Shown: piece by piece, positions 1-64,000 of the stretch
How positions within the stretch are numbered: position 1 is the stretch's first letter
Layout: every line of letters starts with the position of its first letter
DNA from: a virus
Reading direction: 5' to 3' (one strand)
Virus record (IMG/VR): IMGVR_UViG_3300022413_000008
Location: 4,315 to 68,314 of that record
Length of the DNA stretch: 64,000 nucleotides
Translations under genes and position numbers: made by a program
Notes under the pieces: model-generated
What the model saw: only the letters and a program-made list of their open reading frames with translations
Told to the model about the DNA's origin: nothing
Database searches by the model: none

Positions 1-1
1 G

Positions 2-106
2 CCCGTGCTAGTTGAGGAACTGTGCGACGAATGCAATGATGAAGTGGTGGAAGATGATAGGCTATGTCCCGACTGCAAAGCATGGTTGCAGACCCGTAAG
101 CCGTGA
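2..106 (+). CDS. 3' end of a Cys-containing hypothetical protein (truncated by window edge)
   Basis: Frame 2 reads PVLVEELCDECNDEVVEDDRLCPDCKAWLQTRKP*, with two CxxC pairs. Confidence 0.6.
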   Translation, partial: PVLVEELCDECNDEVVEDDRLCPDCKAWLQTRKP

Positions 107-136
107 GTGCGGAAAGGTTAGCCCTATGCGGATCCT

Positions 137-445
137 AGCCTACTTCGATGGCAGTAGGCTTAACCGACAACCACGGCCGCCATCCAGAAAGGGAAACCAA
201 TTTACCCTAACAACCCGACCATGAGACTGACCCGAGTCTAACAAGCGCGGCGTGCTTACCGCTGAGTGGCGGCCTCAAGCGTGCCGTAGTCATGTCCGCC
301 CTTCAAAGCGAGCATGACAAGGGGCGAAAGCCTGACGCCCTGGGCGTCTGTCAAGGGCAGTGTCGGTTAAGTAGGGTCACCTACGAAACCGGCCGAATTT
401 CGGCTGAGAAAAGGGGCGGGCAGGCAACTGCCCGTCCTGCTTATT
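137..445 (+). ncRNA. Candidate structured non-coding RNA or DNA hairpin array
   Basis: Intergenic stretch with about 9 consecutive stem-loops, including GAAA and GCAA tetraloops; no family recognised. Confidence 0.4.
414..445 (+). terminator. Terminator-like hairpin
   Basis: gggcgggcag-gcaa-ctgcccgtcc followed by a weak T-rich tail (tgcttatt). Confidence 0.45.
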
Positions 446-449
446 GATT

Positions 450-581
450 ATGAGTTACGAAGGATGGATATTTCTAGTGGCGTGCTTATGCATATGCAGC
501 ATACTTGTGCGCAAAGCCAAGGCCCATGATGCTGCGGCGAAACGAAGCGGAACCAAACACAGGACAGGCAGGCTGACATGA
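450..581 (+). CDS. Small membrane protein (43 aa)
   Basis: MSYEGWIFLVACLCICSILVRK...; ATGA overlap with next ORF; below ORF-track cutoff. Confidence 0.55.
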   Translation: MSYEGWIFLVACLCICSILVRKAKAHDAAAKRSGTKHRTGRLT

Positions 582-859
582 TGATCCGCAAGATTGAAGA
601 CCTGTTCAGAGTGTTCGGTGTCGAAGGCATGGCCGTGCTAAAGAAAGAGATCTTCAAGACCACCGAATGTGGGGCGTGGATTCGTGAGGTCGACGGAGGA
701 GTGGTGATCGGGAGCATTGTCGAAGGGTCCGATGCAGAAGTCGGGCCGGTCACCTTGCCGTATCCGTTTCCTGTAGAGGACTTTTGGGAGAAATTGCAGG
801 ATGTAGACAACGAAGCATGCAGGCTATGGGAGGAAGTGAATGAGGATTGGGATGACTAA
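578..859 (+). CDS. Hypothetical early protein
   Basis: 93 aa ORF in coupled run. Confidence 0.75.
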   Translation: MMIRKIEDLFRVFGVEGMAVLKKEIFKTTECGAWIREVDGGVVIGSIVEGSDAEVGPVTLPYPFPVEDFWEKLQDVDNEACRLWEEVNEDWDD

Positions 860-965
860 CATACTGATTGCTATTCTGTGCCTGGTGGCAGCCCTACTGC
901 TATTGATGTCATTGGATGAGGCACCTAGAACCGAGCAGCAACAGATACTAATGGGAGGGCCATGA
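852..965 (+). CDS. Small membrane protein (37 aa)
   Basis: MTNILIAILCLVAALLLLMSLDE..., hydrophobic N-terminus, overlaps previous stop. Confidence 0.5.
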   Translation: MTNILIAILCLVAALLLLMSLDEAPRTEQQQILMGGP

Positions 966-1087
966 AGTGGAACCAAAACTAACGACAGCGCAACAGCGCA
1001 TGAAGCAATTTCTGGCGGAGTATGCGGCCTTCAAACGGGGCTTGAAGCCTACCTCACGTCAGAGCAGACCACCAAGGAAACAAAAGA

Positions 1088-1294
1088 ATGACACTGGACG
1101 ATGTAATACTGGTGCGAATTGACCGAGGGCGGGGCCGACGATTCTGTGCGGTACACGTTACCACGACCGGCCAAAAGGTTGGCGAGATAGCTGGCGTGCA
1201 AGCTACGGACGAGCAGATAGAGCTATTAATACAAGCGAAGGAGGAAGCGAATGACAGGGACGATGATGAGCGAGGTCTCTCTCCTAGGGACTAG
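1088..1294 (+). CDS. Hypothetical early protein
   Basis: 68 aa ORF. Confidence 0.55.
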   Translation: MTLDDVILVRIDRGRGRRFCAVHVTTTGQKVGEIAGVQATDEQIELLIQAKEEANDRDDDERGLSPRD

Positions 1295-1454
1295 CCTCCG
1301 GCTGGAGGAAGGGCAACAGGTGCGAATGGACATGCCCACAAACATTCCGGGTGCAGTGGCATCCGGTAAATGGTTTGTCTCCCCGATTGACGGTAGATGG
1401 GGGGACAGCAGCATACTGGTAGATAAACACGAAGTGAAGGCAAATGAAAACTGA
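1251..1454 (+). CDS. Hypothetical early protein
   Basis: 67 aa ORF preceded by ggaggaag. Confidence 0.55.
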   Translation: MTGTMMSEVSLLGTSLRLEEGQQVRMDMPTNIPGAVASGKWFVSPIDGRWGDSSILVDKHEVKANEN

Positions 1455-1623
1455 ACCACTCCTGGTTCCGGTCGACCTATTGCGGCAACTTCGCTACTAT
1501 CTGTATGCATACCGGAACCGGTGTTGGAATTGGTCGTTGGAAGGCAGGAAGGATGAGTATGCGCAACTCGAACAAACGATCAGCGATCTAGACAAACTCT
1601 TACACAGCTGCAATGAAAAATAA
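1444..1623 (+). CDS. Hypothetical early protein (59 aa)
   Basis: MKTEPLLVPVDLLRQLRYYLYAY...; fills the gap between neighbours; below ORF cutoff. Confidence 0.55.
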   Translation: MKTEPLLVPVDLLRQLRYYLYAYRNRCWNWSLEGRKDEYAQLEQTISDLDKLLHSCNEK

Positions 1624-1942
1624 ACCAATACCGGGTGCTGAGGTCTGGTGGTCGAGCGGCTCGGGACGCATAGAATTCAAGATGCCGGAACAGGCAGCGA
1701 TGGATTGTTATCATGTCGGTGCATGCGATGAGGATGTCGAGCATTGGTTGCCTGAGATGCGTGAGCGATTGGCTCATGTGTCTGACGAGGCAATGGTCTT
1801 GGAGCTGAGAGAATACGGGGCATGGGATGCCGAAGAGCTTGCCGACCGTGACGCTAACATTCGTCGGCTAACATGGCTGGCAGCTGGTGACTACCATGAG
1901 GAGGAGGAGCATGACTATGAAGAGCCGGGGAGTATCGAATGA
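1613..1942 (+). CDS. Hypothetical early protein
   Basis: 109 aa; CYHVGACDEDV and LREYGAWDAEEL segments resemble a common phage hypothetical family. Confidence 0.8.
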   Translation: MKNKPIPGAEVWWSSGSGRIEFKMPEQAAMDCYHVGACDEDVEHWLPEMRERLAHVSDEAMVLELREYGAWDAEELADRDANIRRLTWLAAGDYHEEEEHDYEEPGSIE

Positions 1943-2138
1943 TCCAGTATGGACGCTGTTCGAATGCGAGCGCGGCGCACGGTGGTCTTCGGTGTCTGAC
2001 AAGTTAGCTCCTGAGTGGTGCGAGTTCTCTGGCTGCGACAGCCGACGGCATATGGCAGTGATAGTGAAAACAACGACAGATAGAGACGAAGCAAGCAAGT
2101 GGTTCAGGAGACCGGAGGTAACCAATCATGATCACTAA
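1887..2138 (+). CDS. Hypothetical early protein (start uncertain)
   Basis: 83 aa ORF bridging neighbours. Confidence 0.5.
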   Translation: MTTMRRRSMTMKSRGVSNDPVWTLFECERGARWSSVSDKLAPEWCEFSGCDSRRHMAVIVKTTTDRDEASKWFRRPEVTNHDH

Positions 2139-2544
2139 AGAACAGAGAAAGGACATCCAGCGCCGACTCGCCAACCTTTACCGGTGGATTGCTCGGATGC
2201 GCCACCGAAACAGATCAGACTGGGCGAGCTGGAAAGCTGGATCAGAGCCCAGCTACTGCGTAGTGACGAACGAAGAGAGATCGTTAGCGGAAGTGTTTGA
2301 CTGGGTGCATGACCCTCCATCCGAATACTTCCTATACATTGACGTAGAGAAAGGGAAGGCTACGACGTGGATGGGTGACTCGTTAGGGGACGTGACGCTC
2401 GGCAAGCCATATCGAGTCCCGGCGTTCGGGCAGTCATCCGAGCGATGCGCGGTGTGGGTCACCGGGACAAATGGTTGCAAGTATTACGGCACCTACTACA
2501 GGAGCTCCGGCGACTACGCTCGGGTGAAGAGGTGCAAACAATGA
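2128..2544 (+). CDS. Hypothetical early protein
   Basis: 138 aa; TTWMGDSLG...GTNGCKYYG resembles a common phage hypothetical family. Confidence 0.8.
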   Translation: MITKEQRKDIQRRLANLYRWIARMRHRNRSDWASWKAGSEPSYCVVTNEERSLAEVFDWVHDPPSEYFLYIDVEKGKATTWMGDSLGDVTLGKPYRVPAFGQSSERCAVWVTGTNGCKYYGTYYRSSGDYARVKRCKQ

Positions 2545-2735
2545 GGAAAGGAAAGCACTTCCACACGATAACAATCCAAGCCAAGAACGGCACCTTCACC
2601 TTCGAGGGAAAGAAGATCCAGGCCAACCTATGGCAGACCCAAGGTAAGCAGTGGGTACACGTCCAACCCAATGGTGAAGCGGTCACCTACTTCAAGGAGC
2701 CAACACATTTATACTACGAAACGATAATTCTATGA
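2541..2735 (+). CDS. Hypothetical early protein
   Basis: ATGA overlap at 2541; MRKGKHFHTITIQ... Confidence 0.65.
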   Translation: MRKGKHFHTITIQAKNGTFTFEGKKIQANLWQTQGKQWVHVQPNGEAVTYFKEPTHLYYETIIL

Positions 2736-2926
2736 GAGTAGCAATCAGCTTTCTCGCGAATGACATGGGCGATGTTGAGCATGTGGTAGCCCAGCTTGCC
2801 CCCAAGATTGAGCACCAACTAGTCAGGCCTCAGGCATTGTGTAAACATGAGGAGGCAGAGGATCAACTAAGGGACCGCAACGGGAACGTGTGCGGCACAA
2901 TAAAAGTAACAAAGGACACAGAATGA
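2732..2926 (+). CDS. Hypothetical early protein
   Basis: 64 aa with ATGA overlaps on both sides. Confidence 0.65.
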   Translation: MRVAISFLANDMGDVEHVVAQLAPKIEHQLVRPQALCKHEEAEDQLRDRNGNVCGTIKVTKDTE

Positions 2927-3456
2927 GTACAGGAATAGACTACGGACGAGGAATAACAAACATCGACACATCAAATGGCATTCGCTTCGGAGTGGTGGCA
3001 TGCAACGCCCTGTCGCCATGGATATGGGATGATCTAGACCCAGTCTTCGGGCCTCCTGTCTGCAAGGATTGCCAGCATGAAATGGATTACGAGTCGCCGG
3101 ACGATTCAGGCAGGTTCTCGTGTCCAGAGTGTAGCACCCTAACAGATGAGGAGGATGCCTATCCTCATGAACCGGTAGGCTACGAGTATAAATCCGAGAC
3201 GTTGGTGATGCATACCGCATTCGACAACACTGAGCTCTTTGTGACGAAAAGCACACATGCCCGCTGCGTAAAGTTCTGTTCACCGTGTGCTCCCGGCGCG
3301 GGAGACATTGATTCACCGGACGAGAGCGGAGTCTGGGCATACTGCCCACCACCGGAGTGGTTTGGCGAATGCCCGCCGACAGACATTGTGACAACGGAAG
3401 AAGCACTCGAGATCATGAAGAATAACCCACAAGAACATGAACACGGCGTATTTTGA
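2923..3456 (+). CDS. Zn-ribbon-containing early protein
   Basis: MSTGIDYGRGITNID...; CKDC, CPEC and CSPC motifs. Confidence 0.8.
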   Translation: MSTGIDYGRGITNIDTSNGIRFGVVACNALSPWIWDDLDPVFGPPVCKDCQHEMDYESPDDSGRFSCPECSTLTDEEDAYPHEPVGYEYKSETLVMHTAFDNTELFVTKSTHARCVKFCSPCAPGAGDIDSPDESGVWAYCPPPEWFGECPPTDIVTTEEALEIMKNNPQEHEHGVF

Positions 3457-3814
3457 ACTCACTGTAAGGACGAAGGACATCGAGAAGTTCAGTGACTTCG
3501 ATGAGGCTGAAGGAGATGTCAATGTTAGCGTCCTGCGTTGGAAAAGCGGCACCACGGTAGCGCAACCGCACATCGAAGGGGTGCCCTATGTCGGCTATTG
3601 CGGCCCAACTGGCAACTCCCCTGCCGAGCGATGGGTTTACACCGGAGTGGGTTCCCAGGTCGAAGTAATGGAACTGGTCGATGATACCTATGCGATCATG
3701 GCGCCAGTTAATGACAAGGGTCGGGTCTACAGAGACCAAATCGAAGATCAGATCAGAGAGATTGAAAAGTTTGAAGCAACCAGAAGATCAGTGATAGAGG
3801 AGATTAACAAATGA
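3437..3814 (+). CDS. Hypothetical early protein
   Basis: 125 aa ORF, coupled. Confidence 0.7.
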   Translation: MNTAYFELTVRTKDIEKFSDFDEAEGDVNVSVLRWKSGTTVAQPHIEGVPYVGYCGPTGNSPAERWVYTGVGSQVEVMELVDDTYAIMAPVNDKGRVYRDQIEDQIREIEKFEATRRSVIEEINK

Positions 3815-4650
3815 TGAACCAGGAACGAATCGAATGGATACTGGAGCTCGCTCGCTCCGTCGCCGGAAGGGAAGCACTCAACAGGATTGAGGAGATACAG
3901 TTCGGAGAAGTAGGCGAGCGAGGCTATGATAACGAGACACTGACAGCGTTCGCAAATTGGAACAGTGTCAGGGCGTGGGTAAAAGACAAGGGCTACGTTG
4001 GTGAGGAAGACAAAACCATGGAGCGTCTGGCCGCCATCTTCGAGAAGGGAGGCCTCCAGATTGAGTGGTCGGACGAATGGTCTGCTTGCGGCGAGTGCTA
4101 CAAGTATTACCGCACGTCACCGGACGGTTACGATTGGCTACCATCGCTCGTGTGGGAGACTGATTGCGATCTGGTCTGTCCCGAGTGCCTTGACCACGAG
4201 ACGTATCTGGAGAGCATCGAAGGCGACCACAACAAGGCGGTTACCTCTGATGATATCGACCCATCAGAACACGGCTATCACAAGATAGACACCGACTTCG
4301 AGACCGGCTTCCATTCGCACCAAGACGATTCTCCGGAGAAGGTAGCCAAGGCACTCGAGAAGCAAGGGATCGGTCGGTATCTATTCCAGATCGACAGCAC
4401 TGGACAGTTCGATACGAGCTGGGCAGTGTGGATTCACGAAGAGGAGCTCGAGAAATTCAAGGGCCTTGGCAGTGAGGATACCAGATTCGACCTGGGTCAG
4501 TCGCCGGCCGAAGTAATGAAGCGGGGCCTTGAACAAGCAAGCCACGAACACAAGCCGGGCTGCGTCACGGTGAACAAGATCACTCAGACCGGGTGCGAAA
4601 CCAAGTTCGTTCCGCACCAGGACTTCATCGATGGAAAGGCTTTAGAATGA
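3811..4650 (+). CDS. Conserved phage early protein with Zn-binding motifs
   Basis: 279 aa; FANWN, EWSDEWSACGEC and VCPEC. Confidence 0.85.
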   Translation: MMNQERIEWILELARSVAGREALNRIEEIQFGEVGERGYDNETLTAFANWNSVRAWVKDKGYVGEEDKTMERLAAIFEKGGLQIEWSDEWSACGECYKYYRTSPDGYDWLPSLVWETDCDLVCPECLDHETYLESIEGDHNKAVTSDDIDPSEHGYHKIDTDFETGFHSHQDDSPEKVAKALEKQGIGRYLFQIDSTGQFDTSWAVWIHEEELEKFKGLGSEDTRFDLGQSPAEVMKRGLEQASHEHKPGCVTVNKITQTGCETKFVPHQDFIDGKALE

Positions 4651-4841
4651 ATTACTGTGACTTCAATCACGCAACCCCCAGAGAAGTAAGGCTGCTACCA
4701 ACCGGTGGCGGAGGCAACACCATAGTATGCCAGACCTGCTACTACAAGGAGATGCGCAGACGCAGGGAAGATACGAACGAGCGAGGGGTGGATAACGATA
4801 TCCCCACATGGGAATCGCTAAAGGTTTACGATCCATCATGA
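4647..4841 (+). CDS. Hypothetical early protein
   Basis: MNYCDFNH...VRLLPTGGGGNTIVCQTC; ATGA overlaps. Confidence 0.7.
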   Translation: MNYCDFNHATPREVRLLPTGGGGNTIVCQTCYYKEMRRRREDTNERGVDNDIPTWESLKVYDPS

Positions 4842-5038
4842 GACCACCACCAGAAGACATTGAATCAGCACTCCGAATCGAGACCGAAGCGCTCGGACGA
4901 GATTGGGAGAACTATATGGACTGGCTGAATAACAAGCCGATGAGTCACCGCTTCACTGACCGCGAGCTGCGTGACGGGTGTATTTTGGCCCACGAGTATA
5001 GGGGATGGAAGAACAGAAGCGATCACGATCCCGCATGA
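4838..5038 (+). CDS. Hypothetical early protein
   Basis: ATGA overlaps on both sides. Confidence 0.6.
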   Translation: MRPPPEDIESALRIETEALGRDWENYMDWLNNKPMSHRFTDRELRDGCILAHEYRGWKNRSDHDPA

Positions 5039-5268
5039 ACCTGTTAAAGCAAAACACCATCCTGTTACGCCGTGGCTCGGACAACACTGAGAAAAGGTTC
5101 TTCATGTCCAAGCCAACCTGGATGGCAGGGGCTATCATGTTTGCCAATGGCAGCGACCTATTCGTAGTTCAATTGGGGAGCAACGAACCGGAAAGAATCG
5201 CTGCCCGTCAACCGGAACTCATTCCAGAGTTTCGAATCAAATCCAGAACTAACCACGACAATAACTAA
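5035..5268 (+). CDS. Hypothetical early protein
   Basis: ATGA overlap at 5035. Confidence 0.55.
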   Translation: MNLLKQNTILLRRGSDNTEKRFFMSKPTWMAGAIMFANGSDLFVVQLGSNEPERIAARQPELIPEFRIKSRTNHDNN

Positions 5269-5273
5269 AGGTA

Positions 5274-5591
5274 ATGGAAATCAAAGTAGAACACATTCAC
5301 ATGATGCTGCAGGCTGCACGCCAGCACGTATGGAACACAATGGCTCGCCTCGACCAGGAGCTGGCGACGCACATGACGCTCGAGAGCACGCAGCCATGGG
5401 CTCCGTCTCCGGGCGCCGACATCACACCGAGAGCTGGTCGGATACGCACCCTTCAGGATGAACTAGACAGACAGAGATCCCTGCTGTCGTTTCTTACCGA
5501 CACGATCAGCAACTCGGGCAACCCTAACGATCGTATTCTCCTGTTCCAGAAATACTTGGCTGGAGACCGTTCGTTTCTCAGGCCGGGGTGA
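5274..5591 (+). CDS. Hypothetical early protein
   Basis: 105 aa ORF after aaagg. Confidence 0.7.
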   Translation: MEIKVEHIHMMLQAARQHVWNTMARLDQELATHMTLESTQPWAPSPGADITPRAGRIRTLQDELDRQRSLLSFLTDTISNSGNPNDRILLFQKYLAGDRSFLRPG

Positions 5592-5682
5592 TGAAGGCTT
5601 TATCCAGGGATGAGTCGTTGCGGCACAGGCCTGTGTCGCCTCTGAACTGGCGGTTACCGGACCGTATCCGGCAAGAATAAGT

Positions 5683-6855
5683 ATGAGTGATACACTAAGA
5701 CAACCCACACAAGGCGCACTGACGCCTGACAGCGCATCGGTAAGCACCTCGGAGGCGTACCGGCAATGGGCAAGCCGCCCGGAAGACGAGCGCTACAGCG
5801 ACCTCGAATCCCTGTTCGACGCATGCGCCTCACGGCGAACCCGATCACGTGAGGTTCACGTTGAAACGGACAAGCTTCAGGTCAAGCAGCATGAGGCGAC
5901 CGGCGAGCTGGTGATCAATGGCGAAACATCCGAATCGAAATGGACTCATTGGAGTTTTGGCCAGACTTGCAATCTGGTTGGGGCGCCAGCGAAATACCTG
6001 CGCGATCTTCCGGATGTCCTGATCAGAGCCAACCTGACCTACGGGCTGGCAACCCAACGGGAAACGATGAAGTTCATGACTGTCCAGCCTGATAATGACA
6101 CCGAGCAGCTCAGCACGCTGCAGGCTGTCACGTCGACTACTTACGGACGGATATGGGACGCTGACTGTGTCAAGGCATGCCAGCACATCGTGGAGCGATC
6201 CAATGGGCGGTTCCACAACCCACTGGCTTATGCGGCGGGCGACTACATGGGGCACAAAGGCACGGAGCCAAGGCCGTCAGGTCTCTACGCCTCCGATCGT
6301 GATGTGTTCATGTTCATGATCGACGGCGGCTCACTGTTGGAAGCTGGGCCTCGGGCCAAACTCAACCGGGGGTTCTTCATGTGGAACAGCGAGGTTGGCT
6401 CGCGATCGTTCGGATTGATGACGTTCCTATTCAACCAGGTCTGTGGGAACCATCTGATCTGGGGTGCGCAGGACGTAAACAAGATCATCATCCGCCACTC
6501 GTCCGGTGGGCCATACCGGTTCGAGACCGAAGGGACGCCAGCGCTGAAGCAGTTCGTGGAGGCGCCGGCTGCCCCGATTGAGGAAGTCCTCCGCAAAGCA
6601 CAAGACTACATGCTGCCTGTCCGGATGGACGGAGACGAGGAGAAGAGCATGCGTGAGTTTGTTGCGAAACGCGCCAAGTTCTCCGCCGCTGAGGTAAGGG
6701 ATGCCATGAAGTTTGCGAGAGCCGAGGAAGGCGAATGTCGCACCTTGTGGCAGCTCGTGCAGGGTTTCACTGCGTCGGCACGTGCGATCCCACACATGGA
6801 CACTCGGATCGACCTCGAGAAGCGAGCGGGCAAGCTCATGTCGTTCGCTGAATAG
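5683..6855 (+). CDS. DUF932 / phage-plasmid LGT-family protein
   Basis: RQWASRPEDERY, THWSFGQ, TYGRIWDAD, GLYASDRDVFMF, WNSEVGSRS and QVCGNHLIWG motifs. Confidence 0.85.
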   Translation: MSDTLRQPTQGALTPDSASVSTSEAYRQWASRPEDERYSDLESLFDACASRRTRSREVHVETDKLQVKQHEATGELVINGETSESKWTHWSFGQTCNLVGAPAKYLRDLPDVLIRANLTYGLATQRETMKFMTVQPDNDTEQLSTLQAVTSTTYGRIWDADCVKACQHIVERSNGRFHNPLAYAAGDYMGHKGTEPRPSGLYASDRDVFMFMIDGGSLLEAGPRAKLNRGFFMWNSEVGSRSFGLMTFLFNQVCGNHLIWGAQDVNKIIIRHSSGGPYRFETEGTPALKQFVEAPAAPIEEVLRKAQDYMLPVRMDGDEEKSMREFVAKRAKFSAAEVRDAMKFARAEEGECRTLWQLVQGFTASARAIPHMDTRIDLEKRAGKLMSFAE

Positions 6856-7002
6856 TCACTGACAACCAACTAACGACCATTGGGGAAACCAATTGGACAA
6901 CAATCGAAAGAGAAAGGCAAGCTCATGTAATTCGATGAATAGGCAGCGACAACCAACTAACGACCATGGGGGAGACCAATTGAACAACAATCGAAAGAGA
7001 AA
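6849..7002 (+). repeat. Imperfect direct repeat, about 67 bp x2, period 87 bp
   Basis: tgaatag...gacaaccaactaacgaccat.gggga.accaattg.acaacaatcgaaagagaaa at 6849-6915 and 6936-7002. Confidence 0.9.
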
Positions 7003-7005
7003 AAC

Positions 7006-7380
7006 ATGGATAATGCAGAGCTAATACTTAAACTTCTGAAGCTATTACCGAACGAAGACAACGAACAGAATCCTCAGAGCGATTCTGAGTGTGAAATGAA
7101 CCCCATCACTGGCACGGTGCTGAGATCCGTCGTTTACCCGGGTGCGAAAGTGCTGATCAGGACAGTGACCAGCTACTTCGCGGGAGTGGTGAGTGAGGTG
7201 GACGACCACTTCATCGCATTGGCACACGCTTCGTGGGTTGCTGACACGGGACGTTTCTCGGACGCGCTAAAGAGCGGGTCATTCACCGAGGTGGAGATGT
7301 ATGATCGGGCCGTGATCGTCGCCGTGGCCGCCGTGGTTGACGTGACGACCCTTCCGGAGGTTCCTGCGAAGCAGAAGTAG
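7006..7380 (+). CDS. Sm/LSm-like fold phage protein (DUF6948-like)
   Basis: KVLIRTVTSYFAGVVSEVDDHFIALAHASWVADTGRF resembles Sm1; VIVAVAAVVDV resembles Sm2. Confidence 0.7.
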   Translation: MDNAELILKLLKLLPNEDNEQNPQSDSECEMNPITGTVLRSVVYPGAKVLIRTVTSYFAGVVSEVDDHFIALAHASWVADTGRFSDALKSGSFTEVEMYDRAVIVAVAAVVDVTTLPEVPAKQK

Positions 7381-7400
7381 GACGCACGATAAAGGCAGGA

Positions 7401-7424
7401 GCAGGCCCATGCACTTGGGCCTGC
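7401..7424 (+). other. Perfect 9-bp hairpin between the Sm-like gene and the repeat array
   Basis: gcaggccca-tgcact-tgggcctgc; no U-tract. Confidence 0.8.
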
Positions 7425-7470
7425 CCTATACCGCAGCAAGGTCACTGTCACATTCATGGAGGTTTGCACT

Positions 7471-7764
7471 ATGACGTATCTAGCGAGTCGGGCATGTTCA
7501 AATGCACGGGCAGAATCAAGGTCACTGACACAGGAACTTGCGCTGTCACGGTCACGGTCACGGACAGGATCGTGGTCACTGGCATGGTCTTTCTCATGGT
7601 CACTGGAAAGGGCATGGGCACGGGCATGGTCACAGTCAAGGGCAGGGTCACAGGCAGGGTCGGAGGCAGGGGCGCTGTCACGGTCAACGACAGTGTCGTG
7701 GTCACATTCACGAACATGTTCAATGTCACTGTCATGGGCACGGCCAAGGAGGTTTCTAATATGA
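7471..7764 (+). CDS. Ser/Arg/Trp-rich mini-protein, unit 1
   Basis: MTYLASR...; ggagg upstream; stop overlaps next ATG. Confidence 0.55.
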   Translation: MTYLASRACSNARAESRSLTQELALSRSRSRTGSWSLAWSFSWSLERAWARAWSQSRAGSQAGSEAGALSRSTTVSWSHSRTCSMSLSWARPRRFLI

Positions 7765-7997
7765 CGTATCTAGCGAGTCCGTCATGGCCATCATCACGAT
7801 CGCGATCATCGCACCGGTCACGTTCAGTGGCCGGGTCAGGGCCATCATCACGATCGCGATCATCGTACCGGTCACGGTCAGGGGCATGGGCACGGTCATG
7901 GTCCCGGTCAATGACAAGGATACGGTCAGGGGTAGGTTCATGGGTAAGGTCAGGGTCACGGGCAACGTCATGTCCCGATAAGAAAGGCACGATATGA
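7761..7997 (+). CDS. Ser/Arg/Trp-rich mini-protein, unit 2
   Basis: MTYLASPSWPSSRSRSS...; aggagg upstream; ATGA overlaps. Confidence 0.55.
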   Translation: MTYLASPSWPSSRSRSSHRSRSVAGSGPSSRSRSSYRSRSGAWARSWSRSMTRIRSGVGSWVRSGSRATSCPDKKGTI

Positions 7998-8200
7998 CAT
8001 ATCTAGCGAGTCCGGATGAGCCCTGTTCGAAGGCATCAGCAAGGTCATGGACAGGGTCACGGTCAGGGGCAGGGACACGGTCATGGGCAAGGACACGGTC
8101 ATGGGCAAGGGCATGGTCATGGGCAGTGGCAGGGCCACGGGCATGGTCAAGGTCAGGGTCACGGGCAACGTCATGTCCCGATAAGAAAGGCACGGCATGA
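7994..8200 (+). CDS. Ser/Arg/Trp-rich mini-protein, unit 3
   Basis: [19 protein letters not shown]...; ATGA overlaps. Confidence 0.55.
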
Positions 8201-8394
8201 CGTATCTAATGAGTCGGGGTGCGCCCTGTTCGAGGGCATCAGCACGGATGAAGCATGGCACCCGGTCGTGGGCAAAGTCACGGACAGGTACACTGTCGCT
8301 ATCACTCACATTCGCATGGTCGTGGGCATGGTCAATCACACGGGGGTGCGCATTCAATCGGTCACGATCACTAGGTAAAAAAGGTTTGTTATGA
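8197..8394 (+). CDS. Ser/Arg/Trp-rich mini-protein, unit 4
   Basis: [17 protein letters not shown]...; ATGA overlaps. Confidence 0.55.
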
Positions 8395-8633
8395 CGTATC
8401 TATCGAGTCCGGGTGAGACCCGTTCGAAGGCAGCATCAAGGTCATGGACAGGGCCACGGTCATGGACAGGGCCACGGTCATGGGCAAGGTCGGCATGGTC
8501 AAGGTCATGGTCACGGTCACGATCAGGATCCTTGGCATGGTCACGGTCATGGTCATGTTGCCGGTCAAGGTCATGTTGCCGGTCACGGGCATGGTCACTG
8601 GCAGGGGTATGGTCGTGGTCACAGGCAAAATGA
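8391..8633 (+). CDS. Ser/Arg/Trp-rich mini-protein, unit 5
   Basis: [19 protein letters not shown]... Confidence 0.55.
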
Positions 8634-8643
8634 TTCAATGGCC

Positions 8644-8850
8644 ATGAGCGCACGAGGGGTCGAGGTTCTCTGTCAGATCTCGGCCCCTCACTTTGTCGCG
8701 GGGATTGTGGCTTGCAATGGCCGGGTTACTCATGCCGCACCGATCGTGCGTTACATGATTGGCTGGACTGGCAAGCAACTTCGGGATTACTGTAGGAAGA
8801 AATCATGGACAATCACCGTAATCACGAAGACCCAAGAAATCCGCAGTTAG
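8644..8850 (+). CDS. Conserved small phage protein
   Basis: [12 protein letters not shown]...[12 protein letters not shown]...RDYCRKKSW resembles a common phage hypothetical family; start could be 8638. Confidence 0.75.
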
Positions 8851-8933
8851 AACCACTCCTCCGGTTTGCTGAGAAGAAGATCCTACGCCACCGGTGCATC
8901 GCCTGCCAGGAAAAAACAGGTAAAGAGGAGACC

Positions 8934-9203
8934 ATGCCGATCAAGAAGACTCAAGACCCACTCGCCCCGGACACCACGGCTGATGTGACTTGGGGCCTGT
9001 GTCCTAACTGCCAGGCCATCATCGATGAGAAAGGCACCATTATTTTCTGTGATGGGCAGCGGTCCAGATGCGCCACGTTTAAGCAAGAATTAGCCGGCCG
9101 GCTCTTCAAGCCCGAGGCCCTAGGCCAGTGTCTGAAAGTAACATCTGCTGAGTTTGACGTGCTTGAAGAGACGTGCCGGAAAATGGCACAAGAAAAAGGT
9201 TGA
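8934..9203 (+). CDS. Hypothetical protein with CxxC
   Basis: gaggag RBS before ATG 8934; WGLCPNCQ. Confidence 0.7.
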   Translation: MPIKKTQDPLAPDTTADVTWGLCPNCQAIIDEKGTIIFCDGQRSRCATFKQELAGRLFKPEALGQCLKVTSAEFDVLEETCRKMAQEKG

Positions 9204-9229
9204 CAGTTCGAAACCCCTGGCGCTATTGT
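9200..9229 (+). promoter_or_regulatory. Sigma70-like promoter, probably leaderless
   Basis: TTGACA (9200) -18 bp- TATTGT -6 nt- ATG (9236), no SD. Confidence 0.5.
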
Positions 9230-9235
9230 GCCGGT

Positions 9236-10186
9236 ATGTCTGAACACAACGATCTTGAACTCATCTCCTCGGCCGAGTCCGTCAATGCTATCGAACGGGC
9301 GCAAATTGACACGCAGGTAGCGACGGCCAAGAAATACCCTCGTTCCCTATCAGAGGCTAAAAAACGCATGCTGGACGTGGTTCAGCTAGACCAGGAGACG
9401 GCAGCTGCCTGCTTCTACACCCTTCCAACCCGACGAGGCGGGGACAAGCCTATCCAGGGGCCGAGCATCCGCCTCGCAGAGGTAGCGATAGCCGCGTATC
9501 AGAACCTGTCGGCGGGCGCACGAATCGTCGCCGATGACGGCAACTTTGTCACGGCCCAGGGAATTTGCTTCGACATGGAGAATAACACTCGGATCACAAT
9601 GGAGGTCAAGAGACGGGTAGTGGACAAGAACGGCAGAAGGTATTCAGAGGACGTAGTCGGAACCACGATGAACGCCGCTTGTGCCATCGCTCTTCGGAAT
9701 GCTGTGCTCAAGGTTATCCCTGGCGCTTTGGTTAAGCCTGTCTACGAGAAGGCATTAGAGTTTGCTGTAGGGGATCAGAAGACACTGGCGATGCGGCGGG
9801 CAAAAGCGGTGAAGCATTTCGTGCAGATGGGGGTAGAGGAACCTCGAATCTTTGCGGCAATTGGTGTCCGGGGCCTAGAGGAAATAGGGATCGAAGAGCT
9901 TACGGTTCTCATGGGGTTGCACACTGCGATTACTGATGGGGCGTCAACTCTTGACGAAGCTTTCCCGGAACTTAGCACACCCAAGAAGTCAGGGCTCACT
10001 GATCCGCCACCACCACAGCCTGCGCCGCCGCGCAAGCGCAAAACCAAGGCAAAAGCCACCGAGGCACCACCACCCGAACCTGAACCCGAACCCGAACCCG
10101 AACCCGAACCCGAACCCGAACCCGAACCAGAACCAGAAGAACTGGCAGGGACTCCTCCGGACGACGATGAACCACAACTATTTTGA
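9236..10186 (+). CDS. Probable ssDNA-annealing/recombination protein with (PE)11 linker and acidic tail
   Basis: QVATAKKYPRS and GPSIRLAE motifs; adjacent to a PD-(D/E)XK nuclease; ends DDDEPQLF. Confidence 0.65.
   Translation: MSEHNDLELISSAESVNAIERAQIDTQVATAKKYPRSLSEAKKRMLDVVQLDQETAAACFYTLPTRRGGDKPIQGPSIRLAEVAIAAYQNLSAGARIVADDGNFVTAQGICFDMENNTRITMEVKRRVVDKNGRRYSEDVVGTTMNAACAIALRNAVLKVIPGALVKPVYEKALEFAVGDQKTLAMRRAKAVKHFVQMGVEEPRIFAAIGVRGLEEIGIEELTVLMGLHTAITDGASTLDEAFPELSTPKKSGLTDPPPPQPAPPRKRKTKAKATEAPPPEPEPEPEPEPEPEPEPEPEPEELAGTPPDDDEPQLF
10073..10138 (+). repeat. Hexamer repeat (CCNGAA)11 encoding (Pro-Glu)11
   Basis: Directly visible tandem repeat. Confidence 0.95.
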
Positions 10187-10398
10187 TTATGACAACAGAT
10201 GAAGTGAACAACGCGTTCTCGTATCACCCTCCGAAGGGTGATCAGGCAGAGAGGTATTCGAAGATCCGAGATGCAGGACATGGACTTGCATTCGTAATTC
10301 AGAAGCGTTGCCCTGAATCGAGAGAGAGATCATTGGCTCTAACCAAGCTGCGCGAAGCCATCATGTGGGCCAACGCTTCGATTGCGTGCAATGAATAA
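10183..10398 (+). CDS. Acb2/Tad1-like helical-hairpin protein (putative signal sponge)
   Basis: FSYHPP...RY..IR...CPESRERSLALTKLREAIMWANASIA motif. Confidence 0.65.
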   Translation: MIMTTDEVNNAFSYHPPKGDQAERYSKIRDAGHGLAFVIQKRCPESRERSLALTKLREAIMWANASIACNE

Positions 10399-10564
10399 CC
10401 GACGAGCCAAGTGGATCAATCGTCTCGCCGCCAGGCTGTGGATCATGAAACCTGACGAAGGCTCAGCTAAGACCATTGGCCGAAGAATCAAAAAGGCCTA
10501 CCAACAGGTGCCGCGCAACGAACGATTCAAATGGATGTGTGAACTAGAGGACCAAATGAGATGA
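10391..10564 (+). CDS. Small basic hypothetical protein
   Basis: Coupled between neighbours. Confidence 0.6.
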   Translation: MNNRRAKWINRLAARLWIMKPDEGSAKTIGRRIKKAYQQVPRNERFKWMCELEDQMR

Positions 10565-11700
10565 GTGACGAACGAGAAGGATTGCCTAGCGCAAGCGAGC
10601 TCGGCGCAATCGTAGCCTGTCCCGGGTATCAAAACGCGAAGGCTAAATTCCCGACCTCCCCCGAGCGGTACGCGCTGTTTGCCGCAGCTGGTGAGCAAAT
10701 GCACGAGGCTCTCCAGATGTCCGTTGACGGGGAGGATCAGGAGTGGGAAAACCTCTCGGCGCGAGAAGAGTGGGTTGTCAGCGAGTGCATTAAGATTAGG
10801 CGTGCCCTATGTGAGGAACTTCTCGGCAACAAAGATCCATCAAAGTCTTTCACCGAGCAGAGATTCTGGCTGACATCGGCCGGCCGACGGTTATTCTCCA
10901 GTCGCCTGGATTACGCTGCGTTGCGTGCTGATGGGCGCCACCTGCTGGTTGTCGACTACAAGACAGGGCCGGGCCATTACCCCGAAGCGACAATGAATTG
11001 GCAGATTCATGGCGGAATCGCAGCCTTCTGCTCCCAGGAAAACGCATCCCTCAATGGTCTTCAGCGGGTCTATGGAGCAATCATCCAGCCTCTAGTCACA
11101 CGGAAACCTGTCGTTCTGGAACTAGATCCTGGCGAGATAGCTCCCCTGCAGACGCAGATCAGCCATGCAATTGCCGCGAGCAACCTCAAGAGTCCTCCCA
11201 GGATACCTGGAATGCACTGCATCTATTGTCCTGCTAGAGGAGCCTGCCCTGAGGCACAATCCGCCGCACCTCTGACCATCGAGACTAGATGGAAGGAGGG
11301 ATTGCCACATCTGACGCCTGCTGCGATCACCAAGTTGTTGCCTTTTATCCCAGTGATCCAGAGCCGACTCGATGCACTGCGGGAGTTGGCCAAAGAAATT
11401 CTGGCGAAAGATCCTGATGGGTTGCCAGGTTACACCCTGAAGGAAGTAGGCGCCGGCCGTAAGATCACCGACGTTAACAAGTTTGCCGCAGTGGTGGCTG
11501 ATTACGTGACACGCGATGAACTCCGTCCGCTGATGACCATTCCCAATGCTAAGGTGCGAGAGCTGTGGGTCTCCCGGGCAGCCAAAGACCAATCGATCAC
11601 GAAGAAGGAAGCTACCGACCGTTGGGAACTGCTAATCGAAGAAGTGTCAGAACCTAACCCGACACAGAAGCGATTGTTCAAGAAAGGTAAAAGCAAATGA
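10561..11700 (+). CDS. Cas4-like PD-(D/E)XK exonuclease (DUF2800-like)
   Basis: PSAS...ACPG, G..MH, EQRF, RLD, VVDYKTG, Q and PG.HC.YCPARGAC motifs. Confidence 0.85.
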   Translation: MSDEREGLPSASELGAIVACPGYQNAKAKFPTSPERYALFAAAGEQMHEALQMSVDGEDQEWENLSAREEWVVSECIKIRRALCEELLGNKDPSKSFTEQRFWLTSAGRRLFSSRLDYAALRADGRHLLVVDYKTGPGHYPEATMNWQIHGGIAAFCSQENASLNGLQRVYGAIIQPLVTRKPVVLELDPGEIAPLQTQISHAIAASNLKSPPRIPGMHCIYCPARGACPEAQSAAPLTIETRWKEGLPHLTPAAITKLLPFIPVIQSRLDALRELAKEILAKDPDGLPGYTLKEVGAGRKITDVNKFAAVVADYVTRDELRPLMTIPNAKVRELWVSRAAKDQSITKKEATDRWELLIEEVSEPNPTQKRLFKKGKSK

Positions 11701-12188
11701 GCAAAAGAAAACAAGATAATCAGACCGAAGAGGCAGTCATCTCCGAACACGAGCAGCTCGCCCGTGATATCGCAAGGTCGTTGCTCGCTGGCATGGCGAA
11801 TACTTCCTTAGAACAGCGAGAGGCACAAGTCATTGCATGGGCGGCAGTCAATACGATTGACCTATTGAAACACCACTGGTTGAAGGATGTGCGGCAAGGC
11901 CTTATCGGCAATGACGCCAAGCTGACCCTCAACTGCTCCCACGTGGTGGACTTCAACACGGAACTGGGCGCCCTCGAGAGCAAAATCACCGGGAGCTTAG
12001 GTAAATGGAAGGACACGACAGGGCTGATTCCGCTCGCTGACCTAGACCAACTGGAGCTAGGATTCATGGAATCTAAGGAAAAAACGGTCGAGGTGCCTCC
12101 GGAAATACCCTGCGAGGACAACGCTGAGGACAACGACGAGGAGGAACATGGGACTGACGAGGACGATGGCGCGACGGATCTTACGTAA
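11697..12188 (+). CDS. Hypothetical protein with acidic tail and QLELGF motif
   Basis: 163 aa, coupled. Confidence 0.75.
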   Translation: MSKRKQDNQTEEAVISEHEQLARDIARSLLAGMANTSLEQREAQVIAWAAVNTIDLLKHHWLKDVRQGLIGNDAKLTLNCSHVVDFNTELGALESKITGSLGKWKDTTGLIPLADLDQLELGFMESKEKTVEVPPEIPCEDNAEDNDEEEHGTDEDDGATDLT

Positions 12189-12316
12189 GACACTTGACTG
12201 TTACTTAGCCGCAAAGCTCAAGGCTGCGGAGGAAAGAGAGCGAGCCAAGTGTGATCCACTGATTAGCGATGAAACCGTCAGTCAGATAGTTGAAGCAGCA
12301 AAGGAGCTGAAGCTTA

Positions 12317-12781
12317 ATGAGGATGACCCAGGCAGAAGTGGACGCATTCCTCAAGAGGAGGGGGGTAGCCAACGCATCAGTGTCCAAACTACCCCTCCCG
12401 GTAGCGGCCGCAAAGGCTGACACTCCTCCCCCCGACTGGAAAGCTACGGCTCCCAGAACGGAGGTAGCATACGATGGGATCCTTCAATCCCATGGCTACG
12501 ATGTCATTCTGCATGAACCGATGCGCTTCATCCTGGGACGGAAGTGTAGCTACACTCCTGACTTCCTGACGATTGCAGATGGGTGTATTTGGTTCCATGA
12601 AGTAAAAGGGGGATTCACCTATGACGACGCGAAAGTTAAATTCAAGGTCGCCGCAAAGATGTACCCGTTCTTTGGATGGGTACTGGCCGTGCAATCGAAG
12701 AAGGTCTGGACACGGCTGGATCTCCGAACAAACCGCCCGATAGACATAAACCAAATACTAAATACTTATGGACTGGAATGA
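12317..12781 (+). CDS. PD-(D/E)XK endonuclease (DUF1064 / resolvase-like)
   Basis: TE..Y, YTPDF, HEVKG and DAKVKFK motifs. Confidence 0.85.
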   Translation: MRMTQAEVDAFLKRRGVANASVSKLPLPVAAAKADTPPPDWKATAPRTEVAYDGILQSHGYDVILHEPMRFILGRKCSYTPDFLTIADGCIWFHEVKGGFTYDDAKVKFKVAAKMYPFFGWVLAVQSKKVWTRLDLRTNRPIDINQILNTYGLE

Positions 12782-13148
12782 ATACCTAAAGGCATCGCAG
12801 CGAACCTCCGCCGAGGACAGCCTGCAACACGCCGTGCTCGGGATAGGCACCGAAGCCGGAGAACTGCTTGATGCCTACAAGAAGAATCGATTCTACGCGG
12901 CACCGCTCGATCGAGTGAATCTCAAAGAAGAAATCGGAGACCTCATGTGGTATGTGGCTATGCTCTGTCGGAACAAAGGATTCGATCTTCATGAGTGCCT
13001 CGATCTCAATATAGCCAAACTCAAGAGGCGATATCCAAATGCGTTCGACGAAGTGAAGGCAGTTTATCGAAACCTGCCTGCCGAACGGAACGCGCTCGAG
13101 ACACCGCTGGACGCAAGCGCAAGAATCCAAACAGGAGACGATTTATGA
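12768..13148 (+). CDS. mazG: MazG-like nucleotide pyrophosphohydrolase
   Basis: LGIGTEAGELLD...KEEIGDLMWYVA...NIAKLKRRY. Confidence 0.9.
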   Translation: MDWNEYLKASQRTSAEDSLQHAVLGIGTEAGELLDAYKKNRFYAAPLDRVNLKEEIGDLMWYVAMLCRNKGFDLHECLDLNIAKLKRRYPNAFDEVKAVYRNLPAERNALETPLDASARIQTGDDL

Positions 13149-13558
13149 GCGATGACCTAAGACAAGGACAATTCTCCGGAGTGCTCGTACGTAACTCGGA
13201 GTATTCGAACGATCGAGGCTTCGACATGCTGAAGTTCACGATCGCCGTCGAGAAATATGTGAGACCCGGGCAGGCCGAAGACAATAGCATGTATGTCCAA
13301 TGCACGCTGTTTGGCAAGCGTGCCTCGGCACTCGAGGATCACTTGAGGAAGGGCACCACCATCAACGTCGCCGGGGAGATCTGGCTCCGACAATGGGTGA
13401 CCAAGCAGGGCAAGCCAGGAGCTGGACTTCAAATGACTGTGAGTCAGTTTTCTTTCCAGCGAGCGTCGGCCGGCAAGTCAACAGAGAAAGCCGTTGCTCC
13501 GCAACGATCGAAACCGAAACCCGAAACCGACGATGAAGACGATGATGTCCCGTTCTGA
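13145..13558 (+). CDS. ssb: Single-stranded DNA-binding protein
   Basis: OB-fold pattern (KFTIAV, CTLFGKRA, L.KG..I.VAGE) and C-terminal DDDVPF tip. Confidence 0.9.
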   Translation: MSDDLRQGQFSGVLVRNSEYSNDRGFDMLKFTIAVEKYVRPGQAEDNSMYVQCTLFGKRASALEDHLRKGTTINVAGEIWLRQWVTKQGKPGAGLQMTVSQFSFQRASAGKSTEKAVAPQRSKPKPETDDEDDDVPF

Positions 13559-13823
13559 TATACTCATTGAACTGCAAATCCTCCGGGGCTTCTCACCGAC
13601 AGCGGCCAGGGTGATGGTGAAACGGGCGGCTGTAGTTGAAGGTGCGACAACCGAGTGGCTCAATGGTCGGCCGGATTGCTCGGCTCAGTGGACGGAAATG
13701 ATCGAGACTCTAAAGAATGAAGGCGAATTACCAAAGCAAGTAGTAGGTGCCATCATCATGCGCTTTCTCGAAGATGAAATGAATCAGTATGACAAAGGCA
13801 TCCAAAAACCGCAGCTTAACTAA
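13542..13823 (+). CDS. Hypothetical protein
   Basis: Coupled ORF between ssb and the initiator-like gene. Confidence 0.6.
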   Translation: MMSRSDILIELQILRGFSPTAARVMVKRAAVVEGATTEWLNGRPDCSAQWTEMIETLKNEGELPKQVVGAIIMRFLEDEMNQYDKGIQKPQLN

Positions 13824-14289
13824 ACAGGTTGAAGACTACCTCGACGGGAACGTCAAGCCCGATGCGCCGTTCATTGTGGAGCTCCTGAATGGATCGCTCC
13901 TCGCTCCTGGCATTGATAAACAAGGTGAGTACACTGATGCCACAACCGCGATCCTGAAAGTCCTCCTGGAAAGGCTTGGCAAAAAGCGACCGACAAAGGT
14001 TGACCCTCGAGCGGTCGAAGCAATCTATAACCTCTATCCACGAAAGGTCGGCAAGAAGGCTGCGCTCAAGGCCATAACAAAAGCTGTCCTCGACAAGGCG
14101 CTGCCATTCGATGCGACCGACCTAGGTTCCAGAATCGAATTCCTCGTCAACCGCACTAGAGAATACGCTGAAGAACGCCTGAACGAGGACCCAAATTTCA
14201 CGCCACACCCAGCAACCTGGTTTAATCAGGGGCGCTACCTCGATGAACCGATATTACCAGAGAGAGAGGCAACCGGATGGACGACGTGA
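13789..14289 (+). CDS. Replication initiator / replisome-organiser-like protein (C-terminal domain type)
   Basis: YNLYPRKVGKKAA and FTPHPATWFNQGRYLDE motifs; upstream of a DnaC-like ATPase. Confidence 0.75.
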   Translation: MTKASKNRSLTKQVEDYLDGNVKPDAPFIVELLNGSLLAPGIDKQGEYTDATTAILKVLLERLGKKRPTKVDPRAVEAIYNLYPRKVGKKAALKAITKAVLDKALPFDATDLGSRIEFLVNRTREYAEERLNEDPNFTPHPATWFNQGRYLDEPILPEREATGWTT

Positions 14290-14552
14290 ACTCACAAGGC
14301 AAACAAACGGTAGGCCGCGTTAAGGTTTGCCAAGGGCACAAGTGCGGCAAAGCGCCGGACGGGTATAGCTACTTCTTTTGCAAGGAATGCGAGACTGAGG
14401 TGCCGAACAATCTCCTCGAAAAGATTCGCCGAGCTTATAATGCGGATGACGGGAAGGTACTAAGGGCGCTCATGACAAGGGCAGCAACCGATTTGCTTGC
14501 CAAACGAGAGGGACTATGCCGCAAGAAACGGAAAAACCGGAAGAAGCGCTAA
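14277..14552 (+). CDS. Small Cys-containing hypothetical protein
   Basis: CQGHKC and FCKEC. Confidence 0.6.
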   Translation: MDDVNSQGKQTVGRVKVCQGHKCGKAPDGYSYFFCKECETEVPNNLLEKIRRAYNADDGKVLRALMTRAATDLLAKREGLCRKKRKNRKKR

Positions 14553-15331
14553 CTAAGATTGATGGCGTATGCCAGGTGTGTGGCAAAGCTTTCAGTATGA
14601 TGTGCCACTCGGAGGGCCTAGCCTTTTTCAGTGACGGCATGTCAGATGGAGAGGGGTTCCGGTGGGTGTGCCACGATTGTGCCCATGCCGATCAGCCTGA
14701 CATGGCGGAGGCGAAGGGCCAGATCATGCAGCACATCCCGGTCACCTACCGGAAGTCAGACTGGCAGCAGCTTGAGTCAATCTCAGGCTTGTCTCATGCA
14801 ACGTTCAGCCGCCTGAGGGATTGGCCTCATACCGACAGCTTCCTGCTATGCGGCCCCTCACGCATGGGCAAGACCAGGCTCATGTGCATGCTACTAGGCC
14901 GGTATGCTGAGGAGGGCCGGGCCATAGAGTTCCACTCTCAACACAGCTTCCGGAAGGGTGTCGACGAGGGGATAAGGATGGGTTACTTCCATGACTGGTT
15001 TGATCGCCTGGCCTCGGCGGACGTGCTCGCACTGGACGATCTCGGCAAAACCAAGGGTGTCGGCAAGCGGTTCGAGGAGGAGCTGTTCAACATCATTGAC
15101 CGGCGCGTATCAGCTGGGCGGACAATCCTCGCGACAACCAATGCCAGCAAGCAAGGACTCCAGGCACGCTTCTCTCCTGAGATTGGAGGCCCTTTAGTGG
15201 CTCGACTGGATGAGATGTGCGCCTGCTTTGTATTCGGCCTACAGCAGGAGCCACTAGGCCTGACGGAAAAGCCTGAACCGGAACCGGAACCCGAAGAGGA
15301 AGAGGAAGAGGAAGAGGATATTGAGATATGA
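14516..15331 (+). CDS. DnaC/IstB-like AAA+ ATPase (helicase loader)
   Basis: Walker A GPSRMGKT, Walker B LALDDLG, FNIIDRR and ATTN; N-terminal CxxC pairs. Confidence 0.85.
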   Translation: MPQETEKPEEALTKIDGVCQVCGKAFSMMCHSEGLAFFSDGMSDGEGFRWVCHDCAHADQPDMAEAKGQIMQHIPVTYRKSDWQQLESISGLSHATFSRLRDWPHTDSFLLCGPSRMGKTRLMCMLLGRYAEEGRAIEFHSQHSFRKGVDEGIRMGYFHDWFDRLASADVLALDDLGKTKGVGKRFEEELFNIIDRRVSAGRTILATTNASKQGLQARFSPEIGGPLVARLDEMCACFVFGLQQEPLGLTEKPEPEPEPEEEEEEEEDIEI

Positions 15332-15687
15332 AGAACGATCTGCTTAGCCACCTAGACCAAATGCCACCGTTGGCGTGCCGTCTGGTTGCCAGGCACCGCT
15401 CCCATAAACTCATGTCGTTACGGATGCTTAAACAAATGTCCGGACTGTCCATGAACATGGTGAAGAGACTCAGCACAGCCATTACATGGGAAAACGTAAG
15501 GATTGCTGACGCAATAGCTTTTGCAAGTGCGTGCGGCGTCAACTTGCTCAAACCTAGACCCAAGCGTTTCTATCTGAAACGAGTGCTGGACGGCCCCACC
15601 CCAATCAAGACGCTGGCCGGCAAGGCAACCCAAGAAGAATATGTCACCAAACTACTAAAGCATTATGCGGAGAAAGCAACAGACTGA
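15328..15687 (+). CDS. Putative XRE/Cro-like HTH protein
   Basis: MSLRMLKQMSGLSMNMVKRL...IAFASACGV resembles an XRE HTH. Confidence 0.5.
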   Translation: MKNDLLSHLDQMPPLACRLVARHRSHKLMSLRMLKQMSGLSMNMVKRLSTAITWENVRIADAIAFASACGVNLLKPRPKRFYLKRVLDGPTPIKTLAGKATQEEYVTKLLKHYAEKATD

Positions 15688-16573
15688 ACTCGAGGTAGGC
15701 ATCGCACGATACATCAAGGACCAGGAGCACCGCTGGGCTTCCGCTACGCTACATGAGAACACCGTACGTCTCGCCAGATTCGCAGCCAGCATGGGGAGCC
15801 AGACAGTGACTGCCAAGGCTGTCTGCTCCTACTTGAGAGAGCTGAAGCAGGACTTGCGTGAGCAAACGGTCGGGTTCCACCAGAGGACGATCAAGGCCTA
15901 TCTCAAATGGGCCGCGCTCAACGGATACGAACAAAGGGGCATAGCAGACAACGTGCATGTCCGGTGCCGTAACTCCCCGCTGAAACGCGAGACCGTTACT
16001 AACAAGGAATTCGACAAAATACTTGAGGCAACAGAGGAACTGTTTCCGACCTTAGTAGGCCCAATGAAGATGGCTTATTGGACAGGGCTCCGTGCGAGTG
16101 ATGTCTGGCGGTTAAAGCCTGAACACGTGGATGTGAGTATCCCTTGTATCACCATCGTGCCGCTCAAAACGAAACGGCTCGGAACCCAGGTGACGATACC
16201 ATTCGAATGGGGCACCCAATTGGGTGATCTCATTGAGGAGTTACTCAAAGTGACATCGAGTGGGCAAACCTTCTTCCCTTTCCCGAGCAAAGGCACTGCG
16301 AGACCAACGAACTCCTTCCATAGGAAAATGAAAAAAATCCAAGAGAAGGCGGGAGTGAGGAGGTTTACTTTCCATAGCTTGCGACGTACGTTCATTTCAA
16401 ACATCATGAATTCAGGTGCATCTCCCCAGATTGCGGGCGCAGTTGTGGGAATCAGAAGCCCCGTCGTGCTCGCACGCTACGCCGTGCCGCAAATGGATGG
16501 GCTCCAGGAAATGATGGAGACCGCAAGGAAATATACAACCAGAAAGGACAGGACATGGAATCGGCGGCAGTAA
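15665..16573 (+). CDS. Tyrosine recombinase
   Basis: YWTGLRASD (R), PLKTKR (K), FHSLRRTF (HxxR), ARY (Y). Confidence 0.9.
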   Translation: MRRKQQTELEVGIARYIKDQEHRWASATLHENTVRLARFAASMGSQTVTAKAVCSYLRELKQDLREQTVGFHQRTIKAYLKWAALNGYEQRGIADNVHVRCRNSPLKRETVTNKEFDKILEATEELFPTLVGPMKMAYWTGLRASDVWRLKPEHVDVSIPCITIVPLKTKRLGTQVTIPFEWGTQLGDLIEELLKVTSSGQTFFPFPSKGTARPTNSFHRKMKKIQEKAGVRRFTFHSLRRTFISNIMNSGASPQIAGAVVGIRSPVVLARYAVPQMDGLQEMMETARKYTTRKDRTWNRRQ

Positions 16574-17130
16574 AGGCCCTCAAGAAGGGCGATGTAATCC
16601 AGGTGCTTCAAGGAGATCACATCGCCACACTCGGCATCGTTACAAGCGCAGGCACATCCCTGTTGAAGTGCTGGTGCAGAAGCCCTCACCCTGACGCAAA
16701 GCAATATCACTTCGAAGTCGAAAGGTATTGCGTCAGGCGAATCGGACGAGGGGCCAAAGGGCCACCCCGCGCCAAACAACAAGAACCGGATAAGATCGTT
16801 CACAGGCCAGTTGCTAAGCCACCTCCGGAACTCCCAGCGGAAGTCCTGGAAAAAGCTAGGGAAATTGCGGAGAACATAGTGCCACAGGACGACTCAATTC
16901 TTGTGAGCCAGGCACCGGCCGCATGCCACCCGCTACCGATCAAGGATTACCATGAACCAGAACGAGATACCAATACCGCCCCCAAGAAAGCTAAGAGAAA
17001 AAAGCGTAAGTCCACGCGGAAGAAAGTTCAGTCTCCGGGTCAGGATAGCCGAAGTCGACGGAGGGAAGTATCTGTTCCGGTGGAGGGTCAGAATACAGGG
17101 CAAAATCTACCGGCGCCAGAAAACTCGTAG
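16555..17130 (+). CDS. Hypothetical protein (KOW/SH3-like N-terminus, basic tail)
   Basis: LKKGDVIQVLQG start; Pro/Lys-rich tail. Confidence 0.65.
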   Translation: MESAAVKALKKGDVIQVLQGDHIATLGIVTSAGTSLLKCWCRSPHPDAKQYHFEVERYCVRRIGRGAKGPPRAKQQEPDKIVHRPVAKPPPELPAEVLEKAREIAENIVPQDDSILVSQAPAACHPLPIKDYHEPERDTNTAPKKAKRKKRKSTRKKVQSPGQDSRSRRREVSVPVEGQNTGQNLPAPENS

Positions 17131-17260
17131 GTTCGTTTCTGACTTGGCGGCTCGCGAGTTTGCTAACGCACTACTGCTATCAGCCAAAAAGGAATGCCTA
17201 GGTTTGAACGCAAAGCCGGGACCGTTTACTTCGCCCATTCAGGAGATGCTGGAGATCTGA
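16952..17260 (+). CDS. Small basic protein, possible AP2/arm-type DNA-binding domain
   Basis: KYLFRWRVRIQGKIYRRQKTRRF...AREFAN; overlaps both neighbours. Confidence 0.45.
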   Translation: MNQNEIPIPPPRKLREKSVSPRGRKFSLRVRIAEVDGGKYLFRWRVRIQGKIYRRQKTRRFVSDLAAREFANALLLSAKKECLGLNAKPGPFTSPIQEMLEI

Positions 17261-17964
17261 TCTACGCGCTGCCCGCGATGCGAGCGAAGGCTGGCCGACA
17301 AAAGGTGGGGATTATCTTGACGAGACGAACCAAGGTGAGACGGCCATGGGATCCAGAGTGGGTTTGCAACGCAAGGTCACTGCTTGAGTTGCAACCATAT
17401 GTTTCTCACGTTCATTACCTTGAGGGCACTGATCAACGAACACGACTGTGGGATCACGATGTGGATCCGTTCCGACCCTACCTCATCAAGAGTTACAGAT
17501 GGGGTGCTACGATAGCCGACTATGTCTCCATTATTCTTGGTGTCTCTGACCAGTCATCGCATCAGCCATGGCTTGAGGTCGATGAGCCTTCCTTCGTTCC
17601 GGGGCGGAGCGTGATCTTCGCTCGTTCCAGTCGCTACCATAATCGGAACTTCCCTTGGAAGCGGGTCTATGAAGCTTATCGGGGAAAGTCCGTCTTTGTC
17701 GGCACACAAACTGAACATGCGGTTTTCCAGGGAACTTACGGGAAACTCCCGCTCGCTGTCACGCCTACCCTGCTTGACGTAGCTCGCCTCATTGCAGGCT
17801 CTAAGCTTTTCATCGGTAACCAGTCGGTACCTTACGCCATCGCGGAGGGGCTTAAGCATCGCACTGTTCAAGAGCCGTCGACCAAGATACCTGATTGCAT
17901 GTGGGCACGACCTAACGCTACATTTGGGTGGCGGGCGACAGTGCCATTGCCTGAGATAATATGA
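17194..17964 (+). CDS. GT9-like (GT-B) glycosyltransferase
   Basis: HSGDAGDLIYALP and LLDVARLIAGSKLFIGNQSVPYAIAEGL motifs. Confidence 0.8.
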   Translation: MPRFERKAGTVYFAHSGDAGDLIYALPAMRAKAGRQKVGIILTRRTKVRRPWDPEWVCNARSLLELQPYVSHVHYLEGTDQRTRLWDHDVDPFRPYLIKSYRWGATIADYVSIILGVSDQSSHQPWLEVDEPSFVPGRSVIFARSSRYHNRNFPWKRVYEAYRGKSVFVGTQTEHAVFQGTYGKLPLAVTPTLLDVARLIAGSKLFIGNQSVPYAIAEGLKHRTVQEPSTKIPDCMWARPNATFGWRATVPLPEII

Positions 17965-18368
17965 AGCCAATTACTGTTAAGAAGGATTGGGGGTCCGAAG
18001 AGTGGCTCGAGAACGAACTGTATTGCGTCAAGCGAATGACGTTGACCCAAGGCTGCATCTGCTCCCGGCATAGGCATCCGAGTAAAACCGAGACGTTCTA
18101 TGTGATCTCTGGAAAGATGCTTGTTGTTACCCTGCCAGACGGGGATGGGAACGACCTCACGAATACTCTACTAACCCCAGGCGGGCACATCACGATACCG
18201 GCTGGCATCTGGCATGAGTTTGTTGGACTCGCGCCAACCACTTTCCTGGAATGTTCAACCTTCCATTCGGATGACGATGTGGAACGATTGACACAATCAC
18301 GAGCTCTCACTGAGAGCGAGTTAAAACGCTATCGAGACACTGCCGATGCCTGTTCAGAACCTGCTTAA
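17961..18368 (+). CDS. Cupin (sugar isomerase-like)
   Basis: VKKDWGSEEW, SRHRH..KTETFYV and IPAGIWHEF. Confidence 0.85.
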   Translation: MKPITVKKDWGSEEWLENELYCVKRMTLTQGCICSRHRHPSKTETFYVISGKMLVVTLPDGDGNDLTNTLLTPGGHITIPAGIWHEFVGLAPTTFLECSTFHSDDDVERLTQSRALTESELKRYRDTADACSEPA

Positions 18369-19755
18369 ACTTGCAAAGGACTCCGGATATCCGGACCTAT
18401 CATACCACAATTGGCTGCTCGCCCAAGTCGAGGCGGTCAAGGCAACCCATATACTAGAGGTAGGAGGGCTCCAGGGTTCGACAGCCGTGGCCATGGCAAA
18501 GGCAAAGCATAACCCAAAGATCTCGATCATCGATGACTTTGAATGGGCCGACTACGATGCGTTGCGAACCAACCTCAGTAATTGCGTTGCCAAAATTTGG
18601 GAAATCGATAGGGGCAAGGACCTTGCTCGCATGCCAGAATTCTTGCTGTCGAATCCGGACGTGGACTTTATCCACCTGGATGCCGACCATGCCACCTACG
18701 GAGTTTTGGGGGAGTTGATTGCGGTTCACATGTATTCAGACTGCCAAACGGTAGTGGTGCATGACCGGATCGACCCCTCCGTTCAAAACGGGGTGAAACT
18801 TTTCAAGCACTGGTATGGGGAACACTGGGACATCCAAGAGGTGACCAATGTCTTTAACCATGCATACCTTATTCGTCGTCACGACCGCTCACGAAAACAG
18901 AGTTCCGCACTTACCAATATCATTGTCCCCCCGGGGATTGGGGACATCGCATGGGTATGGCAGAAACTTCCAGAAGATTTTGGGCCTACGTCTGTGCAGA
19001 TATGCCGAGGCGGGCCGCCAAGATCGAAGCCATTCTGCGAGATCCTTCCGGGTGTAACTCATGCTGTTGAAATCAACGAACCCTACCATTGGCTTTCTGT
19101 TCAGCGGATCCCGCATTACGCAGACCCACGCCTGTTCCGTGGGACATCCTTTCCAATGGAAGTCAACAGCTTCCTTGAGGGAGACTACACAATGGAGACG
19201 GTCTTCCCAACTGTGCCGACGCGTTACTCCATCCCGTTCAATATTGCTCCTGCGGTCGCAGAACGAGCACGACAGGCCATACCTGACAGCATACCGACGA
19301 TCGGTATCTACACAAGTAGCCAGGCGAACAAGTCGTGGGGCAAGCATTCACCAATCGACTGGCTGAACAGTGCCTCCAGAATCTATGAAACAATTAAGCC
19401 ATGCCGGATCGCAGTAATAGGAGCTGGCTTCGATCGTGAATATACTGATCCGATTTGTGCCGGATTGATGCAACGTAACATCCCTTACCTGCCAATCGTG
19501 GGCCAGCACATTGGCTTTGTGATTGAAGCTGTGCGCCACATGAAGGCGCTCTTCGCGTTCCCTAGCGGCATCGGCATCATCGGTTCGTTAGTCAACACGC
19601 CGACCGTAATGGGAATGCCTGGCCACCTACCTAAGCTGCAATACAAGTGGGTCGATCCAGCGATGAGAGCATCGGGCAGATTTATCCATCACCCAATTGA
19701 AGACCTCAACGGAATGACCAAGGTATTTCTAAATGAACTACGCACAGGACCCTAA
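18346..19755 (+). CDS. Class I SAM methyltransferase fused to a GT9-like glycosyltransferase
   Basis: N-half: ILEVGGLQGST, FIHLDADH, VVHD; C-half: PPGIGDIAW, FAFPSGIGIIG...TPTV. Confidence 0.75.
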   Translation: MPVQNLLKLAKDSGYPDLSYHNWLLAQVEAVKATHILEVGGLQGSTAVAMAKAKHNPKISIIDDFEWADYDALRTNLSNCVAKIWEIDRGKDLARMPEFLLSNPDVDFIHLDADHATYGVLGELIAVHMYSDCQTVVVHDRIDPSVQNGVKLFKHWYGEHWDIQEVTNVFNHAYLIRRHDRSRKQSSALTNIIVPPGIGDIAWVWQKLPEDFGPTSVQICRGGPPRSKPFCEILPGVTHAVEINEPYHWLSVQRIPHYADPRLFRGTSFPMEVNSFLEGDYTMETVFPTVPTRYSIPFNIAPAVAERARQAIPDSIPTIGIYTSSQANKSWGKHSPIDWLNSASRIYETIKPCRIAVIGAGFDREYTDPICAGLMQRNIPYLPIVGQHIGFVIEAVRHMKALFAFPSGIGIIGSLVNTPTVMGMPGHLPKLQYKWVDPAMRASGRFIHHPIEDLNGMTKVFLNELRTGP

Positions 19756-20437
19756 TAAGACAGGCGGCAGCACCCGCAACAAAACATTCATTGCGAACTC
19801 TACGTTTGAGTTTTGGAACATGGAGTTGATCGTCGAGACTCCTCCAACCACACCGATTGCGTACGACAAGGACTACTTCGAAGAATTTAAGAAACGCTCC
19901 AGCTCCGAGATCGCCGAACGGCTAAAGGCATTCCGCAAAGGGTTCGCTGAGAAACATTGTGAGTCCCCGTCAGACAACATCCTGGACTATGGCTGCGGCT
20001 ATGCGCCAATTGTGCGCGACGATATCTTGGCGGAGAGAGCCGGCCAGGCCAAAGCGAGGTGGTGGGCTTACGATATCAATGAGGCTTGTCGCAAGGGCAT
20101 CGACGAAAGGTGGGCTAGAACTTACCAAAAGTATCCCATGTGGTGCTTCTTTGATTGCATGGAGCATTTTTTTCGCCCCGACCTGCTCCTTGATTGGATC
20201 CCCAAAAGGTTTGTTGCCACTGTGCCTTGCGTTCCCGATATAAGCTGGCTCCATCCCGTGTTACTCCCAGCCTGGAAGCATTTCAAGCCCGGGGAACACT
20301 ACGTCTACGGGACGGCATTTGGTTGGGCTCACCTATTCCGGACTAGCGGATTTAAGGTGATAGAAGTAACCACAACAGAAAGTATTCTCGGTCGTGAACA
20401 CTCCGTCACATTCGCCTGTGTCAAAGATTCCAGTTAA
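19733..20437 (+). CDS. Class I SAM methyltransferase (start may be 19820)
   Basis: YDKDYF, ILDYGCG, YDIN, FFDCMEH and HFKPGEH. Confidence 0.85.
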   Translation: MNYAQDPNKTGGSTRNKTFIANSTFEFWNMELIVETPPTTPIAYDKDYFEEFKKRSSSEIAERLKAFRKGFAEKHCESPSDNILDYGCGYAPIVRDDILAERAGQAKARWWAYDINEACRKGIDERWARTYQKYPMWCFFDCMEHFFRPDLLLDWIPKRFVATVPCVPDISWLHPVLLPAWKHFKPGEHYVYGTAFGWAHLFRTSGFKVIEVTTTESILGREHSVTFACVKDSS

Positions 20438-21227
20438 GGGGTTAGCTGGCCCATGGGTCGGAGAGCTCGGATGGGAGATCATGTGCTGGCAGGGTCACCT
20501 CAGATGGCGGGCCGAAAATGAGTGCAGTGATCTGACAGTAGTCTGCGAACCGGGACATGAATTACTGTATCAGGACTTCGCCAAGAAGATTGTGAATACC
20601 CGCCCGGGTGTCATCTCGGATCAAAGGGATTGTTGGGCAAACCGGATAACAACCGAAGGGGCAGCGCTACAGCATTCCGACTACACCCCGACAAACTTCA
20701 CTAAAGTATGGGCACCTTCGCGCTTGAAGATTAGCCACATGCCACGGTCGTCCGGCTACCAATACTTCCAAGCCCAGACGTTCCGAAAGTTTCAGCTCGC
20801 GTTCCCCGCTGCTCAACCGTTGGTGCTGGCCCACATTCGCAACACCACCAAATGCGGAACGAGTGTCCGCAACTACACACGGTTCGCCGAGGTCTTAAAT
20901 GCCATGCCGAGCCACACGAAGGTAGCGACAATTGGAACAAAGGATCAGGCACAGCATCATGTGGGGGCTATCGATGCCCGCGCAAACTGCCTCCAGTCGC
21001 AAGCAGAGCGCTGCGGGGAGGCCTGGTGCATGGTCGGCCCATCGTCAGGACCAATGGTCTTTGCCATGCATTGCGGCTGCCCTGTCGTAACATGGGGTCC
21101 CGAGGTGCTGGCTCACCGTTACACCGACACATGGAACCCATTCAAAACACCCGCCGAATTTATTGTTGCCAATGATTGGCAGCCAAACCCAAAGTTAGTA
21201 GTAGAAAGGATAAAGACGTTCTTATGA
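20394..21227 (+). CDS. GT9-like glycosyltransferase (start probably GTG 20418)
   Basis: GPWVGELGWE and MVGPSSGPMVFAMHCGCPVVTW. Confidence 0.75.
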   Translation: MNTPSHSPVSKIPVKGLAGPWVGELGWEIMCWQGHLRWRAENECSDLTVVCEPGHELLYQDFAKKIVNTRPGVISDQRDCWANRITTEGAALQHSDYTPTNFTKVWAPSRLKISHMPRSSGYQYFQAQTFRKFQLAFPAAQPLVLAHIRNTTKCGTSVRNYTRFAEVLNAMPSHTKVATIGTKDQAQHHVGAIDARANCLQSQAERCGEAWCMVGPSSGPMVFAMHCGCPVVTWGPEVLAHRYTDTWNPFKTPAEFIVANDWQPNPKLVVERIKTFL

Positions 21228-21985
21228 TAGCCATTCTTGATCGCACATATAAGGGCGGAATCTACGAGTATTCCGCAAAGTTGGCCGAAATGCTTGGAGT
21301 GGAGCTGCACGCAGAAGATCCCGATCTGCCAGAAGGAGAGGCGCGGTACACGTTACTTCAGTATCACCACACCGTATGGACAGCACTTGCCGTCAGAAGC
21401 GTGCTGTCAAAAATAGAAGAGGGGGACACCGCATCCATCATGTTGCATGACCAACATTTTTCTGATCTTTTGCCCACTATGCTTGGTCAGTTCGATAATC
21501 GTTTCGTGTTGTCTCGAGAGCTCGAAGCCAGGATTCCGGACGCTACCTACATTGCCCCACCCTGCTTGGAGAAAAGCCCAATGCTCTTAGGGTTCGGCGA
21601 ATGGAGGAACAACCATGATCGAAACGCTGCTGCATGCGCTCTAGCTGGCTGCCAGTATGATGGAGAACCCGGGGTATGGGACTCCACTGACGATTTCAAG
21701 CGTCGCCTCAATGCCTGCGATGGGGTCATACTTAGCTACTGTGAAGCGGATGCAATTTGCTGGGCATCGTCGCTTGCCACCGCTCTAAGTACCCATAAAC
21801 CTGTCTTCCTATCAAACATCCGACACTTCGCGAGCGCACCGCAATGCTCGACAGTCTTTAAGCACGAGACCAAAGACGAGCTGGTTAACCAACTCAAGGA
21901 TGTCTACCGCATGCCATACATGGAGGAACACGATTGGCTGAAGCATTCGCAGTCAGTTAAGGCAGCAATGCTACCGTTGCAATGA
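21224..21985 (+). CDS. GT-B-like glycosyltransferase
   Basis: GGIYEYSAKL, CDGVILSY, SSLATALSTHKPVFLSNIRHF. Confidence 0.6.
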   Translation: MIAILDRTYKGGIYEYSAKLAEMLGVELHAEDPDLPEGEARYTLLQYHHTVWTALAVRSVLSKIEEGDTASIMLHDQHFSDLLPTMLGQFDNRFVLSRELEARIPDATYIAPPCLEKSPMLLGFGEWRNNHDRNAAACALAGCQYDGEPGVWDSTDDFKRRLNACDGVILSYCEADAICWASSLATALSTHKPVFLSNIRHFASAPQCSTVFKHETKDELVNQLKDVYRMPYMEEHDWLKHSQSVKAAMLPLQ

Positions 21986-22866
21986 GAACCGCAATCTTAG
22001 TCCCGGCTTACAACCGCCCTGACTTTTTTCGGCGCACACTCACCTCGTTCAAACGATGCCCCGAAGTAAGACAGGGGCAACTCCCTGCATTCTTCTACCT
22101 CGACGCCGGCCCCAACTCCCGGATCAGCCAGAACGCGGCCATTGCCTCGGAGTTTACGTTCCCAAAAACAATCGTGCGCAGGCCTGGGCATTGGGGGCTA
22201 GGAGTCAATCAGATCGAAGCTCGCCGCGAGGTATTTGATCGTGGCTTTGATAGAGTCTTCCTTATTGAAGATGACGTGGAGGTCTCAGCCTCATACTTTG
22301 GACTCATGTCGCGTCTCATGGATTGGTGTGAGGCCAAGGGCTACAATGTTGGATGTGTTGGAAGCGTCATCAACTGTCGGCTACCCGTCCAGCAAAAGCG
22401 GAACGCTCTCCGGCACGCTGGTGATGTATGTGCTCCATGGACAAACTACCTGATGACTGCGAAGGCATGGAAAGATATCTGGCCGACCGTCTATGAATAC
22501 CAGGACCGTTTCATCGTCAATCGTCCCTACATGAAGCGTGACGTAAAGACAATCCAGCAGTGGATGAAAGCCAAGTCAGCAACCTTCACGACCAACCCGA
22601 CAAATTTTCCGGCGACCTACAATGTGCGACATCGGTTCTGCCGAACTGACTGGCACCCACCCACAGGACAGGACGGAGTCTGTGAGATGGCTCTGAAGAT
22701 GCATGGCTACGCCCGAGTCCACACGATCGTCAACCGAGTCTTGTTCTACGGTGAAACCGGCACACATAGCACGCGCCAATGGTTCATGGAGCAGAGGCTA
22801 AACGAGGTGCGCCTTGATGAGTTCCCGGAAGATGCAACGTTGAAGGATTTTGAGGAAAGAATATGA
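21982..22866 (+). CDS. GT-A (GT2-like) glycosyltransferase
   Basis: ILVPAYNRPDFF, FYLDA and FLIEDDV (DxD-type). Confidence 0.85.
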   Translation: MRTAILVPAYNRPDFFRRTLTSFKRCPEVRQGQLPAFFYLDAGPNSRISQNAAIASEFTFPKTIVRRPGHWGLGVNQIEARREVFDRGFDRVFLIEDDVEVSASYFGLMSRLMDWCEAKGYNVGCVGSVINCRLPVQQKRNALRHAGDVCAPWTNYLMTAKAWKDIWPTVYEYQDRFIVNRPYMKRDVKTIQQWMKAKSATFTTNPTNFPATYNVRHRFCRTDWHPPTGQDGVCEMALKMHGYARVHTIVNRVLFYGETGTHSTRQWFMEQRLNEVRLDEFPEDATLKDFEERI

Positions 22867-23588
22867 AAACCATCACCATACCCACCACCAATCGGCTTCC
22901 ATACTTCTTGACATGCATGAGTGGACTGGCTGGCAACCCGGAACTGTCAGACTGGAAGGTTATCGTACTGCAGACACGGAAGAATTTCTCGCCAACTCTC
23001 ACAGAAATGCTCGTGCGAAATCCTGAGCTCGATGTGTCGGTAGTTGTCGAGGATTGCCCGACACCAGACGAGGCGGTCTATCGGCTCCATGATTTGGCTT
23101 ACGGGAGATTCCACTCGGACGCCAACCTCTTCGTTTGCGATGACTTCCGGCTGGAATCGGACGCGCTTGAGTTATGTGATTGGTGGTTGCGGAAGAACGC
23201 CGAAATCGCTCGAGTTGGAGACGAACCGATTAGGGATTGCCTCAGCCTCTGCCTGTCCTGTGCCAACCGTCCGTCAGACAAGTCTGAGCGACTCGAAATA
23301 CTTCGCTGGTTTCACGCCGGCGCATTTCTGACCACTCGAAACAGATGGGTGGAATACTTCGCGTCAAGCCGCGAGGTCGACTCTAGGGGTTGGGATTACT
23401 CTATCAACTCCGTGCTCGCGAAACATAAGATGTATTGCTTATTTCCTGCTGTGTCACGCGCAAACGAGTTCGGACGCTGCGGCAATGCACACCTTACGCC
23501 AGCAGATTTTAAGGCACGCCACCCTGGAATCCAGTTACCGCCGCAACACTTCGATGTTGTGCCGGAACCGTTAGAAAACAAACCATGA
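22863..23588 (+). CDS. GT-A-like glycosyltransferase
   Basis: ITIPTTNRLPYF, LFVCDDF, GWDYSIN and PAVSRANEFG. Confidence 0.75.
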   Translation: MKTITIPTTNRLPYFLTCMSGLAGNPELSDWKVIVLQTRKNFSPTLTEMLVRNPELDVSVVVEDCPTPDEAVYRLHDLAYGRFHSDANLFVCDDFRLESDALELCDWWLRKNAEIARVGDEPIRDCLSLCLSCANRPSDKSERLEILRWFHAGAFLTTRNRWVEYFASSREVDSRGWDYSINSVLAKHKMYCLFPAVSRANEFGRCGNAHLTPADFKARHPGIQLPPQHFDVVPEPLENKP

Positions 23589-23767
23589 ACTTGCCGGAAT
23601 CCACCCAGAAGGCAGCGAAGTTTGAGCTCGTCTTGCAGGCACTCAAAGAGGCCAACAGGATTCTGAAGGAGCATGAGCGACGCATCGATCAACTCGAGAG
23701 ACGCATCATTGTTAAAACTTCGGCCGAGGATCGTAGTGCTTGTGGAGGGATGCCCGCTCCGCAGTAG
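23585..23767 (+). CDS. Small coiled-coil protein
   Basis: 60 aa; last gene of the + strand arm; overlaps the convergent gene. Confidence 0.55.
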   Translation: MNLPESTQKAAKFELVLQALKEANRILKEHERRIDQLERRIIVKTSAEDRSACGGMPAPQ

Positions 23768-24491
23768 TCCACTGTTTATGTCGAGCATCTGGAATCCCAA
23801 ACCTCTCAGCCCACGCGAGATATTCCCCGGATAGGTTCTGGTAGCGTCGCAAGAAATACTTCGCGTGCCGTCCGGAATGGTCCGTGATCTCGGGGCATAG
23901 ATGCACACGGTTTTCGAGGGCGCTATTCCTCACGGCATCCCAGAATACTTCCACGAACTGATCCTGGTAGCTCTTAGAATGGTGGATCTGATGTTCATAC
24001 GCTTCCTTTAGCCACTGCGCTGACAACATCCCAGGTCCCACGCGCATGAATGCAACGTCAGTTAGCATTGCGAACTTGGCGAACTTGGTGTGCCCACGGT
24101 GGATCAGCCGAGCATTGGGACTGCCAGGGAAAACTGCTGCAACAGCCGGATTAGCCGCAAATCGTTCTTCGACTATTCGCTTCACATCCTTATGGATGAT
24201 CATGAACCGTTGAGAGGTCTTGACCGCCACGTCAGCACCTACATGCTCGGCAAGCGCTAGAGCATCAATGAAGGCCTGCATGTCACCCTGGAAGTGACCA
24301 ACCGGAGAATCATTGGTCTTGAATGAACACCTATGTTGGCCGGCTATGGCACGATTCTGCGGTGTCTCTGGAGACCGGTCGTCCCTGACCTGAATGGGCA
24401 GGTCATCGCCAAAGACGCCCCTAAGGAATCGGATGTTCAGCTCTGTGAAATGGGGAAGCCCAGCACTACCTACACATGCGGCATACTTCAT
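23712..24491 (-). CDS. Hypothetical protein, possibly GT-A-like
   Basis: 259 aa; VRDDRS and GHFQGDM; coupled to the giant gene. Confidence 0.7.
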   Translation of the reverse strand: MKYAACVGSAGLPHFTELNIRFLRGVFGDDLPIQVRDDRSPETPQNRAIAGQHRCSFKTNDSPVGHFQGDMQAFIDALALAEHVGADVAVKTSQRFMIIHKDVKRIVEERFAANPAVAAVFPGSPNARLIHRGHTKFAKFAMLTDVAFMRVGPGMLSAQWLKEAYEHQIHHSKSYQDQFVEVFWDAVRNSALENRVHLCPEITDHSGRHAKYFLRRYQNLSGEYLAWAERFGIPDARHKQWTTAERASLHKHYDPRPKF

Positions 24492-27400
24492 AAATCACGC
24501 ACCGATCGTCTGGTTCTCGCTGCACGGAACCGGCTAGAAGCTAAGCGTCTGTCAATGCTGCTCCCGCCTCGAGCTCGCCGCACCTGAACAAGCCCGCCTG
24601 CCAACTGTTTAACGTCAACGTCTTGCCCTGTAGCAAACGTCATGTTTACCCCGATGATCTCTCCGCCACGACGCAGTAGCTCCTCAGTCCGAAGCACCTT
24701 CTCTCTTTCGTCAGGCCTCATTCTTGCAAGCATGGATGCACGCTGAGCAGCAGTGATCTTGCCTTTGAAGGCTCGGGTGTAAGGGTTCCGCGTAGAGAAG
24801 ATCTGACGAGCAGACTGTTCGGGATTCTTGCGGCCGAGCGTTTCCGCTACTGTTACTGCTTCCCGGAAAGTCTCCTCTAATTCGTCGAATTCACCCAGCA
24901 TTGCGTGATTCAGCATCCGATTGCCATAGGGAGACAGGGGGGTCGCTGTCGGCCCTACGCGTGTGATGCCAGACGGGGGCTTCAGCGAATCGAATGGGCC
25001 ATAACGCACAAGCAGCCTCGAGGTATTACTTGCTTCCAGGGTGCCCTGCGTCTGAGGCAGGTTGTTTAACAGCACCTGGCCAATCAGGGGGTTGAAGGTG
25101 CGCAATAAGCGCCCGGCACCAAAGGAGATATCCCCAGTGTTGATTACCCCACCGACATAATCAGCCAGAGCAACCGCTTGGTTTTGTGCAAGGATAGTCG
25201 GGTCAAACGCCCTGCGAGTAGGCAGATCATTGATTGCGACATTCACCGCCGTGGCAACAAATGGCATCGCGGAAAACGCATCGATCGCAAAGCCCTTCGC
25301 AACACTCTCTGCACCCTCACGCTCCCATGGTTGGCGCGTGGATCTTTCTTGTCCGATGATCGAATACCAAATCCTAATGAGCTCCTCGGTGCCAGCATTG
25401 GTCAACGCGGAACCCACGAGTGACGCTAAGAAAAAGGCTCCGATAGATGCCGGGACGAATACCTGTGCCGCCGTCGAATTGCGTTGGGCCGCTCCGCCCA
25501 TGGCCCGAAACCACCGGCTAATGGTGTTCATGTTCCAGCCCATTAGAGCCATCGTAATGCGGCTGAAGGGAGAACGACGGGCAACCAACGGACGATTCGC
25601 GGGAGTCGCAACATTGATCTCCTCCATCTGGATCGTAGCAAGAGACACCTGCTGTTGCCGCGTAAGCCAACGAACTTCTTTGGGGTTGTCGGCAGCATCA
25701 AGCCTCGCGTAGTAATCGTTAATCGATCCACGGAGGTCGATGCCTGCAAGACCGAACCAGTCATTGATCTCGTTCAGCCGTGTCTTATCGATGTCCCCCG
25801 CAAACCATGACGGAATCACGTCACTCGGGCGGAGTTCATTAAGCAGGTTCGGGATCCCGCGTCTTTTGTTGTTCAAATAGCGGCGCCTCAAATGAGCTTC
25901 AAGATAGTTAGATGCGGAGATCGAACTGTTAGCCGCTACTACGTTAGCCATAAGGTCTCCGAACCGTGGGAAGAACGGGCGAAGGAACAACTGCACTTGA
26001 AAGTCGACAAGGCCTAACACTCCACGGCCAGTCTTTGAGACAAAGTTGACAAACGGTTGGTTCCGTTTCTCGAAGCCTTCCTTGGAAATTTGACCCCATG
26101 TCGACAAGCTTTCCGCCATTGAATCAACGTGAGCCTGATGTGCCATTGGCATATCGAGCCCCCGTTCTCGCAGCTCACGGAAAACATTGGAACGCTGGAA
26201 CCCTGCATTCGATAGCTCTTCGATAGGCCCCGCCAATACTGAGGATTCTGCTAGGAGCCCAGCACGTAATGCTTCCTTGAAGGCTTTCCCTAAGCGTCCT
26301 CGCATCGCCGCACTCATGCTCGTTTTGGCGCCCTCCCAGAGGATGCCTGCTCCAGTCGGAACACGCACTAGGGATTTGGTAGCAGCAGTCGGGATGTCGA
26401 CTGCCAGGCCGCCAAGCCCATTGATCGCCTGCCTCGCAAAACTCCCAAGTGCCCAGCCGTACGAACGGAATCCGGCATTAGTCAGGCGCGACATGCGTTG
26501 CCCAGTATAGAAGAAGCCTCCCTGGAACGCGTTGCGGATCAGGGTGGTAACGCCTGTCAACACATTCCCAACCGCAGTGTTGGACAACCGGTTGAGAAAG
26601 ACAATGTCGTCTTCCGACATGCGACCGCCCGGGCGGAATGTTTGCTCGAGATCATTGATGAACCGTTCCAAGCTGGACGCAGCAGACTGAAGTTCATCGT
26701 ATTCGATCGTGTCATCGCCGGAACGCAGAGCAGCACGTTCACGTTTCCGAGTACGCAATCGGCCAGTTGCTTCATTGAGAGGGGCGCCACCTCTGGGATC
26801 CAGGCGACCTTCATTTAACGCTGATGACCGAGACGCCAGCTCAACATTCAAGGCATCAACGGTAGACCGTGCGGCACGTACAACCTCATCAAAGTATCGG
26901 CTACTGCCATTAAGCCGAAAGTTGATGATGTCGATGGAATTCTGGAAACCATGGTTATAGAACCAATAATGTCCCAGGCGACGGCCACGACCCTTCGTGA
27001 AACTGTTGGCACTTTCCGTGAGCTTGGAGTCGATCTTCTGACTGTCCGGCTCAAGTGGGCGGGCAGCCAGCTTTTCGATTTTCATCACCATCCCACGGAT
27101 CTCACGCCTCATGTTGGTCGCACCACCAAAGTCAGGATCCCCAGTGGTGCGTTCATTCACGAAGCTATCGAGATCCTCCATGGTTTGGATCGTGCCTTGC
27201 CGGATCTGCTTAGCGGCATCGGCATAGATCTCATCCAGCCCGGTGCGCTGCGAATAATCAGACGAGCGGTCGGTCAAAAACGGAACGATGAACTCCCCGA
27301 AATGAGCGTTCAGTAAATCGTTAATCTTCTGGGCATCCTTAGCACGATCGAGCTCCGCATACCGACGCGAGAATTCAAGAGCGACTGGGTTAAACCGGCG

Positions 27401-30400
27401 AAATAGAAGACGCTCGCCTGTTCGTAGCGGCCGGCGACGGATTGTGACGCCAGGAACCCACTCGCTTTCAACTGTCTGGCCTTGAAGGAAAGTCCGATTC
27501 GCCCGAGTGTCAATCGCATGAGCCTCATCAGTGGCTTTGGACTGGAGATCCAGGATTGCAATGTCCTCTTTAGTGATGACGCACTGGCAATCCGGCAGGA
27601 GGTCGCCCTCATTAATACGAACACCTGGGGTCTGGCTTCGTGCAAATAATTCTCTCCCAATCCGGTTATACCAGTCCGATACGAGCTCGACAGAATTGCT
27701 AGCCGCAAAATCTGAGAACTCTGCCGCAGTGGCCTCCAAGTCATCGGCGTGAGAGCGAGCAGCCCGAAACAGGCCCACTCGAATGGCAGCTCCATTGTTG
27801 ACCTCCCATTGACCGAACTTCAAATGGGAATCAACCCATGTCTGCATGGCTATTCGAGCCGGCTGAATCTGTCGGGCACCGATTTGCCGCGATAATCCTT
27901 CCCATATTTGTGCGACACGATTTACCAGGGAGGAAACCCCGAACCAGTTGAACACGTGGTTCTTGCCGAACTGCGTTACGGCCGAAGACTGCGTGACGAA
28001 CGTGGAGAAATCGAACCAGGCTTCCCAGAACCTACGCTCCGGCTTCTGAAGGTTGTCACTATCAGCTAACCATTCACCGATTTTGTTGAGCGCTTCGTTC
28101 GCAGATTGCTGCGCTTGCGACCACCGCGCATCGTCGGAATGAAAGTCCACGCGAAAGGTCTCGCCACCTGGTGTCGGGATCTCAATGCTTGCCCCATGTT
28201 GTGGGAGCCCCAGCTTCTCCCATGCATCCGGAACAAAGATCTCTCCCGTGTCTGATGCCACCAGCTGACGGAACGCAAGCCATTGTGGGTCATTCGTAAG
28301 GCGTGTCGCAAACTCGACGCCAGTCGTCAGCGTGTCAAACCGGTTTAGTGCCATTGCAATGCGCCGATTGGCAGTGCGGTAAAGGTGCGCCGCTCGATCC
28401 AGATCGCTTTGCACGCGACCAGAAAAATTGAGCAGTCGGTTGACCTCGCTCATATCACCTGCCCTCAAGCTGGCAGCCAGACGCACGGCCAACCCGCTTG
28501 CAGCTTCGGAGATCCGATCGGTATTCGAGTAGCTTTGAGCCAGCAACTCGGCTCGGTGCTTCGTGTTTCGAGCAACCCATAGAAGGGCAACATCCGTGAT
28601 TATCTTCCGGTCACCTCCCTCAAGCAGACGAGGAGCGACTCGCTGCATCACCGCTGCGACATCGCCAGCTTCAAAGATTTCTGGGGACATGAGCATTGCC
28701 GCTCCATCATTGTCCCCTTCCATCGCTTCGATCATTTGCTCGGCCTTCTGCTCAACCCCTGCGGCAACCTCACCAGCGTGCTCCCAGAAGCGGCGATCCA
28801 ACATGGCCTGCTCAATCTCTGCCTCGCTTGCGCCATCCCGCCTAGTGGCGTTCAGCGCAGCCGCAATCCCTGTGTCGATTTGCGTGCGAACCGACAGGCG
28901 TAATGCTTCGTTGTCGAAAATTTCTCTCTGAGCCGTCTGGGCTCGAGTGACAAGGTCGGCAAACCTCTGGGACCTTAATCGTTCTCCAAGGACGGAGAGC
29001 TTTTTCCGAAGCTTATCAAGCCGGTGCTCATAGAAACGAATGCCAGAAAGCATATTGTTCTTCAACACCTCAGCGAGCGCTGTAGGCAAATCTCGAACTG
29101 CTGCCTGATAAGTCTGGGGATCAACATTAAAGGTTGCACGAACCGCGTTGTTAGTCTCATTCAAGTTCACTAACCCCACATCGCGCTTGACAGTAGGCGT
29201 CATCTCGAACCCTTCATCAGACATCTCATCCGCAACGCGAGTAAAGTTGTCCGCAAGAGTCGTGTTCGTTGTGGCAAAAATGGTGCCTAGATCAGTGCGA
29301 GCATCCGGCTGAGCAAACCGAAACTCCTGCTGAACCTGCTCACGCGTCAGGGCCAGAGTCGCGATAGGAGCCCGACTGTTGATATCAGATAGGACACCAC
29401 CACGTGCGGTCACTTCAAAATCTCCATTCCGGAGACTCGTCAATACCGAATCGAAGAAGGCGTCCCGGGTGCGTTGCGCTCCTCTGAAGACTTTCTTGAA
29501 AGCTAGAACCAACTGATCAAAAAAGTTCCGAGCCCAATCCAGCATGCCTGAAAGAGTCGGGTTGCTTCGTGCTCGCTGTGATGCAGACGTAAGCTGTTGG
29601 GCAAAGAACTCGTCGTCGTTGATCAGTGGGTAAAGGTTTGTGAGATCTGCCGCATTGGGAAGCTGAGCAAACTGAGCCGAGGTAATCGCCCCACCTTGGC
29701 GATCAAGTTCTTCCAGAAACTCTACTGCCCGTGGGCTTGCATCCGGTGATGCACGGAGAGTCTCGAGTTCCTGCTGTCGAAAGGTAGCAACCTGTTTCCG
29801 GAACGATTCCGGAAGGAAGGTGGCAGCCGAATGGGCAAACTCTTCGGCTAGACCTGACGCAGTGTTGGCTCCAGCCGATACCTTGATCAGTCTCAGTGCC
29901 TCCGAAAAGGTGCCACCGAATTCGACGTTCGCCCCAGCAACGGTTGAGCGCCCTGGCTGAATAACAAAGGTCATATCCTCAAGGTATTGAGGATTCATGT
30001 GCTCAAGAAATCGCAATGCGGTATCTCGAGTCGATTCAGACAGCCCGTTGTTTGGGGCAGACACCAACGCTGCTATGTCGTCACGCCCAGATGCCGGCTG
30101 ATTCAAGATTGCTGGATCAACCTCGGACAGAGGCACAACCTCTTTCGCCCGCAAGGAAGCGAGTGCAGTGCTATCCACACGTAGCGTGTCGCGAATGCCT
30201 TCGAATACCTCCTCGAGTGTTTCCCGAATGTTCTGGCCCTCAGGAGCAAGGGGAGTCAGGAGTTCCGTGGCTTGATCAAGAGCCTCTAACCAGAACGCAT
30301 CATCTTCAGGATCATGATCCGAAATCGAATCAGCAAGTTCTGGTTCAATATCTTCCAGTCGCTGAATGAATTGAGCACTGAGCCGGGCATCCGATCGTTG

Positions 30401-33355
30401 CTCGGCTGTGTCTAAACTGGACGACTGAACTGCTGCAGCCGCCGTGGCTTCCTCTCCTTCAACAATTTGAGCAACAACTTCCTGTTCATCCTCCAACGCG
30501 GCACCCGGAGCGGCAGCGAAACTTCCGCCTGCTGCAGTATCCTCAAAACTGACAACATCGGGGCTTTGTCCCTGCATCGGAAAGGAACGGCGCCCCTTCT
30601 GCTTGAGCTCGCGACCCGGCAACACGAAATCTTTCTCCCTCTCGTCCACCGGAACGAATTGACTGGGATCTGACAGGATACGTCGCGAAAGATGAAAGCC
30701 ACGAACGGTGACAGTGCCTTCCGGTATCCACTCTTCTACCAGCCCACCATCGATCAATGGCTTCAATGGGATCCGACCGACCGACTTCAGCTTGGCGCTG
30801 GTCTTCTCCTTTACCTTCACCACCAAGGACTGAACTCCGCCTGCTCGGCCAACAGACAGGAATGTGGGGACAGGTTCGCCAGTTTCTCCGTCAACCACGA
30901 AACCCCCAATGTCAACATTGGTTAACTTGCGGGTCGTAGCATTCGTTTGCAGGCGCTTTGGCAACCCTCGGAACTCACTGGAGCTAGCGTTGAATGATCT
31001 TGGATTCCGAATTCGGAACTCGAAGCCAAGCTTGGGTGGTGGCAACAATGACCCAGTCCCTTCAGGTATGTCCTGAACTGGGACATCAGTGACTCCTTCC
31101 AGGACAGGGGCTGTCCGAGGTGGCGTTACCTGCTCGGGCTCTTGCCTGACAGCTTCCAAATCCTCTTGGGTCAGTTGCCCAGCTACGCCCTCTCGTTGAT
31201 TCTGAAGACCTCCGCTAGCTGTGTTCGTAGCGGCTTCGATTGCCTCTCGGAAAAATTGGCGTCTGCGTTGTAGATCAATCCGACTGTCGGTGTCGCCAGC
31301 TTCACGTGCCTCTTCCGCTGCAGCGCCAACCTGGTTATTTGCGTCGATGATTGCCGCAAGCTCGTCGCGAGTGGACAGCCTTAACCCCAGTTCTCTCGCG
31401 GCTCCGGTTAATGACTGCCCGGCAAATGCGGTCGACGGCTTGAACTCCGCAGCCTTAGACAGAACGTTCTCGACCGTAATAGGGAAGTCCCCTGGCAACT
31501 GGCCTGAAGGCACAGGTGGTGGTGGTGGTGGAGTTCTACGTGGAACTTTTGCAGCGACTTGAGCATCCCGCCATTCATCCACAGTTGGAGCTCCAATCAC
31601 TTCCCATCCATGAATACGAAGCACTTTGTCGGTCGTGCCGCTACGATTCGCCATCCGGCCTTCCGCAACCTGACTTGGCACCTGCTGTTCAGGGCGGATA
31701 ATTGCCTCAACTGGATCGATACCGAAACTGGCAGCTTCAATGCGTGACTCCCGATAGCCTTCAAACTTCCCCGCAATTACATCGCCGGTCTCCGTATTAA
31801 AGATGACGACAGGCTGTCCTGTACTGGCAGAGAAACCACCCACTGACACATCGTCCTCAGCGACAAACGAGTGATCTGAAACCCGTTTTGCTATCGCGTC
31901 TGGCGTATTGGAGATGGCCAGATGATCGTTGACATCTGGAGTCGTGTCGACCGCTGCCTTGGCTACCCCTGCATCTGCTGCCTGTTGTTCCTTCGTTGTG
32001 CGTGCTGGCTCTGCTACCGGTGCAACATCAGACGGTAACGGCGGAGATTGTTGGGATCTAAGGTCCTCTTCGCGGCCAATGATCTCTTTGGTGTGCTCCT
32101 CTGTGGCAACTTCAGCGGCAGGAACGTCGGTGGGAGCAGGAAGCAAGAGCTGTGTTCGTCGTCTTTCTCTTTCAGCCCTACGCTCACCACGCTCACGCCT
32201 CTGACGACGGCGAGCTCTTTCGCCACGAGCTGTTCCTCTTGCTATGCGCTCCCTGAATTCGGGCGTATCATCAAACGCTCTGCGCCCCTGACGGATGAAC
32301 GCTGGGCCACCCAGCCCCTTCGGCCCAAACACTTGATCCCCGTAGCGCTGCCGCAAAGCCTCAAGGTCGGCATCAATCTGGTGCGGATTCCCCTTGATTC
32401 GCTGAGCAATCTGGATCGGAGTCTCGACAGCTCCACCCAGCCCAGCACCAAGGCCCAAGGCAAATGCCATCTGAACAGCCAGATCCTGGGTCGTTAGATC
32501 GGGATTGACTAGAGCCTTCTGGTTCATCCATTGAAGAAACTCATCCGATGTTTCCTCGAGACCTTCAAGCCCGGCCTGATTCACTATATTGCGGAAGGCA
32601 GATTCGAACGCTGACTTACCTATTGGCCTCGCCAAGCGCTCCACTCCAGTTGAGCCGAAAATCCCGGTGGTTAACCCTGTGGCAATGCCACCAACGATGC
32701 CCGGGAGAACAGCCATCCTCTGCGCATCATCCTCCGATAAGCCTTGATGGCGGAAATGATCCTTAGCTTCCTCGAAACTGAGGCCACCAGACAGCAATGT
32801 GCCAAACGTCACCGCACCGGCCATTCCTCCCATGGCTGCGGCAGGAATAGAGGGGGCGCTAAGCAACGCACTGGTAACGCCTTCCTTAGCGATTGTGCCA
32901 GCTACCCCAGAGTTGAGACCTTCGGAAGCTTCAGCCAGTTCGGCTAATTGCAGATTGCTGCCTGCGGAAAGCCGTCGACCACGCTCCTTGAGGGTTTCGC
33001 TTCCGAGAACGTTCCCAAGCAAGGTAGCCCCGCCACCAAGGGCCTTAACGCCGGTGGGGGCAGCCGCCTCGGCACCGAGAGCAGCCTGGAGGGCGACAGA
33101 CTGGAAATTATCGGACGGTTGATTGAGACGCTGACGCTCACCTTTCAATCTGGCACGTCGAATATCCTGGCCAAATTGTTTCCCTTCGTCCGAAGCGAGA
33201 AAGGCAGAGAACGTAGTCTCGAAGCGCTCCTCAGGTGTGGTCTGCCCCAGAACCTCATCCACCTGCCGGAGAGCGTCAGGAGAGATCTCCGGTGGTTCTG
33301 CCGACTTGTTAGCTGTCGGATCAGCTACATCGATTGTCGCAAATGGAGTTGCCAT
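24488..33355 (-). CDS. Giant internal virion / DNA-ejection (polyvalent-type) protein
   Basis: 2955 aa after the tail genes; Gly/Ala-rich hydrophobic N-terminal segments; degenerate zincin-like EEFAH motif. Confidence 0.8.
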   Translation of the reverse strand: MATPFATIDVADPTANKSAEPPEISPDALRQVDEVLGQTTPEERFETTFSAFLASDEGKQFGQDIRRARLKGERQRLNQPSDNFQSVALQAALGAEAAAPTGVKALGGGATLLGNVLGSETLKERGRRLSAGSNLQLAELAEASEGLNSGVAGTIAKEGVTSALLSAPSIPAAAMGGMAGAVTFGTLLSGGLSFEEAKDHFRHQGLSEDDAQRMAVLPGIVGGIATGLTTGIFGSTGVERLARPIGKSAFESAFRNIVNQAGLEGLEETSDEFLQWMNQKALVNPDLTTQDLAVQMAFALGLGAGLGGAVETPIQIAQRIKGNPHQIDADLEALRQRYGDQVFGPKGLGGPAFIRQGRRAFDDTPEFRERIARGTARGERARRRQRRERGERRAERERRRTQLLLPAPTDVPAAEVATEEHTKEIIGREEDLRSQQSPPLPSDVAPVAEPARTTKEQQAADAGVAKAAVDTTPDVNDHLAISNTPDAIAKRVSDHSFVAEDDVSVGGFSASTGQPVVIFNTETGDVIAGKFEGYRESRIEAASFGIDPVEAIIRPEQQVPSQVAEGRMANRSGTTDKVLRIHGWEVIGAPTVDEWRDAQVAAKVPRRTPPPPPPVPSGQLPGDFPITVENVLSKAAEFKPSTAFAGQSLTGAARELGLRLSTRDELAAIIDANNQVGAAAEEAREAGDTDSRIDLQRRRQFFREAIEAATNTASGGLQNQREGVAGQLTQEDLEAVRQEPEQVTPPRTAPVLEGVTDVPVQDIPEGTGSLLPPPKLGFEFRIRNPRSFNASSSEFRGLPKRLQTNATTRKLTNVDIGGFVVDGETGEPVPTFLSVGRAGGVQSLVVKVKEKTSAKLKSVGRIPLKPLIDGGLVEEWIPEGTVTVRGFHLSRRILSDPSQFVPVDEREKDFVLPGRELKQKGRRSFPMQGQSPDVVSFEDTAAGGSFAAAPGAALEDEQEVVAQIVEGEEATAAAAVQSSSLDTAEQRSDARLSAQFIQRLEDIEPELADSISDHDPEDDAFWLEALDQATELLTPLAPEGQNIRETLEEVFEGIRDTLRVDSTALASLRAKEVVPLSEVDPAILNQPASGRDDIAALVSAPNNGLSESTRDTALRFLEHMNPQYLEDMTFVIQPGRSTVAGANVEFGGTFSEALRLIKVSAGANTASGLAEEFAHSAATFLPESFRKQVATFRQQELETLRASPDASPRAVEFLEELDRQGGAITSAQFAQLPNAADLTNLYPLINDDEFFAQQLTSASQRARSNPTLSGMLDWARNFFDQLVLAFKKVFRGAQRTRDAFFDSVLTSLRNGDFEVTARGGVLSDINSRAPIATLALTREQVQQEFRFAQPDARTDLGTIFATTNTTLADNFTRVADEMSDEGFEMTPTVKRDVGLVNLNETNNAVRATFNVDPQTYQAAVRDLPTALAEVLKNNMLSGIRFYEHRLDKLRKKLSVLGERLRSQRFADLVTRAQTAQREIFDNEALRLSVRTQIDTGIAAALNATRRDGASEAEIEQAMLDRRFWEHAGEVAAGVEQKAEQMIEAMEGDNDGAAMLMSPEIFEAGDVAAVMQRVAPRLLEGGDRKIITDVALLWVARNTKHRAELLAQSYSNTDRISEAASGLAVRLAASLRAGDMSEVNRLLNFSGRVQSDLDRAAHLYRTANRRIAMALNRFDTLTTGVEFATRLTNDPQWLAFRQLVASDTGEIFVPDAWEKLGLPQHGASIEIPTPGGETFRVDFHSDDARWSQAQQSANEALNKIGEWLADSDNLQKPERRFWEAWFDFSTFVTQSSAVTQFGKNHVFNWFGVSSLVNRVAQIWEGLSRQIGARQIQPARIAMQTWVDSHLKFGQWEVNNGAAIRVGLFRAARSHADDLEATAAEFSDFAASNSVELVSDWYNRIGRELFARSQTPGVRINEGDLLPDCQCVITKEDIAILDLQSKATDEAHAIDTRANRTFLQGQTVESEWVPGVTIRRRPLRTGERLLFRRFNPVALEFSRRYAELDRAKDAQKINDLLNAHFGEFIVPFLTDRSSDYSQRTGLDEIYADAAKQIRQGTIQTMEDLDSFVNERTTGDPDFGGATNMRREIRGMVMKIEKLAARPLEPDSQKIDSKLTESANSFTKGRGRRLGHYWFYNHGFQNSIDIINFRLNGSSRYFDEVVRAARSTVDALNVELASRSSALNEGRLDPRGGAPLNEATGRLRTRKRERAALRSGDDTIEYDELQSAASSLERFINDLEQTFRPGGRMSEDDIVFLNRLSNTAVGNVLTGVTTLIRNAFQGGFFYTGQRMSRLTNAGFRSYGWALGSFARQAINGLGGLAVDIPTAATKSLVRVPTGAGILWEGAKTSMSAAMRGRLGKAFKEALRAGLLAESSVLAGPIEELSNAGFQRSNVFRELRERGLDMPMAHQAHVDSMAESLSTWGQISKEGFEKRNQPFVNFVSKTGRGVLGLVDFQVQLFLRPFFPRFGDLMANVVAANSSISASNYLEAHLRRRYLNNKRRGIPNLLNELRPSDVIPSWFAGDIDKTRLNEINDWFGLAGIDLRGSINDYYARLDAADNPKEVRWLTRQQQVSLATIQMEEINVATPANRPLVARRSPFSRITMALMGWNMNTISRWFRAMGGAAQRNSTAAQVFVPASIGAFFLASLVGSALTNAGTEELIRIWYSIIGQERSTRQPWEREGAESVAKGFAIDAFSAMPFVATAVNVAINDLPTRRAFDPTILAQNQAVALADYVGGVINTGDISFGAGRLLRTFNPLIGQVLLNNLPQTQGTLEASNTSRLLVRYGPFDSLKPPSGITRVGPTATPLSPYGNRMLNHAMLGEFDELEETFREAVTVAETLGRKNPEQSARQIFSTRNPYTRAFKGKITAAQRASMLARMRPDEREKVLRTEELLRRGGEIIGVNMTFATGQDVDVKQLAGGLVQVRRARGGSSIDRRLASSRFRAARTRRSVRDL

Positions 33356-33356
33356 C

Positions 33357-34502
33357 TCATCGGGTCCCGTTTTCCTTCTCGACTCGTATTATATTAGCCA
33401 AGCGCTGCCGGGCAGTGACTGTTGCCTGCTCAACAGCATCCTCAGCAGGAATCCCGCGAGATACAAGTTCGGCAGCGATTTGCCGCAATGTGCGATCGAA
33501 GAACGCTACATCGGATCGTTGAATTGTCTCAGGTGCGCCGTCTACATCGAACGTTACGTTCGCACCCTGAGCATCAAAGAAAGGAGAGGTGTCCATTTCG
33601 GGCGGAACATTGGTAGACGGTAATCCACCAAGCCCTGTCACATCAAAGATACCAGCAGCTCGTGGAATCCCCCCTTGCTCCCCTGGCGCTATCTGAGTGG
33701 CAATCCCCGGCCGTTGAACGGGCACGGTCTGTGAGCGGAAAGGTGTCGCCTGAACTCCTGCCGGCAATGGAGGAAGCCCTGCCATAAGCGGGTCAATACC
33801 AACAGGCTGCTGAAGTTGGTTGGCGTCCGATATTGCCGCAAGCCTGCCGCCTTGAAGGACAACCTGTCTCGACAATCGAGGATCGGTAGCCACCTCCAAG
33901 GCAGCCTGTCTCTGTTGCTCCCGTAAAGTGTCGGCAGCTAGTAATGCCTGCTGTCGCAACTCTTCGTTCTCAACCTCCCTGGGATCATCGCCCCCAAAAA
34001 ACGTGCGGAACCGCTCTCCCAATGTAAGGTCTCGTTCTTCTTGCGTCAGAAAATCCCTACGAGCTCTTTGCAGATCCTGCTCAAAAGGCTCAATTAACGC
34101 TTGGTTAAGCGAAGCCGCAACTGCCGCCTGTTGGCGGGTGCGTTCCTGCTCTTGAGCCCGCGCCGCTCGTTGTGCAGCTGTGAGAGCCTGTTGCTGTGAA
34201 GAATCAAACTGGCCGAGAAAAGGCGCAAGCTCTTCCTGCCCAAGCTGTCCTTGTCGCGCAGCGTTAAAGACATCCGAGAATAGTCGATCACTTCGTTGCT
34301 GTTCTGCCCGGCGATCTTGTTCTTGTTGCTGAAGCTGCCTTAGCTCCCGCGTTTGCTGTTGGGCGCTCTCCTCTCGCCGGCGCTGTGAACCTACGGTGAT
34401 GAAGCGATTCAGCGCACCTTCGAACTGAGCTACGGAGGAACGTCGCTCATTTTCGGCCTGCCTGGCAAGCGAGTCGAAACTGTCTCCAAAGATGGTTGGC
34501 AT
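33357..34502 (-). CDS. Putative internal virion (ejection) protein
   Basis: Gln/Arg/Ala-rich coiled coil; position between tail genes and the giant gene. Confidence 0.7.
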   Translation of the reverse strand: MPTIFGDSFDSLARQAENERRSSVAQFEGALNRFITVGSQRRREESAQQQTRELRQLQQQEQDRRAEQQRSDRLFSDVFNAARQGQLGQEELAPFLGQFDSSQQQALTAAQRAARAQEQERTRQQAAVAASLNQALIEPFEQDLQRARRDFLTQEERDLTLGERFRTFFGGDDPREVENEELRQQALLAADTLREQQRQAALEVATDPRLSRQVVLQGGRLAAISDANQLQQPVGIDPLMAGLPPLPAGVQATPFRSQTVPVQRPGIATQIAPGEQGGIPRAAGIFDVTGLGGLPSTNVPPEMDTSPFFDAQGANVTFDVDGAPETIQRSDVAFFDRTLRQIAAELVSRGIPAEDAVEQATVTARQRLANIIRVEKENGTR

Positions 34503-35372
34503 TTAGAATCCAGGGGTAACTCCAGGGATTGGTGTCCCCGAAGGACTCAGAGGAAATGGATTACGCGGAATACCTCGCCCAAACAATCCACCACCACCAC
34601 CACCGCCTAGAACGGTGCCAATGGCGCCAACATTAAGAAGACCTCCGCCAATCGCCCGTCCCGCACTGGCTATCCGGCCCAAGGTGGTAGGTTCCTGTTG
34701 CAGCCCTTCAACACGATTTGCACGATCTGTCTCAGCAATGCTTCGAAGGGTATTGAGGGTCGATCCTTGCACCTGCCCCCTGGCAAGAGTCGGCTGGATG
34801 CTTCGGTTAAGTAGAGTGTCTAGGAGTTGTTGGCGGGTTAACGCGTTACCGAGACGCTGCTGCAACAGGAACCCGAAATCTGCACGTTCCTGCTCTGTGT
34901 CTTCCAGTGATGCGTCAATCTCAGCGTCTCGTGCGAGTCGTGCGAATTGCAAATCCTGGAAAGTGTTGCCGCCAACGATACCCCTGCGAGCACGCAAGCG
35001 TTGGTTGGCTTGCTGGATTCGATCCAGAGCGCGTTGCGTCGCCGAGGCTCTGGCACCTCGACGACGCGCCCGCAGTCCCCTCAGGTTTTGTTCCGTCTGC
35101 CCGCCGAAAAGATCCTCTATGTCTCGAACGCCCTCTCGTGTAAAGCGCTCAACATCTGGTGTCTGTTGCCGGAACCGTCGTCCGAAGTCAGCCAGGTTGG
35201 ACTCTTGTAAATTCAGAGTCTCGTCCGATGTCCCAAGCTGTCTCCTGATTTGACGATCGACTTCAGGATTCCGAACGATCGAAATGAGCTCGGGATCACC
35301 TCCTTTGTCGAACGCTCCGGCAATTCCGCTTGCTGCTCCTAGGGCAGCTCCACCTAAAGCTAATGCACCCAT
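34503..35372 (-). CDS. Putative internal virion / pilot protein
   Basis: MGALALGGAALGAASGIAG N-terminus; Gly-rich C-terminus. Confidence 0.7.
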   Translation of the reverse strand: MGALALGGAALGAASGIAGAFDKGGDPELISIVRNPEVDRQIRRQLGTSDETLNLQESNLADFGRRFRQQTPDVERFTREGVRDIEDLFGGQTEQNLRGLRARRRGARASATQRALDRIQQANQRLRARRGIVGGNTFQDLQFARLARDAEIDASLEDTEQERADFGFLLQQRLGNALTRQQLLDTLLNRSIQPTLARGQVQGSTLNTLRSIAETDRANRVEGLQQEPTTLGRIASAGRAIGGGLLNVGAIGTVLGGGGGGGLFGRGIPRNPFPLSPSGTPIPGVTPGF

Positions 35373-35375
35373 GGG

Positions 35376-35435
35376 TTATTTGGGTTTCGGTTTCGGCCTT
35401 GGCCGAGGCCTTTTAACTGGATAGGGAGAAGGCAC
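35376..35435 (-). CDS. Candidate 19-aa Pro/Arg/Lys micro-ORF
   Basis: GTG start immediately after the upstream TAA; MPSPYPVKRPRPRPKPKPK*. Confidence 0.3.
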   Translation of the reverse strand: MPSPYPVKRPRPRPKPKPK

Positions 35436-35606
35436 TTATCGATCAATTTCTCCCATTTTTCGAGGCCTCGCATCAGCCAACATGCCCATGACCGAGTTCT
35501 TGTTCACTTTCGGCTTCTTCGCCGTGGCCATGATGTCGGCATCCTTGCCGGTCTCCATCGTCTTGGTTCGATTGGTGGGGGTACCCCCGATTCCTGGTTT
35601 TGGCAT
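35436..35606 (-). CDS. Small basic protein (56 aa)
   Basis: MPKPGIGGTPTNRTKTMETGKDAD...; fills the gap in the late operon. Confidence 0.6.
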   Translation of the reverse strand: MPKPGIGGTPTNRTKTMETGKDADIMATAKKPKVNKNSVMGMLADARPRKMGEIDR

Positions 35607-35611
35607 AAGCT

Positions 35612-36097
35612 CTACTCGTTCAGTGTTAACGTTGACACGACTTCCGTTGCGTGAAAACCTAATCGTTGATAGCGTTTAAGTATAGTGTTTTTTGGAAAGT
35701 GGCTAGTGACGTGTGCCCTAGAGTATCCCAGGCCAGCTAAGAGAAGGAGAAGCTCCTCAAGGATTACGATCTCCTTCATCCTCATAAAATGCCAGAAGAG
35801 GATGTGAACATCATTGAAGCTATTGTTCCAAATGAATGGCATGGCAATTGCCCCGGCGACAGACTTGTCTCCAAAGACCACCCAACCTTTTTTGATGGTC
35901 TCTTCCAGCACCCTGCGAATGTCGCCTTCTCTCATGGGAACTCCGTATGATGGCTCACCAACTTTGCGTGCGCCATCTAACATGATCGGCATCAATCGTG
36001 GGATGTCATCCAAAGATGCCAGGGCGGCTTTCATCGCTAGCTGACATCTTGTTCCGGGTTCTTCACTTCGAATAATCCTTGCAGCCGCTGAGCCCAC
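35612..36097 (-). CDS. GNAT-like protein
   Basis: A.LDDIPRL start and ILKRYQRLGF end; typical position after the podovirus tail nozzle. Confidence 0.6.
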   Translation of the reverse strand: MGSAAARIIRSEEPGTRCQLAMKAALASLDDIPRLMPIMLDGARKVGEPSYGVPMREGDIRRVLEETIKKGWVVFGDKSVAGAIAMPFIWNNSFNDVHILFWHFMRMKEIVILEELLLLLAGLGYSRAHVTSHFPKNTILKRYQRLGFHATEVVSTLTLNE

Positions 36098-36240
36098 ACA
36101 AGGAGGTCTTCATTCCATTGCTCTAGCTCCGGGAAACGATCCAACATCTCTTGCGGCATCGCAGGAGGAAGCGGGAACTGAACCTCTCGAACCGAGGCCT
36201 GAGTCCGAACCAGTCGCCTAACCTGTATAGGGGCAGCCAT
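36037..36240 (-). CDS. Hypothetical virion-associated protein
   Basis: 67 aa, coupled. Confidence 0.65.
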   Translation of the reverse strand: MAAPIQVRRLVRTQASVREVQFPLPPAMPQEMLDRFPELEQWNEDLLVWAQRLQGLFEVKNPEQDVS

Positions 36241-38675
36241 TACCCTTGTTCACACCTTCCGACTTTCGCAAAGGCGCTCGAGAAACAAAGTGACCCGCCA
36301 GTGCCGCGAACCCTAAGTCGCCACTGGAAGAAGATCCCCCGCCTATAAGGGAACCACTTCGCCGGCTCGTCAGCTCGGGTCCCTGCAAGATCGTGTGCTG
36401 TATCCGAAGTCAATGATTGGCATCCAATAGGCCGGCCGTCGAGCACGCTGCCATCTGTGTCCACAATCCGTTCCAGTTTGAATTGACCGCACTCCGGCGA
36501 CGGTCCATAGCCAATGAATAACTCAAGCGTTGACGGTGTCGTTTGAACCGGAGCAGTGAAATTTACCAGGAATTCGGAAATGGTCTTCTCCAAGTCGCTT
36601 TTGAAATCATCAGCACCAGATTCCAGAACAGTGGTATAGCCATCCAGAACATAGACCGCACCATCAGTGATCCTCTCCCTGGAGAAGATCTCGTCATCGT
36701 ATTCCTTCAACGCGAAATCCGTGGCGCTAGCCATCACGAAACGTTCCAATCGTTCACACTCTCCGCACAGCTCGAATTCAGAGAGATCCCCAATCCTTGC
36801 ACAGGCAGAATCAGGGTCGGTCGGAAGATTCACGTCCTCGGTAGGGTTAATGATCGATGTTGGTGGATCAGTAAACGGAAGGCTCACCTCAGGATTCGAA
36901 GGCCCCTCTTTGACTGTTTGAGCAGCCTGTTCTTCTCGCGTGCAAATCTCCAGCTCCTCAAGAAACGCAGCAAGCGTTTGTGCGGGCCGCCCACTCAACC
37001 AATGGAAAGCGGTGAAACCATGGTCAACCAAGTCCGCCCCGAACTGCTGGTTCGTCAGGTTGAATACGAGGCTCATGTTCGGACATTGATTGTCGTCAGT
37101 CGGCCAGCTGAACCACATTTCCTTGAACTGAGGGTTCCATCCTCCAATGAAATGGGAACAGGCTTCCTCATTCAATGGCCCGAACGAAATGTCGTCTCGG
37201 GTAATGCCATCAAACACGACATTGCTCACCAGCCGTTGCCAGTCCACTTCTCGAGGTCTTTTGTCAAAGGACGTGAATTGCAGTAGCCGCTCTTCAGACC
37301 AATAGTAATGGGCATCACCAGTATTAACGAGACTCCACTTATACTTCAGTGCGTCACCCCCGTCCTGCTCATGGTAAACCTGTTCAATGAAGAAGACCGG
37401 ATCAGTGCTCGTCGCGCCCGCTGTAAGAGCCACTCGGTAGATTGAACGATTGGTGTAGACGAAAAGAAAATCGTTCAGGCCTTCAATCCTTAGAATTGTC
37501 TCACCTACTCCCAGATCCTGGAACCCGGCCAGCGAATCGTCTGCCGGCACGTAGGACGTAGGATTGTTGAAGTCTGACCATACCAACCGAGCCCTCTGGC
37601 GTGTGCCGTCCTGCACGACATTGCCGAAGAAGATGAACCCCTTCCATTGGCTGACAACGGCAGCAGAGTCAATGTTGAGTGTCTCCAAATCATCGATCGG
37701 CACGGCCGCATGGAGCTCGCATCCTTGATGGGTCGCAAGCATGTTCCAATACAGTGGTGCGTCGAAATCATTGGTGAAGACAATGGAGTTCTCATGTACG
37801 GCACTCATGAACTTGAGCTGGTTGCACGTATTGCAGTCTGCATCTTCGTTCAGTGTGCCGCCCAAGCCATCAGCAAGTATCCGCCAATTACCGGTATCCT
37901 CATTGAGGGCATATAAGCGACTCTTAGTTCCAGCGACCAACATGCGAGCCCCCTCAGAGCTAGTGGCATGATCCAGCATCGTGATCGCTTCAAGGCAGCC
38001 AGGCCGTGTCATTCGCTCGTCCCCACAATAGAGGTAGGTGTAGCTCAGGTCGGTCGAGTAGACGGGAATCGGATCCCCGTATCCGTAGCCGGGAATAGTT
38101 GAACCCGGCGTCACGACCGGAAGCTTCAGATCGAAATAGCTTGTCTGCCAATAGTCAGGATATCCGGACGTGCAAGGAGGATCATAAGCGCTGAGTAATG
38201 GGTCGAAGAAAGCAGCCTGCAGCACGTACGGATGCCCAACAAAGTATGGGTCACAAATCGTGAACTCACCATCGACGAAGTTTGGAAAATTATAGATCCC
38301 AAAGAAGTCTGGCGCATAGCCACACTCTGTCCCGTACGGCAAATTCGTCTGTTCGGGCGATGTCACCGAAGACGGGAAAAAGAACGGGTACTGGACTCCT
38401 GTCTGCTGGCCGGGAACATTGATAGGGATTGAGAATTCTTCGTAGTAAAACTGGAGGCCAGTCAACTGATCATGGAGATCAGAGTTGTTGTATGGATCAT
38501 TGATGTCGGCAAACAGTCTTCGCCACCCACCACGTCTGCATCGCTTTCGGCGCCCACGGTTGGCGGCATTCAGGACAAGCCGGTAAGCATCAGCCCCAGT
38601 TTCGTCTGGCTGCGATCTCGCATCAAAAACTCCCGCCAACGACCGGAGCTTGATTGATCTGAAAGGACTAGGCAT
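36240..38675 (-). CDS. Tail nozzle / packaged-DNA stabilisation protein (P22 gp10 / T7 gp12-like)
   Basis: 811 aa; beta-propeller-like segments (RLVWSDFNNP, YTNRSIYRV, YFWSEE-like); position. Confidence 0.7.
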   Translation of the reverse strand: MPSPFRSIKLRSLAGVFDARSQPDETGADAYRLVLNAANRGRRKRCRRGGWRRLFADINDPYNNSDLHDQLTGLQFYYEEFSIPINVPGQQTGVQYPFFFPSSVTSPEQTNLPYGTECGYAPDFFGIYNFPNFVDGEFTICDPYFVGHPYVLQAAFFDPLLSAYDPPCTSGYPDYWQTSYFDLKLPVVTPGSTIPGYGYGDPIPVYSTDLSYTYLYCGDERMTRPGCLEAITMLDHATSSEGARMLVAGTKSRLYALNEDTGNWRILADGLGGTLNEDADCNTCNQLKFMSAVHENSIVFTNDFDAPLYWNMLATHQGCELHAAVPIDDLETLNIDSAAVVSQWKGFIFFGNVVQDGTRQRARLVWSDFNNPTSYVPADDSLAGFQDLGVGETILRIEGLNDFLFVYTNRSIYRVALTAGATSTDPVFFIEQVYHEQDGGDALKYKWSLVNTGDAHYYWSEERLLQFTSFDKRPREVDWQRLVSNVVFDGITRDDISFGPLNEEACSHFIGGWNPQFKEMWFSWPTDDNQCPNMSLVFNLTNQQFGADLVDHGFTAFHWLSGRPAQTLAAFLEELEICTREEQAAQTVKEGPSNPEVSLPFTDPPTSIINPTEDVNLPTDPDSACARIGDLSEFELCGECERLERFVMASATDFALKEYDDEIFSRERITDGAVYVLDGYTTVLESGADDFKSDLEKTISEFLVNFTAPVQTTPSTLELFIGYGPSPECGQFKLERIVDTDGSVLDGRPIGCQSLTSDTAHDLAGTRADEPAKWFPYRRGIFFQWRLRVRGTGGSLCFSSAFAKVGRCEQG

Positions 38676-39331
38676 TACGTCTTAATCAGGAATCTGAATA
38701 CAGCATAGGGAGGAAGATTGTCATGCGATAGCCCACCACCTGTATTTCGTGTTTCTCCGAGTGCGGCCGCGACGTTGTTAGGTTGCCAATCAACCTCTTC
38801 ACCACCCCCGACACGCAACCTCCCGGTCTCTCCATCGGTTGGTAGCCCATCATCTTCAACGCCAAACGTGTGGTTATGGGCTGGAATCTGTGTCACGTCC
38901 AAGGTCACCGTCTTGGCCCCGCCGCTCCCCGCTAAAGGAAAATCGGCATCGGTTCCACTGAGACCAAAGAGTGACTTGCCTTGCAGATCCGGCAAATTGA
39001 ATGTGGTCGCAGCATCGCCAGCACCATAAACAGTTCCAATCTTTGTGAAAAGGTTGGCGTATGTCGTGCGAGACACTTCCTGTCCATTGCACCAAAGCCA
39101 GCCTTCAGGAATGTCCGCGCCAGCATAGGCCTGAACAATACCTGGAGGTAGTTGGAACACTTCATCACGAAACGTCTGGCTCAGGGTGCCATCCGCGTTG
39201 AGCATGTAGTTGAGGAAATCACAAATCAGCTGTGGTTGCTCATACAGCACTCGCCGCAACGCTTCGCACCGATCAGTCGTCGGTGTCGGAGTCAGCTCAC
39301 AAAACTCACTGGGTGTTACCGGACTCGGCAT
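38675..39331 (-). CDS. Tail fibre with phage tail-collar domain
   Basis: PPGIVQAYAGADIPEGWLWCNGQEVSRTTYANLF...FNLPDLQG. Confidence 0.9.
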   Translation of the reverse strand: MPSPVTPSEFCELTPTPTTDRCEALRRVLYEQPQLICDFLNYMLNADGTLSQTFRDEVFQLPPGIVQAYAGADIPEGWLWCNGQEVSRTTYANLFTKIGTVYGAGDAATTFNLPDLQGKSLFGLSGTDADFPLAGSGGAKTVTLDVTQIPAHNHTFGVEDDGLPTDGETGRLRVGGGEEVDWQPNNVAAALGETRNTGGGLSHDNLPPYAVFRFLIKT

Positions 39332-40388
39332 GGTCTATGATCCCGTGTTTTAGCAAAAGTTTCACTAGTCGTTCCGCGAATCTTAGCTCAGTGAAGCGTG
39401 ACGCAGATTCAGTTGCCAGCAATCCACGGCTTCGGACCATGTCGCGATTCGAGTAAATCCATTTCAACTGCGAAATCGCTGAGTCACGATCCGGCTCCAT
39501 CCATATGCCAGATCCGTCGTAAATACCCTGCGCTGGAACGAACGAAAAGTCCACAGGAAAGGAGTTGTTTCGATCCATGAACATTTCAAGTGCCGTGTAA
39601 ACTGGGCAGACACATGGCCGGCCAAGACTCATTGCTTGCTGCTGCCATAGCCCCCATCCTTCACCGCGAGACAAGGAGAAGAACACATGCCCTGATGCAA
39701 GCCATCGTGCCAGTGCCTCAGGCTTCATGTCTTCCCGTCTGATCGTAACGCGAGGGTCGTCCCACACATCTTCCAAGTCGCACCGTGGGGTGATCTTCAA
39801 GTGTAGTTCCACATCGGGCGTATCATGGAATGCAGCTATCCAGGTCTCCACCAGCTCAGGAAGCATTTTACGTGTGCCTCCAACCTCCCTTTGCCCGGCC
39901 GCTTTCACGATGAGTGGGCCATCTAAAGACATTGGCTTGAACGCAAACAAATCCGGATTGATGCCAAGCGGAAGCACTTCGATCGGCGCAGTAACCCCAG
40001 CTGCACCAAAGACGCCTGCATTCCAGAAGGATGGAACCATTATTAGGGAAGCCTTATTGAGTTCCTCCACATATGATGGATGCAGCCCATTCGTTTCCCA
40101 CATTGTGAACCAGGCGATCTTTTTACCCCTGGACTCTGCCAGCGGATCCGTGGTCGGTGGGTGGAAGAGGAGTTCCCAGGGCTCGGGGCCGGGGCGCTTT
40201 ACGAAACACTCACGAATCTTCGGAGGGATGGCTGGATCATCATGGGCCGACGATACGGTAGGACGAACATCGACATGTAAGCCTTGGTAGGTCAAATAGC
40301 TTACTGCCATCTGGGACACGCGGCCCCATGCGGAATGACCATCAATTTGACATCGTAGATTAAGACGGCGCGACGAATTCATCGCCAT
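39306..40388 (-). CDS. GT4-family glycosyltransferase
   Basis: FTMWET, MVPSFWN, LPLGIN and SLSRGEGWGL..QQAMSLGRP. Confidence 0.9.
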   Translation of the reverse strand: MAMNSSRRLNLRCQIDGHSAWGRVSQMAVSYLTYQGLHVDVRPTVSSAHDDPAIPPKIRECFVKRPGPEPWELLFHPPTTDPLAESRGKKIAWFTMWETNGLHPSYVEELNKASLIMVPSFWNAGVFGAAGVTAPIEVLPLGINPDLFAFKPMSLDGPLIVKAAGQREVGGTRKMLPELVETWIAAFHDTPDVELHLKITPRCDLEDVWDDPRVTIRREDMKPEALARWLASGHVFFSLSRGEGWGLWQQQAMSLGRPCVCPVYTALEMFMDRNNSFPVDFSFVPAQGIYDGSGIWMEPDRDSAISQLKWIYSNRDMVRSRGLLATESASRFTELRFAERLVKLLLKHGIIDHAESGNTQ

Positions 40389-40393
40389 CCAAC

Positions 40394-40846
40394 TTACGAG
40401 GTGTCGTCTTGCCCGTAAACGGTAAAAGTCAAAGCATCAGACACACTGACCCGAACTGCCATGGCCCCATTAGCTCCAACAATGAAGGGTCCGCCCATTG
40501 ACAAAATAGAGTTCCCTGCGAGAGAAACGTCCCATGCCAGAGCTGTCGACTCATCAAACGTAGCCCCGTCATCATCATTCATCAGGCGGAATGTCACTGC
40601 CCCGGCTGTCGTGTTCGCAACCTGGATCGTGTTAACTGTTTTCTTGGTACCGCCACCAGCTAACAGAGTTGTCGGGGATGTCCCAGGGGGGCGAACCTGT
40701 GCCAGTTCCGTGTCCTGAGCTGTGTTCCGAACTGCTTCAAAGACCGAAACAATCAGGTCCCGCATGTCTTGAGCGCTAATCTGCCTGGTGTTGTTGTCGG
40801 GAAACAACGCTAGCAATTCCGCTTCGGTTCTAACTGTATCACTCAT
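40394..40846 (-). CDS. Minor virion protein
   Basis: RTEAELLALFPDNNTRQISAQDMRD resembles an N-terminus seen in phage structural accessory proteins. Confidence 0.65.
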   Translation of the reverse strand: MSDTVRTEAELLALFPDNNTRQISAQDMRDLIVSVFEAVRNTAQDTELAQVRPPGTSPTTLLAGGGTKKTVNTIQVANTTAGAVTFRLMNDDDGATFDESTALAWDVSLAGNSILSMGGPFIVGANGAMAVRVSVSDALTFTVYGQDDTS

Positions 40847-41739
40847 TATCCAAATCCAAATCCAAATGCGTCAGGGTCAAATGCATTGAGGGTCGCTCCT
40901 TCAGCCAAGTCGGTAGACGGATGCGGATAAACTGGAGGGAACATCATCGAAAGCTGTCCTGCATCAAGTCCTTGGCTGCAATCGCGATCAGCTTGGACTC
41001 TCCGATGTTCGTTGCACCAGTACGCCAGATCTGCAAAAGCGTTCTCGGATTCTTGCCTCAGATCCCGAGCATGTGCCGCATTCTTATCGTTCCTAAGAGC
41101 CACCTCTGCTTGAATGGAAAGTGCCACATAATTCTGAATTCCTGAATCATCAGGGATCGCATCGTTGTCGCGCCAATTTGTTCGCAATCCTTCCCAATGG
41201 ACAGCGACGATGTAGCCACACGGGAACCGAGGCGCCAAGTAGATCTTTCCTTCCTCTTGGACAGAAAAGAACCGAGATGCACACTTGAAATTGTCATCCG
41301 GTTCCTCTGTCTCCGTCGCAAAATACGGGTAGCACACAGCCCCGCCAGACGAGTAAACAGTCGTGTCAGGATTCACCCACCGACACCCATCCTCGGCAGC
41401 CCAGCAGCTCAGAAACTGAGCCGTCTTGTGATTGTAGAAGAACTTCTCACAACTCGCTGTGGGCTTGAACGCGTAGACAGCCTTGATTTTGGCGCGGGAT
41501 GGGCCATGAATGAGCGACATCCCACAATGATCGAAAGCCTGGTCCTTGTAAAAGAAATCGACCTGATTAGCCCTCCAGCATTCAATGAACATCTGCAGCT
41601 TGCTCAGAGCATTCTTGAAGTACAGGTCATGAGCAAACGCCATGCTTTCGCCAGCACCCTCCGGGAATACGACACGCCGAACCGCTGTCTTGAATGCGGA
41701 GTATGTCGTGTATTCAATGGTTGATTCTGGCGCGATCAC
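40846..41739 (-). CDS. Head-tail adaptor / tail tubular A-like protein
   Basis: TYSAFKTAV start; size and position after the capsid gene. Confidence 0.6.
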   Translation of the reverse strand: MIAPESTIEYTTYSAFKTAVRRVVFPEGAGESMAFAHDLYFKNALSKLQMFIECWRANQVDFFYKDQAFDHCGMSLIHGPSRAKIKAVYAFKPTASCEKFFYNHKTAQFLSCWAAEDGCRWVNPDTTVYSSGGAVCYPYFATETEEPDDNFKCASRFFSVQEEGKIYLAPRFPCGYIVAVHWEGLRTNWRDNDAIPDDSGIQNYVALSIQAEVALRNDKNAAHARDLRQESENAFADLAYWCNEHRRVQADRDCSQGLDAGQLSMMFPPVYPHPSTDLAEGATLNAFDPDAFGFGFG

Positions 41740-42173
41740 TCTGACACTTTCCCTACCTTCGGTATCACAAATTCAGTTTCCACTTTCAGTGGTTCCACCT
41801 TTTGAGCACCGGCAACGCCTGTAGCCACCTGCCCGTTAGGAGTAACCTTAGTGTCCGCATCGACGGCAGCGGCGACGCCTGGCTTGAGGTGGCTGAGCGT
41901 TGGGGGACCCACCAATTCTCGTCGCTTTGGCGCTCGCAGATTGAAGGTCGATGTGCTTTTTTTTTCAAGGAAGACCTTGTATTCTGATTCGGAGATTTCT
42001 GACACTCCGCCCGCTCCCCGAGCCATCAATTTGTTGAGCTCGGTGATAATATATCCGTTGGTTGTCGCCAGATATCCGTAATGCTCATCGGCAGCCTCAA
42101 ATGGAATCGGTGAGCCGTGAGGCAAATTGATCGGCTGCCTCGGACATTCCTTCTTGAAATACTTTTGGTCCAT
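41736..42173 (-). CDS. Hypothetical protein
   Basis: ORF after the capsid terminator; ATG at 42173. Confidence 0.7.
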   Translation of the reverse strand: MDQKYFKKECPRQPINLPHGSPIPFEAADEHYGYLATTNGYIITELNKLMARGAGGVSEISESEYKVFLEKKSTSTFNLRAPKRRELVGPPTLSHLKPGVAAAVDADTKVTPNGQVATGVAGAQKVEPLKVETEFVIPKVGKVSE

Positions 42174-42210
42174 CTCCCGCAATGTAACGCCCTGGCCTTA
42201 CAAACGCTAC

Positions 42211-42244
42211 AAAAAAGCCCGGCAGAATGGGCGTCTGCCGGGCT
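42211..42244 (-). terminator. Rho-independent terminator after the major capsid gene
   Basis: 11-bp stem agcccggcaga/tctgccgggct plus a T6 tail on the - strand. Confidence 0.9.
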
Positions 42245-42278
42245 CACCTCACTCTTGTCTCACTCTCCCTCTGTGGGC

Positions 42279-43976
42279 TTAGGCGATGTCAGTGTAGAGA
42301 TCGGTGTAATCTCCGGTCTCTCCTGCATGTTCCGGTACCACGTCGCGGAAATTTTCCACGATCAGATTGTCCGGTGGACATTCAACGATTGCCGTCCAGG
42401 TCAAGGAGTTCAACGATACCTCCTGGGTCGGGTTCTCCATGACACACGCATAGGCGGCATCGATCTTGGCCAGATCCTCCAGGCGCCCAGTACGGAACAC
42501 CTTGCGATTGGATGCAATAATCCCGGGATAGATGCCACCACCCAAGTCGAGAATCCAAAGCATCCGCGCAGTGCTGGTCATGCTCTCTGCTTCGGCTGCC
42601 GACCCCATGTCATCGAAGAAGAAGTGACAGATGATATTCATCGTCACACCCTTCGGGAAGATCAAGTGGTAGGACATCCATCTGAAACCAAGAACACCGT
42701 GCATCCCTTCTTCGACCGAGATGTTGAACCGCGCCAAACCCTCATATTGGGTGTTGTAGTAACGGATCATTGCACGGTGAATCAGGCCTGCCGTCACCGT
42801 GTCTGTGTACACATCGATCGAATCCGCGAGTTTGCCCTGGTTCGACCGTGATCGGTGGATGTCGTAGAGCCGGTTGAACAACTCGACCAGGTTGAGCTGC
42901 TCGTTTTGCAGATCCATTACCTGACCGCATTCATGCAATTGCTCGTAGACGCCAACCGCATTTGCTCGGAACCCAACGCAAACAGACTCATTCGGAATGT
43001 AGAGATCGGATCCGCCGTAGGTCTGGATTTGCTCGAGTGACCTCCAATTTGCCAACGTCTGGTTGGCCGAGATCTGCTTGTTCCAAAAGAAGGAATTCAG
43101 CCATTCGCGCTGGAAGAGCATGCCGTATTGACGATTGCGCTCCGCCACTGGCACGTCACCGAATTGACGGAAATACTCATTCGTTTCCATCAACTTCGCG
43201 AACCACTCTTCGTAGAGTGAATCCACACACATGGTCCAACGACTTGACTGTACCCAGAACGGCACCGATCTGTTAGGGTTGAGAGCCGGCCGATTGTGGC
43301 AGTAAGACTCCCAATCCGACACATTGTTGGTTCCGATGACCAAGATTCCAGTTGACGGGAATTCGACCTTTGGAGCCGGTGAATTCGAGGCCGCATTCTC
43401 TGATACGAGAGTCAGCTGAGTGGTGTCGTCACCGCCAAAGGTGCTAGCCACTGCTGTTACGACCCTCCATGCCGTGCGCGTCGCCGTCCCTCCGGCCGTT
43501 CTGGAAAAGATGAAGACCCGGGTGTCAGGAACAAACCAAGCATTGTCAAGTGGCACGCCCTGTCGGGAAAGAACCTGGACGGTATAGGCGCCTGCCGTGC
43601 CGCTGCCGTCGACCACTGCCCAGTACTCATCGTTCACGATCGACTTTTGCTGGGCCAAAATAAATGGCTCAACTAACGAGCCGGAACCCCGCACTTGCCT
43701 CTTGGTCACAAAGCCACTGAAACCACGGGCAGATGCCATCAAGAAGTCGAAGAGTCCGTTAACTCGAGCGCCACATGCCTTGATCTCCAACTGCGTCAAC
43801 AAAAGGCTTTGCATGTCGCGGAAATCTCCAGATCCATCCTGGAAAATTGACGACAGCTCTGCCGGGGTTGCGCCGATCACATCGCACTTTGTTACGGTGC
43901 CACATGAATCAAATGAGGTTCCGATCGCTACATCGCAACGACCATCCGTTGAGAAAATATTATCACCAATTGGCAT
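42279..43976 (-). CDS. Major capsid protein
   Basis: 565 aa after the scaffold and followed by a strong terminator. Confidence 0.75.
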   Translation of the reverse strand: MPIGDNIFSTDGRCDVAIGTSFDSCGTVTKCDVIGATPAELSSIFQDGSGDFRDMQSLLLTQLEIKACGARVNGLFDFLMASARGFSGFVTKRQVRGSGSLVEPFILAQQKSIVNDEYWAVVDGSGTAGAYTVQVLSRQGVPLDNAWFVPDTRVFIFSRTAGGTATRTAWRVVTAVASTFGGDDTTQLTLVSENAASNSPAPKVEFPSTGILVIGTNNVSDWESYCHNRPALNPNRSVPFWVQSSRWTMCVDSLYEEWFAKLMETNEYFRQFGDVPVAERNRQYGMLFQREWLNSFFWNKQISANQTLANWRSLEQIQTYGGSDLYIPNESVCVGFRANAVGVYEQLHECGQVMDLQNEQLNLVELFNRLYDIHRSRSNQGKLADSIDVYTDTVTAGLIHRAMIRYYNTQYEGLARFNISVEEGMHGVLGFRWMSYHLIFPKGVTMNIICHFFFDDMGSAAEAESMTSTARMLWILDLGGGIYPGIIASNRKVFRTGRLEDLAKIDAAYACVMENPTQEVSLNSLTWTAIVECPPDNLIVENFRDVVPEHAGETGDYTDLYTDIA

Positions 43977-44028
43977 TTGTCTAGTTCGCGCCGCTGCCGA
44001 GCTTCAGCGTACGTCCTTACTAGACAAA

Positions 44029-45591
44029 CTACCGAGGGAATAGTTGCTTTACCAGCGTTTGGCTCCATGCCTCTGACCGAGCAGGAGCCTTCTCTGGGCT
44101 AGAGTCTACTTTGGGACCACTGGTAGCGCTGGGAGATGCATGTCTCTTTGCTTTGGACGCGGACGCATTGCCGTTCGCGCTTCCAGGCGGTGGTGACAAA
44201 ATTGCGTCCTCTGTCAGATCAATACCTTGCGCCTTAGCAAGCTTTATCAACTCCTTAGCCTTGTTTTTCGCCAGCGTTTGAGCCAATGTTACAGCTTCAT
44301 TCTTGATAGCTCCTATCATTTCCGGTTGGCCGATTGTCCAATACCGACTTAGGTGCGACGGATTTGACTTCGCTATTTGCGCGTATTGCTCTGTCGTTAG
44401 AAACTGTTTCCCATCTTTCAACTGCTTCGCGGTCGGCAATTTGGCGACAGCACTGTTCAATGCTAACTCGATGTCGGCCAGAACTTGGTGTACCGGGTCT
44501 TTGGGATTGAACTTTGTCGCACCGCTGTAAATCTCAACGACTGCACTCACGTGCTTTTCGAGCTCGCCAGCAACTTCTGCTGCCACTTGTTGCCGCAATG
44601 TTCCGTCAGCCAGCTTGGATCTCCCGGAAGGAGTTGATAGATCAACGTCACCTTCGATGGGGAAACCCTCCGTTAATCCCTTGAGCGCATCACGCGATTC
44701 CCGGGCTGCAGCCTCCCTAGCATCTCGCTGACGTAATTGCTGTTCGATTTGCGTCAGCTTAGCGGCCGCATCGGTATCTACTGGCTTTTGACTCAGCCCA
44801 TCGCGGGCCTCAGCATAATCATCGTCATCGTAAGCCACTTCAACAGATGCCAAAAAGGCCTCATGCTCCTCGTCACGCCAATTGAAAGCCTTATCCCGAT
44901 TCTCCTTCTTCCACTCCCTTTTGTAATCCTGCTTTTGGGTGAGCTCTTCCTCGAATTGCTTTGCAAGATCGGAGTATTCACTTGGCCATTTCTTCCCCAT
45001 CTCCTTGAGGATCTTGTAAGTGCGTTCCGCCTTGCGATTCCCCTCAATAATTGTCGGCACTGCGGCTTTAGCTGCGGAGTCTTCTACCTTAGCGGGAACC
45101 GAAGCTTGAGCGGCGGCAGTCGCAGCATCTGTAGCGATTCGAGTTACATCCGACAGGGTGATCTTAGGTTCGTCGCCGTCATCATCTGGACCCGCATCGG
45201 CTTTCTGATCTACTTCCGGGTCTGGCTCCTTGACTGGATCCTTCGGTTCCGGCTCTTGCGCATCCTTCTTCCCTTGATCGTTCGCATCGCCTTCCTTTCG
45301 GGAGCCGAAAAGCTTCTGCCTCAAGATCTCTGCCGGACTCGGGCCTTGCTTCTTGTCGTCATCGTCAGACTTGGCGGGCGGGCCTTGCTGCGTTCGGGGG
45401 GTGCGTTGTACCCCCATCTGATCTGTTGAGTCTTCCCCAAGAGGTCTTGTCTGGACTTGTTGTGTCTGTTCCTTGTTCGGCGATCTGGTTCCTTGCTGGA
45501 TTCGTTGCTGGCGAATCCGATCCAGCGTTGTCTCCGCTCCAGCCACGTTTCGGCCGCTTTCTTGAATGGTGTCCTGATTATCGTCGGGCAT
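44029..45591 (-). CDS. Capsid scaffolding protein
   Basis: Charged, low-complexity, coiled-coil 520 aa between portal and capsid. Confidence 0.7.
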   Translation of the reverse strand: MPDDNQDTIQESGRNVAGAETTLDRIRQQRIQQGTRSPNKEQTQQVQTRPLGEDSTDQMGVQRTPRTQQGPPAKSDDDDKKQGPSPAEILRQKLFGSRKEGDANDQGKKDAQEPEPKDPVKEPDPEVDQKADAGPDDDGDEPKITLSDVTRIATDAATAAAQASVPAKVEDSAAKAAVPTIIEGNRKAERTYKILKEMGKKWPSEYSDLAKQFEEELTQKQDYKREWKKENRDKAFNWRDEEHEAFLASVEVAYDDDDYAEARDGLSQKPVDTDAAAKLTQIEQQLRQRDAREAAARESRDALKGLTEGFPIEGDVDLSTPSGRSKLADGTLRQQVAAEVAGELEKHVSAVVEIYSGATKFNPKDPVHQVLADIELALNSAVAKLPTAKQLKDGKQFLTTEQYAQIAKSNPSHLSRYWTIGQPEMIGAIKNEAVTLAQTLAKNKAKELIKLAKAQGIDLTEDAILSPPPGSANGNASASKAKRHASPSATSGPKVDSSPEKAPARSEAWSQTLVKQLFPR

Positions 45592-45599
45592 ATCCTATC

Positions 45600-45896
45600 C
45601 TATTGGTTCTGTGACGACTCTAGGATTTCGCTACGAATCTGCAACAGTTTATTTTTCGTAACCTCATATTGAGCCGCGTTCTCGATGGCTGCATTCAAGC
45701 CCTGCATTTCCAACGCATTACCACATGGCATTTCGGTTGCGGCCTCAATTAAGAGATCGGCCACGATCTGGGCTTGAGTGTCCCTGTAGGAGACGAGCAG
45801 ATCTATGAGTCGTTCAAACGCTTCCGAGTGAGCGAGCTCTCTCAGTTTGCGGCGATCCGCTTGAGGGAATTGATCCCAAATTATTGCGTCCAGCAC
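45600..45896 (-). CDS. Hypothetical helical protein
   Basis: 98 aa between portal and scaffold, a common podovirus position. Confidence 0.65.
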   Translation of the reverse strand: MLDAIIWDQFPQADRRKLRELAHSEAFERLIDLLVSYRDTQAQIVADLLIEAATEMPCGNALEMQGLNAAIENAAQYEVTKNKLLQIRSEILESSQNQ

Positions 45897-48183
45897 TTCT
45901 TACCACCTGTTCTAATTGTTGTGAGATTTCGACCAATGCACTTTGCAGCTGAGGTATTGCTTCTGCCTGTGACGCGACAGCCTCCGCGACTGGAGTCACT
46001 GTCTCCTCGATTAGTTGGCCAGCATCCTGAGCCGCAGCTTCCCGGATCTGTGTTGCCAGTTCCGTTAATTGTGTCCTGAAATTTTCGCCAGTCTCTTCGC
46101 CGCCTTCGCCGCGTTCCAATTGTTGAACCCTGTCCACGTTGGCAACCCTCAGTTGGAAATCGCGTGGCAATCCCGCTATTCTGATGATGAGATTAGTCAG
46201 ATCAATCGCTTGCTCAGCACCGACAGCGGCCGCCGTAATTGGGTTGCTCATCAGATTGATCAAGACCTGACTCATTGAGATCGCGATCTCCGCATTGGAC
46301 GATCGATCGTCAGCATCCCGGGTCGAAGCAAACCCTTCAACCAATAGTGCATCCTTCTTCCCAAAGACTTCGGCTTTGTCGGAATCATTCTGGGACGGTC
46401 GAGTAACCTGGAAGCCGGCTTCCTGCAGCGCCTCGGCTGTCACCGGATGCACGGTGGCAATCTGCGAATAAATCTCCTCCTCACCGTATGCCATCAAGGC
46501 CGCATAAAGCTGACGCTTCCACGCAGCTATCCCGTCATCGGTAAAACCAGCTGTCAGAGCTACACGGTTTGACACGTTGTTCCCAATCGTTCGCACCTCC
46601 TCGGCCGTTTGCTCATGAGCTGCCACTGCCCCAACCTCCTGAGCTGAGAAGACAAGGACACGCTCAACCATATCCAGGAGGGTTCGAAAGGCCCCGAGGA
46701 GAGAGACTGTGTCGAACATCGGAAACTTCACGGTATGAAAGGCCTCTCGAACATCCTGTTGCGCCATCCGGTGCTTGCGGCCGGAAAAAGGGATAAATGG
46801 AATGGATCGATACCATTTTTCCCCTAAGTTCCTAAGCTCGTCAAGGTGCTCCTGAGCAACCAGATCCGAATTCACAAACACAGCCTGAGCAAGATTCTTT
46901 TTCGCGGCCAAAATGTGCTGACTCAGAAGGTTGGACATGTGATCTTGGAACGGGAGCAATTCGAGCGATAGGCTCGCAACGTTCTTCCTCTCCTCGTGAG
47001 CATCATACCCCATGTAAATTGCTGGCGTGTAGAGGATCGGTGCCACATAGACCGGAGTATCATCGTTCGCCAAAACGAATCTCATCCAAATGGGCGCATC
47101 ATAGGTACCGAGGCCCCATTTGCTCGGGGTCAGTTTCATGTAATGCTCCGTCAAGACTACGCCTTGATCCCTGTCCTCTGTAGTCGAGAACCCGATCCGA
47201 GTCTCTCGATCCTTTGGTCCAGCGCCGCTACGAGCTGCGATTCCCTCTTCGCAAGTCGGCAACTGAATCGTGCAGGGACACAGTTGCCTGATAAGGATGT
47301 CGCCTTTCGGCAGAATGTCTCCCGTGTTACGAGAAATCATGTCCTTATTGAAGAACGCTTCATTGTCGTCAATCTCCGAGAACCGGACGACCCTCCAGTA
47401 TCCTAAGAATTCAACCCCGCTGTCCGTATTGATAGTCCCTAGCCGATACCTGTCATCCCAAAACGTTCTCGACGGATGCGGAATGTTGTAACGAAGCCCT
47501 TCCTTGATAAGCCTATCCTCTGGCTCGTCCCCATCACCAATCTCTTTGACATTTTGTGTGAACCATTCCTCGGCCGGAAACGCAAGCATCGTTCCGTAAT
47601 GGAGCTGATGGAAGATCATCTGACGAAGCGTTTCACGGTATCCTAGCTGATCCGACATGAACCGTATCCGGTCGGTAATAATCTCGGTGCGAATCCGATC
47701 GCGACGAGTCGACTTCGCTGGCTCGTACTTGAGTAATGGGTGAAGGTCCCGGTCATTGAACAGTTTGCTCCACCGAATATTCAGATAGGCACGCACCAGG
47801 GGAATTATGATTTCGTTGAAGGTAGGCAAATCAAGCTCGGCCTCTGCTTTCTCCTCTCCCTTGCGTGAGGTCAAGTTGGTGGTCGGTCCCCTTTCTTGCA
47901 ATATCTGGAGGGCTTCCTTACTCTTGTTCGCCGCCAAACTCCGAAGCGCCCCATGCATTAACGTAGGAGTCACCTGGTGATCAGGCGCGTCATACGCCAA
48001 GTCGAGCGCCCAATGATGCCTCCAGTTGCCAAGGTTTTCCTGCCGGCCATCTCGGCTTCGAGAGCACAACATATCGACAAGCTTCTTGATATCTCCCGAA
48101 AATAATTTCTTCCTCGCATCGAACTTCAGCCGGAGCTGTTCCGGTAGAAGCCCGAATTTTTCAAGCTGGCTAAACGTAATCAT
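45814..48183 (-). CDS. Portal protein
   Basis: 789 aa; first large gene of the head module; helical; AAHEQTAEEV segment and coiled-coil C-terminus. Confidence 0.75.
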   Translation of the reverse strand: MITFSQLEKFGLLPEQLRLKFDARKKLFSGDIKKLVDMLCSRSRDGRQENLGNWRHHWALDLAYDAPDHQVTPTLMHGALRSLAANKSKEALQILQERGPTTNLTSRKGEEKAEAELDLPTFNEIIIPLVRAYLNIRWSKLFNDRDLHPLLKYEPAKSTRRDRIRTEIITDRIRFMSDQLGYRETLRQMIFHQLHYGTMLAFPAEEWFTQNVKEIGDGDEPEDRLIKEGLRYNIPHPSRTFWDDRYRLGTINTDSGVEFLGYWRVVRFSEIDDNEAFFNKDMISRNTGDILPKGDILIRQLCPCTIQLPTCEEGIAARSGAGPKDRETRIGFSTTEDRDQGVVLTEHYMKLTPSKWGLGTYDAPIWMRFVLANDDTPVYVAPILYTPAIYMGYDAHEERKNVASLSLELLPFQDHMSNLLSQHILAAKKNLAQAVFVNSDLVAQEHLDELRNLGEKWYRSIPFIPFSGRKHRMAQQDVREAFHTVKFPMFDTVSLLGAFRTLLDMVERVLVFSAQEVGAVAAHEQTAEEVRTIGNNVSNRVALTAGFTDDGIAAWKRQLYAALMAYGEEEIYSQIATVHPVTAEALQEAGFQVTRPSQNDSDKAEVFGKKDALLVEGFASTRDADDRSSNAEIAISMSQVLINLMSNPITAAAVGAEQAIDLTNLIIRIAGLPRDFQLRVANVDRVQQLERGEGGEETGENFRTQLTELATQIREAAAQDAGQLIEETVTPVAEAVASQAEAIPQLQSALVEISQQLEQVVRSAGRNNLGSIPSSGSPQTERARSLGSV

Positions 48184-48467
48184 ACTATTTGAGCGCTCTT
48201 GCTCGTAATCTTGTTAAGTGCCCTTTGCACGTTGATGTCAGCGGGGGAAGAAAGAACCACTCTCAGAACCACCCTAGGAGTCATCTCAATATCGTAGGCC
48301 TCCACTGTAGGAGCTCGTTGATCAATCACCCTCTGAAACGATTTTGGAGTAGCTTGCTCCAGTTGTAAATTTCTTGCCGTAATGGCCAAGTTGACCGACC
48401 CGTCTGCATTCGTGCTCAGGAGAATCTTCAAGTCCTCCTGGCTCAAACTATTGTCCCGTCGCGCCAT
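48180..48467 (-). CDS. Hypothetical protein
   Basis: MARRDNSLSQEDL...; coupled to the portal gene. Confidence 0.65.
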   Translation of the reverse strand: MARRDNSLSQEDLKILLSTNADGSVNLAITARNLQLEQATPKSFQRVIDQRAPTVEAYDIEMTPRVVLRVVLSSPADINVQRALNKITSKSAQIV

Positions 48468-48517
48468 GTGATCAATATCCTCTTGAGGAAGGTTCGTGGC
48501 AAGGGGATAATGGGTAC
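48468..48517. promoter_or_regulatory. Overlapping divergent sigma70-like promoters
   Basis: +: TTGAGG-17-GATAAT-6-ATG(48518); -: TTGCCA-17-GATATT-6-ATG(48467). Confidence 0.55.
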
Positions 48518-50053
48518 ATGCCAAAGGACGCAAATGGTGTGTGGTATCCGGATCTCTGCGGGAAACAACTCGAAGTCTTCAACTGCACGTCTCGATACAC
48601 ACTCGTAGATGGACCAAAGAAGAGCGGGAAATCCATCGCCAATCTCCACCGTGTGGCCAGACACCTGTGGGAAATCCCCGGGCGTATCGGGGTCTTTACC
48701 AAGACGTTGAGGAACGCAAAGTCGGGTGGAGTTTGGAACGACCTGGTCGACATTATCCTGCCTGAATGGTTCGAAGCGGACATCGGGATGGAGTTTACAA
48801 CTCGCAAAGCCGATGGAACCTATGGCCCCAAACAGGACGCAAACACTCGGATGCAGTATTTCAAAGTCCGAAATGCTCACGGTACCGAATCCGAAGTCCA
48901 GCTCCATTCCATCGACAACGAACGTGAAGTCGAATCCATTGCCAAAGGCACGCGATTCAGCATGTTCTACTTCGCCGAACTTTCAAATTTCAAAGATCGC
49001 CTCGTATTCGACATCACGTCTGACCAGCTCAGGATGCAGAACATTGCATTCGAAGATCACATGTGGCTGGCGGATACTAACCCTTCCGACGATGGGCCAG
49101 ACTCGTGGATCTACAAGCTCTGGTACGACTTGCTCGAGATGGAGGACTGTCCGCAACCGACACTTCAAAAACACCTGCGACGGATCCAGATCATGATCGA
49201 AGACAATCCGTTCCTGTCTCCAGACGAGGTCGCAGACCTCAAGGAACGCTTCGCCCATGACCCTGACCTAGAAGCCAGATACATCCACGGCAGATGGGTG
49301 CATGCAGTGAAGGGAGCCATCTTTCAAGACCAATTCCGGCCAGCTGTACACGTGCTTGGAGACATTGATCCTCTAGATGAGAAAGAATGGGAGATCTTGC
49401 TGCCTTCGAATCATTGCTCTCAACTACTCTCAGGATGGGATTTGGGGGATCGGTTTCATTCCTCGCACATTGCGGAGAAAGTCACAACCGCTAAGGGGCA
49501 AACCTTCCTGGTGCTGGACGAACATTGCATGCTCGACCCAGAGAAACGCGTTTCGTTACGTGACTTCACTGAGGAGTTTATCTCTCTCTACGAGCTATGG
49601 GAAAAGCGGGCTCTCAATGAACGCGTCGGGCCAGACGGGAAACCTCTAACCTCTTTGCCATGGACTCACTGGGCGGACTCTCAAGCAATTACCTCCTACC
49701 GGGCCGGCGCTGATAATTACGATGCGAATTTGGTCTATCAATTTTCTGAAGGCCGCATCGCATTCAACGCTGCACCCAAATTCCCGGGGTCGATTCAGGC
49801 ACGGATACGCCTTGTGAAAAACCTTCTGTTTGAGCAGCGCTTATTCATCTCTGCCAAGTGCATCCACACCATTCAAATGTTCAAGTCCCTCAAGGCAGGA
49901 AAGGGCGCCAAAGCGATAGCACCATCCAAACACAGGCATGTATTCGATAGCCTTTCTTACCTGGTCGGATCCGAGGAACCGTGGGGATTGCTGGAGGACG
50001 TTGAAGGAGCTGCTCGCGCAAACAAAGAGCCGGCCATAGTCATGATGACATAG
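48518..50053 (+). CDS. terL: Terminase large subunit
   Basis: Walker A GPKKSGKS, Walker B-like FYFAE, TNP coupling motif, RNase H-like GWDLG and HVFDSLSY. Confidence 0.9.
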   Translation: MPKDANGVWYPDLCGKQLEVFNCTSRYTLVDGPKKSGKSIANLHRVARHLWEIPGRIGVFTKTLRNAKSGGVWNDLVDIILPEWFEADIGMEFTTRKADGTYGPKQDANTRMQYFKVRNAHGTESEVQLHSIDNEREVESIAKGTRFSMFYFAELSNFKDRLVFDITSDQLRMQNIAFEDHMWLADTNPSDDGPDSWIYKLWYDLLEMEDCPQPTLQKHLRRIQIMIEDNPFLSPDEVADLKERFAHDPDLEARYIHGRWVHAVKGAIFQDQFRPAVHVLGDIDPLDEKEWEILLPSNHCSQLLSGWDLGDRFHSSHIAEKVTTAKGQTFLVLDEHCMLDPEKRVSLRDFTEEFISLYELWEKRALNERVGPDGKPLTSLPWTHWADSQAITSYRAGADNYDANLVYQFSEGRIAFNAAPKFPGSIQARIRLVKNLLFEQRLFISAKCIHTIQMFKSLKAGKGAKAIAPSKHRHVFDSLSYLVGSEEPWGLLEDVEGAARANKEPAIVMMT

Positions 50054-50143
50054 CCGGCCCATTCTCCTCTTAGAGCTAACCTTAACTCCTCCTCGGTATC
50101 CCGCTCGGTGGGAAGCCTCCCGGCTACTTAGCCGAAGGAGAAA

Positions 50144-50350
50144 TCATGTGGGCTTGTGCCCATTATCTTGGGCTTTGTCCATAGACCTGCTTTGGGTGTA
50201 GAGGGCAAGCACCGCAACAACTAGCGTGGTGAAAACCGATGAGTCCAGCTTTTCAACCCAAGTCAAATGCCACGCCGAACCAACGACAGACAGGGAAATG
50301 AAGAAGCGGGTCCACTTCAGGGTCAGCGCAGGTTTGATAGGATCAATCAC
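50144..50350 (-). CDS. Small two-TM protein (holin-like)
   Basis: FFISLSVVGSAW and VFTTLVVAVLALY; GTGA overlap. Confidence 0.55.
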   Translation of the reverse strand: MIDPIKPALTLKWTRFFISLSVVGSAWHLTWVEKLDSSVFTTLVVAVLALYTQSRSMDKAQDNGHKPT

Positions 50351-50541
50351 TGCGTTCCGGCCTTTTTTGCCCGCGCCTCCGCAAGGTAATCGTCGTAACC
50401 CGTTTTGGCGGTCTTGAACCAATCGTCCATTTGTGTGTCCGTCACGTTGTCTGACCGGAAAAGGGTAAACATTTTTTGCGCCGCAGGCAGGCCAAACTTG
50501 AGAGCGAGCTGCGCAATGGTCATGATCATTTGTGGGGTCAT
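50347..50541 (-). CDS. Hypothetical protein
   Basis: 64 aa, coupled. Confidence 0.65.
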   Translation of the reverse strand: MTPQMIMTIAQLALKFGLPAAQKMFTLFRSDNVTDTQMDDWFKTAKTGYDDYLAEARAKKAGTQ

Positions 50542-50951
50542 AATACTGTGATGATCGTGTTAATGATAGCGAGAATTGCACCTGAAGATTCAGAAAGGGT
50601 TAACAGAGCTCGATCGAGTGAATCCTTGTCTCCACCCCCAGAGTCACGCGCCGTCTTGTAGATGAGCCACGATGCCTCGGCTGCTTGCATTGCTGACTGA
50701 TAGTCCGTATAGGCCGACTTGACATTTACCTCGGAAGCATGGAGCTCTGAAAGGAGCTCGGCCGACTTCATAAAGTCACCCTCAGACGCAAGTCTGTCCA
50801 CCTCCGCTTCCACCGAGACGTAATACTCCGCCCAGGCCTGCATGGCCGTATCGACCGTTTCGACTGTCGCACCGATTGTTTTCTTCGCGCTCTGCTCGAA
50901 CGTCGCACAGCCACCAAGGCTAGCTACGACCAATATCCATAAGAATCTCAT
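50538..50951 (-). CDS. Putative lipoprotein
   Basis: MRFLWILVVASLGGC lipobox followed by a helical body. Confidence 0.7.
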   Translation of the reverse strand: MRFLWILVVASLGGCATFEQSAKKTIGATVETVDTAMQAWAEYYVSVEAEVDRLASEGDFMKSAELLSELHASEVNVKSAYTDYQSAMQAAEASWLIYKTARDSGGGDKDSLDRALLTLSESSGAILAIINTIITVL

Positions 50952-50958
50952 GACAACC

Positions 50959-51498
50959 TTAGCAGATGCAGTAACGGCCGACCTGTACCAATCCAACGGC
51001 AACTTGGAGTGCCCCCTGCCCTGGCGCACGAAACCCAACGGAGATCTTCTCTCCGATGTCGGCAGGCTTTACCAAATAATGTTCGGCGACAGGCGCAAAA
51101 TTGCCGCTGCCCTGCGCGATTGGGTGGACAGTAGTCTGGCAAACGATGTCGTCCACATAGAAGTCGATCAGGATCTTGCTGGCTCCAAAGCCATCCTTGC
51201 GGCTGCCAACAGACAGCGTAGCAAGGTAGAGGTCCGTGTCTGCTGGGATCGTTTCGAGCTCTTGTTTCAACCCGTCCGTTTGCCCTGCGTAAGCAACATT
51301 CGGAGGGGTCGGGACTTGCCCTGAGTTGAAATAGATGGGGTTCGATGGGTTCCAGATGCCGCACGTAAACGAGAATGCAAGCTTCCACAAGGTGTCCGCC
51401 TCGAATTCAGCTTGGCTCGGGGAGTTGCCAGTTCGGAAACCATTGGGCGGCAACGTGATGTTATTGAAGTTAGCGTTTAGAACCGTTACATTGTCCAT
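50959..51498 (-). CDS. Hypothetical protein
   Basis: 179 aa; preceded by TTGACA-16-TACTTT on the - strand. Confidence 0.7.
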   Translation of the reverse strand: MDNVTVLNANFNNITLPPNGFRTGNSPSQAEFEADTLWKLAFSFTCGIWNPSNPIYFNSGQVPTPPNVAYAGQTDGLKQELETIPADTDLYLATLSVGSRKDGFGASKILIDFYVDDIVCQTTVHPIAQGSGNFAPVAEHYLVKPADIGEKISVGFRAPGQGALQVAVGLVQVGRYCIC

Positions 51499-51535
51499 AT
51501 TCGTTCAAAGTAGGTGTGTTCGTATTTCTGTCAAG

Positions 51536-52372
51536 CTAGAATGCTCCGTAAAAGCTATTCGTATCCGCCAGTCGTGCCGCTTCATCTGCCGCATCAATTG
51601 TGTCGATAACCTGGCATTCAGTGAAACGTCCGATTGATCCGGCTCCTAACAAATAGTTGGCACCTATCGTCACCCCAGCCAGACCATTGGTTCCAGGGTT
51701 TCCACCCGTCACCTTCGCGTTGTCATCAACACGCAAAAATGAGCTAGCCCCATCAAATCCCGCCGAAATGATCGATGATGCACCGATCGACATATCAGTA
51801 TTGGCATTGGCTGACGCGCCTGCGTATTGATCGATGCGCGGGGAAACGCCTTGCGTCCAGATTAGCTGCCGATTCGTAGCGTCACGCCCATCAAGAATTC
51901 CTCTTGCCACTACCCATGTCGTATGTTCCCACACTAGCCACAGGGTATTGGGTTGGGCCAATGTGCCAGGAACGAACGCTGTTGATTGAAGCGCTTTAGT
52001 ACCCCCAAAAGAGCATGCCGGGTGACCCTCTGCGTTCGTGACTAAGACTCCTCCAGATACAATCAGTGGCTGCAACCCAGCAACCGACTGTTCGAGATTG
52101 GCAGAGGACACAATCTGCCCGATAACCGTCACGACAAAGCCATCGTCAGTCGGGCCAGTCCCGACAAACGACAGGAGGTTGGCAGTGTCGAGTCTGCCGT
52201 TAAGCTGTGGAATATCCTGCTCCGCGTTATCAGAACTCCGCCGAACTCGGATCAGTGGACCTAGCGACAGTGGATTAAGCCGTCGCGCCACCGACCAAAG
52301 AGCGTAAGCATTCTCTGAATAATCAAAGGAATCTTGAGAATGCGCCCCTCCTCTTCGAATAATCCTTCTCAC
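51536..52372 (-). CDS. Concanavalin/LamG-like lectin-fold virion protein (paralog 2)
   Basis: WSVARRL..LGPLIRVRRSSDNAEQDI motif. Confidence 0.7.
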   Translation of the reverse strand: MRRIIRRGGAHSQDSFDYSENAYALWSVARRLNPLSLGPLIRVRRSSDNAEQDIPQLNGRLDTANLLSFVGTGPTDDGFVVTVIGQIVSSANLEQSVAGLQPLIVSGGVLVTNAEGHPACSFGGTKALQSTAFVPGTLAQPNTLWLVWEHTTWVVARGILDGRDATNRQLIWTQGVSPRIDQYAGASANANTDMSIGASSIISAGFDGASSFLRVDDNAKVTGGNPGTNGLAGVTIGANYLLGAGSIGRFTECQVIDTIDAADEAARLADTNSFYGAF

Positions 52373-52698
52373 ACAGCAGTGTCAATGTAGTTCCATGGAG
52401 GTACCGCTACTCGAGCCGCAGCCTCCGGCAGCATCGTGCCGGCAAAAACAAAATCCGGTATCCCAGGAGGTTTAGGCGGCCCTGCAGCCCATGCTGCTTC
52501 GACCGCCGCAAAGTCCGGAATGAATAAGCCACCGGGATTCGGGGAAGCTCCTCTCGTTGCTGGTTGGTATTTTCTCCGTGTAATTGTATCTGGATCCGCA
52601 ATCGTTGCGGGAGTTTGAAGCTCCTGCATGAGCTGTTCCGATAACGCCTCAGCTGTCCCTGGAGGCCCTGGAGTAGGTAATACTGATCCTGATGGCAT
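52369..52698 (-). CDS. Pro-rich hypothetical protein
   Basis: 109 aa between the paralogs. Confidence 0.65.
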   Translation of the reverse strand: MPSGSVLPTPGPPGTAEALSEQLMQELQTPATIADPDTITRRKYQPATRGASPNPGGLFIPDFAAVEAAWAAGPPKPPGIPDFVFAGTMLPEAAARVAVPPWNYIDTAV

Positions 52699-52699
52699 A

Positions 52700-53536
52700 T
52701 TAAAAGAGTCCGTAGAATGAGTTGATGTTGTCCAACCTTCCGGTTTCGTCTGGCGTGCTCACCGCGTTGATAACGTAGGCCTCGTGGAATTTCTGGATCG
52801 TGCCGGCGCCCCCAATCGCGTTCGCAGCTACCGTCAGTCCGTCAATTCCAGCGGCCCCTGGATTCCCCCCAGTCACTTTCGAATTGTTGTTGACGGCAGT
52901 AAAGGAGCTCGCCCCGTCAAATCCGAAATAAACCGCAGAAGCGTTGCCGATCACGAGATCCGTGTTCGCATTGACTGACGCGCCCGCAAACTGGTCCATT
53001 CTCGGGGTCACGCCTGCCGTGATGATTGCGTTCCTATTTGTGAGATCATTTCCGTCCATGATCCCACGACTGATCACCCAGGTATCAAGCTGCCCAACCC
53101 ACCACAAAGTATTTGGTTGCGCTAAAAGCCCTGTGAAATCCACCGTCTGGAGATACTCGGTCCCTTGGAATCCCGCTGCTGGCTTCCCTGTTGATCCTAC
53201 TGTCAACACCCCATTGTTAACGATCCCGGGCTGCAGCACCATGCTCGCCTGAACCAAGTCTGGCTGGAATGGGTTCTGGGAATAAATGGTCGTGATGAAC
53301 CCATCGTCTAAAGGCCCAGTACCAACAAATGATAGCACCGCAGCCGAATCCATTGCTCCACCACCAGTGAACCCGATGTCCTGCTCGTTGTTATCCGAAT
53401 TACGCCGAACTCGGATGCAGGACCCCACGTAGGCCGGATTCAGCTTCCGAGCGACCGAATACATTCCGATCGCACTCGCCGTCAGATCGAAGACGTTTCC
53501 AGAATGAATGCCCCCACGTCGGATAATGCGCCTCAT
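52700..53536 (-). CDS. Concanavalin/LamG-like lectin-fold virion protein (paralog 1)
   Basis: YSVARKL..YVGSCIRVRRNSDNNEQDIGF; same 278-aa length as paralog 2. Confidence 0.7.
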   Translation of the reverse strand: MRRIIRRGGIHSGNVFDLTASAIGMYSVARKLNPAYVGSCIRVRRNSDNNEQDIGFTGGGAMDSAAVLSFVGTGPLDDGFITTIYSQNPFQPDLVQASMVLQPGIVNNGVLTVGSTGKPAAGFQGTEYLQTVDFTGLLAQPNTLWWVGQLDTWVISRGIMDGNDLTNRNAIITAGVTPRMDQFAGASVNANTDLVIGNASAVYFGFDGASSFTAVNNNSKVTGGNPGAAGIDGLTVAANAIGGAGTIQKFHEAYVINAVSTPDETGRLDNINSFYGLF

Positions 53537-53539
53537 GGC

Positions 53540-54289
53540 TTATGCCGTGTCACCTGCCAGAACCCATTCATCGGTCGCGATCTTGGTCAGAGTCGCAATC
53601 GCATGCTGGGCTCGCAGGTTTGTTCCATTCGCCGAATCAAGTGTCACTCCACCAGCGGCAGCCAGTTGCACCTGTCCAGCACCGGATTGAATGATTTCGA
53701 TACATGTTCCAATCGCGAAAGCTGCCGTCGCATTAGCTGGAACCGTCAATGTTACCGTTGTTCCCGCTGTGAAACGCTTGGTTTTGCCGTGATCTGCTAG
53801 AACCAGCGTGTAGCTGGTGCCAGCCTCCGTCTCAATATCAGCAATCGCAATGTTGGTGGCATGGATATCCCCTTGATCCTCTTGTGCCCAGTCCACATGT
53901 TCGGCCGGGACAAACCCCAAGAGGTTGTCATGGTTGACGATCGCCTCGATTTCGCCCGCTGTCATTCCTCCGCTAGCCCCACCTAGCGCAGCATCAACAA
54001 ACCCAGGAACTATCCCCTGGACGAATTCTTTCGCCCCATAGTTCGTGTCGATCGTAACGCTTGCCGCGCCGTTAACCAGATCGTTCGGCTCAAACGCCTC
54101 GACCGTAATGTTGTTGGCTGATGCATTGCCATCTGTGTCAATGACAGTCCAGGATTTGCCAGGCGCTGCACCTGCCGGCAACCTAACCGTAATAGCCGCA
54201 ACGCTCGTACGCACGAGGATGAGCTGGTCATCACGAAGCGCATTGTAGTCACCAGTGATGGCGACAGTTTTGGGTGCTAATTGACTCAT
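53540..54289 (-). CDS. Tail-fibre-like protein
   Basis: AITVRLPA...DGNASANNITV and TSYTLVLAD...FAIGT...GAGQV...DEWVLAGD modules. Confidence 0.7.
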   Translation of the reverse strand: MSQLAPKTVAITGDYNALRDDQLILVRTSVAAITVRLPAGAAPGKSWTVIDTDGNASANNITVEAFEPNDLVNGAASVTIDTNYGAKEFVQGIVPGFVDAALGGASGGMTAGEIEAIVNHDNLLGFVPAEHVDWAQEDQGDIHATNIAIADIETEAGTSYTLVLADHGKTKRFTAGTTVTLTVPANATAAFAIGTCIEIIQSGAGQVQLAAAGGVTLDSANGTNLRAQHAIATLTKIATDEWVLAGDTA

Positions 54290-54474
54290 GGGTGTTCCTC
54301 TTCTTTCTCAGCCCTTAAGGCCTCGTTTTCTTTTCTCAACGCCTCGTTCTCTCCGATTAATGCCTCCAAGGCTTGCTTTAGCATTGTCGTCCCTACCGTG
54401 TGAGCCCCAGCCAACGCTCCGAATGCATCAATAACGCGTTGTGATGTGGCGCTTATTTCTGGACCCTTATCCAT
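54286..54474 (-). CDS. Small coiled-coil protein
   Basis: ENEALRKENEALR. Confidence 0.6.
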   Translation of the reverse strand: MDKGPEISATSQRVIDAFGALAGAHTVGTTMLKQALEALIGENEALRKENEALRAEKEEEHP

Positions 54475-54480
54475 GTTGAT

Positions 54481-55449
54481 TTAGGCCACTCGATTGAGTG
54501 TCATTGCACAATCCTGAACGGTCGCGGCCGAAGTGTCAGTCTCATTCTGCATCCACAATTCAACCGTATCCCCAGCGGTAAGTGTGGCCTGGGCAGCTAC
54601 TACCGCAGAACCGATGTCCCCACCTGTCCCTAACTTCCGAGTTGTGCGAGCCCCTAGCTGCGTCGCCCCATTGTTCTTGAAAAACGCAAGGGAATAGGTA
54701 TCGCTAGTCCCGCCTGAGAACGACACTGCGGCAACCATCTCGTAATCCCCATTTGCACCTACAGTAATATGATCATTCGTGTGGTCTGGCGTCGCATTGT
54801 TTGAAGGACCATTTGTGTCGAAAACAGTAATCTGGCTAGCATTTGAAAAATCAGAGCTTGAGCCAGCAAAAGTCGTCGTTGTTGCGTTGCTCTCGACCTC
54901 TAGCGAACCGTGTGCATTGGGAAGATTATTCGCAGCGATCGTTCCAGCTCCTGGGGAAGACCAGTCAATGTGCTCAGCAGCTACGAAGTTCAGTAACGAA
55001 TCATGATCGATTGAAGCGACCGGGAGATTCGACACATCAATCGTGCCTGCCGCAACACCTGTCCAATCAATGTGCTCAGCAGCCAGGAAGTTCAGTAGCG
55101 AATCATGATCGATGGAAGCGACTGGGAGATTCGACACATCAATTGTGCCTGCCGCAACACCTGTCCAGTCAATGTGTTCGGCAGCTACGAAGTTCAACAA
55201 CGCATCATGATCGATGGCTCCCGGGACAAGCGTCCACTCAATGACACTGCCATTCAGCGCGATCGTTATCCCCCCAGAAACAGACGCTACCGGCCGGAAT
55301 TGAAGATCCACGGCCAGCTTGGAATCAAAAATGCCAATGCCTCCCCCAAGGTTCGACGCCGTGTTGGCCTCGCCCGAACCAGCAACAGCCGGAGGAGGCA
55401 TCAATCGCGTAACCTCGGACGCGTTCCCGTCAAAATACAGCATGTTCAT
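54481..55449 (-). CDS. Tail-fibre-like protein with 34-aa repeats and a beta-sandwich C-terminus
   Basis: NTASNLGGG and IDHDSLLNFVAAEHIDW x3. Confidence 0.7.
   Translation of the reverse strand: MNMLYFDGNASEVTRLMPPPAVAGSGEANTASNLGGGIGIFDSKLAVDLQFRPVASVSGGITIALNGSVIEWTLVPGAIDHDALLNFVAAEHIDWTGVAAGTIDVSNLPVASIDHDSLLNFLAAEHIDWTGVAAGTIDVSNLPVASIDHDSLLNFVAAEHIDWSSPGAGTIAANNLPNAHGSLEVESNATTTTFAGSSSDFSNASQITVFDTNGPSNNATPDHTNDHITVGANGDYEMVAAVSFSGGTSDTYSLAFFKNNGATQLGARTTRKLGTGGDIGSAVVAAQATLTAGDTVELWMQNETDTSAATVQDCAMTLNRVA
54961..55218. repeat. Tandem repeat, period 102 bp (two full and one partial copy)
   Basis: Copies start at 54961, 55063 and 55165. Confidence 0.95.
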
Positions 55450-55793
55450 GGCTTTTTGAGTGAATCGACCAGCTCGGCCATTTGGGCTTTCTGTTCCTTT
55501 ATGTCGCTCCGGATCTCCGTCAGGGCTTCACTGTCCGTCCTGATGAAATGGACTATGTCCTTAACTAGCATGCCCACTACCGCGACTACTGCCACCCACA
55601 TGAATTTCTTCATGCCTCCAGCCCACCGCGTCAGCCGGTCTATTTGAATCACGTGCGATTTCTCGGCGTCTCCATTCCCCAGGATAACTTTCTTGATGTC
55701 CCCCACATCCTCTTCCATTTTCTCGAGGGCTGTCACCGCTTTCTCAAGATCGTTGATTCTCTTCTCACACTGCAAGCACCTCTGCTCATCCAT
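55446..55793 (-). CDS. Coiled-coil protein with one TM segment (holin-like)
   Basis: KFMWVAVVAVVGMLV. Confidence 0.6.
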   Translation of the reverse strand: MDEQRCLQCEKRINDLEKAVTALEKMEEDVGDIKKVILGNGDAEKSHVIQIDRLTRWAGGMKKFMWVAVVAVVGMLVKDIVHFIRTDSEALTEIRSDIKEQKAQMAELVDSLKKP

Positions 55794-55812
55794 TTGGGTA
55801 CCTTAACCCTTC

Positions 55813-56673
55813 TTACACATCGACCACAAATGGATAGCGAGGCTTCACATAGTTGTTATAGATTGCCTGCATGCATACTTTCGTGATCGCCGTCGTCTCC
55901 CAAAACGCGAAATCCAAACAATACCATTCCGCGTAAGGTGCCGACACATGGCTCACCCGATCGCGCCCGAGACGTGTGAACGTCAGCGTTTGATTGAAGG
56001 TCCCCTCCGCCTCAGCCGTCTGCCGATTGTTGATGTAGGCTGAACCATTGCCAGGTCCATTCTCCCCACCGGTCGCCGAAATTAGGAGGAAGTTGACAGG
56101 CAAACTTGGCCCGCTGGTTAAGTTGTTGTAGACAATTGCAGCCGAATTGCCGGAATATCCAGCCGTCAACGCCGGAACAGACGAATCATAAAGCATCATG
56201 TTCGACGTGTTGACATTCAGATTCGCATCCCCAGCAATTGCTCCAGCCGATATCATGCGACCCACTGCCATCGACGAATAGTCCGTAGACGCAAGCACGA
56301 TATTGGTGTCCAAAGTCAAGAACCCTCCAACATTCGGGAAGATCGTCGTATTGGGTCCATTGAAGTAAATGCACTGATGATCAGGAAATGGTGAAGACCC
56401 ACCTAGATTCGAAGGCCTGAAGAATCTCGCGCCAAACCCAATCGCGTTCGTGAAGGCGTTGTTTCCAGCGAGACGGTCGGTCCACTGATAGGTGGGCGCC
56501 AGGAGTTCCGTCTGATCCGGGATCGAATTGTCGAAGAAGTCAGCTCGCCAATGATAATCAGGGGCCGGACATCCAACTACCTCTTCCAGTTCAAGCAGAG
56601 AAGCCCCTCCGCCGTAGTCACGAAACAGCGGCAGGCCTTTCTTGAAATTGCCAGGTAGAACGATTCTCCCCAT
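55813..56673 (-). CDS. LamG-like beta-sandwich virion protein
   Basis: YHWRADF, WTDRLAGNNA, IYFNG and AFWETTAI. Confidence 0.55.
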   Translation of the reverse strand: MGRIVLPGNFKKGLPLFRDYGGGASLLELEEVVGCPAPDYHWRADFFDNSIPDQTELLAPTYQWTDRLAGNNAFTNAIGFGARFFRPSNLGGSSPFPDHQCIYFNGPNTTIFPNVGGFLTLDTNIVLASTDYSSMAVGRMISAGAIAGDANLNVNTSNMMLYDSSVPALTAGYSGNSAAIVYNNLTSGPSLPVNFLLISATGGENGPGNGSAYINNRQTAEAEGTFNQTLTFTRLGRDRVSHVSAPYAEWYCLDFAFWETTAITKVCMQAIYNNYVKPRYPFVVDV

Positions 56674-56975
56674 CAGTCGGCGTACCAGCTGTAGGCAACA
56701 TCACTGCTCCCAGCTCTGGCTACACGAAATTCAGAAAGCTTGTCACCAGGAAACCATTGCTCCTTATCCGGATGGACAAAACACCCATCCGGGTCTCCTG
56801 GCCCATAAACGAGGAGGCCCTCTGCAGAGTCTTCATTCGAAAACCTGACCCCGTTTTGCAAATAATGGTCGGTCGCAGAAACCGCAGCCGGTGTAGCTGT
56901 CGCGGTTCCGCCATCGCTACGTGGCCCGCTATCCGTCACGTTCGGATGCGTGATATTTGGTGCATAAAATGGCAT
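56673..56975 (-). CDS. Hypothetical protein
   Basis: 100 aa, coupled. Confidence 0.65.
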   Translation of the reverse strand: MPFYAPNITHPNVTDSGPRSDGGTATATPAAVSATDHYLQNGVRFSNEDSAEGLLVYGPGDPDGCFVHPDKEQWFPGDKLSEFRVARAGSSDVAYSWYAD

Positions 56976-57469
56976 TAGCTTCCCTTCACTTCGACTTTCG
57001 ACGGTTGAACAATCTGTATTGCGACGCCCTTCATCGGGCCTTGCGCTGCCCCTTTCGACCTATTTGGCCTCGAAGATGGGTCGTCCCCATGGGTCTTGAC
57101 CATGCTGCGTACTGCCTCATCGCGATCTCTTAATAAACTACGCTGAAGCTGAGCGAAAGCCAATAGCTCGTCAGTATTGTCGTCGCGGTCAGCTTTATTG
57201 ACTCGTTTGCGACATTTTTGAATCAGTTTATCCCGCTGGTCGTTGCCGTAGTAGTGCTCAGTAACACCAATTGCATGTACCCCTATGGCAACCATCTCTT
57301 TGTGCAGAGGTTTGGCGGCCTTGATTCGGCTCCAGCCCTTCTCTCGGATGCCAACAGCACTGAGTATCTCGCGTGCCTCTGCGTCCGTTAGTGGCTTAGA
57401 GGCTGGCTCTGCCACTTCAACCGGCTTATCGGCCAGATCAGCCACTTCAGGTAGATGTGTCTCCGTCAT
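56975..57469 (-). CDS. Hypothetical protein (possible terminase small subunit)
   Basis: Helical body with a C-terminal VAIQIVQP strand; TerS assignment is weak. Confidence 0.5.
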   Translation of the reverse strand: MTETHLPEVADLADKPVEVAEPASKPLTDAEAREILSAVGIREKGWSRIKAAKPLHKEMVAIGVHAIGVTEHYYGNDQRDKLIQKCRKRVNKADRDDNTDELLAFAQLQRSLLRDRDEAVRSMVKTHGDDPSSRPNRSKGAAQGPMKGVAIQIVQPSKVEVKGS

Positions 57470-57824
57470 TGTTTCCAATGTAGTCTCCGTTTAGCTCTTT
57501 TGGCCAACCAAAGCTTGGCTTCTCAGGTTGCTCCCATGCCCAGCACACCTTCTCTACGGCCGTAGCCGCGTAGGGCATGAAGCACCAGCACCCAATACGC
57601 TCCTCGCCAGCATAAGACCCAGGGGTGCCGCAGGAAAGCAAGGATGTGTTGAAGATTGGGCAGCTAAGACAGAAGCTTAGTCTCTCCGGCGACAAGTTCC
57701 TTGAGCGTTGCTCTATCGCTGGTGATGGGTACTTTGTTAGAGAGTACCAAAGCGTCGGAAACACGCTCCATGCAAGCCGGCAAAGCCCGAGGGGATTTAG
57801 TGTCCGGCAGTATTCGAAAACCAT
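57447..57824 (-). CDS. Candidate Cys-rich protein in an overlapping frame
   Basis: CLSCPIFN..SCG...GCWCFMP...CWAW; taagg before ATG. Confidence 0.5.
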   Translation of the reverse strand: MVFEYCRTLNPLGLCRLAWSVFPTLWYSLTKYPSPAIEQRSRNLSPERLSFCLSCPIFNTSLLSCGTPGSYAGEERIGCWCFMPYAATAVEKVCWAWEQPEKPSFGWPKELNGDYIGNNDGDTST

Positions 57825-58731
57825 CCTTACAGCCAACCTTAGAAATGTAGGCAAAAGGAGAGCTCGCTCTGACGGCCCAAGATCTAATTGATTCTCGAGC
57901 AAAATCTCGAAGCCTCTGGATTCGCCTGACAACGTTTTCTGCATAACCTACCCTGTTGTAACGCTGCAGCCGCGTTTGTTCAACCCCGCGTGATGCCTTT
58001 TCCCATGACTCGGTGGATACGCATTCAAGGTGTGGCATAATCGTCTGATCCTGCTTGCTCATCGCAAGGAGCTCGCGAGACAAGAGGTCGTCGGCTACCC
58101 CACTTCGAAGGAACTCGGGCTCTGTCGCCGCTGCCGCCCGAATCCTTGGCCACTTTTTCGCAAGCGTCTCCTTCCATTGCGGACGATACGGAACCGCACC
58201 AAGTTTACAGAATCCCAAGTCCAATATCTTGTCCTTCCCAAGGATCCATGTCAGAGCAACCTGCTTGAATGCCACCCAAATGAGTGCCATTTCTTCCAAA
58301 CTGCACACGTTGGCTTCTCGATGTAGCTCGACGAGGAAGGGATCCGACACGCCACCACCGCGAACTGGCTTCTCTAGCTCCTCCTCTTCGAACTGATCCT
58401 CACCATCCCAACGGAAATGCCTCTCAGGCGTAATCCCGTCGACCTTTGTCAGTCCTCGGAACGCCTCCGCGTTCAAGAGCCATGACCCAGAGTCGACCCT
58501 GTGACTCGACATCCTGCCCATCACAACCTTGAACTCGCGCCACTTATCGAGAGACAACACAACGCCTGACGTGATTGCGTAATAGACGGTTGGGTCGTTG
58601 GAAAGATGCCCTTTCACAGCCAATACCGGTACCAGGCAGCCTTCGCGCACCTCTACGACACGCAACATTTGATCCCCACGCAGGAAAACCTTCACTTCGC
58701 ACGCGAGGCCTTGCGTTTCAGGTCGGCGCAA
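57664..58731 (-). CDS. Hypothetical protein
   Basis: 355 aa ORF. Confidence 0.7.
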   Translation of the reverse strand: MRRPETQGLACEVKVFLRGDQMLRVVEVREGCLVPVLAVKGHLSNDPTVYYAITSGVVLSLDKWREFKVVMGRMSSHRVDSGSWLLNAEAFRGLTKVDGITPERHFRWDGEDQFEEEELEKPVRGGGVSDPFLVELHREANVCSLEEMALIWVAFKQVALTWILGKDKILDLGFCKLGAVPYRPQWKETLAKKWPRIRAAAATEPEFLRSGVADDLLSRELLAMSKQDQTIMPHLECVSTESWEKASRGVEQTRLQRYNRVGYAENVVRRIQRLRDFARESIRSWAVRASSPFAYISKVGCKDGFRILPDTKSPRALPACMERVSDALVLSNKVPITSDRATLKELVAGETKLLS

Positions 58732-58943
58732 ATCGTCGCTGGCGACACTCCCAGTTCCTTTGCTATCTGCCGCAAAGGAAACCCTTGCCTCTTCATCTTT
58801 AACGCAGCCTTTCGCCGTTCATTTCGACGGCGAATGTCAGCATGTGACGCTTCTCGACGGCGCTTCTTCTCTTCAATAACTGTGACTTGTAGCCGTGCGA
58901 CCCTTGCTCGGGCCTTTTTTAATTGATCAGTGAGCCTCTTCAT
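58692..58943 (-). CDS. Small HTH protein
   Basis: GFPLRQIAKELGVSPATICADLK. Confidence 0.8.
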   Translation of the reverse strand: MKRLTDQLKKARARVARLQVTVIEEKKRRREASHADIRRRNERRKAALKMKRQGFPLRQIAKELGVSPATICADLKRKASRAK

Positions 58944-59787
58944 TTCGTTTACGAGCGATGAATCTTAGTTCCTCTCCTTGCCCACTCTCCCCTAATTTCG
59001 AAACTTTCTTGATCACGGCTTCCGGCTCCAAGTCAGGGTTCCTGGAACGCACAACCTTAGCAACTTCAGCTTCGGTGTAATCCCCGATCCGGGTCCACTG
59101 CTCCATTAGTTGGAAGCCTCCCCGCCCCAACATTTCCTCCAATGTCTTTGGAGTGTAGTGAACATAATGGTAGTTCGGATCCAGCCAATACCAGTCCTTC
59201 CCAAGCTCCACGGAACAATACGAACCGAAATTCGGCACGATCCCAATGAACAACCCGCCAGGCTTGAGATGGCGCTTCACGCAATCTAGATATTTCAATG
59301 GGTTTGGGATGTGTTCGAAGACGTGACACATCGAAACCAGGTCGACTGGATCCCAATGCGTTACATGTTCAAGTGGTGAGGTCGTAATCTGCAACTTCAA
59401 ATGTTCTCGGCCCCAGAACGCCATCTTCCTACAAATCTCAATCCCCACTGGATCATACCCATAGTCTTTCAATGTCACCATGAAGGCGCCCCACCCGCAC
59501 CCAATATCAATGGCGGTGCCGCTGTTGATCTCCGTCTTCTCTCCCACTTCAGACATGAAATCCTTCCGTCGCAATGCCGATGAGGCCACCCCTTCAAGGC
59601 CGGGCCATACCATGTGAGACCCCTCATCAGCGTAGTCCTGGTAGAAGTCGACTAAATCCCCACGAATCCCATTACGCTGAGCGAACACCAGGCCGCACGC
59701 TTGACACTGCCGAATATTAGGCCATGCTGCATACCGTGGACTCGTCGCCGTCTCTTCGCACAACGGGCAATTTTGTTGGAAAAACAC
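58927..59787 (-). CDS. Class I SAM methyltransferase with N-terminal Zn ribbon
   Basis: CPLC..CQACG, IDIGCGWG, GIEIC, MCHVFEHIPNP, LKPGG and PNYHYVHY. Confidence 0.9.
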   Translation of the reverse strand: MFFQQNCPLCEETATSPRYAAWPNIRQCQACGLVFAQRNGIRGDLVDFYQDYADEGSHMVWPGLEGVASSALRRKDFMSEVGEKTEINSGTAIDIGCGWGAFMVTLKDYGYDPVGIEICRKMAFWGREHLKLQITTSPLEHVTHWDPVDLVSMCHVFEHIPNPLKYLDCVKRHLKPGGLFIGIVPNFGSYCSVELGKDWYWLDPNYHYVHYTPKTLEEMLGRGGFQLMEQWTRIGDYTEAEVAKVVRSRNPDLEPEAVIKKVSKLGESGQGEELRFIARKRNEEAH

Positions 59788-59801
59788 AGGAATTGTTTAA
59801 C

Positions 59802-60074
59802 ATGCATGCGGCAAATCTGCAAGCTGTTCTTAACGGCAGGACACTATCTCGGCTATCCAAGTTGCTGAACACCACCCTAGTAGCCACATTCAAGGATCCG
59901 TCTGTCCCGGTCTTCAAAGGCTACATGAAGCTCGCCATTTGGACCGGTGAAGAGTTCGTCGACCCTCACACCGATCAGGCGCATCGCCTCATACCTGTCT
60001 CGATAAGCCCCTTGGATGAATCTTGGACAATCCCAATTAAGCTTGCGGCTGGACACAAACGGAGCAATTGTTAG
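59802..60074 (+). CDS. Hypothetical protein
   Basis: MHAANLQAVLNG...; divergent from the methyltransferase gene. Confidence 0.55.
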   Translation: MHAANLQAVLNGRTLSRLSKLLNTTLVATFKDPSVPVFKGYMKLAIWTGEEFVDPHTDQAHRLIPVSISPLDESWTIPIKLAAGHKRSNC

Positions 60075-60078
60075 TCGT

Positions 60079-60399
60079 ATGCCTGAACTAGAAAAACAAC
60101 GCCGGACAGGGGAATCGATTGCGGTTCCAATAAACTTCGCAACAGGGAAACCAAACCGTGCCGAGGGGGATGTCTTTGACGACTTCTTGATGCAAACCGG
60201 TGGCGATCCCGCACCGCGAGGTGGTCATGAAGATGCTATCGCTGGCCATATCGCCAAGATCAGCGACTTTGGTAAGGAACCCCGTCCGGGTTATGGACCA
60301 GGCCCAACTCCCGAGAGTCACGCTTTTCTGCCGGAAGGAATCCTGCCGGCTGTCCAACCAGATCCAAATGCCATTGGGCTTGACGCCGGTAACTCTTAA
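60079..60399 (+). CDS. Pro/Gly-rich hypothetical protein
   Basis: MPELEKQRRTG... Confidence 0.6.
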   Translation: MPELEKQRRTGESIAVPINFATGKPNRAEGDVFDDFLMQTGGDPAPRGGHEDAIAGHIAKISDFGKEPRPGYGPGPTPESHAFLPEGILPAVQPDPNAIGLDAGNS

Positions 60400-60416
60400 G
60401 GCACAATTCGCTCGTT

Positions 60417-60641
60417 ATGGCATCACAGATCGCGTCTGAAACATCCGTTGGAATCGTAAAGTGGTTCGACAATAAGAAGGGATACGGGTTCATCCAATGT
60501 GGGGACCTCGACATTTTCGTCCACCACACAGCAATCCAGTCTGACACTTTCAAAACCTTGAATACGGACGAACAAGTCCAAGTCACCTACGAGGACACAC
60601 CCAAAGGGCTCAGGGCCACGGAAGTAATTAGAAACATCTGA
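60417..60641 (+). CDS. csp: Cold-shock domain protein
   Basis: GIVKWFDNKKGYGFI (RNP1), DIFVHHTAI (RNP2), FKTL and KGLRATEV. Confidence 0.95.
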   Translation: MASQIASETSVGIVKWFDNKKGYGFIQCGDLDIFVHHTAIQSDTFKTLNTDEQVQVTYEDTPKGLRATEVIRNI

Positions 60642-60649
60642 CAACACAA

Positions 60650-60726
60650 ACTCCCCCCAAGCTTTCACCTGAGGGGAGTGTGCCCCAATCAAACAACCAA
60701 ACCAGCTATCCTGGGATAGCCTGGTT
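60650..60726. terminator. Hairpins between the convergent csp and Zn-finger genes
   Basis: actcccc...ggggagt and aaccagctatcc-tg-ggatagcctggtt. Confidence 0.45.
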
Positions 60727-60744
60727 AATTGTTGCTCTTTGCCT

Positions 60745-61242
60745 TTAACTCGTCAATCCCTTTCTATAGCGAGTCTTGGTTTCAAGGCATTTCTCGCAGG
60801 TGTGCCTCCACTTAAACTTCTTTTCACGTCCGCAATTCGTGCAGACCCCTTGCTTAAGGCGATTCGCTATTCGCCGCCGTCGCTTATCGGCTTCTCGAGT
60901 TCGGCAGGCTTTGCATTTTGCGGCCCCCTCTTTGTCTAGATGCCGGCCGCACCGGCATTGCCCAGCCGATCGGCGACCTCCATGCAATTTCTCACGGTAT
61001 TTGTATTGGATCATTCGACACCGCTCACAGGTAGCCCGACCCTTTATTGGGGCATCCTTTCCGCACGTCGAACACAGCCCGGCTGCCTTCCTCTCTGCTC
61101 GCGTAGTTCGTGCCCAGTCCCTTTGAGCCTTCTTGTACGACTCATCCTGGTCTGCCACCGGCTGAGTATTCAGCAGACGAATGACCTCTTCCTTGGTCGG
61201 AAGCCCTAACTGACTCGCTAAACTCATCTGCTCCCTTCCCAT
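60745..61242 (-). CDS. Basic protein with three tandem Cys4 Zn-finger-like repeats
   Basis: CSTCG/CERC, CRCG/CKAC and CTNCG/CEKC. Confidence 0.8.
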   Translation of the reverse strand: MGREQMSLASQLGLPTKEEVIRLLNTQPVADQDESYKKAQRDWARTTRAERKAAGLCSTCGKDAPIKGRATCERCRMIQYKYREKLHGGRRSAGQCRCGRHLDKEGAAKCKACRTREADKRRRRIANRLKQGVCTNCGREKKFKWRHTCEKCLETKTRYRKGLTS

Positions 61243-63641
61243 TTAATCCCTGCGCCAAACGGTGTAGCGAGATACCACTCAGTATCAGTAGGATTCAATG
61301 AAGCCGCAAGGTTGGGTGACACTCGGACACCCCCGAAGTTAACGTTCCAAGCATCTGCAGCATCTGTGATGGCCGCCCCATGCGTGGCACCCACCCCAGT
61401 AACCCAACCATGATTGCTCCACGCCCGTGCCGGGAATGCACTGTCAGGTGGGCGATTCGTATTCGTTGCGTTCATTCGCCTTGCGAAATCTTCCCGTGTC
61501 AATCGTGCTGAGGCGCTCTGATCCTGAGACACGACCACGATTGGTTCACCAACTCCTGTCGTTTGGAGCTTCACAGAACTCAAGTCGCGATCATCCGCAC
61601 GCGTGAAAAATCGGAGCCCTGGCGAATTGCGGGTGCGATAGATATTGTTCCCACGTAGAATCAGATCGTTCCAATACAATACGTTCACCAGCGGCCCGAT
61701 AGAAGCGCCTCCTCCATCACGGAAAAGATTGTTGGCAACCTCCCCATTCTGGTTTGAACCATGAACTGATTGACGGCCATAGGTGAACCCAAGCCGCAGG
61801 GAACAATCAAAAAAGACATTGCCCTCCACGCGAATATTCTCAGCCGGCCCACCAGTCCCCCCAATAATTACTCCATTCCGATAGAACGCATTGTCTACCA
61901 GTTCCAGTCCAAGCAGATTGGAGCTCGAGCTTCCGAAAAACTGGAGCGCTAGATCGAAATTCCCCAACACTAGGCAGCCCTCCACGCGTGTCGGGAATCT
62001 TGGGTCGTTATTCTGCAGATACAGCCCATGACCGGAATTGCCGATCGGGTCAATCCCTCCGTTGTTCATGATCAAGCAATGGGTTATCCGGTTCCCAAAG
62101 GGTGCCTGGCCAAACTGCCCGTAGCCCGATAGGCAGTCATGGAGATAGCACCCGGACACACGAACATTATGCCCGAAATTCGTAATAGCGGCGACGGGCA
62201 AGGGTGACGCCGTCCCCGGGGGCGCATCACCGTAATGATGATCCGTCAACACTCGATCCTGATCCGCCACGGTGCTGGAGATTTCCAGACCTTCCACCAC
62301 TAGATCGTGGCAGCTTGCCTCAATATGTAAAACACCGCCAGGCTGACGAGGGTTCTCTGGCTCCCCGTCACTCCGTATGTGTGCCCCAAACATACTGCTG
62401 GCCGCAATCCTTATCGGCTTGCTTCCGGTGCCTTCAACTCCTCTCAGCGCAACCTCAGGTAAAATCATGCCATCAGGGATCCAGATCGTATCCCCAGGCG
62501 ACGCTGCGGAAGCTACCCTTTCCAGGTCACCAGGCGCAGCAAGTTCTATCTCGTTGCCCCCAATACTTGTCCCTTGCCTTACCACTCCAGGGGCAAGCCA
62601 GACATCTGGCCCGTCATTCAAACTAAACTCATTGCCTGAGACCCGGACTGGATCCAACGCTCCGTAAATGGTGATCGCTCCGTGCTTGATGCCTGTTGAG
62701 TTGATGATCCTGTTCCCCAGGACTTCGACTCTACTAGCGACACGCCAGGTATCATTGATTGCTATCCAGCCATCTTCACAGTTCCGGCATGACCTAATCT
62801 CGTTGTTCACAATCCGTAACCCATCTACACCTTGCGTCACGATCGCCCGACCAGTGTCCTGACCGTCCATCCCCTCAATGTGATTATCCCTAATCTCGAC
62901 ATTCGAACAGACCTTCACATCAATTGCATCGGGCTGTCCGCCGAAAATGCCAGGATCCTGGATGTTGTTATCGATAATACGGATATTTCTATGCGGTTCT
63001 CCATTGCCTTCTTGTGCCCCTCCCCCAACATACACTGCTTCTCCGTACGTCGGGCCAATGTCACACCCGTTGATCTCAATGTTCGTCCCCGGAGACGCAA
63101 ATTGAGATGAACCTTCCGGCGCTCGCGCTGTCGGCACAACATAAATGCCTGGCCCGTTCGTCGCCGTATCCAAATGCCTGGCAGTAACGTTTCTGATCAA
63201 CCAATCTGACCCACTGATCGATATCAATTTGTCCGGCATGCCGTGTTCAACAACCAGATGCTCGATAGTCACGTTCGAAATCTGCCTATGATCACGGTTT
63301 TGGCTGTTGATCCCTCGGATTAGCCCTGGACCCTTAATCGTCAACCGGTGCTCCGATGTTTGTTTTTTCGAGAGGTCAAGTCGCTCATGAGCCCTGCCAA
63401 CTCCCATATTTTCCATCAATCTTAGCGTTACGGGGCCGCTTCTCAACGCCACGTTGGCACTTGCCCAAATGTCGTCCGACCGTTCAGGTAGCACGAAGAC
63501 TTTTTCCTCGCCGGGCTTTGGGTCTGGCTCTGGATCCGATGCCGCCTTTGAAGTCATGGAGGAAGTTACGCTCCCATCCTCCGATTCCGTTACTGTAATC
63601 TCATACTTCTCCGTCGAATTTTGGTATAATGTCGTTGGCAT
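61224..63641 (-). CDS. Right-handed beta-helix protein (two domains; tailspike/depolymerase-like)
   Basis: NVTIEHL, NIRIIDNNI, NVEIRDNHI, GHGLYLQN and NIRVEGNVF coil repeats. Confidence 0.8.
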   Translation of the reverse strand: MPTTLYQNSTEKYEITVTESEDGSVTSSMTSKAASDPEPDPKPGEEKVFVLPERSDDIWASANVALRSGPVTLRLMENMGVGRAHERLDLSKKQTSEHRLTIKGPGLIRGINSQNRDHRQISNVTIEHLVVEHGMPDKLISISGSDWLIRNVTARHLDTATNGPGIYVVPTARAPEGSSQFASPGTNIEINGCDIGPTYGEAVYVGGGAQEGNGEPHRNIRIIDNNIQDPGIFGGQPDAIDVKVCSNVEIRDNHIEGMDGQDTGRAIVTQGVDGLRIVNNEIRSCRNCEDGWIAINDTWRVASRVEVLGNRIINSTGIKHGAITIYGALDPVRVSGNEFSLNDGPDVWLAPGVVRQGTSIGGNEIELAAPGDLERVASAASPGDTIWIPDGMILPEVALRGVEGTGSKPIRIAASSMFGAHIRSDGEPENPRQPGGVLHIEASCHDLVVEGLEISSTVADQDRVLTDHHYGDAPPGTASPLPVAAITNFGHNVRVSGCYLHDCLSGYGQFGQAPFGNRITHCLIMNNGGIDPIGNSGHGLYLQNNDPRFPTRVEGCLVLGNFDLALQFFGSSSSNLLGLELVDNAFYRNGVIIGGTGGPAENIRVEGNVFFDCSLRLGFTYGRQSVHGSNQNGEVANNLFRDGGGASIGPLVNVLYWNDLILRGNNIYRTRNSPGLRFFTRADDRDLSSVKLQTTGVGEPIVVVSQDQSASARLTREDFARRMNATNTNRPPDSAFPARAWSNHGWVTGVGATHGAAITDAADAWNVNFGGVRVSPNLAASLNPTDTEWYLATPFGAGIKWEGSR

Positions 63642-63643
63642 AC

Positions 63644-63976
63644 TTACACTTTCGCTTTCATTTCTTTCACCACTTCCCAAAAGGCCTCAGGGATATCTTT
63701 TGGATCTGAATTTGTGATATGATTTTTCCGAAAGTGGCTGATCGGATCCATCGACTCAGTCATGGCCGAGCACTCAGCCTTCACTCTGGCTTGTTCAAGC
63801 CTCCGAATGATGTCCAGATCGACCTTTGGCTTTTGCAACACTTCCACAAATGACCGCAAACTGCACAAAAGCACCTGTGGGTGGTCTTTAATATGGCAGT
63901 AGAATAGCTCATACACCCCGTCAACCCAGTGAGCATGGGCTTTTAGCCAGTCAGAATACTGTTCACCCAGGAGCAT
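63644..63976 (-). CDS. Hypothetical protein
   Basis: 110 aa ORF near the window edge. Confidence 0.6.
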   Translation of the reverse strand: MLLGEQYSDWLKAHAHWVDGVYELFYCHIKDHPQVLLCSLRSFVEVLQKPKVDLDIIRRLEQARVKAECSAMTESMDPISHFRKNHITNSDPKDIPEAFWEVVKEMKAKV

Positions 63977-64000
63977 CGTCCGCGCCGCTGTTCGGTAGTC

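Follow-up and report, generated by a model that had tools for sequence, protein, structure and literature searches.

An early-region RNA of an uncultured phage as a probable enlarged member of a structured RNA family of phages and mobile elements

Introduction

What is encoded by a 343-nt non-coding gap in a phage early region that is otherwise packed with genes? The question is raised by a 73,174-nt uncultured phage (IMG/VR record IMGVR_UViG_3300022413_000008; completeness estimate 95%), of which a stretch of 64,000 nt, bases 4315–68314 of the record, was analysed. This stretch is called the window, and coordinates refer to it unless stated otherwise. Its first kilobases are packed with small plus-strand ORFs, and the gap extends over positions 107–449, from the stop codon of one ORF to the start codon of the next. 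An earlier note on this DNA had described positions 137–445 as a hairpin-dense non-coding stretch and had offered two readings, an unclassified structured RNA or a promoter or origin element that folds as single-stranded DNA. Few structured RNAs of phages are characterised (nut, put, pRNA, tRNA-like elements and RNA anti-CRISPRs), and each of them brought to light a novel means of dealing with the host's machinery for transcription, packaging or defence. As set out below, window 74/94–445 is best explained as a plus-strand structured RNA and an enlarged member of an RNA family of phages and mobile elements.

Results

A non-coding gap between two small early genes

The upstream ORF (70 aa) ends with a UGA stop codon at 104–106; relatives of it were not found in viral contigs. 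The downstream gene (450–581, plus strand) encodes a 43-aa membrane mini-protein and is not preceded by a Shine-Dalgarno sequence. An orthologue of the mini-protein (40% identity, E 7e-8) is encoded by a sister phage and thereby fixes the synteny of the gaps in the two genomes. The sister phage (IMGVR_UViG_3300022226_000004, 76,991 nt; locus L066) is collinear with ours, with a TerL that is 81% identical at the protein level and conserved genes of 65–72% nucleotide identity. The early region of the two phages is a mosaic, and the small basic ORF at 967–1122 has no detectable similarity to its counterpart in the sister phage. Short ORFs within the gap (e.g. 292–447, 51 aa) are devoid of a ribosome-binding site, and protein-level matches to them are absent from the sister phage. 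With the upstream stop at 104–106 and the next gene starting at 450, the gap is thus non-coding, as had been proposed.

The plus strand carries genes for an exonuclease, a Holliday-junction resolvase-like protein, SSB, an O-like initiator, a DnaC-like loader and a tyrosine integrase, and the structural genes are located on the minus strand. Initiator and loader (13.8–15.3 kb) constitute a replication module of the lambdoid type, at a distance of about 13 kb from the gap. An Sm-like protein is encoded at 7006–7380. Since a phage RNA polymerase was not recognised among the genes of the window, the gene content makes the host RNA polymerase the likely transcriber, as in lambdoid phages. An N4-like phage with a virion RNA polymerase is unsupported: the 2955-aa virion protein displays no polymerase signature and did not match PHROG, Pfam or PDB sequences, a comparison in which remote homologues could be missed. 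No promoter for the element was found, and the only promoter-like block that both phages conserve is at record position 361, some 4 kb upstream. No cultured relative of the phage was found, and neither the gap nor 20 kb of sequence matched any of 50,697 phage records by blastn/megablast. Weak matches of TerL to haloviruses had raised the possibility of a halophilic or archaeal host, which was rejected because the median protein pI is 6.3.

The gap folds in a strand-specific manner

The plus-strand RNA of 107–450 folds with −147.1 kcal/mol (z −5.78), and none of 100 shuffled sequences is as good. The minus strand of the gap reaches a z-score of −2.14. Among 740 windows of 344 nt from both strands of the 64 kb, the gap is the best-folding one after regression on GC content. 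The strand asymmetry fits the G.U pairs in the helices of the minimum free energy (MFE) structure, one or two in each helix inspected. These pairs favour RNA over DNA structure, an argument already made in the earlier note. The sub-domains are significant also when taken one by one, with z-scores of −5.61 for 361–445, −4.07 for 175–274, −2.68 for 280–360 and −2.34 for 94–177.

All stems listed in the earlier note are present, both in the sequence and in a helix table with pair probabilities: 137–144/153–160, 224–228/235–239, 289–295/312–318, 334–339/343–348, 390–396/400–406, 371–375/380–384 within 364–368/387–391, and 413–423/428–438 with a GCAA loop. The 10-bp stem 248–257/277–286, which contains two G.U pairs and encloses CCGC-UGAGUG-GCGG, also exists; however, it is no better than chance on its own (z −1.1) and competes with the better helix 175–183/266–274 (probability 0.99). 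The region is hence as hairpin-dense as described, but its start has to be moved from 137 to about 74–94, so that the element begins inside the end of the upstream ORF.

The short ORFs that overlap the gap could be taken for the remains of a decayed gene, an idea contradicted by their missing ribosome-binding sites and missing protein matches in the sister phage. A chance fold, in turn, conflicts with the first rank among 740 windows and with a motif common to otherwise unrelated contigs (see below). We regard a decayed gene or a chance fold as exceedingly improbable.

A two-part motif recurs in unrelated contigs

Positions 94–177 contain the sequence CCGUAAG-CCGUG-A-GU-GCGG, a variable insert and then AACCACGG. 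A scan of IMG/VR with the 19-mer CCGTAANCCGTGAGTGCGG identified six contigs that are otherwise unrelated to each other. In all six, AACCAC(T)GG follows 34–92 nt downstream; this second part was not included in the search pattern, and by our own estimate it would be expected by chance about 0.0015 times per sequence. In the unconstrained fold of most members, GCCGUG-A-GU pairs with AC-CACGGC around the variable insert, forming a helix termed P1. The motif is described by a 5' part, CCGUAAG-YYRYR-AGUGCGG (window 94–112), and a 3' part consisting of AAC and the complement of the P1 5' strand (window 169–177, AACCACGGC).

The CCGUAAG stretch is referred to as the tail. A scan with CCGTGAGTGCGG-N30-60-AACCACGG retrieved the same true members, all of them with the CCGTAAG tail; three additional matches in G+C-rich coding DNA had no tail and were judged to be chance. 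True members were found only where the CCGUAAG tail is present, even when the scan did not require it. Most other matches of the 19-mer in metagenomes and genomes are coding sequence that is not followed by the 3' motif, and these were rejected. Variants from the same sources are L084 (AACCCCGG), L080 (AACCACAG) and L087/L094 (AACCGCGG), the last of which makes a U.G pair in P1 and has as neighbours a tRNA gene and an ORF for an integrase (assignments made by eye).

All members examined are in the sense orientation of the neighbouring genes, and the context genes of other members have no common function. Integrases or an ORF resembling a Y1-type transposase (assigned by eye) are found in the vicinity of some members. 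The motif itself contains direct and inverted copies of CCGTRRK.

Compact family members reveal covarying helices

A further viral scan, in which transitions were tolerated only in the five P1 5' positions, added 36 viral contigs with the motif. It returned 46 loci, 38 of which carry CCAUG. In 28 of these 38, the sequence AACCAUGG restores pairing (CCAUG/CAUGG), which corresponds to a G-C to A-U exchange. L122 combines CUAUG with CAUAG and thus displays two exchanges, L119 forms a U.G pair in P1, and nine loci of the scan contain a U.U mismatch. Compensatory changes of P1 from G-C to A-U and from C-G to U-A are therefore found in other members of the family. In members with long inserts, P1 never varies and is consequently unproven there.

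The compact members share a unit of about 140 nt, composed of the hairpin P0, an A, the CCGUAAG tail, P1, GCGG, P2, AAAC, the P1 3' strand, AG, P3 and a terminator. P3 is formed by GCGUGA/UCACGC with a GA bulge and an inner helix P3a, and the intrinsic terminator with its U-run follows 4–6 nt past P3. P2 is a variable hairpin in all members, with inserts of 3 to 92 nt. RNAalifold predicts 26 pairs for the compact alignment, 15 of them with compensatory changes. When a 35-pair structure is laid over 31 sequences, 95.9% of the cells are paired, compared with 34–51% in slid controls; 15 pairs and 61 cells are changed on both sides, and 0 of 500 shuffles reach these values. Thus, P1, P2, P3 and P3a covary and the junction nucleotides are invariant, a pattern that is typical of a specific fold. 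The compact members have about 40 invariant positions, partly forced by the search pattern, and the family core of about 60 nt comprises roughly 27 nearly invariant bases.

In the compact members, the stop codon of the upstream ORF is located at the edge of the unit and leaves no room for a promoter. Downstream, some members have a homing endonuclease gene, the type of which varies (HNH or EndoVII-like); in the others the 3' end of a convergent gene beside TerL follows immediately. The HNH gene looks like an optional, variable, secondary insertion. Many compact members have nothing co-directional downstream, which speaks against leader-type control of downstream genes as a general function. 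The element occurs once per genome. The compact unit was not found in cultured phages; model R2 (see below) detected no member in Sinorhizobium phage phiM5 and none in two spring-water phages whose TerL is 50–57% identical to that of compact members, and a further model, R1, yielded no additional member in 696 kb of loci.

Positions 94–177 belong to the family

Model R2 was built solely from compact members, without the phage under study. It matches window 94–177 with 23.5 bits (E 0.0028) over model positions 23–83, i.e. the tail, P1 and P2; the P3 helix of the family lies beyond these positions and is not matched by R2 in the window. L084 (35.2 bits, E 7.5e-6) and L087 (29.8 bits, E 0.00011) are matched over the full length of the model and L069 in the core (20.7 bits, E 0.012). 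Weak matches are obtained with the sister phage (16.9 bits, E 0.077), L071 (15.6 bits, E 0.15) and L073 (12.9 bits, E 0.59). As the compact members had been fished with the pattern of this phage, 14 matched bases of the R2 match cannot be counted as independent evidence, in contrast to the 3' motif and the pairing, and the match is modest.

Membership of 94–177 in the RNA family is established. Only this 5' quarter is demonstrably homologous: the covariation among homologues that the earlier note had named as a check is provided for the 5' part by the family of 31 sequences, but 178–445 has a single distant syntenic counterpart and shows no covariation. The rest of the gap would then be part of an expanded member.

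Architecture of the expanded member

At the 5' end, a hairpin resembling P0 (74–90; UGCAA/UUGCA, 5 bp, 7-nt loop) can be read from the sequence within the last codons of the upstream ORF. Compact members carry a hairpin with a 7-nt loop at the matching place just before the tail; the window hairpin, located in coding sequence and left unaligned by R2, is a weak candidate for its equivalent. The single-stranded tail CCGUAAG (94–100) is invariant in the 31 aligned family members, in a part that the search patterns had fixed. It is followed by the P1 5' strand GCCGUG-A-GU with the bulged A106 and by the junction GCGG at 109–112 (together 100–112), as assigned from the fold and from covariation elsewhere. 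P1 pairs 100–108 with 170–177, and the stop codon of the upstream ORF (UGA, 104–106) falls within its 5' strand. The enlarged P2 (116–165) is closed by GGUUA (116–120) and UAACC (161–165) in the MFE structure of 94–177 and encloses the hairpin 137–144/153–160, with which the earlier note had let the element begin. The 3' motif AACCACGG(C) at 169–177 provides the P1 3' strand; its assignment is based on its downstream position in 6 of 6 viral-contig matches and on the R2 alignment.

Further downstream, the helix 175–183/266–274 and the inner pairs 185–187/262–264 close domain I (175–274; probability 0.99, z −4.07), a four-way domain around the hairpins 190–208, 224–239 and 243–257. Domain I occupies the place of P3 in the compact members and shares G175–C177 with P1. 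It may be equivalent to P3, from which it differs in sequence and branching. Its 3' strand contains a second UGAGUG, and its multiloop harbours a degenerate copy (206–227, 17/22) of a 22-nt motif found between genes of the early region; this copy is not conserved in the counterpart of the sister phage.

Two hairpins follow. The first (289–318) consists of 289–295/312–318 and the inner pairs 297–299/308–310 (probability 0.94–1.0), the second (330–358) of 334–339/343–348 with a 3-nt loop, extended by 330–333/355–358 at a lower probability of 0.3–0.4. Both are enclosed in the MFE structure by a long-range helix between 159–169 and 361–371. As read from the sequence, this helix comprises 11 perfect base pairs with its 3' strand within 359–371; the MFE structure contains 161–169/361–369 at a mean probability of 0.95. 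The long-range helix rivals the closing helix of P2 for UAACC (161–165), and its own local alternative is 364–368/387–391. The segment 371–406 folds into the hairpins 371–375/380–384 (GUCA loop) and 390–396/400–406 (AUU loop), placed by their pair probabilities in the strongly folding part 361–445. In the full-length MFE structure P1 is not formed, and domain I and the long-range helix win. A 27-nt likeness between window 316–342 and record positions 1233–1259 was set aside, as the copy is located in a coding region and probably arose by chance.

A terminator-like hairpin ends the element

The element ends with a hairpin of 11 pairs, 8 of them G-C, at 413–438, which carries a GCAA loop and is followed by GCUUAUUGAU (feature 413–445, plus strand). 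It passes a simple terminator scan and is the only terminator-like site on the plus strand within window 1–20000. The U-tract is weak, with 5 U within the 8-base scan window, and the hairpin is located 138 nt past domain I and 11 nt before the next start codon at 450. An exact scan for the hairpin sequence elsewhere found nothing.

The sister phage retains the overlap of P1 with a closed domain

The corresponding gap of the sister phage (L066:12796–13042, 247 nt, z −3.1) also lies upstream of the mini-protein gene. The two gaps cannot be aligned, and nhmmer and blastn searches of our gap against 54 related viral loci and the whole records gave nothing beyond chance; the interior is not conserved. 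What is shared is the 5' edge, where 22 identical nucleotides span the stop codon of an ORF of about 70 aa, the ORFs being dissimilar apart from this. The sister phage contains AACCAC(U)GG 57 nt past the 5' motif, and a closed multi-branch domain (z −3.51) begins on the last G residues of this 3' motif, so that P1 and the closing helix overlap as they do in our phage. A second UGAGUG occurs in both at about +160, on the 3' strand of the closed domain, flanked by CCGC/GCGG here and by UGCG/CGCA in the sister phage. Finally, a different G+C-rich hairpin ends 8 nt before the orthologous start codon, which again has no Shine-Dalgarno sequence. Another sister gap, L026:770–1260, had been considered as the counterpart but turned out to be a different leader near an early promoter.

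The unconserved interior would be expected of a passive hairpin array that terminates or insulates transcription and protects mRNA ends, with the motif as a mere processing or protein-binding site. Several stems with alternative pairings and the recurrence of terminator-like hairpins past the motif would agree with such an array. A row of hairpins does not, however, explain why P1, P2, P3 and P3a covary and the junction nucleotides are invariant, and both the perfect 11-bp long-range helix and the closed multi-branch domain go beyond it. We therefore consider a passive array unlikely.

The family is absent from Rfam

A search of the 64-kb window with the 4227 models of Rfam 15 produced no match at the gathering threshold, and in window 1–700 only unrelated chance matches outside the element appeared up to E 10. 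The elements of L070 and L071 had no match at E values up to 5, nor had L068, L069, L072, L073 and L002 at the gathering score. ARAGORN detected no tRNA or tmRNA genes in the window, and literature searches with the motif strings returned only primers and unrelated matches. The family is thus absent from Rfam 15 and was not found in literature searches, in line with the earlier note, in which no match to tRNA, tmRNA, RNase P, SRP, hammerhead or common riboswitch cores had been made.

Discussion

The view of the gap as an unclassified structured RNA of the plus strand is upheld by the negative Rfam searches, the strand-specific fold and the covarying family. What has to be revised is its independence: the element is probably not a free-standing gene. 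Because the upstream stop codon is within the motif and no promoter was found, co-transcription with the upstream gene is most likely. We propose that the family core, built from P0, the CCGUAAG tail, P1 with its bulged A, the GCGG/AA junction, a variable P2, P3 and a terminator, is present in this phage in an expanded form, with a larger P2, a larger P3 and four additional hairpins between P3 and 413–438. The host RNA polymerase would synthesise the RNA as a continuation of the transcript of the upstream early gene, as suggested by the stop codon within P1. The RNA could then form a compact domain that binds a partner, be it a protein, RNA polymerase or a small ligand, and that ends at, or modulates, the terminator hairpin. 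Control at this terminator would set the level of transcription that continues into the downstream early genes. On balance we hold this to be the probable course: a co-transcribed RNA domain that binds a partner and ends at or tunes a terminator.

The alternative claim of the earlier note, a promoter or origin acting as single-stranded DNA, found no support. Several features could be read as signs of a DNA-level element such as a replication origin, a recombination or nick site, or a single-stranded hairpin promoter of the N4 type: the direct and inverted CCGTRRK copies, the integrases and transposase-like ORF identified by eye near some members, and three stems of 6–7 bp with 3-nt loops (243–257, 334–348 and 390–406). 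The early promoters of N4 have stems of 6–7 bp with 3-nt loops as well. But the replication module with its O-like initiator and DnaC-like loader is about 13 kb off, and the region (57.6% G+C) contains no iterons, no AT-rich stretch and no direct repeats of the origin type. Neither a phage RNA polymerase nor a polymerase signature in the 2955-aa virion protein was detected. The fold is strand-asymmetric, and family helices keep G.U pairs, including the U.G variant of P1 in L087. Moreover, the members examined all lie in the sense orientation, the compact ones with U-tailed terminators on the gene strand, and the spacing of the motif halves varies from 3 to 92 nt. A function at the DNA level is thus very improbable.

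A different RNA-based reading assumes a stable trans-acting RNA that is cut or terminated from the upstream transcript, similar to a 3'-UTR-derived small RNA or a decoy, and that sequesters, for example, a host or phage protein or pairs with a target through the CCGUAAG tail. The compact element is the last in its transcription unit, abuts the upstream stop codon, has its own intrinsic terminator and is followed by nothing or by an optional homing endonuclease gene; about 40 invariant positions and a single copy per genome would also suit a trans-acting RNA. Pairing with a long conserved antisense target, however, is unlikely, since the exact 19-mer and its complement have just 10 matches, mostly in coding sequence, among 185,579 prokaryote species represented by a single genome each. 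In this phage, moreover, the element is found mid-operon, 11 nt before the next gene. We consider a trans-acting RNA the main rival, though clearly less likely than the co-transcribed domain. 3'-UTR-derived small RNAs of bacteria, e.g. CpxQ and SroC, are co-transcribed with an upstream ORF and share its terminator. They resemble the element in these two respects and in a conserved single-stranded stretch near the 5' end; in contrast to them, the element is far more structured and has far more invariant positions.

For the proposed co-transcribed domain, the put RNA of phage HK022 offers a precedent. put comprises about 70 nt in two stem-loops, binds the zinc-binding domain of the beta-prime subunit and suppresses termination (PMC9378689). 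It acts in cis as an antiterminator in transcripts that the host RNA polymerase makes from a phage early operon, and no dedicated protein is required (PMC9378689). put sites are located after the first small gene or just past the promoter, upstream of terminators (PMC9378689). The element would likewise be an early-operon RNA of the host polymerase, positioned after a small gene and upstream of a terminator-like hairpin in a phage with replication genes of the lambdoid type. The comparison relates to the description of put and to position, not to any shared sequence or structure, and in contrast to put, compact members often have nothing downstream to antiterminate. The lambda nut site with protein N also consists of a short linear conserved element followed by a hairpin, and its place is likewise between a small early ORF and a terminator. 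Neither boxA nor boxB, in what we take to be their consensus, is present in the element; unlike in lambda, no N-like protein was identified, and the motif also occurs in non-lambdoid contexts. RNAs of 120–300 nt in mobile elements are further known as HEARO (IscB omega-RNA) and phi29 pRNA, Rfam families associated with phages or endonucleases, and HNH genes or a terminase gene adjoin the compact members. These RNAs differ from the element in that no Rfam model matches even at E 5–10, phi29-like genes are lacking and the HNH gene is optional.

Like terminator-type riboswitches, the family has junction nucleotides that do not vary, helices that covary and differ in length, a pseudoknot that may form between CCG of the tail and CGG of the junction, and a terminator a few nucleotides past the last helix. 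A further parallel is the competition of P1 with a downstream helix, which is seen here and in the sister phage. In contrast to riboswitches, the element matches no Rfam riboswitch model, the downstream genes are unrelated or absent, and the terminator of compact members does not overlap the folded core. The competition of P1 with domain I, and of P2 with the long-range helix, looks like a switch in the predicted folds, a lead only, as MFE predictions of the long forms are unstable. By our own reading of the sequences, the 3' motif of L069, L071 and L073 lies inside or overlaps a competing downstream hairpin.

More speculatively, the core could represent a new class of functional RNA in unrelated phages and integrative elements, either a regulatory domain that binds a ligand or the polymerase or else a small ribozyme, in control of how the transcription unit ends, with the 350-nt version of the window elaborated by peripheral domains. 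We regard this as possible, though well short of probable. The family described here, with helices that covary and units capped by terminators, is new with respect to Rfam 15 and the literature searches and occurs in viral contigs without any other similarity to each other. Binding of RNA polymerase, a termination factor or a metabolite by its core would point to a new regulatory principle of mobile elements and could furnish a compact tool for the control of termination; a role only as a processing or stability site would still make it a helpful annotation, one that accounts for a large gap in these genomes. The mini-protein gene that follows the element is joined to an ORF of 93 aa (578–859) through an ATGA overlap, and an identical 93-aa protein is encoded on a second contig (74,743 nt).

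Upstream ORF end and tandem core copies

A UGA within the 5' strand of P1, the helix of the RNA core, forms the exact end of an ORF of about 70 codons in three lineages: in this phage (window 104-106), in its sister phage IMGVR_UViG_3300022226_000004 (L066:12793-12795), and in L073, another motif-bearing locus (about 1183, oriented). These ORFs are otherwise unrelated, and their resulting C-terminus reads ...R(K/N)P. A ribosome terminating at this UGA would cover both the CCGUAAG tail and P1. The arrangement may be no more than compaction, or it may be a kind of translational coupling. The sister phage additionally carries a tail-less second core in tandem (L066:12938-12969), consisting of CGUGAGUGCG and AAACCACGG with a gap of 14 nt between them. 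A comparable GGGCAACAACCACGGAC is located in L073, 9 nt upstream of its downstream start codon.

Organization of the early region

The genes at window 450-581 and L066:13042-13167 encode orthologous membrane mini-proteins of 41-43 aa, both with the C-terminal residues RLT. In both phages, the mini-protein AUG has no Shine-Dalgarno sequence and follows a strong hairpin located 8-11 nt upstream, and the mini-protein gene is joined to the next gene by ATGA coupling. The 93-aa gene that follows in this phage resides at another location in the sister phage, and the early region is therefore mosaic. Further downstream of the RNA, a small Lys/Arg-rich ORF (45-51 aa) occupies a matching site in the two phages (window 967-1122 and L066:13286-13423). 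Comparison of these two ORFs did not detect similarity; the product is a possible candidate for an RNA-binding partner.

A C-rich 22-nt repeat, CCTAACNNNCAAACCTAGCGAC, recurs in short intergenic spacers of both phages, approximately 25 nt upstream of early-gene start codons. Copies are found upstream of the window in this phage (L002:1596-1617, 1836-1857, and 2610-2631, record coordinates) and at record positions 49365 and 49613 in the sister phage, while a degenerate copy lies at window 206-227. The repeat could serve in regulation or processing, or act as a sequence of the Rho-loading type. Another large non-coding leader, of ~750 nt (L002:338-1089, record coordinates), opens the early region and is also present in the sister phage (L026:770-1260). 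Its 5' end is a block common to both phages, ATGTGTGA-NN-GGGACCCATTATA, and a C-rich run comes directly behind this block. The segment L002:940-1310 extends ~220 nt beyond the leader and thereby reaches into the next gene; it has a folding z-score of -6.0 and contains a hairpin of ~30 bp at 1018-1085.

Genomic contexts of the RNA family

In the compact members (L114-L154), a homing endonuclease gene is either present or absent directly after the RNA terminator. These genes differ in type: three types are HNH and another is EndoVII-like. This polymorphism suggests that the RNA locus is a conserved landing site. In L087 (oriented, 1971-3700), a motif copy comes immediately after two features assigned by eye, a tRNA gene and an ORF for a tyrosine integrase, and is itself followed by a very strong hairpin. 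Thus, integrative elements, besides phages, carry the motif.

Follow-up and report, generated by a model that had tools for sequence, protein, structure and literature searches.

An acidic phage protein of predicted Sm-like fold and its five coupled basic repeat peptides, an enlarged version of a gene pair widespread among phages

The phage DNA analyzed here (a 64-kb stretch of a virus record, referred to in full as the window) carries an enlarged version of a gene pair that is widespread in phages. Set amid genes for replication and recombination, it comprises a gene for an acidic protein of predicted Sm-like fold, followed by five coupled genes for small basic peptides. We read the arrangement as a two-part module that operates at the protein level and whose parts would act jointly on nucleic acid, a reading to which we assign a probability of roughly 0.5. 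Genomic linkage points to the two parts being partners. The features of the module are as follows.

7006..7380, + strand: gene for the Sm-like protein (124 aa, ORF call)
7401..7424, + strand: hairpin with a perfect 9-bp GC-rich stem and a 6-nt loop; stem arms GCAGGCCCA / TGGGCCTGC
7471..7764, + strand: repeat micro-protein 1 (97 aa, head MTYLASR, net charge about +10; GGAGG 9 nt upstream)
7761..7997, + strand: repeat micro-protein 2 (78 aa, head MTYLASP, net charge about +15)
7994..8200, + strand: repeat micro-protein 3 (68 aa, net charge about +8.5)
8197..8394, + strand: repeat micro-protein 4 (65 aa, head MTYLMSR, net charge about +12)
8391..8633, + strand: repeat micro-protein 5 (80 aa, head MTYLSSP, net charge about +13.5); end of the module

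The product of the first gene is acidic (pI 4.6, net charge about -8). Its AF2 model has a pLDDT of 86, rising above 90 in core residues 45-118, and shows residues 3-13 as an N-terminal helix, residues 14-44 as a linker modeled with low confidence, and residues 45-118 as the beta-barrel core. The succession of an N-terminal helix and a strongly bent five-stranded antiparallel sheet is that of the Sm fold, with an additional helix (residues 84-90) inserted after strand 3. Nearly all of the top 50 Foldseek matches in the PDB were Sm/LSm chains or LSm domains, and the structural matches include Lsm, Sm, and archaeal SmAP chains as well as the LSm domains of EDC3 and LSM14. VIA Z scores against Sm/LSm chains ranged from 8.9 to 8.0 (rmsd 1.9-3.5 A, 58-71 residues aligned); a Z near 8 is borderline taken singly, although the match list is uniform.

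The first-pass annotation had seen an Sm1/Sm2-like pattern in this ORF. The model and the Foldseek and VIA comparisons bear out the fold, but the sequence motifs are not there: none of 119 family members matches the LSM (PF01423) or Hfq (PF17209) HMM at E <= 1, the canonical Sm1 (loop 3 Asp/Asn) and Sm2 (loop 5 Arg-Gly) motifs are absent, and the loop 3 columns (64-68) are variable. The G-R-G that precedes the last strand in about 68% of the family is A-V-A in the 7006 protein, which, together with the missing Sm1 and Sm2 motifs, makes a canonical uridine pocket unlikely. We conclude that the protein is predicted to have an Sm-like fold and that its likeness to Sm/LSm proteins lies in the fold only.

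The family has a signature of its own, IRTVT ... W[IV]ADTGRF ... E.E ... D, of which the 7006 protein carries IRTVT ... W[IV]ADTGRF, and the conserved residues (IRTVT, W-x-ADTGRF, E-x-E, D112) differ from those of the Sm motifs. Ten positions are invariant in all 119 sequences, this one included (R52, T53, V54, T55, G60, W77, G82, R83, F84, and E97). A word search recovered 183 homologs and a profile search 2033 cluster representatives, for a family size of about 2000 clusters at 50% identity. Neither the Sm-like protein nor the peptides matched any Pfam, PHROG, or PDB sequence family; a profile search of the PDB with the Sm-like family gave zero matches at E <= 10, and a tblastn search of 50,697 GenBank phage records gave as its sole match a weak one, to an uncultured Caudoviricetes. 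Among 12 longer family members inspected, no fusion of the barrel to a repeat tail was found; these were N-terminal miscalls or tandem barrels. Natural tandem two-domain versions exist (P0002, P0122, and P0131), a hint that the domains sit side by side and of nothing beyond that.

The peptide genes form the 1.16-kb array of NGGNCA hexamers in five coupled units that had been described at first sight. All five units (starting at 7471, 7761, 7994, 8197, and 8391) begin with ATGAC[G/A]TATCTA, each is preceded by a purine-rich stretch resembling a ribosome-binding site (GGAGG for units 1-2, AAAGG for units 3-5), and consecutive genes are joined throughout by the stop/start overlap ATGA. NGGNCA occurs 79 times in 7471-8633; shuffled sequence gives 7.1 +/- 2.3, and other stretches of 1.16 kb have a median of 5. 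This is the sole hot spot of its kind in the window, and no further copy was found in the whole 73-kb virus record. Over the five units the ATG frame contains no stops, and the other two frames contain 17 and 5. The five peptides (pI 11.5-12) contain 99 [S/A/T/P][W/R/G] dipeptides in 388 residues, and the small-residue position is only about 55% Ser (TCA 72, GCA 39, ACA 15). Codon usage is very unlike that of the phage, TCA supplying 75% of Ser codons in the array and 15% across the rest.

Traces of repeat turnover are visible within the array. Unit 2 contains an internal 54-nt duplication (7781-7885), the C-terminal tail of unit 3 is identical to that of unit 2, and unit 4 is the most degenerate of the five copies; a 203-nt period at 7939-8328 shows that units 3 and 4 arose by recent duplication. 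Array-length variants were not found in four sediment/estuary metagenome runs, from which the contigs were short, low in depth, and identical to the window. A complex prediction for one pair, the Sm-like protein and micro-protein 3, scored 0.00 and weighs neither way; its peptide pLDDT of 38-40 indicates that the peptide body is predicted to be disordered.

About 100 related phage and prophage loci share the Sm-like gene, and roughly nine in ten of them have one to eleven small ORFs directly behind it. The first-pass annotation stated that this family is often trailed by a Ser-Arg or Gly-x repeat ORF, and a neighborhood survey agrees: a repeat ORF lies downstream in 69 of 80 loci (mostly from IMG/VR) and in 24 of 27 MAG loci. 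Just past the Sm-like stop, about 95 related loci have a (Ser-[W/R/G])n run of at least four repeats in a single frame. The peptides consist of a short conserved head followed by Ser alternating with Trp, Arg, or Gly, and the small, strongly basic, same-strand ORFs of the present phage likewise have a head and a body in which a small residue alternates with [W,R,G]. Heads are conserved with synonymous differences, as between loci L003 and L004 (AGG/CGG for Arg, CTA/TTA for Leu). Peptides are net-positive in 89 of 89 family cases and the Sm-like partners mostly net-negative (105 of 119; median charge -3). The module is present in contigs assigned to more than 12 phyla, and its occurrences in MAGs include Isosphaeraceae, Acidimicrobiia, and Chlorobiota contigs longer than 300 kb. 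No third partner gene emerged from 1354 clustered neighboring ORFs, no gene being common to more than about 13 of 100 loci; the neighbors that recur, each in at most 7-13 loci, are ordinary genes of replication and recombination (ERF, RecT, YqaJ, PDDEXK, helicases, and VapE).

The copy in this phage departs from its relatives in several respects. The partner is expanded, as had been observed, to an array of five paralogs; arrays of 2 to 11 peptide ORFs are found in other lineages, so that a five-copy array is unusual, not unique. Ala, Thr, and Pro share the Ser position, and the heads are short, MTYL[A/S/M]S in place of the common type MNAAILRTGFD. With the small position only about half Ser and heads of a different type, this copy may work somewhat differently. 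Whereas the first small ORF starts 4 nt or 1 nt before the end of the Sm-like stop codon in 64 of 82 loci, here the first peptide gene neither overlaps nor abuts that stop; a 90-nt gap separates the two genes.

Inside this gap lies the perfect 9-bp hairpin, present at exactly the position first reported for it. The hairpin is followed by CCTATACCGC and, having no U tract, does not qualify as an intrinsic terminator; a scan of the + strand from 7000 to 8700 for terminators and promoters found nothing, and a search of 6700-9000 against Rfam gave no match at E <= 1. The window contains three perfect hairpins of at least 9 bp and shuffled versions of it 1.4 +/- 1.3, so that chance could account for the stem by itself. 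Most relatives are gapless. A clear gap was seen in six loci only, two of the six with a hairpin z <= -2.5, and the gap-bearing relatives (L008, L021, L035, L045, L083, and L001) have strong hairpins at the same junction with unrelated sequences. The hairpin at 7401-7424 is possibly an mRNA-stabilizing, processing, or attenuating element.

The module was initially drawn from 7006 to 8850. That span holds as far as 8633; the segment 8634-8850 belongs to an unrelated conserved small gene (approximately 8638-8850), homologs of which are 54-59 aa long and occur in phages lacking an array. Four minus-strand ORFs (7469-7990, 7756-8193, 7968-8357, and 8354-8653) and the two other + frames of the array were rejected, their products not being conserved between lineages; they are open only because the repeat is without stops. 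One of these frames deserves mention, for it would encode a Gly-His/Gln-rich, possibly metal-binding protein (ORFs 8016-8378 and 8413-8850) in which both variable bases of NGGNCA become third codon positions (GGN-CAN), as though that frame were the one under selection, and ORF 8413-8850 continues into the next gene. We give this reading almost no credence. The apparent synonymy is a matter of geometry, since the first base of each NGG codon falls at the third position in the shifted frame; the frame contains 17 stops over the five units and has no conserved start or ribosome-binding site; and the gene into which it runs has homologs of only 54-59 aa in array-less phages. Read in this frame, the arrays of relatives give Gly-Arg, Gly-Ala, Gly-Leu, or Gly-Val, with nothing kept, because the Ser codon differs by lineage.

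That the peptide is the target of selection, and not the repeat RNA, is indicated by how the arrays vary across lineages. The dominant Ser codon is TCG in 54, TCA in 12, AGC in 9, TCT in 7, and AGT in 2, tracking GC content, and the W:R:G ratio is 0.31:0.35:0.34 across related arrays. The W share has just the variance that a binomial model predicts and shows no correlation with GC between 0.30 and 0.72, whereas the choice of CGG or AGG follows GC (r = 0.55, p = 2e-6). W, R, and G follow one another in random order (p = 0.22). Because selection maintains Trp, Arg, and Gly in roughly equal amounts, it is composition that matters and not exact sequence. At the W/R/G position 97.5% of codons are NGG, and within any one array a single Ser codon is used almost throughout. 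The arrays would evolve by slippage and unequal recombination, a turnover that would homogenize neutral wobble bases (concerted evolution); such homogenization would explain both the near-pure codons and the seeming paradox of the GGN-CAN frame.

Sm and Hfq rings bind short periodic RNA motifs. The proposal that came with the first description, that the repeat RNA is a ligand or decoy of the ring, fits that habit, and in a broader form (a transcript with GG every six bases as ligand, decoy, or autoregulatory site, its translation incidental or merely regulatory) it would also account for the hairpin ahead of the array here and in several relatives and for an NGG and wobble-base purity greater than peptide coding needs. 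We nevertheless consider it very improbable. The other four bases of the hexamer change between lineages only among Ser codons, including TCN and AGY, which have no base in common; the closest relative (L001) keeps its peptides, in 11 ORFs that use all six Ser codons, with the hexamer repeat absent; peptide composition stays constant over GC 0.30-0.72, whereas the synonymous choice of CGG or AGG shifts with GC; conservation extends to the heads and to the start-stop overlaps; and Rfam offers no match. A further constraint, on the spacing of "GG every 6 nt" in the RNA or DNA itself, may nonetheless act beside peptide coding. It is likewise improbable that the peptides are functionless by-products of hexamer arrays that expand selfishly or neutrally and at most tune expression of neighboring genes, even though close relatives differ extremely in array length, copy number (1-11), and sequence, the W/R/G order is random, and the codon usage is foreign to the phage. 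Neutral repeats would lose their open frame, heads, and composition; these arrays persist behind one gene family in about 90% of about 100 loci from many phyla, with the frame always open, the heads conserved, the composition constant, and Ser kept by way of non-interconvertible codons.

An unlikely alternative accepts the peptides as the product and assigns the partner another role. Arginine-rich dipeptide repeats and Arg/Trp antimicrobial peptides are harmful to cells, and the micro-proteins could be toxic polycations that coat ribosomes, RNA, the nucleoid, or the membrane, with the acidic Sm-like protein as their co-translated chaperone or neutralizer. The Sm-like protein would then control or deliver the peptides instead of forming an RNA-binding ring, a role for it that we also hold to be unlikely. 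The charges are suggestive (+8.5 to +14.6 and pI about 12 for the peptides, about -8 and pI 4.6 for the partner), the opposition of charge is family-wide, tight translational coupling is typical of fixed-ratio pairs, and the canonical Sm RNA-pocket residues are missing. A passage in PMC7814465 describes importins binding and taming arginine-rich dipeptide repeats, which offers an analogy for such a keeper. Across the family, however, a median Sm-like charge of -3 against +10 for one peptide makes one-to-one neutralization unlikely, Gly at one third of the variable positions would dilute membrane activity, and the usual neighbors are replication and recombination genes, with no lysis genes among them.

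The reading we prefer is that the Sm-like protein and the peptides co-assemble into a nucleic-acid-binding complex, which we infer from their linkage, charge, and composition. The peptides would serve as detachable, multivalent basic tails for an oligomer of the Sm-like protein, the conserved head docking on the barrel and Arg/Trp "stickers" with Ser/Gly spacing binding RNA or single-stranded DNA. A ribonucleoprotein-like complex or condensate could thereby assemble during infection, and additional gene copies would raise its dose or valency. A bolder version, speculative and distinctly doubtful, is that phages of many phyla encode a minimal sticker-and-spacer condensate in which an Sm-fold oligomer is the hub and free-standing random-copolymer peptides, docked on it by a short head, recruit RNA or ssDNA, the copy number of 1 to 11 setting the valency. 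If this is true, eukaryotic Sm/LSm proteins with RG tails would have a viral counterpart made of two polypeptides, and nature would provide a case of selection at the level of composition.

Should the peptides and the Sm-fold protein act on nucleic acids, bacterial viruses would be using a barrel-plus-basic-disordered-tail design of eukaryotic type, and the module would provide a small, tunable system for studies of polycation-RNA assembly, for which the five diverged paralogs of this phage are a good basis in work on dose or valency. The module is also a clean natural example of protein evolution through repeat turnover, in which composition is selected and sequence is effectively random. Although the family spans some 2000 clusters and more than a dozen phyla, Pfam and PHROGs include neither gene, and full-text literature searches found no account of the module. 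It is invisible in standard annotation because gene callers often miss the peptide genes or call the wrong frame or strand.

Among viral proteins, the nearest structural neighbors are DUF6948 (PF22253) and other unnamed small phage beta-barrels (BFVD E about 4e-4, TM about 0.5; ESM Atlas). The likeness to DUF6948 is one of fold and embedding only: none of the 119 Sm-like family members matches its HMM, and no mention of DUF6948 was found in full-text literature. Hfq resembles the phage protein as a small prokaryotic Sm-fold protein, and its disordered extension modulates nucleic-acid binding. Hfq chains, however, align to the 7006 model with VIA Z scores of 5.6-6.4, below the Sm/LSm chains, and the Hfq signature is absent; Hfq carries its acidic tail as part of the same chain, whereas the phage module pairs an acidic barrel with basic peptides encoded separately.

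RS domains of SR factors and the poly-GR and poly-PR products of C9orf72 share with the phage peptides an Arg-rich alternating dipeptide pattern, hexanucleotide coding, disorder, and polycationic character, and both are described as binding RNA and driving phase separation. They are eukaryotic, RRM-fused or pathological, and Trp-free, whereas the phage repeats are free-standing genes that are selected and have a conserved head. Eukaryotic Sm/LSm proteins with basic tails provide the remaining comparison. SmD1, SmD3, and SmB carry Arg-Gly tails, and LSm4 and LSm14/Scd6 carry RGG tails, so that, as in the phage module, an Sm-type barrel is associated with an Arg-rich, Gly/Ser-spaced, disordered dipeptide region. 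The phage protein differs in having neither Sm1/Sm2 motifs nor a Pfam LSM match and in its bacteriophage setting, and its "tail" is a separate polypeptide in one to eleven copies, built of Ser-X with about one third Trp instead of Arg-Gly. We offer the comparison as an analogy rather than a homology, between a viral design in which barrel and tail would be separate gene products and a eukaryotic one in which they are joined.

The window spans 64 of the 73 kb in an IMG/VR virus record judged 95% complete; sediment and estuary metagenomes contain short, low-depth contigs identical to the window. Within a plus-strand block of early genes lies a module comprising a gene for a 124-amino-acid Sm-like protein, a hairpin, and five small repeat-peptide ORFs (units 1–5); we hold this anatomy with high confidence. 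The ORF, hairpin, and hexamer array described in the first-pass annotation are all present where it placed them, and its five coupled units are five ORFs in which an ATGA overlap joins every unit's stop to the following unit's start. No further copy of the module was found anywhere in the virus record. The module and its neighbors are as follows:

5683–6855, plus strand: DUF932-like phrog_1362 protein, 5' neighbor of the module
7006–7380, plus strand: ORF of the Sm-like protein, 124 amino acids
7401–7424: hairpin, 9-bp stem GCAGGCCCA/TGGGCCTGC, 6-nt loop
7471, 7761, 7994, 8197, and 8391 (starts), plus strand: peptide ORFs of units 1–5, with shared heads
about 8638–8850, plus strand: small conserved gene, 3' neighbor of the module
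8805–9203, plus strand: 132-amino-acid ORF with Cys-x-x-Cys pairs
9173–10186, plus strand: phrog_3657 protein
10561–11700, plus strand: exonuclease

All five units have a near-identical head of 19 nt, preceded by a purine-rich, RBS-like stretch (GGAGG in units 1 and 2). The hexamer NGGNCA occurs 79 times, compared with 7.1 ± 2.3 in shuffles, and reaches a comparable density nowhere else in the window. The encoded heads are short (MTYLAS), resembling the MRYL and MIYL heads of other loci, and the NCA codons place Ser, Ala, Thr, or Pro at the small position of each repeat. Units 2 and 3 have a common tail, units 3–5 share about 55 nt of head, and TRF identified a 203-nt period spanning units 3 and 4 and a 54-nt duplication within unit 2.

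The annotation had extended the module to 8850, about 217 bases too far, since 8638–8850 is a separate small gene with its own homologs (54–59 amino acids, 46%–73% identity) in phages lacking the Sm-like/peptide module (L113 and L114); ORF 8413–8850 joins that gene to a stretch of the unit 5 repeat that is open by chance. L113, related to the window via this small gene, encodes at 316–4070 a 7-deazaguanine-type set (a weakly matched radical SAM protein, PTPS/QueD, GTP cyclohydrolase I, and QueC), which suggests DNA base modification. Immediately 5' of the Sm-like gene, 6829–7002 is a tandem duplication (87-bp period, 2.0 copies, 89% identity). Copy 1 takes in the end of the DUF932-like gene, with its final codons and stop, and the spacer; copy 2 retains a minimal ATG-TAA at about 6926–6931 and supplies the purine-rich stretch ahead of ATG 7006. 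The phrog_3657 protein ends in a Pro-Glu dipeptide repeat (PEPEPE..., about 10080–10160), a second such tract, acidic, 1.5 kb 3' of the basic ones.

For the 124-amino-acid protein, word search gave 183 homologs, and profile search gave 2033 cluster representatives. We compared 79 loci from IMG/VR, 27 from MAGs or genomes (MAG taxonomic labels on phage-sized contigs may be binning errors), and four via exact look-up. A small repeat ORF lies directly 3' of the homolog in 69 of 80 loci and in 24 of the 27 MAG or genome loci, bearing out the earlier statement that this family is often followed by one. These ORFs encode a short head, with the consensus MNAAILRTGFD.S, followed by a body in which Ser alternates with Trp, Arg, or Gly, and in 64 of 82 loci their start precedes the end of the upstream stop by 4 nt or 1 nt. 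The two kinds of gene are strictly linked in genomes; no third conserved partner gene was found in the neighborhoods of module loci. In public records, the repeat is often called on the wrong strand or in the wrong frame (e.g., L003 5377–5637, minus strand), and 2.3 kb of L001, in which ten of the 11 peptide ORFs lie, carries no gene call.

As first described, the partner is expanded five-fold here, with five paralogs instead of one. Other arrays occur in L001 (11), L024 (8+1), L032 (5+1), L019 (5), L049 (5–6), L083, and L046. Two pairs of barrels are close (L024/L032 at 98% and L049/L083 at 69%); otherwise the barrels of array loci share 33%–52% identity and are not closer to one another than to those of single-copy loci, which indicates that expansion took place in several separate events. 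Three natural single chains carry tandem barrels: P0122, P0131, and P0002 (L001 3537–4172), the last preceding the largest array found.

Only the ATG frame is stop-free across all five units in the window. The variable bases of the window hexamer are wobble positions in the frame reading Gly-His/Gln, as a real product of that frame would have them. Such a product is extremely improbable: the pattern follows from geometry alone, because position 1 of the NGG codon is position 3 in a frame shifted by one, and nothing in the shifted frame is conserved between lineages. Because the Ser codon differs by lineage (dominant codon TCG in 54 arrays, TCA in 12, AGC in nine, TCT in seven, and AGT in two), that frame reads variously Gly-Arg, Gly-His/Gln, Gly-Ala, Gly-Leu, or Gly-Val. 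Differences among the heads of relatives are synonymous, and the hexamer varies among lineages precisely as Ser codons vary. L001 encodes P0002, the window protein's closest relative, with 11 coupled ORFs of matching composition behind it; in these ORFs all six Ser codons are in use and hexamer periodicity is absent. The stop-free frame and, decisively, this comparative evidence point to the ATG-frame peptide as the conserved object.

Within arrays, true-frame wobble is nearly invariant (median Ser-codon purity 1.00); at the variable position, 97.5% of codons are NGG, whose first base is saturated with change. Concerted evolution is the simplest account: repeat turnover would homogenize neutral variants within an array and leave them divergent between lineages, and selection would maintain the mixed W/R/G composition. 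Trp has a single codon, TGG, and CGG, AGG, and GGG are in use because they are its one-step neighbors. Among 84 unique peptides from loci spanning 30%–72% GC, W:R:G is 0.31:0.35:0.34, the W share has binomial variance and no dependence on GC, and residue order is random (p = 0.22); synonymous CGG/AGG choice follows GC (r = 0.55, p = 2e-6), as does Ser codon choice. Arg is slightly enriched in the last four positions (0.43 vs 0.34, p = 3e-4). These data demonstrate selection on the peptides for composition. That the repeats are a slippage by-product is unlikely, and that the repeat RNA itself is a ligand or decoy is slightly less likely still; an additional nucleotide-level constraint, "GG every six bases," may operate.

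The hairpin lies in a 90-nt gap that follows the barrel gene and precedes unit 1. By itself it is statistically unremarkable (three perfect stems of at least 9 bp in the window, 1.4 ± 1.3 expected). Gap-bearing relatives often have a strong hairpin, in a small sample: L008, L021, L035, L045, L083, and L001 have stem-loops of unrelated sequence just after the Sm-like stop, with stems of 8–16 bp, z scores of -2.5 to -8.4 (L008 -8.4, L035 -5.1, L045 -3.8, L021 -3.4), and no U tract. The gaps of L024, L032, and L107 contain no such stem.

In the AF2 model of the upstream protein (pLDDT 86), a low-confidence linker connects an N-terminal helix to a barrel. The model's top PDB structural matches are nearly all Lsm, Sm, or SmAP chains or LSm domains (VIA Z 8.9–8.0), with Hfq at about 6; those in AFDB, BFVD, and ESM Atlas are unnamed phage proteins, DUF6948, and LSm-domain proteins. 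Sequence searches of Pfam, PHROGs, and PDB matched none of 119 family members. Loop 3 varies across the family, the G-R-G that most members have ahead of the last strand is A-V-A in the window protein, and the invariant residues (IRTVT, W-x-ADTGRF, E-x-E, and D112) are distinct from those of Sm1/Sm2. The Sm1/Sm2-like pattern claimed earlier thus survives in predicted fold and fails as sequence motifs, and we describe the protein as Sm-like in predicted fold, without assigning it to the Sm/LSm family.

Net charge is negative for 105 of 119 barrels (-8 in the window) and positive for 89 of 89 peptides (+8.5 to +14.6 in the window), and the predicted peptide models are low-confidence and disordered-looking. 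The peptides may be detachable basic tails whose heads dock onto a barrel oligomer; their Arg and Trp would contact RNA or single-stranded DNA, yielding an assembly resembling a ribonucleoprotein, and the number of gene copies would determine dose or valency. We give this mechanism as a whole a probability of about 0.3. The same opposite charges could instead belong to a polycation effector, the peptides, with the Sm-like protein as its acidic keeper, a reading we consider doubtful. No published description of the module was found in the literature. Although a member of none of these groups, the module finds its nearest analogies among eukaryotic Sm/LSm proteins with RG or RGG tails, Hfq with its disordered tail, RS domains, and arginine-rich dipeptide repeats.

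Follow-up and report, generated by a model that had tools for sequence, protein, structure and literature searches.

Five short, adjacent open reading frames in the genome of an uncultured phage are very probably real, translated genes that represent a lineage-specific, diverged, five-copy version of a widespread two-gene phage module. The window, i.e. the whole stretch of 64,000 nucleotides that was analyzed, makes up most of a 73-kb contig of this phage in IMG/VR, whose completeness is estimated at about 95%. By comparing sequences between phages, we show that the five units are coding under selection at the protein level, that they are coupled, and that they are tied to a gene encoding a protein with a predicted Sm fold. 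When this identity is taken together with the mechanism that we propose in the last section, the whole is, in our opinion, rather likely, and it is the best explanation of the data. What this window adds is a diverged branch of the family characterized by MTYL/MIQL heads, a case in which the repeats decay while the coupled frame stays open, and a test of GC-independence that resolves a paradox concerning the reading frame.

The five-unit array and its surroundings

The array is marked by a 19-nt head, ATGACRTATCTANYGAGTC, exact copies of which are present at positions 7471, 7761, 7994, 8197 and 8391, all on the + strand and with spacings of 290, 233, 203 and 194. This head was found in none of 100 dinucleotide-preserving shuffles, and no further copies of it are present anywhere in the 73-kb genome. 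Matches at three other loci in IMG/VR (L006-L008) all lie within unrelated genes and were rejected as chance. At every unit junction the stop and start codons overlap as ATGA, such that the next ATG lies on the previous TGA. The units are preceded by RBS-like tracts, which are GGAGG located 8 nt 5' of units 1 and 2, and AAGG or AAAGG located 6 nt 5' of units 3-5. These heads, their positions and spacings, the overlaps, the RBS-like tracts and a 46-bp tail shared by two units had been described in the earlier note, and all of them were confirmed in the sequence. The shared tail is an exact identity between units 2 and 3 (7946-7991 = 8149-8194), which points to a recent duplication or gene conversion; unit 2 also carries an internal duplication of 54 nt (7781-7888). 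The features of the region are as follows.

7006..7380, + strand: Sm-fold partner gene, encoding an acidic protein of 124 aa with a predicted Sm/LSm-like barrel
7397..7427, + strand: hairpin in the 90-nt spacer, with a 9+3 bp stem and a 6-nt loop, without a U tract
7471..7764, + strand: unit 1, 97 aa, head MTYLASR, net charge +10
7761..7997, + strand: unit 2, 78 aa, head MTYLASP, net charge +15
7994..8200, + strand: unit 3, 68 aa, net charge +9; the most regular hexamer body, with 66% alternating NCA/NGG pairs
8197..8394, + strand: unit 4, 65 aa, net charge +12; the most degenerate body, with 19% alternating pairs; frame 0 open
8391..8633, + strand: unit 5, 80 aa, 10 Trp, net charge +14
8630..8647, + strand: possible vestigial sixth head, ATGATTCAATGGCCATGA (MIQWP-stop), with an ATGA overlap with the stop of unit 5
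8638..8850, + strand: next gene, 70 aa, no family found

The bodies of the units are degenerate arrays of GGTCAN hexamers. Frame 0 is the sole forward frame that is open throughout all five units: it contains no internal stops, compared with 17 in frame +1 and five in frame +2. Its 358 codons include 131 NCA and 97 NGG codons (228 together), and the percentage of alternating NCA/NGG codon pairs, which ranges from 19% to 66% per unit, corresponds to a degenerate form of the repeat that is typical of the family. The NGG codons specify Trp, Arg and Gly in a ratio of 31:49:17, and the Ser position is relaxed to Ser, Ala, Thr or Pro (TCA 72, GCA 39, ACA 14, CCA 6). The products of 65-97 aa have net charges of +9 to +15, contain 4-10 Trp each as well as Cys, and are composed of 25% Ser, 15% Arg, 12% Ala and 8% Trp. 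The proposal that the units are paralogous, coupled genes for short cationic proteins containing Trp is therefore borne out.

The Sm-fold gene and unit 1 do not overlap and are separated by a spacer of 90 nt, unlike the situation at 34 or more of the 73 viral family loci, where partner and microprotein genes overlap by ATGA. The hairpin in this spacer was seen in both the MFE and the centroid structure, with a z-score for the whole spacer of only -2.0. When the array region was scanned, neither an internal promoter-like site nor a terminator-like site on the + strand was found, and for this reason the array probably shares a single operon with the RecT-like and PD-(D/E)XK exonuclease genes. 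These two genes, the former belonging to phrog_3657, are neighbours of the array together with a DUF932-like gene and small genes that have no assigned family. Apart from the Sm-fold gene, none of the neighbours is conserved across the loci compared.

Several other observations were made in this region. A tandem duplication of 87 nt (6829-7002), with two copies that are 90% identical, comprises the final codons of the DUF932-like gene and the intergenic sequence and stops 3 nt short of the start of the Sm-fold gene; it may copy regulatory sequence. This duplication also accounts for an apparent backward joint of 87 nt in our metagenome comparison, which was rejected as an artefact. The RecT-like gene (9173-10186) encodes about 11 Glu-Pro dipeptides near its C-terminus, (EP)n, at about 10060-10140. 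This is a second dipeptide repeat encoded by hexamers, acidic in this case, from the operon that also encodes the basic Ser-X microproteins. Finally, no stop separates the +1 (His-Gly) frame of unit 5, open from 8413, from the gene at 8638, which ends at 8850. As that gene is in frame with the +1 frame of unit 5, a gene caller could falsely extend its start to 8413, and the resulting call (8413-8850) would be 145 aa with an N-terminus rich in His and Gly.

The wider module and the branch to which the window belongs

Searches for related loci that started from the single 124-aa protein or the RecT-like protein returned no relatives; only a profile of the partner-family alignment (A1) succeeded. 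This profile retrieved 79 viral loci and 30 loci from a collection of species genomes, the latter being nearly all MAG contigs. An open reading frame consisting of a head and an (S-[W/R/G])n tail is present at or near the stop codon of the partner gene in 67 of 73 viral loci and in 26 of 30 genome loci, and by a strict count an exact ATGA overlap between partner and microprotein gene is found in at least 34 of the 73 viral loci. The microproteins of the family have a size of about 45-120 aa. They start with a conserved head of 6-17 aa, whose canonical form is M-N-x-A-I-L-R-x-G-F-D; the (Ser-[Trp/Arg/Gly])n tail that comes next is specified by hexamers of the form (TCN/AGY)-(NGG). A broader consensus for the head is M-[NT]-x-[AT]-[IVM]-[LM]-R-x-G-[FY]-[DE], and the heads are conserved as amino acids.

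The module has 230 relatives in IMG/VR and is represented by three viral clusters of 59-281 members in the ESM Atlas. The MAG contigs that carry it were binned to Planctomycetota, Actinomycetota, Pseudomonadota, Bacteroidota, Elusimicrobiota, CPR groups and others. The microproteins match no Pfam or PHROG family, the GenBank phage collection yielded a single weak match, in an uncultured phage, and a search of the literature for the module returned no description of it. Public annotation of these genes deviates in several ways. At one locus (L012, 5348-5637) the gene called at the microprotein position lies on the opposite (minus) strand, at another (L010, 5332-5568) it lies in another frame, and at the locus L009 the gene caller found one of 11 microprotein ORFs, the first. 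The family is thus systematically mis-annotated, so that microproteins are under-represented in protein databases.

The heads in the window, MTYL[AMS]S[RP], share with the consensus only the M, the T, a Leu preceded by a hydrophobic residue, and L-x-x(-x)-G as a spacing. As they match the canonical head only loosely, homology rests on synteny, composition, the partner tree and two intermediate loci, L009 and L058. Aberrant heads are also found in clear members of the family (MKITFLSA, MNACVAFAG and MGVAYINEG). The tree of partner proteins places the window next to L009 as its sister (support 94/91) and joins both, with loose support, to L015, L040, L016/L020 and L058/L073. L009 contains 11 coupled ORFs of 60-80 aa with heads of the types MIQL, MIHL and MILL. 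Its units are rich in Ser, Arg, Ala, Gly and Trp and lack hexamer repeats; frame 0 is free of stops in all of them, and every one of the remaining five frames contains 24-29 (25 in +1 and 25 in +2). The Sm-fold gene of this locus (3537-4172) is a tandem fusion that encodes two Sm-like domains in 211 aa. The four units of L058 likewise lack hexamer periodicity and have no stops in frame 0 versus 23 in frame +1. Both loci retain ATGA or GTGA coupling despite quite different sequences, and an alignment of the units (A2) reveals a common head, M-[TI]-x-L, and a recurring core, R-S-W...W-[AS]-R. The putative sixth head that follows unit 5 of the window resembles the ATGATTCAACTG (MIQL) heads of these two loci and may be the remnant of a sixth unit, or the resemblance may be a coincidence.

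Judged by its repeats, the window is an intermediate form, in which the hexamer periodicity can still be seen, unit 3 showing it best and unit 4 least. In the branch comprising the window, L009 and L058 the repeats decay to ordinary sequence rich in Ser, Arg and Trp while the ORFs stay open and coupled, and this is an argument that it is the protein that counts. The suggestion that the coupling is under selection is likewise upheld by L009 and L058, which with 11 and four units keep both the coupling and a uniquely open frame 0.

Automated copy counts per locus were noisy in GC-rich loci, and we therefore considered as arrays only those cases in which a head is repeated. Arrays with 3-11 copies, each array with heads of its own, occupy several separate places in the partner tree and require at least three origins, so that amplification of arrays has been recurrent in the family. 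It had been proposed that the array in the window is an amplifying and diversifying cassette. The recurrence of multi-copy arrays with three or more origins and the 46-bp identity speak for this in general terms, whereas amplification that is ongoing did not find support. In four DNA metagenome runs (three from sediment and one from an estuary) only fragments of the contig were found; they are identical to the window wherever they overlap it, and none of them spans the array.

The partner protein, the microproteins and their reading frame

The Sm-fold partner has a net charge of -8. Its homologues number 183, and the family alignment contains two invariant motifs, IRTVT and ASWVADTGRF. The AF2 model of the partner has a mean pLDDT of 83.5, exceeding 90 over residues 41-120, and is predicted to form the bent five-stranded beta-barrel of the Sm fold. 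In a Foldseek search against the PDB the best matches were nearly all Sm/LSm chains, with E values of about 1e-3, TM scores by target of 0.6-0.76 and rmsd values of about 2-4 A; they include 6ppq, 4c92, 1i8f, 6f9w and 6am0. The model has an extra short helix (residues 84-90) after beta-3. At the level of sequence the partner matches no Pfam or PHROG family, and no match to LSM (PF01423, Sm1/Sm2 motifs) was obtained at E <=0.1. Its neighbours in the ESM Atlas are, firstly, viral clusters of 'hypothetical proteins' and, secondly, DUF6948 and LSM. By predicted structure the nearest named family is Pfam DUF6948 (PF22253), both in the ESM Atlas (TM 0.56) and in BFVD. DUF6948 is a phage domain of unknown function, and the partner has no sequence match to it at E <=0.1.

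The microproteins, on the other hand, are predicted to be disordered. AF2 modelling of unit 3 with alignment A2 gave a pLDDT of 61, a pTM of 0.14 and no secondary structure. A Pfam search of the units detected neither an RRM nor any other domain, and no hydrophobic or signal-like segment was found in them: the highest mean Kyte-Doolittle value over 19 aa is 0.75 and GRAVY values range from -0.3 to -1.0.

These properties bear on the possibility that the units act alone as membrane-active, antimicrobial-like Arg/Trp peptides that harm the host or competitors, or aid lysis; a likeness to such peptides had been pointed out in the earlier note. Peptides rich in Arg and Trp are well-known membrane-active agents, and the charge and the Trp content of the units resemble those of indolicidin, tritrpticin and synthetic (RW)n peptides. 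The units, however, are much longer, hydrophilic and rich in Ser, with Ser, Ala or Thr at every second residue, and they lack an export signal in addition to any hydrophobic segment. Besides, their genes are located in an early recombination operon together with the Sm-fold gene, not in a lysis module, and the only neighbour conserved across about 100 loci is the acidic Sm-fold protein. Considering also the predicted disorder, the antimicrobial reading found no support, and we regard a membrane-active role as unlikely.

Which frame is translated was addressed with a GC test on 63 loci with GC contents ranging from 0.29 to 0.70. The shares of Trp, Arg and Gly among the NGG codons are 0.34, 0.36 and 0.30, and none of these shares correlates significantly with GC content (rho 0.20, 0.12 and -0.18, respectively). 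Synonymous choices, on the other hand, follow it: CGG among the NGG codons tracks GC (rho +0.51), AGG tracks it inversely (rho -0.46), and the G+C share at the Ser wobble position climbs with GC from 0.33 to 0.99. The independence of the Trp, Arg and Gly shares from GC, combined with the GC-dependence of the synonymous choices, shows protein-level selection in frame 0. If frame +1 were coding, all four bases at the variable position would be synonymous in most phages and T there would be expected to fall with rising GC, and no such fall was observed.

Some features of the codon usage are not explained by selection on the protein alone, and this leaves room for an added constraint at the level of nucleic acid. 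Family-wide, the third base is G in 94% of the Arg codons and 91% of the Gly codons, even in phages with less than 45% GC, in which AGG occurs 195 times versus 10 for AGA, and GGG 206 times versus 16 for GGA and GGT. Moreover, TCC is nearly absent (eight of 2492 Ser codons), while TCG, TCA, TCT, AGC and AGT are all used. Possible causes are the turnover of units by hexamer slippage together with changes of the first base that switch between Trp, Arg and Gly, the avoidance of self-complementary or restriction-prone CCNGG, and a constraint at the RNA level. In the extreme case, the hexamer arrays would act mainly as nucleic acid, either as a (NCA-NGG)n ligand, for example of an Sm-fold ring, or as an element in recombination or replication, and translation of the tails would be secondary. 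The G fixed at the third base of the X codons at any GC, the near-absence of TCC, and the position of the arrays next to the Sm-fold gene and recombination genes are consistent with such a role. It is, nevertheless, improbable as the main function, in view of the constant Trp, Arg and Gly shares, which contrast with a GC-dependent drift in synonymous choices, the coding of Ser by both TCN and AGY, the conservation of the heads at the level of amino acids, and the coupled ORFs without hexamer periodicity in L009 and L058.

The tandem layout of conserved heads and variable bodies also resembles loci with multiple RiPP precursors, in which a conserved leader precedes a variable core, and the units have a high Ser content and include Cys. 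They might accordingly be RiPP precursors, or else decoy or sponge substrates for a defence enzyme of the host. Both options are very unlikely: at 6-17 aa the conserved head is very short, the Sm-fold gene is the one neighbour that is conserved, with no modifying enzyme, protease or exporter kept alongside, and in contrast to RiPP precursor arrays the array in the window has no adjacent genes for a modifying enzyme, protease or transporter.

The paradox mentioned above is that codon usage on its own favours a frame other than 0. In the window, the codon log-odds of frame 0 are -0.07 to -0.25, compared with a mean of +0.18 for the long genes of the phage, whereas those of frame +2 are 0.10-0.19, which is gene-like and the best score. 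In addition, variability between the paralogues is highest at the first codon position of frame 0 (0.50, versus 0.28 and 0.30 at the others), both variable positions of the hexamer are wobble positions of the Gly-His/Gln frame (+1), and units 3 and 5 have ATG or GTG starts in this frame. A Pfam match to TrAA12 and weak PHROG matches to the His-Gly frame are due to low complexity, lie below the cut-offs and were discarded. The preference for frame +2 was set aside, given that this frame has stops and no conserved starts, and that the family favours frame 0. Across the family, the peptide read in the +1 frame changes identity (RG, LG, AG, HG), and the peptides of the alternative frames vary among phages (GR, VV/A, GL, HG). 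Only the Ser-X reading is conserved, because the alternative frames shift depending on whether the Ser codon is TCG, TCT, TCA or AGC. With these data, with the stops in both alternative frames of the window, with unit 2 lacking a +1 start and an ATG for frame +1 in only 14 of 84 arrays, and with a GC test that fits frame 0 only, the idea that the real products are Gly-His/Gln-rich (+1) or Val/Thr/Met-rich (+2) is already largely refuted, and we give it hardly any weight. The case illustrates that hexamer arrays can look coded in the wrong frame.

A possible role for the module

If the five units are translated in frame 0, as argued above, their link with the Sm-fold gene provides a starting point for thinking about their function. 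Our tentative proposal is a joint action on nucleic acid, probably RNA, in which the acidic Sm-fold protein either cooperates with the disordered, basic microproteins or buffers them. According to this mechanism, the microproteins would be co-produced with the Sm-fold protein early in infection, from the operon for recombination and replication. They would be polycationic Arg/Trp partners of the Sm-fold protein, or would be kept in check by it, and both components would jointly bind nucleic acid, most likely RNA. The assembly would be an analogue of an Sm core with an RG or RS tail, in which the tail is provided as separate polypeptides, and several diverged copies would provide both dose and an assortment of different tails. 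When a complex of unit 3 (A2) with the Sm-fold domain (residues 40-124, A1) was predicted, the score was 0.00 in a run without controls, which speaks neither for nor against binding.

Several known systems are close to what is proposed here. Sm/LSm proteins are characterized by hexameric or heptameric rings and by RNA binding. The eukaryotic proteins SmB, SmD1, SmD3 and LSm4 carry basic, low-complexity RG tails, and LSm domains are known to dock short peptide motifs, as in LSm14-4E-T and Edc3-Dcp2. The phage module has in common with these proteins a predicted Sm/LSm-like barrel and an associated, Arg-rich and disordered dipeptide repeat. It differs from them in that one to 11 downstream genes encode the repeat as a polypeptide of its own and not as a C-terminal tail, in that the repeat is Ser-[Trp/Arg/Gly] and not Arg-Gly, in the lack of a Pfam LSM match for the partner, and in its phage context. 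The units also resemble the RS domains of SR factors and RGG/RG boxes, as they are basic, are predicted to be disordered and contain alternating Ser/Arg runs. In SR proteins, an RS domain is attached to one or more RRMs and is regulated by Ser phosphorylation. The chains of the units, by contrast, contain neither an RRM nor any other folded domain, and in the family about one third of the X positions are Trp and about one third Gly, in proteins of 45-120 aa with a short conserved head.

A bolder version of the proposal, which we consider rather unlikely as it stands, is that phages of many bacterial phyla possess a split 'Sm core plus basic tail'. Early in infection, an acidic Sm-fold ring would recruit separately encoded, fast-evolving Ser-(Arg/Trp/Gly) microproteins in order to capture RNA (or ssDNA) of the host or the phage, or to condense it. 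The array described here and others like it would then be repertoires of diverged tails that result from an arms race, and the NGG-rich pattern free of TCC would reflect a constraint on the mRNA, the mRNA itself being a ligand of the ring.

The module seems to be common, yet it is missing from Pfam and PHROGs and nearly absent from GenBank phage records. As gene callers often miss the microprotein genes, or assign them a wrong frame or strand, these genes constitute a hidden class of phage genes. The role that an Sm-fold protein with separately encoded basic tails plays in bacteria could reveal a new kind of interaction between phage and host at the level of RNA or DNA.
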